Part shown: positions 1 to 64,000 of the stretch, in pieces
Numbering within the stretch: position 1 is the first letter of the stretch
How the letters are laid out: every line of letters begins with the position of its first letter
From: Eledone cirrhosa
Lineage: Eukaryota
Direction: 5' to 3'
DNA length: 64,000 nt
NCBI GenBank assembly: GCA_964016885.1
Contig: OZ024765.1
Span: 10,044,001 to 10,108,000 of the forward strand
Translations under genes and position numbers: made by a program
Notes under the pieces: model-generated
The model's database searches: none
Told to the model about the DNA's origin: nothing
The model's input: only the letters and a program-made list of their open reading frames with translations

Positions 1-540
1 CTGGTGGTGGTGGTGGTGGTGGTGGTGGTGGTGGTGGTGGTGGTGATGGTGGTGGTGGTGGTGGTGATGGGGTTGTTGCTGGTGGTGGTGGTGGTGGTGG
101 TGGTGGTGGTGAGGTGGTGGTGGTGGTGGTGGTGATGGGGTTGTTGCTGGTGGTGGTGGTGGTGGTGGTGGTGGTGGTGGTGGGGTGGTGGTGGTGGTGG
201 TGGTGGTGGTGGTGGTGGTGGTGGTGGTGGTGGTGGTGGTGGCGGGGTTGTTGCTGTTGATGGGGGGTGATTGGGGGGTGGGAGTTGTATTGGTGGTGGT
301 GGCGATGAGGTTGTGGTGGTGGTGATGGTGGTAGATGGAGGTGGTGATGGTGGGGGTGGTGATGGTGGTGGTAGTGGGGTTTGATGGTGGTGGTGGTGGT
401 GGAGTTGTTGTGGTGGTGGTGGTGATGAGGTGGTAGACGTGGTGGTGCTGGTAGTGATGGTGGTAGTGGTGATGGTGGTAGTTGTGGTGGTGCTGGTGGT
501 GAAGTGGTGATAGTGACATGGTGGTGGAGATGAGGTGATA
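1..540. repeat. (GGT)n-rich degenerate trinucleotide repeat
   Basis: Direct GGT/GAT repeat run. Confidence 0.95.
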
Positions 541-806
541 CTGGAATTGGACAGGGCCAATGGACGATATAGAATGTGTGTTTATGTGTGTGTGGTGTGC
601 GATTTAATCTGAGATATAGTCTGTGTGTGCGTGAGTGCGTGTGTGTGTGTGTGTGTGTGATTCAATACGAATGCAAATTGTGTGTATGTGTGTGATTCAA
701 TGTGAATGTGTGTGTGTAATTCAGTGTAAGATATAGTATGTGTGTGTATATATCTACTATATTAGCTGTCAGGTTGCGGGAGTCGGGTGGGGGGGGAGAG
801 AAAAGT

Positions 807-841
807 TATTTAAAAGAGAGAATATAGATGCCATCTCATTT
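807..841 (+). promoter_or_regulatory. Candidate core promoter: TATA-like TATTTAAA (807-814) and Inr TCATTT (836-841)
   Basis: TATA element lies ~31 nt upstream of the Inr A (838), which is 53 nt before a Kozak-context ATG (acaccATG, 891). Confidence 0.55.
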
Positions 842-890
842 TCAAAAGCCATCACCCCAGAATATAGAGGGCTTTTCAAAATCAAACACC

Positions 891-927
891 ATGAGGTACC
901 TCTTGTTCCTATTTTCATCCTTTGTGG
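891..927 (+). CDS. Exon 1 of secreted Cys-rich modular protein (signal peptide MRYLLFLFSSFV)
   Basis: accATG start, basic residue then hydrophobic run, G|GTAAGT donor in phase 1, matching all downstream exons. Confidence 0.7.
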
Positions 928-954
928 GTAAGTAAGATTTTATATATATATATA

Positions 955-1295
955 TCATCATCATCATCATCATCTTACGTCCACTTTTCCCTGCTTGCAA
1001 GGGTGGGACGGGAACTGATTCTGGCTTGATTTCTACAGCTGGATGCCCTTCCTAACACCAACCTCATTTACAGTGTGGGCTGGGTGCTTTTTTGCTGTGG
1101 CACCTCCACGACCACTTTGCAGTGGAATGATAGGGACCCCAGTCCCTATCATCTCATTTCTACAGCTGAGTAAACTGGAGCAATGTGAAATAAAGTGTCT
1201 TGCTCAAGGAAACAACACATTACCCGGTCTGAGAATTGAACTCACAACCTTTCGATTGCAAGCCCAATGCTCTAACCACTAAGCCATGTGCCTCC
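955..1295 (-). mobile_element. tRNA-derived SINE with RTE-type tail and (ATG)n end
   Basis: A box TGGCTTAGTGG, B box GAGTTCAATTC, tail shared with the RTE 3' UTR; homologous to 33317 and 44868 copies. Confidence 0.85.
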
Positions 1296-1625
1296 ATATA
1301 TCATCATCATCATCATCATCATTTTACGTCCGCTCTTCCCTGCTCGCAAGGGTGGGACATATATATATATATATTTCTTCCTTCCTATCATTTCTTCAAG
1401 TCAGTTCACATCAAGCCACTGATTTCTGTCCTTCAAGGAAATGTTTTACCCAACGCTACTTTGATGACATTTTACTGTTTTAACAGCTTCCTTATGCCGA
1501 GATTTTCCATTTTCCTACGAATTCTAATACACTTGCATTTCAAAATTCAATATTCGAGTTAATTTTGTTTATATATATATATATAATATATTAACAAATG
1601 GAAACTAAATTTATAAAACCATATT

Positions 1626-1691
1626 TATTTTATTATACATATTTCAAGGGCCACCAAGGCAAATTATGGTGCGCTTTCATCAGATAAAATA
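1626..1691 (-). ncRNA. Minimal type I hammerhead ribozyme (inverted arm copy)
   Basis: Near-exact reverse complement of 1836-1901. Confidence 0.75.
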
Positions 1692-1835
1692 CAATACAGA
1701 TTAGTTTTATAAATAAATATTGACATACCCTGAAAAAACAACCTTAACGGTTGCAACTATTCAGGAAGCTCCAACCGTTAAGGTTGTTTTTTTTCAGGGA
1801 ATGTCAATATTTATTTATAGAACTAATCTGTATTG

Positions 1836-1901
1836 TATTTTATCTGATGAAAGCGCACCATAATTTGCCTCGGTGGCCCTTGAAATATGTATAATAAAAT
1901 A
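1836..1901 (+). ncRNA. Minimal type I hammerhead ribozyme
   Basis: TATTTTAT-CTGATGA-stem II (AAG..CACC/GGTG..CTT)-GAAA-TATGTA-TA-ATAAAATA; 8-bp stem I, AUA site. Confidence 0.8.
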
Positions 1902-2079
1902 AATATGGTTTTATAAATATAGTTTCCATTTGTTAATATATTGTATATTTACTCCACTAATCTGTTGAGTGCTTTATATCAGTTATAAAAATGTTTAAAC
2001 TTATTGAATACTAACAAATTAAATATAACCTCTGCATATATATATATATATATATTTTTTTTATATATAAATATATATG

Positions 2080-2513
2080 TATTAACCATCTTGTCAATTA
2101 CAACTCCTTTTTGATTTCCATGTGTCTGACACACGTGGGCATGCCAACAAGGTCAGAAAACAGCACAGCTCCCATGACTTTCGGAAACATTTTTTCAAGC
2201 TCAGAGTTGCTGAAGCATGGAACAAACTACCTGCATCAGTTGTTAGCTGTCGAGACATTGCATCCTTTAAAACCTCCATGGAACAAACTACCTGCATCAG
2301 TTGTTAGCTGTCGAGACACTGCATCCATTAAAACCTCCATGCTTCCTGAAATTCACCAACATTACACCTGATGTCCTCCATACACACACACACACACACA
2401 TGTATTTCATGACTCGTACACTGTTCATTTTCCTGACATTCGTACATTACTCTATGTACTATACATGCACCTTTGATGAGTTGTAGTGCACCTGAGCACT
2501 GTACACAATAATT

Positions 2514-2548
<35 letters not shown>
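2080..2548 (+). mobile_element. CR1/L2-group LINE 3' fragment
   Basis: TRGH..K.....RKHFFKLRVAEAWNKLP C-terminal motif; internal ~60-bp tandem duplication; (TTA)n tail. Confidence 0.75.
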
Positions 2549-2732
2549 AGGGCGGTGGATTGGCAGTATCGGTAGAGGGTCGGACACCATGCTTTGCAGC
2601 AAAGAGTTAACTTTATGGGGTCGATAAAATAAAGTACCAGTAATACACTGGGATAATTGCTGGCCTTGTGCCAAAAGTAGAAACAATTATTATTATTATT
2701 ATATATATAAAATATATATATATATATATATA

Positions 2733-2934
2733 TAACGAAGGAAATGTGGTAAGGAACCAGGTGGACCATAACGCACCAAAGTACTCAATACTTGAGGTAG
2801 TAGAGTGGGTAATAGGAACCAGTAAGACCCCGACAGCTGAGCTCAAGCCGTTTCGACGGCTAATTCTGGACGGAATTCAGTCCAGAATTAGCCGTCGAAA
2901 CGGCTTGAGCTCAGCTGTCGGGGTCTTACTGGTT

Positions 2935-2940
<6 letters not shown>
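2733..2940 (-). mobile_element. Palindromic half-hammerhead element, copy 1
   Basis: Near-perfect hairpin 2812-2939; homologous to 6897-7102, 21952-22140 and partial 49984-50058. Confidence 0.75.
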
Positions 2941-2997
<57 letters not shown>

Positions 2998-3195
2998 TAC
3001 ATATAATTTGAACCTAGTTTTGATTGTTGTGTAATTTATATTCCTGCTCTGTAAAACATCTGATGTATTTACATTGAGCTATTTCCCTTACTGGTAATAA
3101 GGTAGTAATAAATTACTGACCTTTCCTGTTTATAGTTGTATATATGATCTGAAGGTCTTAGTATAAAACCATAAATAAATTTTGCAAAAAGATTT

Positions 3196-3500
3196 TCCAT
3201 ATAACTGCAAATAACTGCAAATAACTCCATATAACTGCAAATAACTGCAAATAACTGCAAATAACTCCATATAACTGCAAATAACTCCATATAACTGCAA
3301 ATAACTGCAAATAACTCCATATAACTGCAAATAACTGCAAATAACTGCAAATAACTCCATATAACTGCAAATAACTCCATATAACTGCAAATAACTGCAA
3401 ATAACTCCATATAACTGCAAATAACTCCATATAACTCCAAATAACTGCAAATAACTCCATATAACTGCAAATAACTGCAAATAACTCCATATAACTGCAA
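3196..3500. repeat. 10-bp minisatellite ATAACTGCAA/ATAACTCCAT
   Basis: Direct tandem array bounded by a duplicated ~27-bp flank. Confidence 0.95.
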
Positions 3501-4628
3501 ATAAATTTTGCAAAAAGATTTTCCATAAATAATTGTTTCTACTTTTGGCACAAGGCCAGCAATAACCCAGTGCATTACTGGTACTTTATTTTATCGACCC
3601 TGTAAGGATGAAAGGCAAAGTTAACCTTGGCGGGATTTGAACTCAGATTAATATCGATATTATTAAGTTGAGTAATGAAATTTACCTGAAGGTTATAAGC
3701 TCAATGCAATGGGATTCACACAGAGCTGTTATATACTATTTATAAAAAACACCAAAGAATCAATGCATTTTTAAACTAACACACATTTCAGCCAATAATA
3801 AAACTTCATCGCAGGGCTGTGTAGATACAAATTTTTAAATTTAAACATTTTTTTAACTTTTAAAGAAAATTTTTTTGCAAATTTATTTATGGTTTTATAC
3901 TAAAACCTTCAGGAATTGGTTTAAGATCAGCATCCACAGAGTTTATTTTCACATATCAATATTTCACATGGGTTTATAACTCAGTGTTTTTATAAATAGT
4001 ATATATATGAATGGTAAATTTCTTTAAGTCGTTTGGAAGCCTCGACAATGCAAATGAGTAAATCTCCGGGTAACAAGATCCGGTGGTGCAGAGAGAGATG
4101 TAAGTGGGTGTACGTTGAGATGTGTGGTGTGTATAAGACGTGTAGAGGAATGAAGGAAAGAGCATAAAGGATAAAATAAAAATAACAACACGAGAGAGAG
4201 TTACCTTGGGAGAGATTTAATTGTCCCTATATATTTCGGATTCACATCCATCAACTGGGGTTTTTTCCGGGGTGGGAGAAAAGTTGTCTGTTGGAAAGGT
4301 GCGAAACGCGTCCTCCGCTGTTCGTTGTTTTGAATATATATGTATATATATGCAATGTTAAGGTATCAAACATATCTAATATGTCTAATGATCATGTTTC
4401 TCTTTAAATAAGCTCAATGAACCTTAGTTCAGAGCACCAATAATTTAAATTCAAAAGATATTTTTAACCCTAAGCATTTAAATTGGCTGTATCCAGCCAG
4501 AATTCTCTCGCTTCTTTCTGTTCAAACCGGCTGTAACTGGCTGCACATACTGATGTTAATGTATTCTTTTCAAAATAGATAATATCAAAATCTCATAGAC
4601 TCGATATTATGTGAGATAAAGCCTTTAC

Positions 4629-4669
<41 letters not shown>

Positions 4670-5051
4670 CTGGTTTACGTCATCACCCTTTTCCATGTTA
4701 GCATAGGTTAGATGAGTTGTCTGGTTGTGGGCAATGTTAGTTGAGGTGACCATGTCTTGCACATACAGAACTGATTTTGGCTAAGTTTCTACAGCTGGAT
4801 GCCCTTCTTAGTGTCAACCTCATTTACAGTGAGTACTGAGTGATTTTTGTAGTGATCCAGGGAGTAATTAAATCAGATGAACCAGCGTTACAGTTAGAAC
4901 GTAGATTTGTAAGTTTACATTATCTAAACATTACTGCTAAGTACATATATTTGAATTAATATATGTTAAACATTTACACTTATCTAAAGGATATTTTATA
5001 TATGGCAAAGAGATATAAGTGTGTGGGGTATTTAAGAAAATTAATACAATA

Positions 5052-5238
5052 TAATTGTTTCTACTTTTGGCACAAAGCCAGCAATTATCCCAGTGCATTA
5101 CTGGTACTTTATTTTATCGACCCCGTAAGGATGAAAGGCAAAGATAACCTCAACGGGATTTGAACTCAGACCGTAAAGGGACATAACTATGCTGAAAAGC
5201 ATGCCCGACCCTCTACCGATACTGCCAATTCACCGCCC
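5052..5238 (-). mobile_element. Second SINE family (MetaSINE-like central domain); other copies ~2549, 3530, 5616, 15680, 21390, 24335
   Basis: tRNA-like head + GCCTTTCATCC..GGGGTCGATAAAATAAAGTACCAG core, (TTA)n tail; family name is from recall. Confidence 0.7.
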
Positions 5239-5970
5239 TTAATACATTATAATGAAATATAATTTATTAAGTTCAAACCTAAAGGAGTAAGCTGAGATAA
5301 GATAATCTATTATATTGAATAAATGAATATAACTTGTTAACTTCTTCACTGCCGTAGATGAGATAACTCATCCTAACATGTATGCATTCCAGTGCTACAG
5401 ACAAAATAACTCATCCTAATATGTTTGAAATCGTTTCCAACAGTTCATAACTTCAAAGCTAGATGGGGTTACTAGTTTATTGATGTGTCATTTGTCAATC
5501 ATTCAGATATGTGTTGTAAATAAATGTTTGTTTAACAAAATAGACATTTCACTGAAAAAAAAAAAATGGCACAACTGTAGCTGTGTAAAATATATGTGGC
5601 AGTAAACAGATTAATAATTGTTTCTACTTTAGGCACAAGGCCAGCAATTACCCAGTACATTACTGGTACTTTATTTTATCGACCCCGTAAGGATGAAAGG
5701 CAAAGTCAACCTCGGCGGGATTTGAACTCAGATTAATAATGTATCAGTATCTTTTACAATATATAAATGTGGGAGACTACCTATAGATTATTACAATACA
5801 ATGAATTTAACATAAAATTGAGTACTAGTTGAAGTATACAGACATAGTTGAATTCATTTGCTTGGCTCATTTATTAACACAGCTTCCACCTTCTGATTAC
5901 TGAATGGTGCAGCTGGCGCATTAATTCTTGCACTTAAATCAGCCCCCTACCTTACATCCCATTGACAGTC

Positions 5971-6021
5971 GGCTTTCCTGATGATTTCTTTCGAATGAAA
6001 CAGTTCTAGTCATGAGAAGCC
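5971..6021 (+). ncRNA. Hammerhead-like motif, imperfect stems
   Basis: CTGATGA..GAAAC-AGTTCTA-GTC with bulged stem I; related to 21008-21056. Confidence 0.45.
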
Positions 6022-6195
6022 ATTTCTATATTAAAAAAAAAAAATACCAACCTACTACCATCTACAAACTGACCAATGAGAATTAAGACTATTCCTGCTG
6101 ACAACATCAAAATATTCCTAACAAGCTCATATGTCCCAAGGCTCTGATACCATCAACACTATACACACAGATCTGGCATATCTAAGACCTGACTA

Positions 6196-6251
6196 ACTGC
6201 CTGATGAGGTCATAGCCATTGAATGGCTATCATCGAAATATATATAGCAGT
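6196..6251 (+). ncRNA. Minimal type I hammerhead ribozyme
   Basis: ACTGC-CTGATGA-(ATAGCCAT/ATGGCTAT stem II)-GAAA-TATATA-TA-GCAGT. Confidence 0.82.
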
Positions 6252-6307
6252 AAATAAATAAAGGATTATGAGTTCATGCAATTGACTTATGTTTCGTCAC
6301 TCTATAT

Positions 6308-6864
6308 CATCATCATCATCATCATCATCATCGTTTAACGTCCATGTTCCACGGTTGCATGGGTTTGGACGGGGGTTTTCCCACTTGAGGCAAGAGTGAT
6401 TATCTTGCTCGCATAGGACTATCTGGCGGGTTTTCTACTTTCTACAGCTGGATGCCCTTCCTAACACCAACCACATTTACAGTGTGGGGCTGGGAGGTTT
6501 TTACTGTGTTGCCTACACGGCCACATTACAGCGTGGACTGTCTGGCGGGTTTTCTACAGTTGGATGCCCTTCCTAACACCAACCACATTTACAGTGTGGG
6601 TCTGGGAGGTTTTTACTGTGTTGCCTACACGGCCACATTACAGCGTGAACTGTGTGTTTTTTTAGACGTGACACCTACACGATCTCATTTGTTTCGGCCT
6701 GGATGTTGTGGCACCAACATAACTTTACATTGAAAGGGGCGGTGTGGATGGGGTGGGGGTGGTGGGACGGGGGTGTATTTTGTTAGAGATGCCTACTGAC
6801 TGTAGTAGGTTTTACTTTGTATTTAGGTAAGGCGGGTCTTCTCTATTACTGAGTACCGCCAAAG

Positions 6865-6868
<4 letters not shown>
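6308..6868 (-). mobile_element. RTE 3' UTR fragment (also ~11985-12369 and 18212-18690)
   Basis: CTACAGCTGGATGCCCTTCCTAACACCAACC motif and (CAT)n tail. Confidence 0.8.
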
Positions 6869-6896
<28 letters not shown>

Positions 6897-6901
<5 letters not shown>

Positions 6902-7102
6902 AACAAGTAAGACCCCGACGGCTGAGCTCAAGCCGTTTCGACGGCTAATTCTGTACTAATTGAGTACAGAATTAGCCGTCGAAACGGCTTGAGCTCAGCC
7001 GTCGGGGTCTTACTTGTTCCTATTACCCACTCTACTACCCTAAGTATTGAGTACTTTGGTGCGTTATGGTCCACCTGGTTCCTTACCACATTTCCTTCGT
7101 TA
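6897..7102 (+). mobile_element. Palindromic half-hammerhead element, copy 2
   Basis: Hairpin centred ~6960; GAAACGGCT-loop-AGCCGTC (stem III + GUC) at 6981-7003. Confidence 0.75.
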
Positions 7103-7331
7103 TATATATATATATATATATATATTTAAGTTTGGTGATTGACCACTGGATAGAACTGGTCATTCCATATAGCCAACCATGATGTAATATTAGGAAAAAA
7201 CACTTGACGTTATGTAACTCATCCATCTTTGATGTCGAATCTTGTTGGTGTTGCGAGAACGGAGTTAATTATTATTGAGTAAAATGACAGGAGGCCGGAC
7301 TGGTGAAATTCCTTCAAAGATTTATCTCAGC

Positions 7332-7393
7332 AAACACTATGTACATTTCAGTGGCCAGGTTCCATAAGATCCTGGTGACATCATCAGGTGTTT
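7332..7393 (-). ncRNA. Minimal type I hammerhead ribozyme
   Basis: Minus strand reads AAACAC-CTGATGA-(CCAGG/CCTGG)-GAAA-TGTACA-TA-GTGTTT. Confidence 0.82.
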
Positions 7394-7609
7394 ATTGCAT
7401 AATAGTTATATCATAAAGGAATAATGGTTAACACAATCCAAGAGGCTATAAGGATATAAAAAAAAAACAGAGAAAAATGTTTTTGACTCGAAGGCGATCA
7501 AAAGGGCCAGTTATTGTCAGTTTAGCTGACCACCTTCGAGTGAGGATTCTCATCAATTTTGTCTGTAAACTATTTGTTATATATATATAACAAATAGTTA
7601 GGAAGGACA

Positions 7610-8750
7610 TCCACCACCACCAACCACCCTCACACACCATCAACCACCCTCACACACCATCAACCACCCTCACACACCACCAACCACCCTCACACACCAC
7701 CAACCACCCTCTCACACCACCAACCACCCTCACACACCACCAACCACCCTCACACACCATCAACCACCCTCTCACACCACCAACCACCCTCACACACCAC
7801 CAACCACCCTCACACACCACCAACCACCCTTACACACCACCAACCACCCTCACACACCACCAACCACCCTTACACACCACCAACCACCCTCACACACCAC
7901 CCTCACACACCACCCTCACACACCACCAACCACCCTCACACACCACCAACCACCCTCACACACCACCCTCACACACCACCAACCACCCTCACACACCACC
8001 AACCACCCTCACACACCACCAACCACCCTCACACACCACCCTCACACACCACCAACCACCCTCACACACCACCAACCACCCTCACACACCACCAACCACC
8101 CTCACACACCACCAACCACCCTCACACACCACCAACCACCCTCACACACCACCAACCACCCTCACACACCACCAACCACCCTCACACACCACCAACCACC
8201 CTCACACACCACCAACCACCCTCACACACCACCAACCACCCTCACACACCACCAACCACCCTCACACACCACCAACCACCCTCACACACCACCAACCACC
8301 CTCAGACACCACATCACCACCAACACCACCACAACCTCCACCACCATCACACACCACCAACACCACCACCACCCTCACACACCACCAACACCACACACCA
8401 CCCTCACACACCACCAACACCACCACCACCATCACAGACCACCATCACACACCACCCTCACACACCACCAACACCACCACCACCCTCACACACCACCAAC
8501 ACCACCACCACCATCACACACCACCAACACCACCACCACCATCACACACCACCACCACCATCACACACCACCAACACCACCACCACCATCACACACCACC
8601 ATCACACACCACCCTCACACACCACCAACACCACCATCACACACCACCAACACCACACACCACCCTCACACACCACCAACACCACCACCACCATCATACA
8701 CCACCACCACCACCACCATCATACACCACCAACACCACCACCATCATCCT
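7610..8750. repeat. 20-bp CA-rich minisatellite decaying into (CAC)n
   Basis: CAACCACCCTCACACACCAC repeats. Confidence 0.95.
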
Positions 8751-8837
8751 GCCATTCATTCGGGAGTGGTGGTGGTGGTGGTGGTGGTGGTGGTGGTGGT
8801 TATGATGAAGGTGGTGGTGTTGTTGTGCATGTTTGTA

Positions 8838-8868
<31 letters not shown>

Positions 8869-9294
8869 TCATGTGAGTGTATGTGTGTGAGTGTATGTGT
8901 GTGTGTGCTTTAGCTGTGTGTCTGTTATTTGTGATGACACTGTTTATAGGGGAGGGGAGGGGGAATGACAGGTGTATTAGAGAGAGAGAGAGCTGGGGGA
9001 GATAGAGAGACAAACAGCCATAGAAATGGCACCATCAGCAACATTCTGTCTTCAGTATGTGTGGCCTAGTGGCAAGGGTGTTGGACTTTAGATCATAATG
9101 TCACAGGTTTGATTCCCAGGCTGGGTTGTGTGTTGTGTCCTTGAGCAAAACACTTCATTACACATTGCTCCAGTGGTAAGAGTGTTTGACTTGGTAGTAA
9201 CACTACCCCCTGGATAGAACCTCAGTCCATCGCAGGGTTAAGCCCCCAGCTATTACTGGTACTTATTTTCAGTTGACTGTACTGGAAGAAAACA

Positions 9295-10030
9295 CTATCT
9301 ACACATCACCCTGTCTATCTATGTTCTATATTCCACATATAAGCTATCTACACAACATCACCCAGTCTATCTATGTTCTATATTCCATATTTCAGCTATC
9401 TACACAACATCACCCAGTCTATCTATGTTCTATATTCCATATTTCAGCTATCTACACAACATCACCCAGTCTATCTATGTTCTATATTCCATATTTCAGC
9501 TATCTATACAACATCACCCAGTCTATCTATGTTCTATATTCCACATATCAGCTATCTACACAACATCACCCAGTCTATCTATGTTCTATATTCCACATAT
9601 AAGCTATCTACACAACATCACCCAGTCTATCTATGTTCTATATTCCACATATAAGCTATCTACACAACATCACCCAGTCTATCTATGTTCTATATTCCAC
9701 ATATAAGCTATCTACACAACATCACCCAGTCTATCTATGTTCTATATTCCACATATAAGCTATCTACACAACATCACCCAGTCTATCTATGTTCTATATT
9801 CCACATATAAGCTATCTACACAACATCAACCAGTCTATCTATGTTCTATATTCCACATATAAGCTATCTACACAACATCACCCAATCTATCTATGTTCTA
9901 TATTCCACATATCAGCTATCTACACAACATCACCCAGTCTATCCATGTTCTATATTCCATTATATCAGCTATCTACACAACATCACCCAGTCTATCTATG
10001 TTCTATATTCCACATTTCAGCTATCTACAC
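9295..10030. repeat. 52-bp minisatellite (~14 copies) ending at the exon 2 acceptor
   Basis: Direct tandem array. Confidence 0.95.
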
Positions 10031-10032
10031 AG

Positions 10033-10152
10033 AAGCAAGGTCCCATATTCCATGCCTTGATAAAATCCAGTTCTATGAACCATATGAACAGAATACAATC
10101 CCTATTCAAAAGTATTGTGCATGTTACAGGAAAGTAACATTAACAGATCAAT
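10033..10152 (+). CDS. Exon 2 (EARSHIPCLDKIQFYEPYEQNTIPIQKYCACYRKVTLTDQ)
   Basis: acacAG acceptor, GTAAGT donor, 120 nt, phase 1-1, open frame with a C...CxC motif. Confidence 0.75.
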
Positions 10153-10174
10153 GTAAGTAAAAACTACAAACCTT

Positions 10175-10269
<95 letters not shown>

Positions 10270-10781
10270 AAATACTGCAGGTAGCACATGGATAACATGT
10301 AATAAAATAAGTCCCTCATCAGTGATTTGCCGAAGATCATAGATATTTCATTGCATTAAAAATCATATATCTCACTTCGGTGCAATAATAACCAAAATAA
10401 GTTATTAGGACAATTAAAACGCGTAAAGCGAGTGAGACAGGAGAACAACAGAAAATATAGCATACCGTAGGGGAGAAACAAGCTTCAAAAATTATTCTGT
10501 TTAGCATAAGCTAGGTGAATATATGAGCGCTTAGAGAATAGATATATATATATATAAATATATATACAAATATATATACATTCACATACATATATATATA
10601 TATATATATTCACATATATATATATGATGATGATGATGATATATGTGTGTGTTTGTATATTAATATATATATATATCATCATCATCATCATCGTTTAATG
10701 TCTATCTTCCATGCTAGCATGGGTTTATATATATATATATATATATGTGTGCATGTATATATATGTGTATGTATATATATT

Positions 10782-10852
<71 letters not shown>

Positions 10853-10855
10853 TTG

Positions 10856-10886
<31 letters not shown>

Positions 10887-10893
10887 ATATATT

Positions 10894-10929
<36 letters not shown>

Positions 10930-10996
10930 TATATGTGTATGTGTATATATATTTAGTCTTCAAATTTATTATTATTACTATATATATGTATGTATG

Positions 10997-11083
<87 letters not shown>

Positions 11084-11142
11084 GTATATATATATATACA
11101 TACATATATATGTATATATATATATGTATATATATATATATG

Positions 11143-11192
<50 letters not shown>

Positions 11193-11246
11193 CATACATA
11201 TATATGTATGTATATATATATATATGTATATATATATGTATGTATG

Positions 11247-11337
<91 letters not shown>

Positions 11338-11603
11338 ATATGTATATATGTATATATGTATGTATGTATGTATGTATATATATATACATTGCTTTATATC
11401 TGGAGATCTCTCTGCACTTGTCGTCACATGGTACCATGGGCCCAACACTATGTGTCAATAATTGTCACAAGTGTAGTGTTTGTACCAGGGTTTTCAAGTC
11501 GCTGGCTGGACTAAAAAGTCACACTCGTTCAGCGCATCAGTAGGGGTTCTCCTACATGGATATAAAGTAGTGGCCGTACTCGAAAACGAGTTGGCAGCCA
11601 CCA

Positions 11604-11634
<31 letters not shown>

Positions 11635-11639
11635 GTATG

Positions 11640-11670
<31 letters not shown>

Positions 11671-11673
11671 GTA

Positions 11674-11751
<78 letters not shown>

Positions 11752-11805
11752 TATATATATATATGTATGTATTTATATATATATATGTGTATGTATATAT
11801 ATATA

Positions 11806-11870
<65 letters not shown>

Positions 11871-11877
11871 TATATAC

Positions 11878-11934
<57 letters not shown>

Positions 11935-12384
11935 ATATATTATATATATATATATATATTATATATATATATATATATTATATATCATCATCATCATCAT
12001 CATCATCGTTTAACGTCCGTGTTCCATGCTTGCATGGGTTTGGACGGGAGTTTTCCCACTTGAGGCAAGAGTGGTTGTCTTGCTCGCATAGGACTGTCTG
12101 GCGGGTTTTCTACAGTTGGATGCCCTTCCTAACACCAACCACATTTACAGTGTGGGGCTGGGAGGTTTTTACCGTGTTGCCTACACGGCCACATTACAGC
12201 GTGGACTGTCTGGCGTGTTTTCTACAGCTGGATGCCCTTCCTAACACCAACCACATTTACAGTGAGGGACTGGGAGGTTTTTACCGTGTTGCCTACACGG
12301 TCACATTACAGCGTGGACTGTGTGTTTTTTGTCGTGACACCTACACGATCTCATTTGTTTCGGCCTGGATATATATATATATAT

Positions 12385-12889
12385 CATAAAACATGTCTAT
12401 AGAATCACCAGATAAAATAGATACCGTTTCCTCTCCCAATTGGCATAATTAACCATATAAAAAATCAATTAGACCAAGCTATAAGAATAAAGGCTCCTAT
12501 GAAGAAATCTCTGACAAATAACCGAAAGCAGCCCCTTCGCGGCGGTTACAACGGATTATTTATCGAATATTTCGACAGCATGTATAAATCGACCAGATAT
12601 ACAGTCAACTAAACAGAATTAGGTGTAAAATAAACTAGAAGAAAAGTGTACATATTTAATTACCTCTACCATGGTTTCATCCACATTTTAAGACATCCGA
12701 TAACATTGGATATCTAGAGCTTCGGATTCTTCAGGAAGTTAGCTCAAATTTAGACAATTTTCCAAAGTGATCGCGCCAAGAATACATTCAAAAATGGCTA
12801 AGAATCGTGATGTGGCAGTGGTCAGGTTAGAAAGGATGTGATTAGTTGCTTACGGCTGGTAGGCTTTTGGCTAGAAAGCATATATATAC

Positions 12890-12929
<40 letters not shown>

Positions 12930-13280
12930 ATACACATACACACAGATATATATATATATATATACACACACATACATATATATACACACTCACATACATA
13001 CAAAATATTCGATAAATAATCCGTCGTAACCGCCGCGAAGGGGCAGCTTTCGGTTATTTGTCGGAGATTTCTTCATAGGATCCTTTATTCTTATAGCTTC
13101 GTCTCAGTGATTTTTTTATATGGTTAATTATGCTAATTGGGAGAGGAAACGGTATATATTTTATCTGGTGATTCTATAGACATGTTTTATGATATATAGC
13201 TCTGACTATTTAATTTAATAATTCTTCATTGAGCCACAAAGTGACCCGTTGCAAAACACATTTATATTTATGACTTTATA
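12385..13280. repeat. Diverged inverted repeat (~190-bp arms, 12385-12572 and 13002-13194) in (TA)n
   Basis: Arms are reverse complementary; no clean hammerhead core found. Confidence 0.75.
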
Positions 13281-13295
13281 TATATATGTAAACAT

Positions 13296-13335
<40 letters not shown>

Positions 13336-13490
13336 CAAAATGGCGAGCTATGTTGTTGCAATTAAGTATATGTATGTATATATAAATATATATACACATA
13401 GACACACACATAGAAGACACATTTGCACACACCTGTATACACATATATAGTCATTTTAAAATGTTATTTGTCAAACTTCTTATTTTCCAG

Positions 13491-13616
13491 CTCGTGCATT
13501 TAAACCCATTTGCACTAAGAACTATAATAGTTTTACTCATGGAGACGTGTACATAGATGGCTGCTTCTATTGTCAATGTTTGTTTGGTGTTATGAAATGT
13601 CAGCGTGCCTGTCGCA
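13491..13616 (+). CDS. Exon 3, VWC-like 6-Cys module (RAFKPICTKNYNSFTHGDVYIDGCFYCQCLFGVMKCQRACR)
   Basis: ttttccAG / GTAAGA, 126 nt, phase 1-1; C..HG....DGCxxCxCxxGxxxCxxxC pattern typical of VWC N-terminal subdomains. Confidence 0.85.
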
Positions 13617-13649
13617 GTAAGAGTATAAATTTTTCTTAACCTTTCAATA

Positions 13650-14311
13650 CAGTTGTGCCCCGGTATTTGCGGGGGTTACATTTCTAGACCACCCGCGAAC
13701 AGGTAAAAACCATGAATATTGGACATGGTCCATAAAAATGCCCATAAACGTCAAAATATAACTTAAAATATAATAAAAAAAAGAGGGACCATCTAGTTTG
13801 AAGGGGAGTCCAATAGTCTGGCAAATACAGTATATTTTTATCGATAATTTAGTGTGAAAAAAATATATCACCTTGACCGACCAGTCTGTCGGGCGCCAAT
13901 TGGTGGCACTGGTCACAGCACGTCGTGCTGTTTTAGCCATAAGATAACGCCATCCCACTGGCTGAGCGGGCAGGCCGGTACTCATTTCTACAGCTAAGTA
14001 AACTGGAACAACGTGAAATAAAGTGTCTTGCTCAAGGAAACAACACATCACCTGGTCCGAGAATTGAACTCACAACCTTTCGATTGCAAGCCCAATGCTC
14101 TAACCACTAAGCCATGCGCATTCATGAAAAAAAATATATATATATATATATATATATTGCCATGAAAAAAGCCATAAAAATTGCGGATGATATTTACGAT
14201 TCCACAAATATGCGGGGGTTTCCACAAATATTTATTAGTTAGGGTCTAAGGGAAATCCTGCAGATCACTGGGACTGCAAATACCGAGCCACAAATACACG
14301 GAGGTACGCTG
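13650..14311. mobile_element. Tc1/pogo-type MITE (TA-CAG...CTG-TA) with nested SINE; second copy 23394-24230
   Basis: Two homologous copies, TA target site, degenerate TIRs. Confidence 0.7.
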
Positions 14312-16284
14312 TACTGTATTTCTAATAAAGTGCACTGCCTGTACATCAAATCCTGCTGAGCCTAGCTCTACTTTTCCTCCATTACAGCAGAGGTTCTCAA
14401 ACATTTTGGGGGCCACCACCATCCTCACTGCCACATAATACCCTCAGCGCCCCCAACTCTATTTCCAGAGAGACTTGCTTACATGCAAATTGTAAATAAT
14501 ATATAATAAATAAAATCGCTTATTTATATATAATAAATAATATAATATATACTATGTGTAAATAAATATATATTTTACTATATTTCTATATAATATGTAT
14601 CATTTGATATTCAATATACTATTATATCATCGCTAACGATGTGGGACTGGGTGCTTTTTGTCATGTCACCTACATGACCACTTTACAGTGTGGACTGGGT
14701 GCTTTTTGTCGTGTCACCTACATGGCCCCTTTACAGTGTGTGCTGGGTGCTTTTTGTTGTGTCACCTACATGACCCCTTTACAGTGTGTGCTGGGTGCTT
14801 TTTGCGTGACACCTACATGACCACTTTACAGTGTGGGCTGGGTGCTTTTTGTCATGACACCTACATGGCCTCTTTACAGAGTGGGCTGGGTGCTTTTTGT
14901 TGTGTCACCATCACGATTTAATTGACTTCTGCTTCCCAAATAATTGTTAGCCTTTTGCGTAAAGCATTCTGGCTCACAGCACCAGGAGTTCAAATCCCAA
15001 TAAGATTAACTTTACCTGTCAAACTTTTTAAAATCAATCAATTTAGCACCAATCAATTACTTGGAAAAATTATCTCTCTTTCTCTCTCTCACTCCTATTT
15101 CTATCAATCTCTCTCTCTCTCTCCCTTACTCTAGGTTAAACCGGTCATATCCGTTTAACCCTTTAACCCTTTAGCATTCACATTATTTTATATATACTAT
15201 TATATTTTAATGGTAAATGCTTTACCTCACATAATATCGAATCTATGAGATTTTGAAAGTATTTATCTTGAAAACTATACCTTAACATCAGTTTGAGCGA
15301 CCAGTTATAGCCAGTTTCAACAGAAACAGGTAGAGAATTCTGGCCGGTTTTGGCCAGTTTGAACATTAAAGGGTTAATACTAAAGTTTAATTCTCTCACC
15401 TTTTTCTGTTCAAACCAGCTGTAACCGGCCACTCATGTTAAGGTATGGTTCACAAAATAAATAATATCAAAATCTCATAGGTTCGATATTATGTGAGATA
15501 ATTATGTAAGATAAAGCTTTTACTGTGAAAATACAATAGTATATATAGGATAGGATAAAGATTCCATAACTCCTTGTGGAGTCGTAGAGGCACTGTCATA
15601 TGGCATGCCTAGGGCACATTTAACCCTGGCTGAACCTAACCCTCTCCAGGACTGAACACAGCCGATTTTTTCTACAGAGGAATAATTGACCCCAGTACTG
15701 AACTGGTACTTTTTTATGAACTTCGAAAGGATGAAAGGCAAAGTTGACACTAGTAGGATTTGAACTCAGAGCACGCAATGAGGTGGGATGAATACCATAA
15801 AGCATTCTATCCGACGTCTTAACAATTCTGCCAATTCGCTGCCATATAATACTAAATATAGAATAGGTAAATGCTAAAAGGTTAAACATATGTTACAACC
15901 AAGGGCTTTGTTTCCGGGGTGGGGGTACCAGGGAACAAGTCCCCCTCCACTTTTTCAAACGTCTATATTTTATTTTTTGTTTATTTGATATTATAAATTC
16001 TTTTTAAGCTTATTTCTTTATATCTGAACTTCATTTGAATATATAAAATCTAATTAGCGTAAAATTTTCCTTATGTGATAGGGTCCAGGAAAGGCACCAT
16101 AAGCAATTTATGGTCCTTTAAGAATCAACAAATGTTGGTTTGTCCCCCTCACATTTTTAAGGCAAACAAGGCCCCTGGTTACAACGGCAACCATAAGACT
16201 ACAGCAACAGTTAAGACCTTTTCAGGATACCCTGGAAAGGTCTTATATGAGACCCCTTAAACAAAATGCTTTGATATTTTTCAG

Positions 16285-16383
16285 AATCCACGCATGCACT
16301 TGTACTGGAGAAACGATATAATCCTGGGCTCAAGGAAGTATGTATCTGCCATATAGTAAAACGACTTGGAAATAAAATGCAAT
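16285..16383 (+). CDS. Exon 4 (KSTHALVLEKRYNPGLKEVCICHIVKRLGNKMQ)
   Basis: tttttcAG / GTGAGT, 99 nt, phase 1-1, open frame, CxC motif. Confidence 0.7.
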
Positions 16384-16766
16384 GTGAGTTGAGTGAATAT
16401 AACATACATATATACATACAATCACAGACACATGCATACATATATATATACACATATACATATATGTACAGATACATATGTGTATATATATATTCATTTC
16501 ATTCATTCATTTCATTTTACGTCCGCTTTTTCCCTGCTTGCAAGGGTGGGGCGGGAACTGATTCTGGCTTGATTTCTACAGCTGGATGCCCTTCCTAACA
16601 CCAACCTCATTTACAGTGAGTGGTGGGTGCTTTTTTGCCATGGCACCTCCGTGACCACTTTGTAGTAGACCACATTACAGCTGTGAATGTGAAATAAAGT
16701 GTCTTGCTCAAGGAGACAACACATCACCCGGTCTGAGAATTGAACTCACAACCTTTCGATTGCAAG

Positions 16767-17931
16767 CGTTTAACGTCCATCTTCCACGCTAGCATGGGTT
16801 TGGACGGGAATTGTCCCACTTGAGGCAAGATTGGTTGTCTTGCTCGCATAGGACTATCTGGCGGGTTTTCTACGGCTGGATGCCCTTCCTAACACCAACC
16901 ACGTTTACAGCGTGGACTGGGAGGTTTTTACCGTGTTACCTACACGGCCACATTACAGCGTGGACTGTGTGTTTTTTTTTTGTCATGACACCTACACGAC
17001 CTCATTTATTTAGGACTGGATGTTGTGGTACCAACATAACTTTACAGAGAAAGGGGTGGTGTGGATGGGGTGGGGGTGGTGGGACGGGGGTGTATTTTTG
17101 TTAGAGGTGCCTTCTGACTGTAGGTTTCCCTTTGTACTTAGGTAAGGCGGGTCTTCTGTATTACTGTGTAGCGCCAAAGATCTCGGTCCAGTGACATTGT
17201 CTTGGAGAGGTGTAAGTGTGTGAGGTCGGAATTTATCAAGTCGTCCCAGGTTTTTCTGGGTCTGCCTACTCCGTAGCAACCGTCTATTTTTATCGCCCTG
17301 CACTTTTTTATACAGCTGTCGTCTTTCATGACCATACCAATGTAGTCTTCTCGCAAGTAAACAGCATCTGATCCCTTTTATTCCTAATTTCTCACTTAGT
17401 TCATTTATGCTTTGCCGTTCACGTATATTACTATTACACATCCAACGGAGCATGCAAGCTTCGTTCCTCTCCAGTCTGCGTAGATCCTCTGCACACAATG
17501 CCCAGGTCTCACTGCCATATAACATTGCTGTTCGTATGCAGGCATCATACAGCCTGCCTTTCATTTTTAGAGAGAACCCTTTAGCTGCCAGCAGTGATAT
17601 AAGCTCTCTGAACTCTTTCCATCCTGTTCTGACTCTAGCTACTGTACTTTCGGAGCACCCTCCACCACTGCTGATTTTGTCACCCAGGTAACGGAAGGTG
17701 ACCACTATTTCTATAGAACCATCTGGGCAATGGAATGACCTAGTATTATGTCGGCACTTGCTGCTACTTATTGCACCTGAGCACCGGCCACATATAAAAT
17801 CTATATTCTTAGTTAGCTTACCTGTGATCCCACTACATCTTTTATGCACCCATACTTTGCATTTAGGACATAAAATGGAGTTTCTGCCTACTCCTTTCCT
17901 ACACACTGAGCATGGCCATTTCCCAGATGGG
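16767..17931 (-). mobile_element. RTE-clade LINE 3' fragment with Cys/His finger, thumb region and 3' UTR
   Basis: [49 protein letters not shown]. Confidence 0.88.
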
Positions 17932-18069
17932 ATATATATATACATATATACACATATACATATATGTTTATATTTATATATATATTCATATACATATATA
18001 GATATATATACATATATGTATATGTAAATATATATATTTATATATTCATATACATATATATATATATTC

Positions 18070-18120
<51 letters not shown>

Positions 18121-18698
18121 TCATCATCATTTTATATCCGCTTTTCCCTGCTTATATATACATATATTCATATACATATATATATATATAAATATATATA
18201 CATATATATATCATCATTATCATAATCACCGTTTTACGTCCGTTCTTCCACGCTAGCATGGGTTAGATGGGTTGTCCTGTTGTGGGCAGTGTCCGGTCGG
18301 CTGACCTTGTCTTGCTCATACAGGAACTGATTCTGGCTTGATTTCTACAGCTGGATGCCCTTCCTAACACCAACCTCATTTACAGTGAGTGCTGGGTGTT
18401 TTTTTTTCCCATGGTGCCTACACGTCCACTTTACAGTGTGGGCTGCGTGCTTTTTTGGCATGGCACCTCCACGACCTTTTTGCAATGGTAGGGTGTGGGG
18501 GCATATTGTCTATATGCTTCAGTTTCGTCCTGTACCCAGGGGGGGGGGGGGTCTTCTGTATTACTGCATGACGCCAGAGGTCACAGTCGTGTGTCATCGC
18601 CCTTGAGAGGTGCAATTGGATAAGGTCGGCTTTTATCACCTCAGCCCAGGTTTTCTTGGGTCTCCCCACTCCACGGCTTCCATGACTTCTAATATATA

Positions 18699-19095
18699 TC
18701 TTTATATATATAAAAGCGAGGATGTGTGTGTGTCTGTGTACAATTTTGGATACCTAAGGCTTTTACAATTACCAACCGAATTTGACCAAATTTTATGTGC
18801 ACGTTGCACAGGTCGCTAAGATGGTCACATCACAAAATTTTTCCAATCGACCCACGTTGAGCAATAAAAAATCGATATCAAAATTATCGGTAGCAAAATT
18901 GATGTAAGGGAGATAACCAACTTTATTGACAATCCTTATAAAAAAAAAAGGGAAATAACCAACTTTATTGACAATCCTTATAAAGAAACTGCTTATTTTG
19001 ACAGGTTGGGGACAAATAATGTTCTTCTTCTACTTCCTAGCTGTATATTCTTAGCATAATTTCAAACCCCGAGCAACGCCGGGTAAATCTGCTAG
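18699..19095 (+). mobile_element. Non-autonomous Helitron
   Basis: A|TC start, subterminal hairpin CCCG..CGGG, CTAG|T end. Confidence 0.8.
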
Positions 19096-19138
19096 TATAT
19101 ATACATATATATATATACTTCTTTTTTTTTTCTACTAG

Positions 19139-19255
19139 ATGCAGTGTGCAATCATCCAGTACTGGAAAAAACTATTCCTAAAGGTATAGATACCAGTCAT
19201 GTAGGACTCCACATCTGCCAGAAATCTAAACATATTTTATCCATTGAAACGTTCC
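19139..19255 (+). CDS. Exon 5 ([38 protein letters not shown])
   Basis: Long polypyrimidine tract + tAG, GTGAGT donor, 117 nt, phase 1-1, open frame. Confidence 0.7.
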
Positions 19256-19338
19256 GTGAGTATTCCAGCTAATTGTACATACATATATACATACGCACAT
19301 ATATATATATACACATACACACTCACATACATATGTAT

Positions 19339-19407
<69 letters not shown>

Positions 19408-19472
19408 TACATATATATATGCACATTCACATACACTCACATACATATACATATATACACATACACACATAC

Positions 19473-19524
<52 letters not shown>

Positions 19525-19670
19525 ACACATACATATATATATACACATACACACTCACATACATATGTATACACACATACACACATACATAAAAATATAT
19601 ATATATATATATATATATATAAACACACATACATATATATATACACATACACACTCACATACATATGTAT

Positions 19671-19701
<31 letters not shown>

Positions 19702-19958
19702 CACATACATATATATATATGCACATTCACATACACTCACATACACTCACATACATATACATATATACACATACACACATACATAAATAGATATATATAT
19801 ATATATAAACACACATACATATATATATACACATACACACTCACATACATACGTATACGCACACACACACATACATATATATATATACACACATTCATAT
19901 ATATATGCACATACACATACACTCACATACATATACATATATACACATACACACATAC

Positions 19959-19989
<31 letters not shown>

Positions 19990-20328
19990 AACACACATAC
20001 ATATATATATACACATACACACTCACATACATACGTATACGCACACACACACATACATATATATATATACACACATTCATATATATATGCACATACACAT
20101 ACTCACATACATATATATATACATATATACACATACACATATACATATATATACACACACACATATACATATATATACACACACATATACATATATATAC
20201 ACACTTACATATATATATGCACACACACACTCACATACATATACTTATATATACATATATACACATACACACATACATACACATATATATATATATATAT
20301 ATAAAATCGAAAGATGGTTAAAAGAATG

Positions 20329-20399
20329 TATTTTATTATACGCATTTCAAAAACAAATATCATCATGGGATGATATTTGCGTTCTCATCAGATAAAATA
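20329..20399 (-). ncRNA. Minimal type I hammerhead ribozyme
   Basis: TATTTTAT-CTGATGA-long stem II-GAAA-TGCGTA-TA-ATAAAATA; same family as 48346-48416. Confidence 0.8.
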
Positions 20400-21007
20400 G
20401 GGAGATATGATATGAAGCTTAAAAAACACTTGCCAGCAGTGAAGTGTTAAATCAACATATGAAAAATAAAGTAAGATGGATATATGAGATTGGGGGAAAA
20501 AAGGAAAGGAAAGGGGGAAGGAAAAAGGAAGAGGAAGAAAGAATATAATAAGAAAAAAATATAATAATAAGGAAAGGATGACGGAGGAGGTGTATAAGAA
20601 GGAAGGATGAGAGAGGGGAGAAATGAGTGAGGGAGAGAGAGATAACCTTTAATACTGAAAAACACTCTCTCACAGAGAAAAATAAAAAAAAAAACCGTTG
20701 TAAGATAATACATAATTTAAAAAATTAAGAAATTAAAAGTTAATGAGGTTTATGAATGGTGATGCTTATGATTAAAGAAAAAGGAATTAAGAATACTATT
20801 TATTTAAGGTTTATATATTGCATTGCTTTATTGTGCTACAATAAAACTCACCTCCTACATATATATATATATACGTTATTCCGGGTTGAATCGGAGGTAA
20901 CCACAGTAAGTAAGGTACTCAATACATAGCAGAGTATAACAGTTTTAATATAGATGAGATTCTACAGGACTAGAACTGTTTCATTCATTAGAAATCATGA
21001 GGAATCA

Positions 21008-21056
21008 GATTCCTGATGATTTCTAATGAATGAAACAGTTCTAGTCCTGTAGAATC
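21008..21056 (+). ncRNA. Hammerhead-like motif in a 65-bp-arm palindrome (20942-21072)
   Basis: CTGATGA-TTTC/GAAT-GAAAC-AGTTCTA-GTC; weak stem I. Confidence 0.45.
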
Positions 21057-21069
21057 TCATCTATATTAA

Positions 21070-21128
<59 letters not shown>

Positions 21129-21266
21129 TGCTAGGGAAAGGATCAGGGGTGTATAACACTCCACTTATCCAGCAGGCAGTATGAGGTTAGCTCAATGTCT
21201 GAGGACAGAGCCGTAATATAATAAATAAATAACAAAGAACGCTTATAGCATATGCATATCTTTACT

Positions 21267-21312
21267 TGCTAACATTGTTTCATCCACACTATAAGTGGGA
21301 CTCATCAGAGCA
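21267..21312 (-). ncRNA. Minimal type I hammerhead ribozyme (inverted arm copy)
   Basis: Reverse complement of 21591-21636. Confidence 0.75.
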
Positions 21313-21590
21313 TAAAGGTTAAATTACATACCATACAAGCAATAACAAATCCAAGACATTGAAGAATGAAAGGTAATAATCGTCTATTATAGTTACGTCC
21401 CTTTACGATCTGAGTTCAAATCCCGCCGAGGTTGACTTTGCCTTTCATCCTTACGGGGTCGATAAAATAAAGTACCAGTAATGCACTGGGTAATTGGTGG
21501 CCTTGTGCCTAAAGTAGAAACAATTATTACCTTTCATTCTTCAATGTCTTGGATTTGTTATTGCTTGTATGGTATGTAATTTAACCTTTA

Positions 21591-21636
21591 TGCTCTGATG
21601 AGTCCCACTTATAGTGTGGATGAAACAATGTTAGCA
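21591..21636 (+). ncRNA. Minimal type I hammerhead ribozyme
   Basis: TGCT-CTGATGA-GTCCCAC/GTGTGGAT-GAAAC-AAT-GTT-AGCA. Confidence 0.78.
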
Positions 21637-21698
21637 AGTAAAGATATGCATATGCTATAAGCGTTCTTTGTTATTTATTTATTATATTTATTATTTAT

Positions 21699-21738
<40 letters not shown>

Positions 21739-21780
21739 ATTCAAAATATTAACAAAAATAGACATTCGTGTGATCAAGTA

Positions 21781-21847
21781 TATTTTATTATATATATTTC
21801 AGAGGTACTGAGTTATCTTCAACAGTACGTCCTCATCAGATAAAATA
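21781..21847 (-). ncRNA. Minimal type I hammerhead ribozyme
   Basis: TATTTTAT-CTGATGA-(GTACTG/CAGTAC)-GAAA-TATATA-TA-ATAAAATA. Confidence 0.8.
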
Positions 21848-21951
21848 AGATGATGCATGACATACCCTGACTAAGTAGAAATCTATTGTAAAACTTTATT
21901 CTTTGATTTATTCATTGAACCTTGTTTAACCTTTAAATATATATATATATA

Positions 21952-22140
21952 TAACAAAGGAATTGTGGTAAGGAACGAGATGGACCATAACGCACCAGAG
22001 TACTCAATACTTAGGGTAGTAGAGTGGGAAATAGGAAAAAGTATGACCCCGACGGCAGAGCTCAAGCCGTTTCGACGACTATTTCTAGAACTAGCCGTCG
22101 AAACGGCTTGAGCTCTGCCGTCGGGGTCATACTTTTTCCT
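21952..22140 (-). mobile_element. Palindromic half-hammerhead element, copy 3
   Basis: Hairpin centred ~22086, (TA)n on both sides. Confidence 0.75.
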
Positions 22141-22812
22141 CTATATATATATATATATAATTAGGTAGTAACATGTGCTTACGCCGTACTTGACTAAATA
22201 AAATTAGTCTGTTAGTTGGGATTTTACAAAAATTGATGTACATGGAATATGAGTCCACATCTTTGGTAACACATTGGTCCGGCAACCCAAAGCTATCATG
22301 TCCCATGTACGTCAATACTCATCTTTTTTTCCATTCAGAGGGTTTTTTAAATTCCCAACTAACAAACTAATTCTATTTACACACCACACCATATCAGACA
22401 TTATACCACACCACACTACACTATATCACACCACACTACACCACACTACACTTCACACCACACCACACTACACCACACCACACCACACCACACTACACCA
22501 CACTTCACCACACCACACTACACTACACTACACCACACCACACCACACCACACTACACTACACCACACTACACTATATCACACCACACTACACCACACTA
22601 CACTCCACACCACATCACACTACACTACACCACACCACACTACACCACACTACACTATATCACACCACACTTCACCACACTACACCACACCACACTACAC
22701 TACACTACACTACACCACACCATACCATTTCATATTTTCACGAAATATGTTGGTGAAATTTTCTCTCCTTATCTATTTTTTCAGCATGTGATTCTTCTTT
22801 TCTATTTTGCAG

Positions 22813-22857
22813 CGAATCAGAAATATCAAGATGTATGTTATAGCGGCAGCACAACAG
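22813..22857 (+). CDS. Exon 6, short (NQKYQDVCYSGSTT)
   Basis: ttttgcAG / CAG|GTAAGT, 45 nt, phase 1-1. Confidence 0.75.
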
Positions 22858-22867
22858 GTAAGTCTAC

Positions 22868-23110
22868 CTTTTAGCATTGAAACCAGCTGTATCCGGTTTA
22901 ACACTTTAGCCTTTAAACCAGCTGTATCTGGTTTAGCCCTTTAGCATTGAAACCGGCTGTATCTGGTTTAGCCCTTTAGCATTTAAACCGGCTGTATCTG
23001 GTTTAGCCCTTTAGCATTGAAACCGGCTGTATCTGGTTTAGCCCTTTAGCATTGAAACCGGCTGTATCTGGTTTAGCCCTTTAGCATTTAAACCGACTGT
23101 GTCCAGTTTA
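22868..23110. repeat. 33-bp minisatellite resembling the TTAA-MITE end
   Basis: CCCTTTAGCATTKAAACCGGCTGTATCTGGTTTAG repeats. Confidence 0.9.
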
Positions 23111-24601
23111 CTTACGTTTATGTATGGATGTATGGTCCCATAACTTCTGATAGAGTTGTAGGGGTGTCATATTGACATGGCATTTCTTGGGTATTTTTAG
23201 CCTGGCGGAGCCCATCCATCTCCAGACCTGAGTACAGCAGATTTCAGATTTCTTCTAGAGAGAGGAAAAAATCAAGCCCAGTACTAGACTGGTGGAGTCC
23301 ATCCCTTTCCATCTGTAAAACATGACGGGAAGTCTTGCAAGGCTTACTAGCTCTATGTATGTAAGTATGTGTATGCATATATATAAGTATGTACAGTTGT
23401 CCCCCGGTATTCGCAAGAGTTCCTAGAGCACCCACAAAGAGTGAAAGACCCCAAATATAGGACATGGTCCATAAAAATGCCTATAAATGTCAAAATATAA
23501 CGTAAAATATAATTTTAAAATGTCGGGAGCATCTTATGCGAAGGGGCGTCTAATAGGCCAGCAAATATGGTATATCTAAACTATAATAAAGTAAGGAGCG
23601 CGGGACTGTATGGTTTATAATTTTTTATCCCATTAGTAAAATAAGTTGGATTACTTTGAATAATAAATGAATGAATATTACATAATTTATCTACTAAATT
23701 TCGTAGCTGTTGATTAAATATATTTTGTTTATTTAAAGATTCACTTCTTTAAAATTTCTGAAATGTCAACACTTCCGGTTGGTCATCGCTTAAATAAACA
23801 TACTAATTTTCTGTCACTAATTTTCTCCTAATGTAGTTTATATATAATATCGTCTTTTTTAATGTATCATGGATTACGTTACTGATTACATAAGACAGTG
23901 TAACACAGTCTTCATTCAATTTCTATGTATCATATATTGTCAATTACGATTTTATTTGATGTATATCTACATGTATATATACCTGCGTATAATATCAATA
24001 TACACACTACACATGCTAGCAGAAAACCACACGAAGGATGGTTTTTCTGCTACTTGTTATGAATAATTTAGCATTAAAAAACTATATATTGCCAAGAAAA
24101 CTGCCATTAAAATATTATGGAAGATATTTACTATTCCATGAATAAGCAGTGGTTTCCACAAACAATTATTAGTTAGGTCCTAAGAAAAATTCTGCGAATA
24201 ACTGGGACAGCAAATGTGGGGTGTACACTGTAAAGTTTACAAAAAGCTTCAATTTTTATTGTCGCCTTATATATATATATATAATAAGAACAAAGTATGT
24301 AACAGCTCTACTTTGTCCTTATTATATACACTCTGCGGTGAATTGACAGTATCGGTAAAGGGTTGGACGCCATGCTTTCTAGCATAGTTACGTCCCTTTA
24401 CAGTCTGAGTTCAAATCCCGTCGAGGTTAACTTTGCCTTTCATCCTTACGGAGTGGATAAAATAAAGTACCAGTAATGTACTGGGTAATTGCTGGCCTTG
24501 TGCCAAAAGTAGAAACAATTATATACACTCTGCTTTGCATCGAGTGCTGACATTGGTACTCTGGTACTCTCACCAATTTTCTCTGGATTTACTGAACCTT
24601 T

Positions 24602-24649
<48 letters not shown>

Positions 24650-24652
<3 letters not shown>

Positions 24653-25195
24653 TGGCTGCCAACTCGTTTTCGAGTATGGCCACTACTTTATATCCATGTA
24701 GGAGAACCCCTACCGATGCACTGAACGAGTGTGACTTTTTAGTCCAGCCAGCGACTTGAAAACTCTGGTACAAACACTACACTTGTGACAATTATTGACA
24801 CATAGTGCTGGGCCCATGGTACCATGTGACGACAAGTGCAGAGATCTCTAGATATAAAGCAATGCCTGTGTCGTGAAGCTTTTATAGTGGACAAAGGCAC
24901 TGCACAAAGCCAGTCCCACTCTCTTAACCGAAGATGATTTTACCAAAAAGAAGAACAAGTCAACATCATTGGATACCATCAGGGTTGCAGGTGTTATATC
25001 AGAGTTTTCCTTCTCCTACAATTCTGCCTTAACAAAGGCTAAGGGGTCATCTCTCCCGGTGATTTTGGATGGCCAATGACTCTTAAGAGCTCCTTTGCCC
25101 TTTGACAGGTTTTGTTTTTAGTCCTGCAGGATGTCCAAAGCCACCCTCCTCACCAAGAAACCTTGGTGGGGTTGCCAGTTTAGTCGCCAACGACC

Positions 25196-25197
<2 letters not shown>
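24650..25197 (-). mobile_element. Non-autonomous LINE derivative with C-terminal C2H2 finger; 3' parts also at 11390-11602 (+) and 47731-48030 (-)
   Basis: [22 protein letters not shown]; three copies share the 3' end GGCAGCCACCAT abutting TA-rich repeats. Confidence 0.7.
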
Positions 25198-25283
<86 letters not shown>

Positions 25284-25759
25284 GTAGTCATGGTAGTAGC
25301 AGCTGCTGTTACTACCATGACTACACCTCTCTCTATTCTCTATATACACAAGATTCCATTTTTCCAGTCTCCTTCTCAACAAGTAAAATGAAATAAACTT
25401 ACCTCAACACTTAATTTTAAATCTTTAATTTTTAATTTTTAATTCGTATTAATTCTTTTTAATTGTAATACTCAACATTTGATAATTTTACTAATACATC
25501 AAAACCAGTTATACTTTATATACTTTATATACTTTATAAAACTCTTTTTTAAAAGAATTGTCCCTCTCATTTTTTCAATAATGTCACTTTGACGAATCAA
25601 AGAAAGGAAAAAAAATAAAAAAAGATCCTTAAATATATTTTCCGTGCTATAACCTTTTATCTATATCCACTGTTTTGTATAGAACCTCCCTTCCCTTTTC
25701 CTATATATATATAAATGCATGCATATGTATGTTTGTGCGTTTATTTATGTCTATTACAG

Positions 25760-25894
25760 GGTGCAGATATAAAGGCATCTTGGTAAAAGTCGGACTCATA
25801 CCAGCCACCTCCTGTGTTTGTCAACAAGATGGGAGTGTGCGTTGTTTGAAAAAAGAAGATATGTGTCTGTTACCAAAAGCGGCACCAGTTGTCG
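25760..25894 (+). CDS. Exon 7, Cys module (GCRYKGILVKVGLIPATSCVCQQDGSVRCLKKEDMCLLPKAAPVV)
   Basis: ttacAG / GTAAGT, 135 nt, phase 1-1; CxYxG..G..CxC...G.V.C motif. Confidence 0.88.
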
Positions 25895-26299
25895 GTAAGT
25901 AAACTCTTTCAAATTCTTTGTATTTCTTCTCATTCTTCTTTTTCTTCTTCGCCCACTTATTCCTGAGAGGGTCGTGAGGGCAGAGTGCTCAAACTCTCCT
26001 TCCAGCAGGTCCTGTCAGAAGCAATCATCTTCAACTGATCCGGCTGGATCAGTTGGAGATTAATTTTTTTAATTTATGTTTTTGTAACTTCACATCGCCA
26101 GGATGAAGCTCTAATGGCTGAAACGTGTTAGTTTTATAGTATTTTGACTCTTTGGGGTTTCTTAATCTTAATATATCAGCTCTACGTGAACCCCATTGCA
26201 TCAAGCTTTAAACCCTCTGGTAAAGTTTATACCCAATAATAGCAACACTGTTATTATTATTAATATTATCTATCTATCTATCGACGAGGGTTAACTTTG

Positions 26300-26332
<33 letters not shown>

Positions 26333-26335
<3 letters not shown>

Positions 26336-27255
26336 TCATCATCGTTTAACGTCCATATTCCACGCTAGCATGGGTTAGATGGGAGTTGTCCCACTTGAGG
26401 CAACGTTGGTCGGGTGACCGTGTCTCGCTCATATAGGACTCTCTGGCAGGTTTTCTACGGCTGGATGCCCTTCCTAACACCAACCACATTTACAGTGTGG
26501 AACTGGGAGGTTTTTACCGTGTTACCTACACAGCCACATTACAGCGTGGACTGTGTATTTTTTTGTCGTGACACCTACACGACCTCATTTGTTTCGGCCT
26601 GGATGTTGTGGTACCAACATAACTTTACATTGAAAGGGTCGGTGTGGATAGGGTGGGGGGTAGTGGGACGGGGGTGTATTTTGTTAGAGGTGCCTACTAA
26701 CTGTAGTAGGTTTTACTTTGTATTTAGGTAAGGCGGGTCTTCTCTATTACTGTGTACCGCCAAAGATCTCGGTCCAGTGACATTGTCTTGGAGAGGTGTA
26801 AGTGTGTGAGGTCGGAATTTATCAAGTCGTCCCAGGTTTTTCTGGGTCTGCCTACACACTTACACCTCTCCAAGACAATGTCACTGGACCGAGACCTTTG
26901 GCGGTACTCAGTAATAGAGAAGACCCGCCTTACCTAAATACAAAGTAAAACCTACTACAGTCAGTAGGCATCTCTAACAAAATACACCCCCGTCCCACCA
27001 CCCCCACCCCATCCACACCGACCCTTTCAATGTAAAGTTATGTTGGTACCACAACATCTAGGCCGAAACAAATGAGATCATGTAGGTGTCACGACAAAAA
27101 ACACACAGTCCACGCTGTAATGTGGCCGTGTAAGCAACACGGTAAAAACCCACCAGACAGTCCTATGCGAGCAATGACAACCACTCTTGCCTCAAGTGGG
27201 AAAACTCCCGTCCAAACCCATGCAAGCGTGGAATATGGACGTTAAACGATGATGA

Positions 27256-27258
<3 letters not shown>
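26333..27258. mobile_element. Two RTE 3' ends joined as an inverted pair with tails pointing outward
   Basis: Left copy (-) and right copy (+) meet at ~26853. Confidence 0.8.
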
Positions 27259-27322
<64 letters not shown>

Positions 27323-27347
27323 CATGTGTGTGTATATATATACACAC

Positions 27348-27391
<44 letters not shown>

Positions 27392-27442
27392 GTATATATA
27401 TATATATATATATACACACATGTATATATATATACACACATG

Positions 27443-27476
<34 letters not shown>

Positions 27477-27478
27477 TG

Positions 27479-27511
<33 letters not shown>

Positions 27512-27584
27512 GTATATATATATACACACATGTATATATATATATATATATACACACATGTATATATATATATATACACACATG

Positions 27585-27617
<33 letters not shown>

Positions 27618-27647
27618 GTATGTATATATATATATATATATACACAC

Positions 27648-27767
<120 letters not shown>

Positions 27768-27816
27768 ATATATATATATATATACACACATGTATATATA
27801 TATATATACACACATG

Positions 27817-27849
<33 letters not shown>

Positions 27850-27930
27850 GTATATATATATATATACACACATGTATATATATATATATATATACACACA
27901 TGTATATATATATATATATATACACACATG

Positions 27931-28019
<89 letters not shown>

Positions 28020-28050
28020 GTATATACACCTGTTCTTTTTTTTCTTCCAG

Positions 28051-28107
28051 TCACTGAACCTCCTCCTCCCGTTCTCACCAGACCAAAGTGTCATCCTTTT
28101 CCACCGC
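28051..28107 (+). CDS. Exon 8, Pro-rich linker ([19 protein letters not shown])
   Basis: Strong polypyrimidine + cAG, GTAATA donor (same as module exons), 57 nt, phase 1-1; a unique island between two microsatellites. Confidence 0.7.
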
Positions 28108-28648
28108 GTAATAAAGTTTGTCTTTATCATCACCATCACCATCATCATCAGCCCCACCACCATTATCATCACCATCACCACCACCACCACCACCACAACC
28201 ACCACCATCATCAGCCCCACCACCATTATCATTCACCACCACCACCACCACCACCACCACCATCAGCCCCACCACCACCACCACCACCACCACCACCACA
28301 ACCACTACCATCATCAGCACCACCACCATTATCATTCACCACCACCACCACCACCACCACCACCACCACCATCAGCCCCACCACCATTATCATCACCACC
28401 ACCACCACCACCACCACAACCATCAGCCCCACCACCATTATCATCACCACCGCCACCACCACCACCACCACCATCAGCCCCACCACCATTATCATCACCA
28501 CCACCACCACCACCACAACCACCACCATCATCAGCACCACCACCATTATCATTCACCACCACCACCACCATCATCATCATCACCACCACCACCACCACCA
28601 CCACCATCATCATCATCACCACCACCAGCACCACCATCAGCCCCACCA

Positions 28649-29462
28649 GTCTAATGCACTTTTCCATCCTTTTCTGCCACGCTTGCATGCACTCCTGGAA
28701 GGATTCTTCCGGGATCCTCCGCAGTTCCGTCGTCACGGCCTTTTTGATGTCGGTCACGTCTTCAAAACGGGTCCCCTCCAGGTCATACTCGAAGATCCAT
28801 GACTCATCACTGGTGATGACTGTCCCTAGCAAGTCTGGTTTGGTTTCAAGACGCTCGACGATGTCCGAGCACACTTGCATGCGTTGACCCTTCTGGTCAT
28901 CGTTCAGCAATTTTGGCACCATCTTCACACAGACTTTCCGCATGTCCAAATCTTCAGTGAGAATCTTCCAGACGCTGTCCCGATTCATGCCCAGCTCATT
29001 TGCCATCAGTCGAACAGTCAGCCGACGATCGCTACGCACCATTTGCCTGACGCACTCAATATTGACCGCAGTCCTGGTTGTTGGGGGCCTTCCGCTCCTG
29101 GGGTCATCTTCCACGTCCTCGCCTGCTTCTTTAAACCTCTTGCACCACTCAAAAACACGTGAGCGTGACATCGTCTCAACTCCATACACTTGCTGCAGCA
29201 ATCCCAGTGCTTCTGACGGAGTTTTCCCCAACCGTACCAGAAACTTCAAGTTTGTTCGTTGCTCTGTGCTCATTGCCTAACGACCTGAAACAGAGGACAT
29301 GTATATAAAATTATGAAGAAAAAAGTTTGATCACTGCAGAGAGCTAAGGTTACAGTTACATACACCAGGGGGATTACTTTGAAGGAGAAAACTCTCAGTG
29401 TGAAGTTTGGGTTGGAAATAAATCTTTTGTGACATCAGTCCTGGAACTTTTCTGACACACCT
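28649..29462 (-). mobile_element. Mariner transposon, internally deleted and 3'-truncated
   Basis: HTH N-terminus, [26 protein letters not shown] fused directly to the C-terminal GTRF..; one TIR at ~29435-29462. Confidence 0.9.
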
Positions 29463-30477
29463 ATGTGTATATATGTATATGTATATATGTGTGTATATAT
29501 ATGTGTGTGTGTGTGTGTGTATCATCATCATCGTTTAACGTCTCCCCCTCCTTCAACTCCAGCTTCATCATCATCATCACCATTTTCTCCTCCTTCTTCT
29601 TCCTTCTTTATCTTCTTCGTGATCACCATCATTTTCTCCTTCATCTCTTCCATCTTCATTGCCACCACCACCTCCTCCAACACCAACAACATCATCATCA
29701 TCACCATCAACACTACCACCTTCATCATCATCACCATTATCATCATCATAAACGTCATCATAATCACCATCATCACCATCATCATAGTCACCATGATTAT
29801 CATCATCACCATCATCATCAACCTCATCACCACCACCATCACCAGCATCACCATTACCATCACCATCATCACCATCATCACCACCACCATCATCATAATC
29901 CCCATCACCATCACCATCATCACCATCATCACCACCACCATCATCATAATCCCCATCACCATCACCATCACCACCATCATCACCATCGCCATCGTCATAA
30001 TCCCCATCACCAACACCACCATCAACACCATCATCATCACCGTCAACAGCATCACCAAAACCATCAATCACCACCATCAGCTCCATCGTCAACACCATCA
30101 TCATCACCGTCAACAGCATCACCAAAACCATCAATCACCACCATCAGCTCCATCATCAACACCATCATCATCACCGTCAACAGCATCACCAAAACCATCA
30201 ATCACCACCATCAGCTCCATCATCAACACCATCATCATCACCGTCAACAGCATCACCAAAACCATCAATCACCACCATCAGCTCCATCGTCAACACCATC
30301 ATCATCACCGTCAACAGCATCACCAAAACCATCAATCACCACCATCAGCTCCATCGTCAACACCATCATCATCACCGTCAACAGCATCACCAAAACCATC
30401 AATCACCACCATCAGCTCCATCATCGTCAACAACATCATCATCACCGTCAACATCTTATTCTTCTTTCTTCATCCAG

Positions 30478-30612
30478 TTCCACCCCCAGCTTGCTGGTAT
30501 CATGGCCGACTAGTGGGCTTTGGAAAAATAAAAGGGACAAATTGTATCTGCAATCGGGATCTTTCTGTGACATGTATAGAGATAGATCGTCAAATGAATG
30601 ACCCACCCAGCG
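30478..30612 (+). CDS. Exon 9, 4-Cys module (PPPACWYHGRLVGFGKIKGTNCICNRDLSVTCIEIDRQMNDPPS)
   Basis: catccAG / GTAAGT, 135 nt, phase 1-1. Confidence 0.88.
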
Positions 30613-31248
30613 GTAAGTAATGGCTTTCCTTTTGATTTTGTCTTCTCTATATTTCTCTATATATTCTCACATACTAAAGAACTAAAGACTGACCATAAAT
30701 TATCTTTACAACATGTAAAGTGAATATTTAGAAGTAGTTAACCCTTTAGTGTTCAAACCGGCCAAAACCGGCCAGAATTCTCTACCCCTTTCTGTTGAAA
30801 CTGGTTGTAACTGGTCGCTCAAATTTATGTTAAGGTATTGTTCTCAAAATAAATACTTTCAAAATCTCATAGATTCAATATTATGTGAGATAATTATGTG
30901 AGGTAAAGCCTTTACCATGAAAATATAATCACCCAAGACACCTCCAATGAGATATACCTTGGAGGAGGCCAGCTAAACGTGCATAGATGTGAGCTGTCAC
31001 ACACACACTAAAGAATAAATAGTCCAGGCTGGCCTGCAGACCCACAGAGTATGGTGGATTATACCAGGTTTTTTTCCATTCTTTGCCAGGGAACATTTCC
31101 ACGAACCAAAGTATCGTCTTCCTGTCTTCCTTCAGTTGCAACGTTTTTCGAAATATTTACTTCTGTGTTCACAGATTGATTTTCTTAGTTTCAGAAGATC
31201 CCGTTAAGGGTGAAAGCATCGATTCTTTTTTTAAACTTTAATGTGTTA

Positions 31249-31321
<73 letters not shown>

Positions 31322-31394
31322 TAGCGTCGAAGATGGACATTAAACGACGATGATGATGATATATGTCTGAATGTACTTCTCTTTTCTTCCACAG

Positions 31395-31511
31395 ATATTA
31401 CATGTTCGTACAATGGTAAAATTGTAAAAGTGGGATATATCGATGATGTCTCAGGATGTGAATGTTTAGCTTCTGGAAAGGTTAAATGTCCTACTGATTC
31501 CATGGAGCAAG
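31395..31511 (+). CDS. Exon 10, tandem module copy 1 (DITCSYNGKIVKVGYIDDVSGCECLASGKVKCPTDSMEQ)
   Basis: ttccacAG / AAG|GTAATA, 117 nt, phase 1-1. Confidence 0.88.
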
Positions 31512-31959
31512 GTAATATTTCACCTTTGTTACCACATTAGTACATCTTTTCCCAGATACCTGTATAGCTGATGTGCATATCTTCTGTTGAGAAACCAAAT
31601 ACATATGCTAACCCCTTTGTTACCAAATTAGTACTAGCTTGTCAGGTTCAGATGTGTGATGCTTGGATGTGGCTTTTCAAGCCTGGTAGACTTGCACTCC
31701 TTCACACACTGACAACAACTATGGACAACAATGGACCTCCCTGGCCGGGAGACCGTGGACCAATCAAGGAACTCAACAGATTCAGGATTGTTCTTCACAC
31801 TTTGTTGAATTCACAGCTAAGGCTTTTAGTTAAAAAATGGTAGTTATATCTACCTTATGTTTACCCTAATCTTCATAAATATATAAGAAAACTGTTGAGT
31901 TCTTCTAATCTGTTATACACTAAATTTGTTGAATAATCAACAAATTAAATAACTCATTG

Positions 31960-32029
<70 letters not shown>

Positions 32030-32777
32030 TATAAGTTGATAAAATAACAGTAAGGTGTTCAGATAATTATTTAACCCTTTAATGTTCAAACCGGCCCAAA
32101 ACTGGCCAGAATTCTCTACCTCTTTCTGTTGAAACTGGCTGTAACTGGTCACTCAAACTGATGTTAAGGTATTGTTCTCAAAATAAATACTTTCAAAATC
32201 TCATAGATTCGATATTATGTGAGATAATTATGTGAGGTAAGGCCCTCACCATAAAAATACAATAGTATCATCATCATCATCATCATCACCGTTTTACGTC
32301 CGTTCTTCCACGCTAGCATGGGTTAGTATATATAGAGTAATGTGAATGCTAAAGGGTTAATGTTCAAACTGGCCAAAACCGGCCAGAATTCTCTTCCTCT
32401 TTCTGTTGAAACTGGCTGTAACTGGTCACTCAAACTGAGTTACATGGTAGCGAGACCTGGGCACTGTGTGTAGAAGACTTGCGTAGATTAGAAAGAAATG
32501 AAGCCTGCATGCTTTGAATATACGTGAACGACAAAGCATGAACAAATTGAGAGAGAGACTGAGCATAAGAGGAATCAAGTGCTGTGTGCAGGAGAGGAGG
32601 ATGCGTTGGTATGGACATGTGATGCGTATGAAGGATGACAGCTGCTTAAAAAGGTGCAGAGCATTAAAAGTTGATGGAAGCTGCGGAGTGGGGAGACCCA
32701 AAAAGACCTGGATGAGGTGATAAAAGCCGACCTTCATATGTAGGTTTTTTTTTTGTATTCTTCAATAAACAAAACTC

Positions 32778-32912
32778 ATTATTTCTGAAGACGGCGGGTA
32801 GTGAAGACGTATGTATTTTTTCCTACTATGATATTTTGTAATATGTTTTACATAGATCAATAATTGAATGAACATGCAGGGAACTATGCTCCAGAAACGA
32901 TCGTAAAATAAT
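32778..32912 (+). ncRNA. Type I hammerhead with ~100-nt domain II insert
   Basis: ATTATTT-CTGAAGA-[~100 nt]-GAAA-CGATCG-TA-AAATAAT. Confidence 0.6.
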
Positions 32913-33282
32913 GTGTTTTACTATGAATTAACAGTTCTGTGTTTAATTTCATTGTTTTAATATTTCTATTTTGACTCTGTATCCAATTGAATTATATCGT
33001 TGAAAATGTTTGTATTTTAAAATTTGCTTCACGACATCTACATACGGATTACATTGAGTTCTTCATACGGTTTAGAACCTACCATTGAGTGGTAGATTTA
33101 TCTGTGTGTATATATATATATAAATATATCCAAAATTAAATTAAGGGTGTCATGTCCGAGAGAGATACGCCATATCCACTGCAGAATATGCTCAAAGTGC
33201 TTTCACACTTTACAAATTATTCCCTGTGATTGTTTCATATGTTTATTTTAGATATATATATATGTCAATCAATTTCTAGTTG

Positions 33283-33316
<34 letters not shown>

Positions 33317-33705
33317 GGAGGCACATGGCTTAGTACGGAGGCACATGGCTTAGTATGGAGGCATATGGCTTAGTGGTTAGAGCATTGGCCTTGCAATCGA
33401 AAGGTTGTGAGTTCAATTCTCAGACCGGGTGATGTGTTGTTTCCTTGAGCAAGACACTTTATTTCACATTGCTCCAGTTTACTCAGCTGTAGAAAGGAGA
33501 TGATAGGGACTGGGGTCCATATCATTCCACTGCAAAGTGGACGTGGAGGTGCCACGGCAAAAAAAAAGCACCCAGCACTCACTGTAAATGAGGTTGGTGT
33601 TAGGAAGGGCATCCAGCTGTAGAAATCAAGCCAGAATCAGTTCCCGTCCCACCCTTGCAAGCAGGGAAAAAGTGGATGTAAAATGAAATGATGATGATGA
33701 TGATA
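33317..33705 (+). mobile_element. tRNA-derived SINE with triplicated 20-bp head
   Basis: GGAGGCAYATGGCTTAGT x3, then A/B boxes, body and (ATG)n tail. Confidence 0.85.
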
Positions 33706-33799
33706 TATATATATATATATATATACTAGCATCGAAGATGGACATTAAACGACAATGATGATGATATATGTCTGAATGTACTTCTCTTTTCTTCCACAG

Positions 33800-33916
33800 A
33801 TATTACATGTTCGTACAATGGTAAAATTGTAAAACTGGGATATATCGATGTTGACACAGGATGTGAATGTTTATCTTCTGGAAAGGTTAAATGTCCTACT
33901 GATTCCATGGAGCAAG
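33800..33916 (+). CDS. Exon 11, tandem module copy 2 (..KLGYIDVDTGCECLSSG..)
   Basis: Same splice sites; 5 amino-acid differences from copy 1. Confidence 0.85.
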
Positions 33917-35178
33917 GTAATATTTCACCTTTGTTACCACATTAGTACATCTTTTCCCAGATACCTGTATAGTTGATGTGCATATCTTCTGTTGAGAAGC
34001 CAAATACATATGCTAACCCCTTTGTTACCAAATTAGTACTAGCTTGTCAGGTTCAGATGTGTGATGCTTGGATGTGGCTTTTCAAGCCTGCTAGACTTGC
34101 ACTCCTTCACACACTGACAACAACTATGGACAACAATGGACCTCCCTGGCCTGAAGTCTCCCAGGACGGGAGACCTTGGACCAATCAAGGAACTCAACAG
34201 ATTCAGGATTATTCTTCACACTTTGTTGAATTCACAGCTAAGGCTTTTAGTTCAAAAATGGTAGTTATATCTACCCTAATCTTCATAAATATATAAGAAA
34301 GCTGTTGAGTGCTGCTAATCTGTTATACACTAAATTTGTTGAATAATCAACAAATTACATAACTCATTGCTTATATATACATATAGAGGGAGAATTCCAT
34401 AAGTTGATAAAATAACAGTAAGGTGTTCAGATAATTATTTAACCCTTTAATGTTCAAACCGGCCAAAACCGGCCAGAATTCTCTACCTCTTTCTGTTGAA
34501 ACTGGCTGTAACTGGTCACTCAAACTGATGTTAAGGTATTGTTCTCAAAATAAATACTTTCAAAATCTCATAGATTCGATATTATGTGAGATAATTATGT
34601 GAGGTAAGGCCCTCACTATAAAAATACAATAGTATCATCATCATCACCATCACCGTTTTACGTCCGTTCTTCCACGCTAGCATGGGTTAGTATATATAGA
34701 GTAATGTGAATGCTAAAGGGTTAATGTTCAAACCGGCCAGAATTCTCTTCCTCTTTCTGTTGAAACTGGCTGTAACTGGTCACTCAAACTGAGTTACATG
34801 GTAGCGAGACCTGGGCACTGTGTGTAGAAGACTTGCGTAGATTAGAAAGAAATGAAGCCTGCATGCTCTGATGGATGTGTAATACTAATATACGCGAACG
34901 GCAAAGCATGAACAAATTGAGAGAGAGACTGAGCATAAGAGGAATCAAATGCTGTGTGCAGGAGAGGAGGTTGCGTTGGTATGGACATATGATGCGTATG
35001 AAGGATGACAGCTGCTTAAAAAGATGCAGAGCATTAAAAGTTGATGGAATCCGCGGAGTGGGGAGACCCAAAATGATGATGATGATGATATATATATATA
35101 TATGCTAGCGTCGAAGATGGACATTAAACGACAATGATGATGATATATGTCTGAATGTATTTCTCTTTTCTTCCACAG

Positions 35179-35295
35179 ATATTAAATGTTCGTACAATGG
35201 TAAAATTGTAAAAGTGGGATATATCGATGATGTCTCAGGATGTGAATGTTTATCTTCTGGAAAGGTTAAATGTCCTACTGATTCCATGGAGCAAG
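35179..35295 (+). CDS. Exon 12, tandem module copy 3
   Basis: Same splice sites, open frame (DIKC...LSSG). Confidence 0.85.
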
Positions 35296-36557
35296 GTAAT
35301 ATTTCACCTTTGTTACCACATTAGTACATCTTTTCCCAGATACCTGTATAGCTGATGTGCATATCTTCTGTTGAGAAGCCAAATACATATGCTAACCCCT
35401 TTGTTACCAAATTAGTACTAGCTTGTCAGGTTCAGATGTGTGATGCTTGGATGTGGCTTTTCAAGCCTGCTAGACTTGCACTCCTTCACACACTGACAAC
35501 AACTATGGACAACAATGGACCTCCCTGGCCTGAAGTCTCCCAGGACGGGAGACGTTGGACCAATCAAGGAACTCAACAGATTCAGGATTATTCTTCACAC
35601 TTTGTTGAATTCACAGCTAAGGCTTTTAGTTCAAAAATGGTAGTTATATCTACCCTAATCTTCATAAATATATAAGAAAACTGTTGAGTGCTGCTAATCT
35701 GTTATACACTAAATTTGTTGAATAATCAACAAATTACATAACTCATTGCTTATATATATATATAGAGGGAGAATTCCATAAGTTGATAAAATAACAGTAA
35801 GGTGTTCAGATAATTATTTAACCCTTTAATGTTCAAACCGGCCAAAACCGGCCAGAATTCTCTACCTCTTTCTGTTGAAACTGGCTGTAACTGGTCACTC
35901 AAACTGATGTTAAGGTATTGTTCTCAAAATAAATACTTTCAAAATCTCATAGATTCGATATTATGTGAGATAATTATGTGAGGTAAGGCCCTCACTATAA
36001 AAATACAATAGTATCATCATCATCACCATCACCGTTTTACGTCCGTTCTTCCACGCTAGCATGGGTTAGTATATATAGAGTAATGTGAATGCTAAAGGGT
36101 TAATGTTCAAACCGGCCAGAATTCTCTTCCTCTTTCTGTTGAAACTGGCTGTAACTGGTCACTCAAACTGAGTTACATGGTAGCGAGACCTGGGCACTGT
36201 GTGTAGAAGACTTGCGTAGATTAGAAAGAAATGAAGCCTGCATGCTCTGATGGATGTGTAATACTAATATACGCGAACGGCAAAGCATGAACAAATTGAG
36301 AGAGAGACTGAGCATAAGAGGAATCAAATGCTGTGTGCAGGAGAGGAGGTTGCGTTGGTATGGACATATGATGCGTATGAAGGATGACAGCTGCTTAAAA
36401 AGATGCAGAGCATTAAAAGTTGATGGAATCCGCGGAGTGGGGAGACCCAAAATGATGATGATGATGATATATATATATATATGCTAGCGTCGAAGATGGA
36501 CATTAAACGACAATGATGATGATATATGTCTGAATGTATTTCTCTTTTCTTCCACAG

Positions 36558-36674
36558 ATATTAAATGTTCGTACAATGGTAAAATTGTAAAAGTGGGATA
36601 TATCGATGATGTCTCAGGATGTGAATGTTTATCTTCTGGAAAGGTTAAATGTCCTACTGATTCCATGGAGCAAG
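36558..36674 (+). CDS. Exon 13, tandem module copy 4
   Basis: Identical to copy 3, 1379 bp downstream. Confidence 0.82.
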
Positions 36675-37936
36675 GTAATATTTCACCTTTGTTACCACAT
36701 TAGTACATCTTTTCCCAGATACCTGTATAGCTGATGTGCATATCTTCTGTTGAGAAGCCAAATACATATGCTAACCCCTTTGTTACCAAATTAGTACTAG
36801 CTTGTCAGGTTCAGATGTGTGATGCTTGGATGTGGCTTTTCAAGCCTGCTAGACTTGCACTCCTTCACACACTGACAACAACTATGGACAACAATGGACC
36901 TCCCTGGCCTGAAGTCTCCCAGGACGGGAGACGTTGGACCAATCAAGGAACTCAACAGATTCAGGATTATTCTTCACACTTTGTTGAATTCACAGCTAAG
37001 GCTTTTAGTTCAAAAATGGTAGTTATATCTACCCTAATCTTCATAAATATATAAGAAAACTGTTGAGTGCTGCTAATCTGTTATACACTAAATTTGTTGA
37101 ATAATCAACAAATTACATAACTCATTGCTTATATATACATATAGAGAGAGAATTCCATAAGTTGATAAAATAACAGTAAGGTGTTCAGATAATTATTTAA
37201 CCCTTTAATGTTCAAACCGGCCAAAACCGGCCAGAATCCTCTACCTCTTTCTGTTGAAACTGGCTGTAACTGGTCACTCAAACTGATGTTAAGGTATTGT
37301 TCTCAAAATAAATACTTTCAAAATCTCATAGATTCGATATTATGTGAGATAATTATGTGAGGTAAGGCCCTCACAATAAAAATACAATAGTATCATCATC
37401 ATCATCATCACCGTTTTACGTCCGTTCTTCCACGCTAGCATGGGTTAGTATATATAGAGTAATGTGAATGCTAAAGGGTTAATGTTCAAACCGGCCAGAA
37501 TTCTCTTCCTCTTTCTGTTGAAACTGGCTGTAACTGGTCACTCAAACTGAGTTACATGGTAGCGAGACCTGGGCACTGTGTGTAGAAGACTTGCGTAGAT
37601 TAGAAAGAAATGAAGCCTGCATGCTCTGATGGATGTGTAATACTAATATACGCGAACGGCAAAGCATGAACAAATTGAGAGAGAGACTGAGCATAAGAGG
37701 AATCAAATGCTGTGTGCAGGAGAGGAGGTTGCGTTGGTATGGACATATGATGCGTATGAAGGATGACAGCTGCTTAAAAAGATGCAGAGCATTAAAAGTT
37801 GATGGAAGCCGCGGAGTGGGGTGACCCAAAGTAATGATGATGATGATATATATATATATATGCTAGCGTCGAAGATGGACATTAAACGACAATGATGATG
37901 ATATATGTCTGAATGTACTTCTCTTTTCTTCCACAG

Positions 37937-38053
37937 ATATTACATGTTCGTACAATGGTAAAATTGTAAAAGTGGGATATATCGATGATGTCTCAGGATG
38001 TGAATGTTTAGCTTCTGGAAAGGTTAAATGTCCTACTGATTCCATGGAGCAAG
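37937..38053 (+). CDS. Exon 14, tandem module copy 5
   Basis: Same as copy 1, splice sites intact. Confidence 0.85.
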
Positions 38054-38508
38054 GTAATATTTCACCTTTGTTACCACATTAGTACATCTTTTCCCAGATA
38101 CCTGTATAGCTGATGTGCATATCTTCTGTTGAGAAGCCAAATACATATGCTAACCCCTTTGTTACCAAATTAGTACTAGCTTGTCAGGTTCAGATGTGTG
38201 ATGCTTGGATGTGGCTTTTCAAGCCTGCTAGACTTGCACTCCTTCACACACTGACAACAACTATGGACAACAATGGACCTCCCTGGCCTGAAGTCTCCCA
38301 GGATGGGAGACCTTGGACCAATCAAGGAACTCAACAGATTCAGGATTATTCTTCACACTTTGTTGAATTCACAGCTAAGGCTTTTAGTTCAAAAATGGTA
38401 GTTATATCTACCCTAATCTTCATAAATATATAAGAAAGCAGTTGAGTGCTTCTAATCTGTTATACACTAAATTTGTTGAATAATCAACAAATTAAATAAC
38501 TCATTGCT

Positions 38509-38539
<31 letters not shown>

Positions 38540-39323
38540 TTCCATAAGTTGATAAAATAACAGTAAGGTGTTCAGATAATTATTTAACCCTTTAATGTTC
38601 AAACCGGCCAAAACCGGCCAGAATTCTCTACCTCTTTCTGTTGAAACTGGCTGTAACTGGTCACTCAAACTGATGTTAAGGTATTGTTCTCAAAATAAAT
38701 ACTTTCAAAATCTCATAGATTCGATATTATGTGAGATAATTATGTGAGGTAAGGCCCTCACAATAAAAATACAATAGTATCATCATCATCATCATCACCG
38801 TTTTACGTCCATTCTTCCACGCTAGCATGGGTTAGTATATATAGAGTAATGTGAATGCTAAAGGGTTAATGTTCAAACCAGCCAGAATTCTCTTCCTCTT
38901 TCTGTTGAAACTGGCTGTAACTGGTCACTCAAACTGAGTTACATGGTAGCGAGACCTGGGCACTGTGTGTAGAAGACTTGCGTAGATTAGAAAGAAATGA
39001 AGCCTGCATGCTCTGATGGATGTGTAATACTAATATACGCGAACGGCAAAGCATGAACAAATTGAGAGAGAGACTGAGCATAAGAGGAATCAAATGCTGT
39101 GTGCAGGAGAGGAGGTTGCGTTGGTATGGACATATGATGCGTATGAAGGATGACAGCTGCTTAAAAAGATGCAGAGCATTAAAAGTTGATGGAATCCGCG
39201 GAGTGGGGAGACCCAAAATGATGATGATGATGATATATATATATATATGCTAGCGTCGAAGATGGACATTAAACGACAATGATGATGATATATGTCTGAA
39301 TGTACTTCTCTTTTCTTCCACAG

Positions 39324-39440
39324 ATATTAAATGTTCGTACAATGGTAAAATTGTAAAAGTGGGATATATCGATGATGTCTCAGGATGTGAATGTTTAGCT
39401 TCTGGAAAGGTTAAATGTCCTAATGATCCCGCAGGGCCAG
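39324..39440 (+). CDS. Exon 15, tandem module copy 6 (ends ..CPNDPAGP)
   Basis: Splice sites intact, divergent 3' linker. Confidence 0.85.
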
Positions 39441-40101
39441 GTAATATTTCACCTTTGTTACCACATTAGTACATCTTTTCCCAGATACCTGTATAGCTGA
39501 TGTGCATATCTTCTGTTGAGAAGCCAAATACATATGTTAACCCCTTTGTTACCAAATTAGTACTAGCTTGTCAGGTTCAGATGTGTGATGCTTGGATGTG
39601 GCTTTTCAAGCCTGCTAGACTTGCACTCCTTCACACACTGACAACAACTATGGACAACAATGGACCTCCCTGGCCTGAAGTCTTGCGTCAGGTTGCCTGT
39701 GAACCCTCACGATACCACGGTGATCGTAGTTCACTGGTTCTCTTTCAACATATACATATATATATATATGTGTATATGTATATATATATATACATATACA
39801 TATATATACATATATATATATACATATATATATACTTATACATATATATATATATACATATACATATATATATACATATACATATGCATATATATATATA
39901 TATACATATATACATATACATATATACATATACATATATATATATATATACATATATATATACATATAATATATACATATATATATACATATCATATACA
40001 TATACATATATATATATATACATATACATATATATATATACATATATATACATATATATACATATACATATATATACATATATATATATACATATACATA
40101 T

Positions 40102-40135
<34 letters not shown>

Positions 40136-40259
40136 ACATATATATATATACATATACATATATATATATATACACATATACATATATATACACATATACA
40201 TATATATATATATATACACATATATATATATAAACATATATATATATACATATACATAT

Positions 40260-40305
<46 letters not shown>

Positions 40306-40330
40306 ATATATATACATATATATATATATA

Positions 40331-41184
40331 CATCATCATCATCATTATCATCATCATTTTACGTCCGCTTTTCCCTGCTTGCAAGGGTGGGACGGGTCTT
40401 ATTCAGCACAGCATCTCTCCACTCATCACGGTCCCTCGTCATCTACACCGTGAGCTTCAATGATCTGAGGTCTGTTCTCACCACCACCGCCCATGTTTTT
40501 CGTGGTCTACCTCTACCACGTCTTCCTTCAACTGGCAATTCCTGACACTTCTTCACCCGTCGGTCATCCTCCATGCGCATCACATGTCCATACCACCTCA
40601 GTCTCCTCTCTCGCACACTACATTCTATCCCTCTCAGACACAGTTTCTCTCTCAACACATTTATGCTGGGTCATTCACGCACATTTACACTGCACATCCA
40701 ATGGAGCATGCTTGCCCTATTTCTCTCCAGCCGTCGCATATCCTCTGCAGTTGCTGCCCATGTCTCACTACCATGCAGCATCGCGCTCCTCACACAGGCA
40801 TCATACAACCGGCCTTTCGTACGCAGGGAGAAGCCCTTCTTTGTCAACAGAGGAAGCAGCTCCCTAAACTTCTTCCAACCCATCCTTATTCTAGATACTA
40901 TGGCCTCGGAACACCCTCCTCCCATGCTAATCTGATCTCCTAGGTACTGGAAGCTATCCACCACTTCTATAGCGCCCTCCTGCATCTGAAAAATGTGTCT
41001 ATCAATGCGATTTCTACTGTCTAATTTCCCTGTACATCTACTGCATACATATTTCTCCCTACCTGTTAGTTTGCCTGCTATCCCGCTACATCTCTTGTGT
41101 ACCCAGGATCTGCATTGTGTGCATTTTATAGAATTTATGCCAGTTCCTTTTCTGCATATCGAACATGGCCATTTCCCTGACGGA
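40331..41184 (-). mobile_element. RTE-clade LINE 3' fragment (diverged subfamily)
   Basis: [36 protein letters not shown]; (ATG)n tail. Confidence 0.88.
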
Positions 41185-41191
41185 AATATAC

Positions 41192-41240
<49 letters not shown>

Positions 41241-41433
41241 CATATATATATATACACATTTATATATATAGATATATATAGATATATATATATAAACATA
41301 TATATATATACATATATATATATAAACATATATATATAAACATATATATATATATACATATATATATATACATATATATATATATACACATATATATATA
41401 TACACATATATATATATACATATATATATACAC

Positions 41434-41464
<31 letters not shown>

Positions 41465-41549
41465 CATATATATATACATATATATATACACATATATATA
41501 TATACATATATATATATATACACATATATATATAGATATTTATATACAC

Positions 41550-41580
<31 letters not shown>

Positions 41581-41738
41581 CATATATATACACATATATA
41601 TATATATACATATATATATATACATATATATATACATATATATATATATACATATATATATACATATATATACATATACATATATATATACATATATATA
41701 TATATACATATATATATATACATATATATACATATACA

Positions 41739-41772
<34 letters not shown>

Positions 41773-42101
41773 CATATATATATATAAATTTTAGTACAGC
41801 ATTGACGAAGCTTTAGAATACGGCCAAGCTAACGTATATGCAGAATCGGTCTGTAGCTTGAGCACTCAGATGAGGAAAGACCCCAGAGGAATAACATTAC
41901 GTTCAGACAGCTTAGCAAATCAGATATAGCGGTCGGCAATCCAGCCACATCACTAGAGCAACGAAAATACAGGACCCAGGAAAAGATTTTATACTGACTC
42001 GGACATAGCGGTGAGGCTGAGTGCAAAATATATAACTTACATCGTATATCACACAATATAGATCACATATCGCATCCAACGATATGTGATCTATATTGTT
42101 G

Positions 42102-42179
<78 letters not shown>

Positions 42180-42203
42180 ATATATAGATATTTATATACA
42201 CAC

Positions 42204-42234
<31 letters not shown>

Positions 42235-42249
42235 CATATATATATACAC

Positions 42250-42280
<31 letters not shown>

Positions 42281-42325
42281 CATATATATATACATATATA
42301 TATATATACACATATATATATATAC

Positions 42326-42365
<40 letters not shown>

Positions 42366-42387
42366 ATATATAGATATTTATATACAC

Positions 42388-42418
<31 letters not shown>

Positions 42419-42772
42419 CATATATATATACATATATATATATACATATATACATATATACATATATATATACATATATATATATATACATATATATACA
42501 TATATATATACATATATATATACATATATATATATATACACATATATATAATTAAGTTAAAGATGTACATCCATATATGTATACTGAAATACTAGTATGT
42601 ATATGAATACACACACGTATACATATGTAGATGTACCAAGTTTTTTTCACTGGTCACTTTACTGTGAGTGGCCAGCTATTCTGTATGTAAACACACAGAC
42701 AAACCGGTTTTTAGAGTCATACTGGTTTTTGAGGAAACACCTTTCCTCTATTCTCCAGAAAGCCAGACAAGG

Positions 42773-42817
42773 AATATTGAACTAGTTTCGTTGTTGTTAC
42801 AACTCATCAGCAATATT
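42773..42817 (-). ncRNA. Minimal type I hammerhead in 468-bp unit, copy 1
   Basis: AATATTG-CTGATGA-GTTG/CAAC-GAAA-CTAG-TT-CAATATT. Confidence 0.85.
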
Positions 42818-43240
42818 TACCTATCTTCCGGCCTCTCTAGAGAATCGTAAAAGCACATATCGTTATATGCTTTTTCTATGAAAATTAGTAGTGGGCAGAC
42901 TAATTTGCATAGAGTGTGAGTAAGTACCGGTTCAACGGAGACGATAAAAACAAATAACGAAACGAAATTAAATTTCGTTTCGTTTGTAACTCACTTTTGT
43001 ATGACTGACGCTTAAACAATTAAGTTAAAGATGTACATCCATATATGTATACTGAAATACTAGTATGTATATGAATACACACACGTATACATATGTAGAT
43101 GTACCAAGTTTTTTTCACTGGTCACTTTACTGTGAGTGGCCAGCTATTCTGTATGTAAACACACAGACAAACCGGTTTTTCGAGTCATACTGGTTTTTGA
43201 GGAAACACCTTTCCTCTATTCTCCAGAAAGCCAGACAAGG

Positions 43241-43285
43241 AATATTGAACTAGTTTCGTTGTTGTTACAACTCATCAGCAATATT
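43241..43285 (-). ncRNA. Minimal type I hammerhead in 468-bp unit, copy 2
   Basis: Identical motif 468 bp from copy 1. Confidence 0.85.
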
Positions 43286-43628
43286 TACCTATCTTCCGGC
43301 CTCTCTAGAGAATCGTAAAAGTGACCAGTGAAAAAAACTTGGTACATCTACATATGTATACGTGTGTGTATTCATATACATACTAGTATTTCAGTATACA
43401 TATATGGATGTACATCTTTAACTTAATTGTTTAAGCGTCAGTCATACAAAAGTGAGTTACAAACGAAACGAAATTTAATTTCGTTTCGTTATTTGTTTTT
43501 ATCGTCTCCGTTGAACCGGTACTTACTCACACTCTATGCAAATTAGTCTGCCCACTACTAATTTTCATAGAAAAAGCATATAACGATATGTGCTTTTACG
43601 ATTCTCTAGAGAGGCCGGAAGATAGGTA

Positions 43629-43673
43629 AATATTGCTGATGAGTTGTAACAACAACGAAACTAGTTCAATATT
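43629..43673 (+). ncRNA. Minimal type I hammerhead in the inverted 468-bp unit
   Basis: Same motif on the + strand. Confidence 0.85.
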
Positions 43674-44239
43674 CCTTGTCTGGCTTTCTGGAGAATAGAG
43701 GAAAGGTGTTTCCTCAAAAACCAGTATGACTCTAAAAACCGGTTGTCTGTGTGTTTACATACAGAATAGCTGGCCACTCACAGTAAAGTGACCAGTGAAA
43801 AAAAACTTGGTACATCTACATATGTATACGTGTGTGTATTCATATACATACTAGTATTTCAGTATACATATATGGATGTACATCTTTAACTTAATTGTTT
43901 AAGCGTCAGTCATACAAAAGTGAGTTACAAACGAAACGAAATTTAATTTCGTTTCGTTATTTGTTTTTATCACATATATATATATATACATATATATATA
44001 TACATATATATACATATACATATATATATATATATACATATATGATGTATATATATATATATATATGTATATACATATATGATATATTTTGCACTCAGCC
44101 TCACCGCTATGTCCGGGTCAGTATAAAATCGCTAACTTCCTGCAAATCCAAGATCGACAAATTCCTATTGCAGGAGTCTGCAATATAATGGTTTTTGACG
44201 ACAGAACATAGGATTTACTTCTTCAGCAAGTCTTTCGTT

Positions 44240-44277
<38 letters not shown>

Positions 44278-44867
44278 CATAAGCTCCCACCCTTGCAAGA
44301 AGGGAAAAAGCGGACGTAAAATGAAATGATGATGATGATGATATGTATACATATACATGTGAAGGCGCATGGCTTAGTCGTTAGATCTGTCATTGCGGCT
44401 GTTTCTAAAAGCTGCTCGTAAAAGCAGTCTATCTCTTCTTTGCCTAGGCCTGCCTGGGCGGTATAGGCAGAGATGATTGTCAGTAGTCTCCTGCCTACAA
44501 CTAATCTAAGCTTAATTATTCAATTACTAACTCAAACTACCTCTATTGTCTTATTGATCCATCTCTCAGCCAGGAAAATGCCTACTCCCCCTAACCCATC
44601 ATCCTTACCTACTCAGAAAAGCTTATAACTAAGATGTTTGCCTGTGACTAGTCTTGCAGAGGCACCCCTCCATCTCACCTCTTGCACGCAGCACACATCC
44701 ACATGCCTTCTCTCCAGCATCTCCACTATTTCACCAGATCTACCTGTGAGAGTGCCAACATTAAGTGTTGCAACTCTTTATATTTTTGTTGTTCCTATAT
44801 ATTTGTTGCTGTGCTCATAATTGATTTGGCATTGATACACTGGTTGGATGCCCTTCCTAACACCATT

Positions 44868-45193
44868 GAGGCGCATGGCTTAGTGGTTAGAGCATTGGCC
44901 TTGCAATCAAAAGGTTGTGAGTTCAATTCTTTGACCGGATGATGTGTTGTTTCCTTGAGCAAGACACTTTATTTCACGTTGCTCCAGTTTACTCAGCTGT
45001 AGAAATGAGATGATAGGGACTGGGGTCCCTATCATTCCCCTGCAAAGTGGTCGTGGAGGTGCCACGGCAAAAAAGGACCCAGCACTCACTGTAAATGAGG
45101 TTGGTGTTAGGAAGGGCATCCAGCTGTAAAAATCAAGCCAAAATCAGTTCCCGTCCCACCCTTGCAAGCAGGGAAAAAGCGGACGTAAAAATG

Positions 45194-45195
<2 letters not shown>
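44868..45195 (+). mobile_element. tRNA-derived SINE
   Basis: Homologous to the 33317 copy. Confidence 0.85.
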
Positions 45196-45234
<39 letters not shown>

Positions 45235-45369
45235 CATACATATATATATATATACATATACATACATATATATATATATACATATACATACATATATACA
45301 TATACATACATATATACAAAATATATATATATATATACATATACATACATATATACATATATATACATA

Positions 45370-46333
45370 CAGCAGCTGTGCTGAAACAGCAAGCAGCAAA
45401 CAGCCACAGGAAACAAGTACCACCAATCTCTGGGAGGGCCCTGTAGAAACAGTAGACAGCTTCTGCTACCTAGGTGACCGAATTAGCAACGGCGGTGGGT
45501 GTTCAGAAAGTACAATAACTAGGGTAAGAACGGGATGGAAGAAGTTTAGGGAACTACTACCACTGCAAAAGGCTTCTCCCTCAGAATGAAAGGCAGACTG
45601 TATGATGCGTGTATCCGAACAGCGATGTTGCATGGTAGTGAGACCTGGGCGCTGAAGGTGGAAGACTTACGTAGATTAGAGAGAAACGAAGCCTGCATGC
45701 TCCGATGGATGTGTAACAGTAATATACGTGAACGACAAAGCATAAATGAATTGAGAGAGAGACTGAGCATAAGAGGAATCAAATGCTGTGTGCAGGAGAG
45801 GCGGTTGCGCTGGTATGGACATGTGATGCGTATGAAGGATGACAGCTGCATAAAAAGGTGCAGAACACTAGAAGTTGATGGAAACCGCGGAGTGGGGAGA
45901 CCCAAGATGACCTGGGATGAGGTGATAAAAGCCGACCTTACCCAATTACACCTCTCAAAGACAATGACACACGACCGTGACTTTTGGCGTCACGCAGTAA
46001 TACAGAGTACCCGACCTCCCATGGGTACAAGCTGAAGCATATAGACAATATGCCCCCACAAACCCCAGTGCAAGGTGGTCGTGGAGGTGCCACGGCAAAA
46101 AAGCACCCAGCCCACACTGTAAAGTGGACGTGTAGGCGCCACGAAAAAGCACCCAGCACTCACTGTAAATGAGGTTGGTGTTAGGAAGGGCATCCAGCTG
46201 TAGAAATCAAGCCAGATCAGTTCCTGTATGAGCAAGGCATGGTCAGCCGACCAGACACTGCCCACAACAGGACAACCCGTCTAACCCATGCTAGCATGGA
46301 AGAACGGACGTAAAACGGTGATGATGATGATGA
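45370..46333 (+). mobile_element. RTE-clade LINE 3' fragment
   Basis: FCYLG, LHGSETW, RLRWYGHV, 3' UTR and (ATG)n tail. Confidence 0.88.
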
Positions 46334-47378
46334 TACATACATATATACATACATACATATACATATATATACATACAAACATATACATACATATATACAT
46401 ATACATACATATATATATATATATACATATATACATATGCATACATATATACATACATATATACATATGCATACATATATACATACATACATATATATAT
46501 ACATACACACACACATATATATATACATACATATATACATACATACATATATATATACATACATACATATACATATATATACATACAAACATATATATAT
46601 ACATACACACACACATATATATATATATATATACATATATACATATACATACATATATACATACATACATATAGATATACATACACACACATATATATAT
46701 ATATATACATATACATACATATATACATACATACATATACATATATATACATACAAACATATACATACATATATGCATATACATACATATATATATATAT
46801 GCATATACATACATATATACATACATATATATATACATACACACACACATATATATATATATATACATATACATACATATATACATACATACATATATAT
46901 ACATATATACATATACATACATATATACATATACATACATATATAAATATATATACATATATAAATATATATACATACACACACACATATATATATATAT
47001 ATACATATACATACATATATACATACATACATATATACATATACATACATATATACATACATACATACATATATACATACATATACATATATATACATAC
47101 AAACATATATACATACACACACATATATATATATATATATACACATATACATACATATATACATACATACATATATATATACATACAAACATATACATAC
47201 ATATATACATATACATACATATATAAATATATATACATACACACACATATATATATACATACACACACATATATATATATATATACATATACATACATAT
47301 ATACATACATACATATACATATATATACATAAACATATACATACATATATACATACTTATATAAATATATATACATAT

Positions 47379-47415
<37 letters not shown>

Positions 47416-47680
47416 CATACATATATATATATATATATATACATATACATACATATATACATACATACATATACATATATATACATACACACACACACAT
47501 ATATATATATATATACATATATACATATACATACATATATACATACATATATACATATATATATACATACACACATATACATACATATATACATACACAC
47601 ACATATATATACATACACACACACATATATATACATATACATATACATACATATATACATACATACATATATATATACAT

Positions 47681-47729
<49 letters not shown>

Positions 47730-48151
47730 CATGGTGGCTGCCAACTCGTTTTCGAGTACGGCCACTACTTTATATCCATGTAGGAGAACCCCTACTGATG
47801 CGCTGAACGAGTGTGACTTTTCAGTCCAGCCAGCGACTTGAAAACTCGGGTACAAACACTACACTTGTGACAATTATTGACACATAGTGCTGGGCCCATG
47901 GTACCATGTCACGACAAGTGCAGAGAGATCTCCAGATATAAAGCAATGCCTGTGCCGTGAAGCTTTTATAGTGAGCAAAGGCACTGCACAAAGCCAGTCC
48001 CACTCTCTTAACCAAGATGATATTTACCAATTTACATATATATTTACATATACATACATACATACATATATATATATATATACATACACACACACATATA
48101 TATATATATACATATAATATAAGATCAAAAGATGGTTAAAGGAGTTCCATG

Positions 48152-48276
48152 TATTTTATTATGCGCATTTCAAAAACAAACATCATCATGCAATAATATT
48201 TGCAATAATATGCAATAATATTTGCAATAATATGCAATAATATGCAATAATATTTGTGTTTTCATCAGATAAAACA
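48152..48276 (-). ncRNA. Hammerhead (inverted arm copy) with tandemly expanded stem II
   Basis: Reverse complement of 48346-48416 plus extra TGCAATAATA(TT) copies. Confidence 0.65.
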
Positions 48277-48345
48277 GGGGAATGATATGTTGATTTAAAA
48301 CTGCACTATCCACAAGTGTTTTTTAGCCTTCATATCATGTTCCCC

Positions 48346-48416
48346 TGTTTTATCTGATGAAAACACAAATATTATTGCATGATGATGTTTGTTTTTGAAA
48401 TGCGCATAATAAAATA
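48346..48416 (+). ncRNA. Minimal type I hammerhead ribozyme
   Basis: TGTTTTAT-CTGATGA-long stem II-GAAA-TGCGCA-TA-ATAAAATA; palindromic stem/loop III. Confidence 0.85.
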
Positions 48417-48652
48417 CATGGAACTCCTTTAACCATCTTTTGATCTTATATTATGCATACTCCAGTCCTACAAACTGTAGAGTGCTTCTTATCCGATATC
48501 TGCATTGCTTTATTGTACTACAATAAAACTCACCTCCTACATATATATACATATACATACATATATACATACATATATACATACATACATATACATATAT
48601 ACATACATACAAACATATATATGTCTGAATGTACTTCTCTTTTCATCCACAG

Positions 48653-48904
48653 TTACATGTTTGAACAAAGGTGAAATTGTGGAATTGGGCTACACTGACC
48701 CAGATACAGGATGTAAATGTACAATTCCTGGAGCAATGACCTGTACTAAAGAGGATAGTACAGGGGGTGGTGGTGGAGGGTGTCATGTAGCGCTTAGTGG
48801 AGAGCTTGTTAGAGGGTGTGGTAACGGGCATGGTGGATGGCCTGATAATGTACCCGGAACATGGCCCCCCGTATTACCCCCACCGGAGGCTGAGAACGAG
48901 ACTG
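48653..48904 (+). CDS. Exon 16, module plus Gly/Pro-rich extension (VTCLNKGEIVELGYTDPDTGCKCTIPGAMTC...GGGGGGC...WPPVLPPPEAENET)
   Basis: atccacAG / GTAATT, 252 nt, phase 1-1; flanking intron sequence is homologous to that of exons 10-15. Confidence 0.88.
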
Positions 48905-49024
48905 GTAATTATCTCCTTTGTTACCAAATTAATACATCTTTTCCCTGATGAGAAGACAAATACATATGCTAACCTCTTTGATATGAAATTAGTACTCTTT
49001 TCAGGATAACAATATAATTATTAA

Positions 49025-49231
49025 CCCTTTAGCATTCACATTACTCTATGAATACTACTGTATTTTCATGGTAAAGGTTTTATCTCACATAATATCGAAT
49101 CTATGAGATGTTGATATTATTTATTTTGAGAACAATACCTTAACATCAGTTTGAGCGACCAGTTACAGCCAGTTTCAACAGAAAGAGGTAGAGAATACTG
49201 ACTGGTTTTGGCCGGTTTAAACATTAAAGGG
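49025..49231. mobile_element. piggyBac-type MITE (TTAA-CCCTTTA...TAAAGGG-TTAA); copies at 15167-15373, 53433-53650 and in each tandem unit
   Basis: TTAA target duplication and CCC/GGG termini. Confidence 0.8.
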
Positions 49232-50308
49232 TTAAGGTCAGTATTTCCATTAAGCGATGTGCATGTCTTCTGATGAGAAGCCAAATACATATGCTAACCC
49301 CTTTTATACGAAATTAGTACTCTTTACAGGATAACAATATAATTATTACAGTAAGTATTCCCATTAGGCGATGTACATATCTTCTTATGACAACCCAAAT
49401 ACATATGCAAATCAATTCAAGATATTTAGGAACTTTTTCAATTTGCAGGGAAGAAAGGAAGTATGTAAAATGTTATGTTAACATATCTATATTTTCAATG
49501 TGTAAATTTACATACATATTTACACAGTCTACATATAGAGAGTTCACCAGGAAAATGTATACACATTTCAGCAAAAGAAAAAAAATTTATAAATATTTTT
49601 CTTGCTTAAATACCTCTTTCGAAAGTTATATCTAAACATATATATATGTTTTTTATCCTCTCCTTTGTTCTGTCATACGCCATAACAAAGGAGAGGCACA
49701 AAAACAAAGAAAAGAATCCCCAGTCACTGAAGAGGTCACAGATTGTGTGACGAAAGAACTTTGACAATATATGAACAATCATCTGGTTGTGGAACCAACC
49801 AACCAACCGGAAATTTATAAATTCCTAAATTTATAAATTTATTATAATAAATTGAAGTGAAAGCAAGTGTTGTGTGTGTTTCTTATTGGCAACATGACCC
49901 TCCCAAAGTATAACAATATCGGTTTAAACACACGTTTTCAGATAAAGAATCTTGCTAAACAAATTCAGAAACGAAATATATATATAACGAAGGAAATGTG
50001 GTAAGGAACCAGATGGACCACAACGCATCAAAGTACTCAATACTTAGGGTAGTATAGTAATAATAATAAATTTGAAGACTAAAATCCAAAGAGGGCTCGA
50101 TTAGGATAAATATATATCAAATATATAAGAACCGTAGAGCAAATGTTTATTAAAATAACAGATTAAAGTTTAAGCAAAGAATTGCTGCTTTCACCCTTAA
50201 CGGGATCTTATATATATATATGAGTACCTATGAATACCTGAGAGTACCTGGGAGTACCTAGAGTACCTGAGACTAACTATGTGTATATTCTTTCTTTTTC
50301 TTGTACAG

Positions 50309-50434
50309 ATGTTCAATGTTTGTTTAAAGGTGAACCAAAACCAATTGGAAGAATCAATTCATTTTGTAATTGTACGAAAGATGGCAGAGTTTTATGTAAC
50401 ACTACCGATGATTTTCATATGGATGACGTTCCAG
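50309..50434 (+). CDS. Exon 17, 4-Cys module (DVQCLFKGEPKPIGRINSFCNCTKDGRVLCNTTDDFHMDDVP)
   Basis: ttgtacAG / CAG|GTAAGA, 126 nt, phase 1-1. Confidence 0.88.
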
Positions 50435-50658
50435 GTAAGACTCCTCTTACTTCCCTTTCACCTTCCTCAGGTAAAGCTCCCCCTTCTTCACCTCACCCTT
50501 CACCTTCCACCTGTACAGGTAAGACTCCTCCTACTGCTATTTCACCTTCCTCAAGTAAGCTCCTCCTCCTTCACCTCCTCCTTCCACCTGTACAGGTAAA
50601 GCTCCTCCTCCTCCTTCCTCAGGTAAGCCTCCTCCTTCCTCAGGTAAGCTCCTCCTCC

Positions 50659-51988
50659 TTAACTACTAAAGGGTTAACTACTAAAGCGTTAACTACTAAA
50701 GGGTTAACTACTAAAGGTTAACTACTAAAGGGTTAACTATTAAAGGTTAACTACTAAAGGGTTAACTACTAAAGGTTAACTACTAAAGGGTTAACTATTA
50801 AAGGTTAACTACTAAAGGGTTAACTACTAAAGGTTAACTACTAAAGGGTTAACTATTAAAGGGTTAACTACTAAAGGGTTAACTACTAAAGGTTAACTAC
50901 TAAAGGTTAACTACTAAAAGTTAACTACTAAAGGTTAACTACTAAAGGGTTATCTACTAAAGGTTAACTACTAAAGGGTTAACTATTAAAGGTTAACTAC
51001 TAAAGGGTTATCTACTAAAGGTTAACTACTAAAAGTTAACTACTAAAGGTTAACTACTAAAGGGTTAACTACTAAAGGGTTATCTACTAAAAGTTAACTA
51101 CTAAAGGGTTAACTACTAAAGGTTAACTACTAAAGGTTTAACTATTAAAGGTTAACTACTAACGGGTTAACTACTAAAGGGTTATCTACTAAAGGTTAAC
51201 TACTAAAGGTTAACTACTAAAGGGTTAACTACTAAAGGGTTATCTACTAAAGGTTAACTACTAAAGGTTAACTACTAAAGGGTTAACTACTAAAGGGTTA
51301 TCTACTAAAGGTTAACTACTAAAAGTTAACTACTAAAGGTTAACTACTAAAGGGTTAACTACTAAAGGGTTATCTACTAAAGGTTAACTACTAAAGGGTT
51401 ATCTACTAAAGGTTAACTACTAAAAGTTAACTACTAAAGGTTAACTACTAAAGGGTTAACTACTAAAGGGTTAACTATTAAAGGTTAACTACTAAAGGTT
51501 AACTACTAAAGGTTAACTACTAAAGGTTTACTACTAAAGGTTAACTACTAAAGGTTAACTACTAAAGGTACTAAAGGTTTACTACTAAAGGTTAACTACT
51601 AAAGGTACTAAAGGTTTACTACTAAAGGTTAACTACTAAAGGTACTAAAGGTTTACTACTAAAGGTTAACTACTAAAGGTACTAAAGGTTTACTACTAAA
51701 GGTTAACTACTAAAGGTACTAAAGGTTTACTACTAAAGGTTAACTACTAAAGGTACTAAAGGTTTACTACTAAAGGTTAACTACTAAAGGTACTAAAGGT
51801 TTACTACTAAAGGTTAACTACTAAAGGTACTAAAGGTTTACTACTAAAGGTTAACTACTAAAGGTACTAAAGGTTTACTACTAAAGGTTAACTACTAAAG
51901 GTACTAAAGGTTTACTACTAAAGGTTAACTACTAAAGGTACTAAAGGTTTACTACTAAAGGTTAACTACTAAAGGTACTAAAGGGTTA
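50659..51988. repeat. 14/15-bp minisatellite TTAACTACTAAAGG(G), turning into a 37-bp higher-order unit
   Basis: Direct tandem array. Confidence 0.95.
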
Positions 51989-52779
51989 AACAATTATGGT
52001 ATTACAATTATCTCAGGTGTGTGTGGATGTGGGTGTGGGTCAGAGTGTGTGTGTCTGTGTGTGTGTCTGTGTGCGTGTGTCTCTGGGTGTGTGTGTGCCT
52101 GTGTGTGTGGGGGGGGGGGGTCTGTGTGTGTCTGTGTCTGGGTGTGTCTGTGTGTCTGTCTGTCTGTGTGTGTGTCTAGATGTGTGTGTGTGTCTAGATG
52201 TGTGTGAGTGTCTGTGTGTGTGTCAGTGTGTGTGCATGCATGCATGTATGTATGTGTCAGTGTATGTGTATGTGCCATTGTATGTGTATGTGTCAGTGTG
52301 TATGTGTCAGTGTGTATGTGTCAGTGTATGTGTCAGTGTGTATGTGTCAGTGTGTGTGTGTCAGTGTGTATGTGTCAGTGTGTATGTGTCAGTGTGTGTG
52401 TGTGTCAGTGTGTGTGTGTGTCAGTGTGTGTGTGTCAGTGTGTATGTGTCAGTGTATGTGTCAGTGTGTATGTGTCAGTGTGTATGTGTCAGTGTGTATG
52501 TGTCAGTGTGTGTGTCAGTGTATGTGTGTCAGTGTGTGTATGTGTCAGTGTATGTGTCAGTGTATATGTGTCAGTGTGTGTGTGTCAGTGTATGTGTGTC
52601 AGTGTGTGTATGTGTCAGTGTATGTGTCAGTGTGTGTGTGTCAGTGTGTATGTGTCAGTGTGTGTATGTCAGTGTGTGTGTGTGTCACTTTACAAATGTG
52701 TACTGTAAATGAAACAATGCCAAGTATTTAACCCTTTTGACATCAACCCACCCTGGAACTCTCCAAAAGCCCCCAGTCA

Positions 52780-53340
52780 CCTAGAACACCCTGGGACCCA
52801 ATGGAATCCCTTTAGAACACTCTGGGACCCAGTGGAATCCCCTGGAACACTCTGGGGCCCAGTGGAATAACCCAGAACACTCTGGGGCCCAGTGGAATCC
52901 CCTGGAACACTCTGGGGCCCAGTAGAATCACCTAGAACACTCTGGGGCCCAGTGGAATCACCCAGAACACTCTGGGGCCCAGTGGAATCCCCTGGAACAC
53001 TCTGGGGCCCAGTGGAATCACCTAGAACACTCTGGGACCCAGTGGAATCCCCTAGAACACTCTGGGACCCAGTGGAATCCCCTAGAACACTCTGGGACCC
53101 AGTGGAATCACCCAGAACACTCTGGGACCCAGTAGAATCCCCTGGAACATTCTGGGGCCCAGTGGAATCACCTAGAACACTCTGGGACCCAGTGGAATCA
53201 CCTAGAACAGTCTGGGACTCAGTAGAATCCCCTAGAACACTCTGGGACCCAGTGGAATCCCCTAGAACACTCTGGGACCCAGTGGAATCCCTTGGTAGAC
53301 CCTGGAACATCTTGGTATCTGCTGGAACTCCCTGGAACTC
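52780..53340. repeat. 30-bp minisatellite CCTAGAACACTCTGGGACCCAGTGGAATCC
   Basis: Direct tandem array. Confidence 0.95.
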
Positions 53341-54625
53341 TACTCTGCTTCTATGATAAAAATCAATTTCGATTAGAGTTCATATTTATCAAAAAACCTT
53401 CCTCCATATTTCTATATACAAACTTTTGTTAACCCTTTAGCATTTAAACCGGTCATATCTAACCAGAATTCTCTCACCTCTTTCTATTCAAACCGGCTGT
53501 TACCAGCTATTCATATTTATGGTAAGGTATTGTTCTCAAAATAATTATCAAGATCTCATAGATTTGATATTATGTGAGATAATTATGTGAAATAAAGAGT
53601 TTATGGTGAAAATATAATAGTAAATATAGAATAATGTCAATGCTAAAGGGTTAAGTTATGTCCAAACACCAGCTTAACCCTTTTGATATCAAACCCCACT
53701 GGAACCTCACCTCTGGTTCTATGTCAAAAAACTGTTTAGTTTAAAGGGTCCATATTTGATACAAAACCACCTAAAACTCCAACCTGTTCCTATGATAACC
53801 TTTTTATTTATCTAAAAGTCTTCCATCTATATTCTGCATAAGAACCTTTGTTAAGTTGTGTTCCAAACAACAGCTTAACCCTTTTGATACCAAACTACCC
53901 TGTTTCTACGATAAAAATTTTTATATTTATCAAAAAATTTTCCATCATAATTCTAGATAAGAGCCTTTGTTAAGTTATATTCCATCAGATCTGAGTTGGT
54001 ACTCAAAGTGAAGTAACAGTCCGTACAGTGGGATACGATCCTGTACGAATGCCCAAACAGGCCAGGGGACCACAACTGGCTTATACATTGCTATGCGCTA
54101 CCAAGTTCATTTTATGATTACCTCATACTACTCCTCTCTCTTTACATCTGAACGCTAACCACATTAGAGCACTAAATATATTCCATCATGAAGGTACGTG
54201 GCTGAGTGGTTAGAGAGTTGGATTCACAATCGCGAGGTTGTGATTTCAATTTCCAGACCGGGCGATGCGTTATGTCCTTCAATAAGACACTTTATTTCAC
54301 GTTGCTCTTTTTATGTGGAGTTGCGACTGATAGATAATATTGATTTCTTTATTAGCCACAAGGGCGCAACAAAAAAGGGGACAATACAAAGACATGCCGG
54401 GGATTTTACATACAGTCGTGTAAAAAATATAAAAACAAACAAATAATATTAGCAATTGGAAAGACCAATGGAAACATTGTTTCCTCCATTTGATTTGACG
54501 AGCACCACCCCACTCGTTAAGCAACTGAGGTCTGGGATCTTATCGATCAGCAGTCTATATATATATTCCATTGTAATGTGTGTATTGAGTACTCTAACTT
54601 TGTGAGCTTTCCTTTACTTCTTCAG

Positions 54626-54735
54626 AGAAACCATGTTCCTATCAAGGGGAACTTGTAGGTCCCGGTCAGATTGGAAATTCAGGATGTAACTGCACAAACG
54701 AAACTGTTGTATGTGATAAACGAAAAGGTTGGTAA
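54626..54735 (+). CDS. Exon 18, 4-Cys module (EKPCSYQGELVGPGQIGNSGCNCTNETVVCDKRKGW*); terminal, or spliced after 54727
   Basis: cttcAG acceptor and module motif. In-frame TAA at 54733-54735, but an in-phase G|GTTGGT donor after 54727 leaves the 3' end of the gene unresolved. Confidence 0.8.
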
Positions 54736-55504
54736 ACCCTTTATTACAATATTTGTAGAGTAATGACAGGAATAATAATACACATATATGTATGCTCAAA
54801 TTTTTATACCACATTGAGAATGTTTTCCGTGAACTTAGAGTTTGCAAAGTGAATCAGTTGGATTCGCATGGATGTTTGTAGATGTCACATAAACATATGA
54901 ATTTTTTTAAACTAAACATAAGATAATTAATTTTCACACACTATGGATACTTGTCTCATTCAGGAATACTGATATTTACAATATAGTGTAAGTTTTATAA
55001 ATACTAATACATTAAAACATAGGGTTTTTACGCCTCGAATATATCTGGCTATTTTTAAATTTTTTTCTCTCGCTATTTTTTTTCCTCTCTCTATATTTTT
55101 TCTCTCTCTATATATCTCCCTTACATTAATACTTGAGCTAAATAAATAAATAAATAAATAAATGTATCATTGATACATTTACTCAAAATGACCTCCCACT
55201 ACCTAATTTTCTATATATATATGTATCTATCTCTATTTCCTCTCTCTCTATATATATATATCTCTTTCTGTTTCTTTACATGAAGTTCTTCGCTTTATCT
55301 ATCTTTCCATCTCTCTATTTTGTTCCATGCATTTCTTCTTTTTCTTCTTTTTCTTCCTTTTCTTCGTTTTCTGTCTTTCTTTCTTTTTTCTCTCTTTCTT
55401 TCTCTCTGTGTAAAATTTTTTCACTGCCAGCTTAAACCTCTTCAAATGAAGTCGGTGTTATAACGGTATGTCGAATCTATTTATCTATAAAACTGTTTAT
55501 ATTG

Positions 55505-55570
55505 TATTTTGTCTGATGAAGGCATAGCATATTGTTAATATGATATCCCCGAAATATATATAATGAAATA
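55505..55570 (+). ncRNA. Minimal type I hammerhead ribozyme
   Basis: TATTTTGT-CTGATGA-(CATATT/AATATG)-GAAA-TATATA-TA-ATGAAATA; downstream sequence homologous to 1900-2030. Confidence 0.78.
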
Positions 55571-55799
55571 GATATGGTTTTATAAATATAGTTTTCCATT
55601 TATTTAATATTGTAAATATACTCCAAATATTTGTCGAGTGCTTTTATATCAGTTATAAATATTTACTAGTTGTAACCCAACAATTTTAAATATAACTTTC
55701 CATGTATATATATATATATATATATTTATATACATATATATATATACATATACATATGTATATACATACCTATATACTCAGCCTTATTACCCCAAGCAG

Positions 55800-57765
55800 C
55801 CTAGATTCACCCTCAAGGACCACAAGGAAGATTTTATTAGCAGACCCTCGGTTAGGCTTATCTGCCCCTCCAAGTCTGACCTGGGGATTATTAGTAAGGG
55901 AATCTTGGATAGCGTTATTCCCCTGGTTAGAGAAAAAACTTTCCTTGAGCTTTGGGGTAACACTAGTGAGGTCATTACGTGGTTCTCTACGGATTGTGGT
56001 CGTGACTCACTAAAATTCATCCAATTTGATATTGATGCTTATTATACATCTATATCTCCTATTATCCTCAATAAGGCCCTCATCCTAGCCATGCAGAGGG
56101 GGGCAATTACTAGGCCACAGATAGATATTGTTCTCGCTGCACGTAAAACCATTATCATGTTTGAGGATAATCTATGGACGAGAAAAAACACACCTGATAA
56201 TTTTGACATTACTATGGGGTCGAGTGACTCTGCTCAAGTCACCGACTTAGTTGGACTATACCTCCTCAATGAACTGCATAGTAACTTCCCTTTCCTTAGG
56301 GGCGGGTTGTACCGGGATGACGCCCTACTCTCCATAGATACTAGTAAGTATAATATAGTGCGCATTAGGAAAAAGCTGCATAGCTTTTTTAAAACTTTTA
56401 ACCTATCCATTACTATGGATGTAAATGATAGAACTGTGAACTTCCTAGATGTTACACTCGACTTGGATAACCATACGTACACACCGTACCATAAGCCCAA
56501 TGAATTGCTGACTTACGTGAATACCAACTCCAACCACCCTAGGTCTGTCATCAGCGGTATACTGAAGGGCGTATCTAACAGAATAAGTTCACTCTCACAT
56601 AGTGAGGAGGCGTTTGACTCGCAGGCTGATTACTATAACGACGCCTTAGCTAGATCCGGCTTTAGGGACAAATTGTATTACACCCAGGGAAATAATGGTC
56701 CTAATAGTAGCTCTACCAGTGTTGTTATAACACATAATATGTCCATTGGTAATCGAGGTGTCGCGAATGGGAGGGTTCTAAATGCCGGTGGAATGAAACA
56801 GCAGGGCACCATTAGTCTAAGTAATAACAATAGAGGTGTCGTGAACGGGAGGTTTCTAGATGCCGGTGGAATGAACCAGCAGGGCACCATTAGTCTAAGT
56901 AATAGCAATGGTAGGCCTCGCAGCTCCCCGCATAGACTAGGTGAGCATAGGAACCGTAGAAATAATAATGCTAATAATACTGATGGAAATAGAAAGAATA
57001 AAAAGAATAGAAGAAGATTGAATACATACTTCAACCCCCCTTTTAATTCTGAAGTGGCTATAAATATTCCTAGGGCCTTCTTCTCTTCCTAGGGCCTTCT
57101 TCTCTGTGCTAGAACGGAACTTCCCTCCTGGTAATAGGTACCACTCTATCCTCAATAAGAATGTTGTTAAACTTTCGTATTCTACAACCCAAAATCTGGC
57201 CTCTCATCTGGCCATTACTAATAATAAGAAAATAAAGGAAGGCCTGGACAACCTAAGCCTAGGGGAAAACACGGTAGTGGATAGAGTGGGCAGAAACACT
57301 GGTGGTGATCTTTCTGAGAATAGCATCACCAGAGGTTGTAACTGTAGAAGGGCTTCAGGCTGCCCCCTGAATGGTTTCTGCCTTGTTAGAAACATAGTTT
57401 ATGCGTGTGATGTGGTAACTACGGCGTCCACTATGACCTATATAGGATCAACTTCCACCCCCTTTAAGACCAGGTTTAACTCTCATCAATGCACTTTTAG
57501 ACATAATAAACTGAGGAACTCCACCTCCTTGGCAGCGTACGTCCATAATTTAAAAAATGCACGAACACCTTACACACTTACTTGGCGGCAGGTTGCTAAA
57601 TCCCATCCATATACTCCTCATAGTAGAGTATGTAACCTGTGCCTTGCCGAATCCCACTCTATTATATTTGCTAAATGCCCTCTACTAAATAGAAAGTCTG
57701 AAATTTTTTCCTCTTGCCCCCACCGAATATTAAGCTCTTTCTTCTACTTTAAACCTGTTAGCTAG
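55800..57765 (+). pseudogene. Penelope-like RT/GIY-YIG polyprotein broken by one frameshift
   Basis: 19-bp tandem duplication TCCTAGGGCCTTCTTCTCT (57068-57105); removing one copy joins ORFs 55905.. and 57106.. in frame. Confidence 0.88.
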
Positions 57766-59344
57766 CACGTCCTTATTCCTCCAGTTGGGCTGTCTTGTGT
57801 AACTGTCTCTGACTGTGTGTAACTGTCTCCTATTGTTGGTCGTCTATGTATACGAGTCTGTGAATGTATACGTATGCCTGTGGGAGGATATTGATCTTGA
57901 TATTGGGGTGTGCAGGGGAGTGTATGTTAATAAGCACCCCTGTTTGGCACAGTGGATGTAACCCATCCACGCTGGCCTACCCACCATTAGTGCATTGGTG
58001 GACCTATCCTGACGTATATCTTGTTGATCTGTACCTCTGTATGCGCATGAGTTGTGATGTAATGTATTTATGTAAAGCGTGTACTGCGATTTAGGCTGCA
58101 CTAGTAGAAATTTAGCCTGTAACTGTGGGCGGACCCATGCCATCCTGCCGTAAGCAGTGGATACGTGGCGCATATACGTGTTGCCCTCATATTCTGTGGT
58201 TCAAGATCTACAGGCTGACCTCTGGGAGCTCTTACCCGGGGTTGTAGTCTTTCTAGCACGATCGGCCTTCCATATATTGACGGTCGTTTTTATGATCCCG
58301 AAAGTAACGTTTTGGCCCCGATGGCCCCCCGTAGTTACTAACGGTCTGTGTACACTCGAATCGGTCAATGGCACGTGCAGACATGAATATCTCCGTAGGA
58401 TTTCAACTTTACTACATCTCATCGTATGTATTTGTTTTGAATATATTACCTGTGGTGGTGGGTCTGGTCTAATGTGGTATTTCGGTGTTTAATATCGTAT
58501 TTAATATCGGCTTTGACCCGGGTGTCCTACGCTGTGTGTGTGTGCGTGTGTGTCCGTGTATACATTTATATGTGTATGGGTGTAGGTGGTTATATGTGTC
58601 TGTATATATAAAAAAAAATATATATATATATATGTATACCGTCTCTGCATATGCATGTGGTGTGTATACGTGCATATACGTGCTGAACATATTGATGTGT
58701 ACAATCTTGTGATGTCCCAATGCGGTGACTTAATGGCTCTTGAAGCTACTTTTTATATATCTTCTGTCTTTTTATATATATTTTGTATGCGCTACAACTG
58801 TGTCTGCTTGCTTTAACCCGCCTCACCTCGCTTGCTAATGCACGTGAATTCTTCTACCTCCTTCGATGCACCTCTCTCTGACCATTGGACTCCTGCCTGT
58901 GTGTGAACCGGTTTGTGATTACCCCACCGCTCAACTGTGTGAATGCACACCCATGACTTTCGAGTGAACTTTCGAGACTGCCCAACCTGGGACGCATCCA
59001 TTGCCTTGCAATGGTCAAGTGATACTGGTGACTGTGACACTTAGTGCCTTCGTGGGCCCCTGATGTTTTCAAGAAATATATTTTAAAAAATTGGTCAAGT
59101 GATACACATAACTGTGACACTTAGTGCCTTCGTGGGCCCCTGATATATTCAAGAGGTATATTCTAAAAAAATATATATCTTATCTCAATTTACTTTATTT
59201 CATTTTATTTTATTTCATTTCATGTTATCTAATTTTATTTATTTACTTACTTGACTCCATTTATTTATTTATTTATTTATTTAAATTTAAATTTAAATTT
59301 TAATTTTAAAATTTAAATTTTAATTTTATTTATTTATTTAATTT

Positions 59345-59384
<40 letters not shown>

Positions 59385-59934
59385 TTACATTTAATTACAT
59401 TTAATTATACATTTAATTATATCTTATATTATATTATTTTAATTTAGTCTATGTTATTTGATTTTAGTTTACCTTATTTTATCTTATTTTACGATTATAT
59501 TATATTATGTTCTATGTATATAATTTTTAATTTTTAATTTTATATTATTTTATCTCATTCCTTACCCTATATTTTATATGTAAGTTTGTTTTGTATTTCT
59601 TTGTATTTCTTTTTATATATATTATAAGTCTGTTTTTCACCTATTTTTTACCTATTTTTTACCTACTCTTACCTAATCCCATTATCTTATCTACTCTTGT
59701 CTGTTCTCTTATCCATGTGTCTACTCTTGTCTGTTCTCTTATCCATGTGTATGCTTGTATGTAACTATATGTTGACAGCACCCTGCCCAACTGTGACTGA
59801 TAGCACCCCTTATTTTTATTTTTATTTTTACTTTTACTTTTATTTTTATTCTTATCCTTTATCGTCTATTATTACCTTTCATTCTTCAATGTCTTGGATT
59901 TGTTATTGCTTGTATGGTATGTAATTAACCTTTA

Positions 59935-59980
59935 TGCTCTGATGAGTCCCACTTATAGTGCAGATGAAACAATGTTAGCA
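59935..59980 (+). ncRNA. Hammerhead at the 3' end of the Penelope-like element
   Basis: Same as 21591-21636 with two stem II substitutions. Confidence 0.7.
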
Positions 59981-60141
59981 AGTAAAGATATGCATATGCT
60001 ATAAGCGTTCTTTGTTATTTATTATATATGTATATACATATACATATATATATGTATATATATATATATATATGTATATGTATATATATATGTATATATA
60101 AATATATACATATACATATATATATATATATATACATATAC

Positions 60142-60175
<34 letters not shown>

Positions 60176-60216
60176 ACACATATATAATACATATATATAT
60201 ATATACATATATATAT

Positions 60217-60783
60217 GTAAGTATATATGTATGTATACGTACATACATATATGTATACAGACGTACAGTAGTTTGTATATATATACATACATGCACACAT
60301 ATATATATGCATGTATCGGTTTACCGAACATTTATTATAATGCTCGGTTTGTTTGTTTGTAAATAAACAAACAGCCCGAATTACGCCGTACAGTGTTTAG
60401 GCAACCACGTCACCTTTTTGTTCAACACTGACACAGGAATGATGTACTAGTTTCAAGCTTATTAGCTATCGTCAGCATCGTATACCTTCCTACCAGATGG
60501 TTGAACGTCTGAAAGTATATACTTTCCTTATGCATATTAACGGCTGAGCAGCCTAATTTGTGAGTGAGTTCAGTCGGCCGGGCACACCGAAAACGATATA
60601 TGGAATAGAATGAAACAAAATTTCATTTCTCACTCTTAGTACGGCACTTACTTAAATGTAAGTATGTATGTATGTATACGTACATACATATATGTATACA
60701 GACGTACAGTAGTATGTATATATATACACTTAAGTAAGTGCCATACTAAGAGTGAGAAATGAAATTTCGTTTCATTCTATTCC

Positions 60784-60787
<4 letters not shown>
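60217..60787 (-). mobile_element. Retrozyme-like 441-bp hammerhead unit with ~70-bp terminal redundancy and an inverted tail
   Basis: Direct repeat 60217/60658; inverted copy 60597-60660 vs 60725-60787. Confidence 0.65.
60441..60479 (-). ncRNA. Minimal type I hammerhead in 441-bp unit
   Basis: GATG-CTGACGA-T-AGCT/AGCT-T-GAAA-CTAG-TA-CATC. Confidence 0.8.
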
Positions 60788-60816
<29 letters not shown>

Positions 60817-61236
60817 TATATTTATTAAAATAACAGATGAAAGTTTAAGCAAAGAATCGCTGCTTTCACCCTTAACGGGATCTTCCGAAACTAACAAAGT
60901 CAATCTGTAAACGCAGAAGTGGATATTTCAAAAAACGCTGCAACCGGAGGAAGACAGGAAGACGATACTTTGGTTCGTGGAAACGTTCGCTGGCAAAGAA
61001 CGGGAAAAAACGAATATAATACGTCATTAATAAGAGCGGTGAAAAACAATTACGCGCAAAGACAGAACCATGTTTATGGTATAAAAGAGGTTGTAGACTA
61101 ATGTTCTCTTAGGTGGTGCATAGAGACATTCTCTGGCAATGAACGAAAAAAACGAAGATAATACGTCATATGTATATATATATATACATATATATACATA
61201 TATATATACATATATACATATATACATATATATATA

Positions 61237-61278
<42 letters not shown>

Positions 61279-61331
61279 TATCATCATCATCATCATCTTC
61301 GTTTAACGTCCATTTTCCACGCTAGCATGGG

Positions 61332-61574
<243 letters not shown>

Positions 61575-61575
61575 C

Positions 61576-61640
<65 letters not shown>

Positions 61641-61701
61641 CATATATATATACATATATATATATACATATATATACATATATATATACATATATATATA
61701 C

Positions 61702-61738
<37 letters not shown>

Positions 61739-61888
61739 CATATATATATACATATATATATACATATATATATGTATATATATATGTATGTATATATATA
61801 TGTATATATATATATGTATGTATATATATGTATATATATATGTATATATATATATGTATGTATATATATGTATATATATATGTATATA

Positions 61889-61980
<92 letters not shown>

Positions 61981-62019
61981 CATATATATATACACATATA
62001 TATACATATATATATACAC

Positions 62020-62064
<45 letters not shown>

Positions 62065-62809
62065 CATATTTATATACATATATATACATACATATATATA
62101 TATACATATATATATACATATATATACATACATATATATACATATATATATACATATATATATATACATATATATATATACATATATATACATTCATATA
62201 TATACATTCATATATATATATTCATATATATATACATATATATATACATATATATATACATATATATATACATATATATATACACATATGAATTATAACC
62301 GTCGTGGATTATGTGAGGGGCATATAATCTGAAAAATACGCTCCCCAGACTATGAAAATGTCGCAGTGCATGAAATCCATATCATCACTTTGCTACGCAT
62401 TTTCAATATTTTTAATGCTTACACTATTTTTAATACTTATACTATTTCTCCTCACACAGACTATAACAATCACATAAAGAATTCATCACCAGATCAACCA
62501 CCTTAACACTCTCGATTACCTGCTTAAGTGCTTCTATTACACGTAACTCTCTGCCACACTATATAAACAAGATGCACGTGCTTGCCACACATATATCCCT
62601 TGCACTCTATAACCGCTTAATTTCATGTTGTATTTTAACCTGTATTTTTGATTGTATTTTTGATTGTATCTTTTAATATGAATGTAATCTCTAAGTGTGT
62701 ACTGCCACACTAAATGCTATAATGAATGTTGACCCACAATATTTGCATATGTATCTGTATGTCTCTTGGGTGAAAAGGAGGTCATATAAGTGTTCATTCA
62801 ATAATAAAT

Positions 62810-62856
62810 TGCTCCGAAGAATCCAAACCTCGGTTTGGAGGAAACAGTTGTAAGCA
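62810..62856 (+). ncRNA. Hammerhead variant with CCGAAGA core
   Basis: TGCT-CCGAAGA-(TCCAAAC/GTTTGGA)-GAAA-CAGTTG-TA-AGCA; U4C change in the core. Confidence 0.6.
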
Positions 62857-63083
62857 TAAAAATGTTTTGAACAGTTCTTTGATTCTTATAATTCATATAA
62901 CTGCTCTGTAAATCATCTGATGTTATTACATTGAGCTATTTAACTTATTGGTAATAAGGTAGTAATATATTACTGCCTACCACTATTTAGGGTTTATAAA
63001 AATATATATAACTGCAAAAGGTTTTTGTATTTACATAACCATAAATAGTATAATTAATACTATATACACATATATATACATAT

Positions 63084-63152
<69 letters not shown>

Positions 63153-63267
63153 TATATACATATATATATGTATACATATATATATATACATATATACACA
63201 TATATATATACATATACATATATATACATATACATATATATACATATATATATATATATATTTATAC

Positions 63268-63299
<32 letters not shown>

Positions 63300-63519
63300 A
63301 TATATATATATACATATATATATACATATATATATATGTATATACATATATATATATTTATACATATATATATACATATACATATATATATATACATATA
63401 TATATACATACATATATATACATATATATATACATACATATATATATACATACATATATATAGATATATATATACATACATATATACATATATATATATA
63501 TAGGAAAAGCGGATGTAAA

Positions 63520-63557
<38 letters not shown>

Positions 63558-63631
63558 ATATATATACATACATATATACATACATATATACATACATATA
63601 TACATACATATATATACATATATATATACAT

Positions 63632-63698
<67 letters not shown>

Positions 63699-64000
63699 AG
63701 GAAAAAAGATGAAATTGAAAATGCAACTGGAGTCTTATTTTAAAAAATATATATATATTTATTTGGTTCCTTTACCAGTTTCGCAGTTCTTCTGCTTTTA
63801 AAAAGTAGAGTTGAGATGGGGGGTCTGTGGTTTTTCTGTGTAGGACACCTCACTTTCTAATATATACATATATATATATATATACATATATATATAAGTA
63901 TCAAAATGAAAATCCGAAAGCAAGGTAAAATTCCAATCATTTAATCACGACACATGTTTCAATAAGAGATAGATCGATTGTGAAGCCATGATCGATTATC

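Follow-up and report, generated by a model that had tools for sequence, protein, structure and literature searches.

A six-copy tandem array of a module exon in a predicted cysteine-rich protein gene of the octopus Eledone cirrhosa

Introduction

That proteins can grow when exons are duplicated in tandem has long been recognised, but most of the described cases are too old to be read. In humans, LPA kringle IV type 2 and NBPF/Olduvai are intragenic arrays with multi-exon units and proven polymorphism; like the array described here, they consist of near-identical exon-plus-intron units that alter the number of domains.

A further system is the zinc-finger exon of teleost piccolo b, which was amplified many times, with single gains and losses, and independently in separate fish lineages, where it reached 8-16 copies; the amplification is attributed to unequal crossover (PMC3484663). 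The likeness to the present array lies in the amplification of one domain-coding exon, probably by this process. However, the crossovers in piccolo b are proposed within exons and are reported to involve no transposons (PMC3484663), whereas the octopus units, introns included, are 96.5-99.4% identical, and their transposon fragments and junction are readable. Abalone VERL is made of 22 repeats, each about 153 aa long, of which repeats 1-2 are under positive selection, and its partner is lysin; the array differs in that its modules are 39 aa long, each with its own exon and intron, and in that selection and partner are known for VERL (PMC2704960). Two surveys describe domain repeats in general as growing in the middle of the run, typically one domain at a time where the domains are extracellular and bounded by exons (PMC1553488), and tandem-duplicated exons as mostly ending up constitutive (PMC8373072). 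Both deal with older events, in contrast to the array, which is young enough for its steps to be read.

In the literature searched, one paper on tandem exon duplication mentions octopus, a single time. No paper in that literature names the O. sinensis homologue LOC115225789, and none among those listed reports on the gene that hosts the array.

Layout of the array

The array lies within a predicted gene of Eledone cirrhosa, in a window of 64,000 nt (the whole stretch of DNA that was analysed); coordinates are window positions, and features are on the forward strand unless stated otherwise. It holds six intact tandem copies of a 117-bp exon and spans 31304-39683, with six exon-bearing heads and five spacers, and an (AT)33 run at 31254-31319 forms its left boundary. 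Copies 1 (31395-31511) and 5 (37937-38053) have identical exons and the same peptide, and the exons of copies 3 (35179-35295) and 4 (36558-36674) are likewise identical. Copy 2 (33800-33916) carries four private amino-acid changes within 22 nt, and copy 6 (39324-39440) seven private changes within 16 nt, which turn an acidic linker into a Pro/Gly linker. Four distinct peptides are encoded by the six copies. The acceptors are near-identical (ttccacAG), the donor GTAATA is common to all, and every copy is open in phase 1-1. As adjacent homologues with intact splice sites and a length that is a multiple of three, these are symmetric class 1-1 tandem exons.

The anchor spacing of the units is 2405, 1379, 1379, 1379 and 1387 bp, and unit 6 breaks off at 39683, after 428 bp. 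Pairwise identity between units is 96.5-99.4% overall, with no identical pair: units 2-5 are 98.6-99.35% identical to each other (9-19 substitutions per 1379 bp), unit 1 is 97.4-98.2% identical to units 2-5, and unit 6 is 96.5-97.9% identical to the others over 420-428 columns. These results confirm an earlier note on this DNA, which had described six intact 117-bp exons on near-identical units and had pointed to their symmetric phases.

Read depth and copy number

Contigs were compared in four of 11 public runs, X1, X4, X5 and X6 (the others being three RAD-seq runs and X2, X3, X7 and X8), and the single-copy exon at 30478-30612, just upstream of the array, was the baseline for depth. In run X1, whose type is unrecorded, the contig of the array exon has a depth of 32.5 against 8.79 for the contig of the single-copy exon, that is, 3.7-fold (4.4 expected for six copies), and a contig with the 11-bp gap of the short units has a depth of 30 and a ratio of 3.4, where the copies in the assembly would give 4.1. 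Depth per contig is a rough guide only, and the window may itself have been assembled from the X1 sample. The nearest baseline implies about five copies rather than six, and other baselines give 2.6-4.1-fold. In these contigs, which were assembled independently, the array is multi-copy.

An assembly that had placed haplotypes or read errors one after another would agree with ratios somewhat under the six-copy expectation, and with the observation that no contig spans a whole unit among the matches listed. Such an artefact is nevertheless highly improbable, because the exon is 3.7 times as deep as its single-copy neighbour, the short-unit form is also present at about this depth (3.4-3.7-fold), and six distinct units are more than two haplotypes could supply. 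The array is almost certainly real.

In run X5, from organism B, there is one exon contig, 83% identical, with a depth of 19.4, and the other seven listed contigs range from 13.6 to 25.7; organism B appears single-copy for this exon. Among the matches listed, run X4 (a second sample with the same label as X1) and run X6 gave no contig on the array exon. The 15 joint matches listed, with 1390 more beyond the listing, were taken up by high-copy repeats, and neither the tandem junction nor a splice was among them. The number of copies is, on balance, likely to be polymorphic between individuals.

Spacers and deletion junction

A segment of about 985 bp (32704-33687) is found only in unit 1, and its loss fuses a LINE-like piece to the (ATG)n tail of a SINE in units 2-5. 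In these short units, the LINE-like piece ending in CCCAAAA at 32703 is joined to the tail at about 33687-33690, and the junction passes through A-run microhomology. Besides this deletion, unit 1 differs from the short units by 24-34 substitutions and seven other indels (16, 11, 34-42, 1, 3, 10 and 16 bp). The earlier equation of the 1379-bp unit with the 2405-bp unit minus about 32702-33687 is therefore right as to the deletion and its junction, but these further differences have to be added to it.

The high-copy SINE (33355-33726) has a tRNA-like head and an (ATG)n(AT)n tail; the head (33366-33423) scores 28.1 bits against Rfam RF00005 (E 9e-4), just below the gathering score of 29, and the SINE has a very high contig depth in the read runs. 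The LINE 3′ fragment (32439-32734), truncated in the short units, is presumably RTE-like, a label taken from its translated motif, and a Pfam search with a longer copy gave no match. The head and the depth support the SINE label of the earlier note. Every spacer also contains a high-copy MITE-like element (32072-32360, no strand assigned), of which inverted copies, 94.8% identical, lie at 15222-15374 and 49080-49232. The introns are repeat-rich, and an inverted-repeat scan is dominated by (AT)n.

The host gene and its homologues

The host gene, at about 891-54735 and modelled from splice signals alone, reads open as a protein of roughly 640-660 aa; its 16 predicted exons, when joined, run through 638 codons to a stop without an earlier one. 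The predicted protein has a signal-like start followed by a chain of 4-cysteine modules, and is likely to be secreted and rich in cysteine. The predicted first coding exon (891-927) carries the hydrophobic signal-peptide-like start, judged by eye, and is followed by predicted exons for the end of this peptide and a 3-Cys segment (10021-10152), for a 6-Cys VWC/pacifastin-like module that corresponds to residues 56-91 of the homologue (13491-13616), for a degenerate 2-Cys module (19139-19255), for a 45-bp linker (22813-22857) and for a 4-Cys module (25760-25894). A candidate Pro-rich linker exon of 57 bp (28051-28107, phase 1-1) was outside the frame test, and the single-copy exon at 30478-30612, which encodes a 4-Cys module, adjoins the array upstream. 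Beyond the array are exon 48653-48904, a predicted 4-Cys module exon with repeated donor-like sites after it (50309-50434) and the predicted last coding exon, with a 4-Cys module and then the stop (54626-54735). Another candidate, near 16285-16337, had no clean phase 1-1 form and was kept out of the model.

Exon 48653-48904, the "exon 16" of the earlier note, has a 135-nt in-frame Gly/Pro-rich extension. It is identical to the array at 35 of the 36 nt upstream (acceptor side), its downstream intron matches in pieces at 84-91%, and its core agrees at 59 of 90 nt. Flank and intron matches around a diverged core make this exon an older duplicate of the array exon, as had been supposed.

A profile search returned eight matches, three of which were octopus proteins (P0001, P0003 and P0007); the remaining five were judged by eye to be unrelated repeats and set aside. 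No longer relative turned up in word-index protein searches of 1089 and 3868 candidates, and a search for proteins of near length found two among 1703. P0001, from Octopus vulgaris, has an E of 3.7e-14 in the profile search and contains two tandem modules that are identical at 28 of 28 core residues. LOC115225789 of O. sinensis has six RefSeq isoforms: a pair of adjacent modules is complete in three of them, the first of the pair is missing from one and the second from two; both the isoforms and the duplicate module of the homologues are gene predictions. The window modules match the profile of the LOC115225789/CAI9741643 family with a probability of 93.8% (E 1.7e-7). Like the host gene, these proteins (P0009-P0014 and P0001) have a signal-like start, one 6-Cys module, a 4-Cys run and duplicated modules, and skipped modules are annotated in LOC115225789. 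Unlike it, they have fewer modules, and identity per module is only 30-50%, so they are called homologues rather than orthologues. The expansion of a protein domain in copy number, as claimed earlier, is upheld by the symmetric module exon in an open 16-exon frame and by homologues of the same layout.

Type and fold of the module

VWC domains have a ten-cysteine pattern; pacifastin inhibitors have six cysteines, with a reactive loop held between C5 and C6; fibronectin type I (FnI) modules have four cysteines ordered C...CxC...C and a conserved core Trp. The array module has 39 residues, with C3, C21, C23 and C31 invariant and no Trp, and looks like a VWC/pacifastin repeat without one cysteine pair, the second and sixth cysteines. 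It is about 42% identical to the 6-Cys repeats of the octopus "kielin/chordin-like" proteins P0003 and P0007 (Pfam VWC PF00093 and Pacifastin_I PF05375), and it shares the C-x-C and G-x-V-x-C register with those of P0003.

Pfam gave no VWC, pacifastin or FnI match for any window module and no family of note for the 4-Cys modules, nor did it give a VWC match at the curated cut-off for the homologues P0011 and P0001. Membership in PF00093 was rejected on the four cysteines and the missing Pfam match, and membership in PF05375 on the absence of C2 and C6 together with the missing match. The FnI order of four cysteines is present in the array module; the FnI Trp is absent, and neither Pfam nor a PDB sequence search with the module (0 matches) returned an FnI hit. 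For exon 13491, a CFC domain scored 24.2 bits against a cut-off of 23.2; this is at threshold, and membership was not accepted.

An AlphaFold model has a mean pLDDT of 82. In a VIA fold search, the top eight rows are FnI- or VWC-containing chains; the best match, 3mql, is weak (Z 3.2, rmsd 2.4, 36 aligned), and no row among 48161 chains has a Z of 5 or more. The top three Foldseek rows are of VWC/VWF type, again weak (best E 1.9), with collagen IIA and CCN3 vWC at TM 0.58-0.59 and E about 2-3, and an ESM Atlas search with a homologue gave leads all below 0.9 (pacifastin, VWC2L and Fn1_2). Each exon may encode a 39-residue beta-sheet module of FnI/VWC type, and this module may be the 6-Cys octopus VWC/pacifastin-like repeat minus its second and sixth cysteines.

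Variation between the copies

All 11 variable codons among the six exons change the amino acid, a feature that the earlier note had missed. Variable sites make up 13/117 of the exon against 6/302 of the shared intron flanks (Fisher p 2e-4). The excess is also found between copies 2 and 3 (5/117 against 5/1262, p 7e-4) and between copies 5 and 6 (8/117 against 1/311, p 2e-4), pairs that were picked after the data had been seen; between-copy pN reaches 0.14 and pS is 0-0.03. These values would suit a diversifying cassette in which exchange homogenises the introns and selection keeps or drives amino-acid differences, as in arms-race recognition proteins, and so would the conserved acceptor flank and diverged core of exon 48653. 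However, all but two of the 13 sites belong to a pair of clusters, four sites in 22 nt and seven in 16 nt (p < 1e-4 for clustering), and the case for selection is no more than suggestive: counted as four events, the excess is gone (p 0.48), and copies 1-5 alone give 6/117 against 29/1133 (p 0.13). Moreover, replacement sites make up about 79% of the exon, which would keep silent changes few in any case, and two pairs of copies share identical exons. Over longer times pN is below pS, both against exon 48653 (0.27-0.33 and 0.43-0.50) and for the listed differences from organism B (0.12 and 0.29). Diversifying selection on the array exon is accordingly held to be doubtful, and the cassette reading as a whole no less so.

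Outside microsatellites, the four-gamete test shows incompatibility in 13 of the 36 pairs of informative sites, and the copies are mosaic; with units more than 95% identical, this is the pattern of concerted-evolution arrays of the VERL type. The description of the array as very recent fits only the last wave, units 2-5, but the spacer of unit 1 is about 2.5% diverged and parts of copies 2 and 6 look older. In view of this divergence and the mosaicism, exchange between copies may mask part of the age of the array.

A neutral history, in which repeats promote duplication, modules are tolerated as the frame is kept and copy number drifts, has not quite an even chance. It would treat the clusters in copies 2 and 6 as leftovers of older copies: two of the four private bases of copy 2 match the organism-B homologue, and the organism-B alignment to copy 1 ends at 31493, one base ahead of the private tail of copy 6. 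The repeat-rich introns are in keeping with it, and at the age of the array intact exons would be expected without selection. On the other hand, modules have also been duplicated in the homologues and at an earlier stage of the host gene, which suggests that the family retains duplications of this kind. Its mechanism overlaps with that of the history preferred below, and the sole difference is whether the copies matter.

Proposed history and splicing

The array was probably built by repeated unequal crossing-over with sequence exchange, which would add five disulfide-bonded modules. The long 2.4-kb unit would have come from an initial duplication that probably started in the upstream (AT)n/(ATG)n runs; a microhomology deletion of about 985 bp, occurring once, would have given the 1.38-kb unit; misaligned crossovers would then have raised the number of short units and redistributed variants between the copies. 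If duplication had been simply tandem, a spacer should follow unit 6 or precede unit 1, but neither end has one, so this history needs one more loss.

The four distinct peptides could also mean that one of the six exons is chosen per mRNA, as in a Dscam-like mutually exclusive cassette, and the inverted MITE-like copies could loop out blocks of exons. This is very unlikely: symmetric exons can be included together without a shift of frame, the introns, at more than 1.2 kb, are too long for a steric block, and the longest homologue isoforms include neighbouring modules together. The copy number of the MITE-like family is so high that inverted copies are expected by chance. A single mRNA probably carries two or more of the copies; most copies would probably be spliced in, with occasional skipping of single modules, as annotated in the O. 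sinensis homologue. The protein would then act outside the cell as a flexible, multivalent binder, with 11 such modules in place of 6.

What the array means

On present sequence evidence, the array is a tidy example rather than a surprise. Unit boundaries, the junction of a deletion that happened once, an older sister exon and an outgroup can all be made out, and both the sequence of steps and the balance of homogenisation and divergence are directly testable. If the replacement-only differences hold in population data, the locus would point to an unstudied, fast-evolving octopus recognition protein, and also to a path by which a 6-Cys VWC/pacifastin-like repeat gave rise to an FnI-like module outside vertebrates. 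In its widest and rather unlikely form, the proposal is of an octopus-restricted secreted recognition family with a minimal, independently derived FnI-like module, which would diversify in copy number through unequal crossover, in module choice through exon skipping and in module sequence through positive selection against intron homogenisation; the array would show this process under way in an immune, venom-gland or gamete-recognition protein.

Structure of the Array

The array at 31304-39683 is genuine, young and mosaic, and it lies inside a gene predicted to encode a secreted-type octopus protein. Each of its six tandem units carries one 117-bp module exon (starting at 31395, 33800, 35179, 36558, 37937 and 39324), and, as the earlier note had claimed, all six exons are intact, being open in phase 1-1 with one donor and near-identical acceptors; the interpretation offered in that note is supported in part. 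The spacing between shared anchors is 2405, 1379, 1379, 1379 and 1387 bp, with unit 6 truncated at 39683. Pairwise identity reaches 98.6-99.35% among units 2-5, 97.4-98.2% between unit 1 and units 2-5, and 96.5-97.9% between unit 6 and the other units over its 420-428 columns.

All short units have one junction in common, at which a LINE-like piece passes into the (ATG)n tail of a SINE; the LINE-like A-run ends at 32703 and the SINE tail resumes at about 33687-33690. The 1379-bp unit had been described as unit 1 minus about 32702-33687, and this junction and deletion are borne out, but they are not the sole difference, as 24-34 substitutions and seven more indels also separate the two forms. 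The SINE label is supported by the tRNA-like head of the element. The LINE-like piece we take from its translation to be RTE, a label for which Pfam gave no support.

Other elements were observed in the window. Two long ORFs at 55659-57765, interrupted by a frameshift where 19 bp are duplicated, gave a weak GIY-YIG match below the cut-off (E 0.013) and presumably belong to a Penelope-like retroelement. By eye, 28660-29280 on the minus strand resembles a mariner-type transposase fragment, and 42550-43970 is a block of about 1.4 kb with nested direct and inverted copies of non-microsatellite sequence.

Copy Number

Contigs of four of the 11 listed sequencing runs were compared with one unit (30460-33700); those of X1 and X5 covered the module exon, and those of X4 and X6 did not. 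In X1, which is possibly the source sample of the window, the contig over the single-copy exon at 30478-30612, just upstream of the array, has a depth of 8.79 and zero differing letters, compared with 32.5 over the module exon and 30 for the contig bearing the 11-bp gap of the short units. The resulting ratios of 3.7 and 3.4 correspond to about five copies, where the mean 31-mer multiplicity expected for six assembled copies is 4.4 for the module-exon path and 4.1 for the 11-bp-gap path; five other baselines gave 2.6-4.1. The array is therefore multi-copy in independently assembled contigs, its exact number not being fixed by these ratios. X5 derives from a different organism (organism B), and its one contig over the exon, with 83% identity, has a depth of 19.4, resembling its seven other listed contigs (13.6-25.7), which suggests that the exon is single-copy there.

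Host Gene and Module

A chain of phase 1-1 exons runs from a signal-like first exon (891-927) to a stop codon at 54733-54735, and its 16 exons join into 638 codons with 59 cysteines and zero internal stops; a further 57-bp candidate exon at 28051 lies outside this set. The predicted protein opens with a signal-like segment, followed by a 6-Cys module, a 2-Cys remnant and eleven 4-Cys modules with Pro-rich or acidic linkers; six of the eleven form the array.

At 16285-16337, an exon-like stretch of 53 nt, bounded by a good acceptor and by GTATGT as donor, runs from phase 1 to 0 and fits the chain only if a different donor serves. In a 52-bp minisatellite (14 copies, 9303-10031) the acceptor of exon 10021-10152 and the bases that open this exon recur, and upstream of the acceptor chosen there are 13 matches to an acceptor-like motif. 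Behind exon 50309-50434, the repeat at 50432-50660 contains CAGGTAA(G/A) six times as a donor-like site; three of the six (50435, 50471 and 50519) keep the frame, and their use would add Pro/Ser-rich linker lengths. Exon 48653-48904 has, in the region 48745-48904, an in-frame 135-nt Gly/Pro-rich extension, which contains a sequon and two additional cysteines.

The module has four invariant cysteines, and Pfam and PDB-sequence searches returned no match for it. Octopus kielin/chordin-like proteins have 6-Cys repeats that match VWC and pacifastin; the module shows about 42% identity with these repeats and lacks their second and sixth cysteines. In pacifastin these two are bonded together in one disulfide; thus a whole bridge has been lost, leaving an FnI-type pattern. 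The AlphaFold model (mean pLDDT 82, pTM 0.49) gave weak but consistent fold matches, both to FnI and mucin/VWC-type chains (Z up to 3.2) and to collagen IIA and CCN3 vWC (TM 0.58-0.59, E about 2-3). The module likely acts like an FnI/VWC binding bead, and by those families' own tests it is outside both.

Origin of the Array

We infer the following order of events. An old duplication would have given exon 48653-48904, which the earlier note had called an older duplicate and which indeed has both flanks in common with the array exon. The long unit, whose spacer divergence is about 2.5%, would stem from a later duplication that probably started in the (AT)n/(ATG)n runs at the edges of the units; a single deletion would then have yielded the short unit, and unequal crossovers would have multiplied it (divergence among short units 0.65-1.4%). 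No spacer remnant was found beyond either array end, the array starting and finishing with an exon-bearing head, so that one further loss would be needed. Outside microsatellites, 13 of 36 informative site pairs are incompatible, exon sites T/K and A/S included, and thereby attest to exchange between array copies. Reverse-oriented copies (94.8%) of a MITE-like element present in every array spacer lie at 15222-15374 and 49080-49232 and could pair in pre-mRNA (looping, back-splicing, editing), although the copy number of this family is very high.

Variation between Exon Copies

All 11 variable codons alter the amino acid, the six copies encode four distinct peptides, and variable sites are denser in the exon (13/117) than in the flanks common to all six units (6/302; p 2e-4), as diversifying selection on the module exon would predict. 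However, four sites fall within 22 nt of copy 2 and seven within 16 nt of copy 6, the excess vanishes when the sites are counted as four events (p 0.48), copies 1-5 only give p 0.13, and pN < pS over longer times, where the value against organism B is drawn from just 10 listed differences in 21 codons. This leaves diversifying selection as only a tentative and rather doubtful lead. The two clusters may instead be ancestral leftovers, since two of the four private bases of copy 2 agree with organism B, and the organism-B alignment stops one base short of the private tail of copy 6.

Relatives and Biological Meaning

Literature searches yielded no publication about the gene or its family. A single exon of teleost piccolo b was amplified through unequal crossover (PMC3484663), and the array is likewise an amplified single exon with a crossover-type mechanism proposed. 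Abalone VERL, a mollusc extracellular protein, has homogenised repeats variable in length (PMC2704960); repeat runs are reported to expand in their middle and exon-bounded extracellular domains in single-domain steps (PMC1553488), and tandem-duplicated exons are stated to turn mostly constitutive (PMC8373072). That the protein serves hypervariable recognition appears quite unlikely.

A profile built from eight window modules matched eight proteins among 1.84 billion, three of them octopus proteins. The host gene (about 891-54735) has a layout in common with P0001 of O. vulgaris and LOC115225789 of O. sinensis (profile probability 93.8%). These relatives, taken with the window's repeat landscape, point to an octopod as its probable source. 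The kielin/chordin-like proteins P0003 and P0007 have 14-18 tandem 6-Cys VWC/pacifastin-like repeats, several of them near-identical at the P0007 C-terminus, suggesting a similar recent expansion. Two adjacent modules of P0001 agree at 28/28 core residues, and among six RefSeq isoforms of LOC115225789 three have two neighbouring modules together, one is without the first and two are without the second, with shifting splice sites of the linkers. Although these are gene models, they show a family in which single modules are duplicated and skipped, without mutual exclusion.
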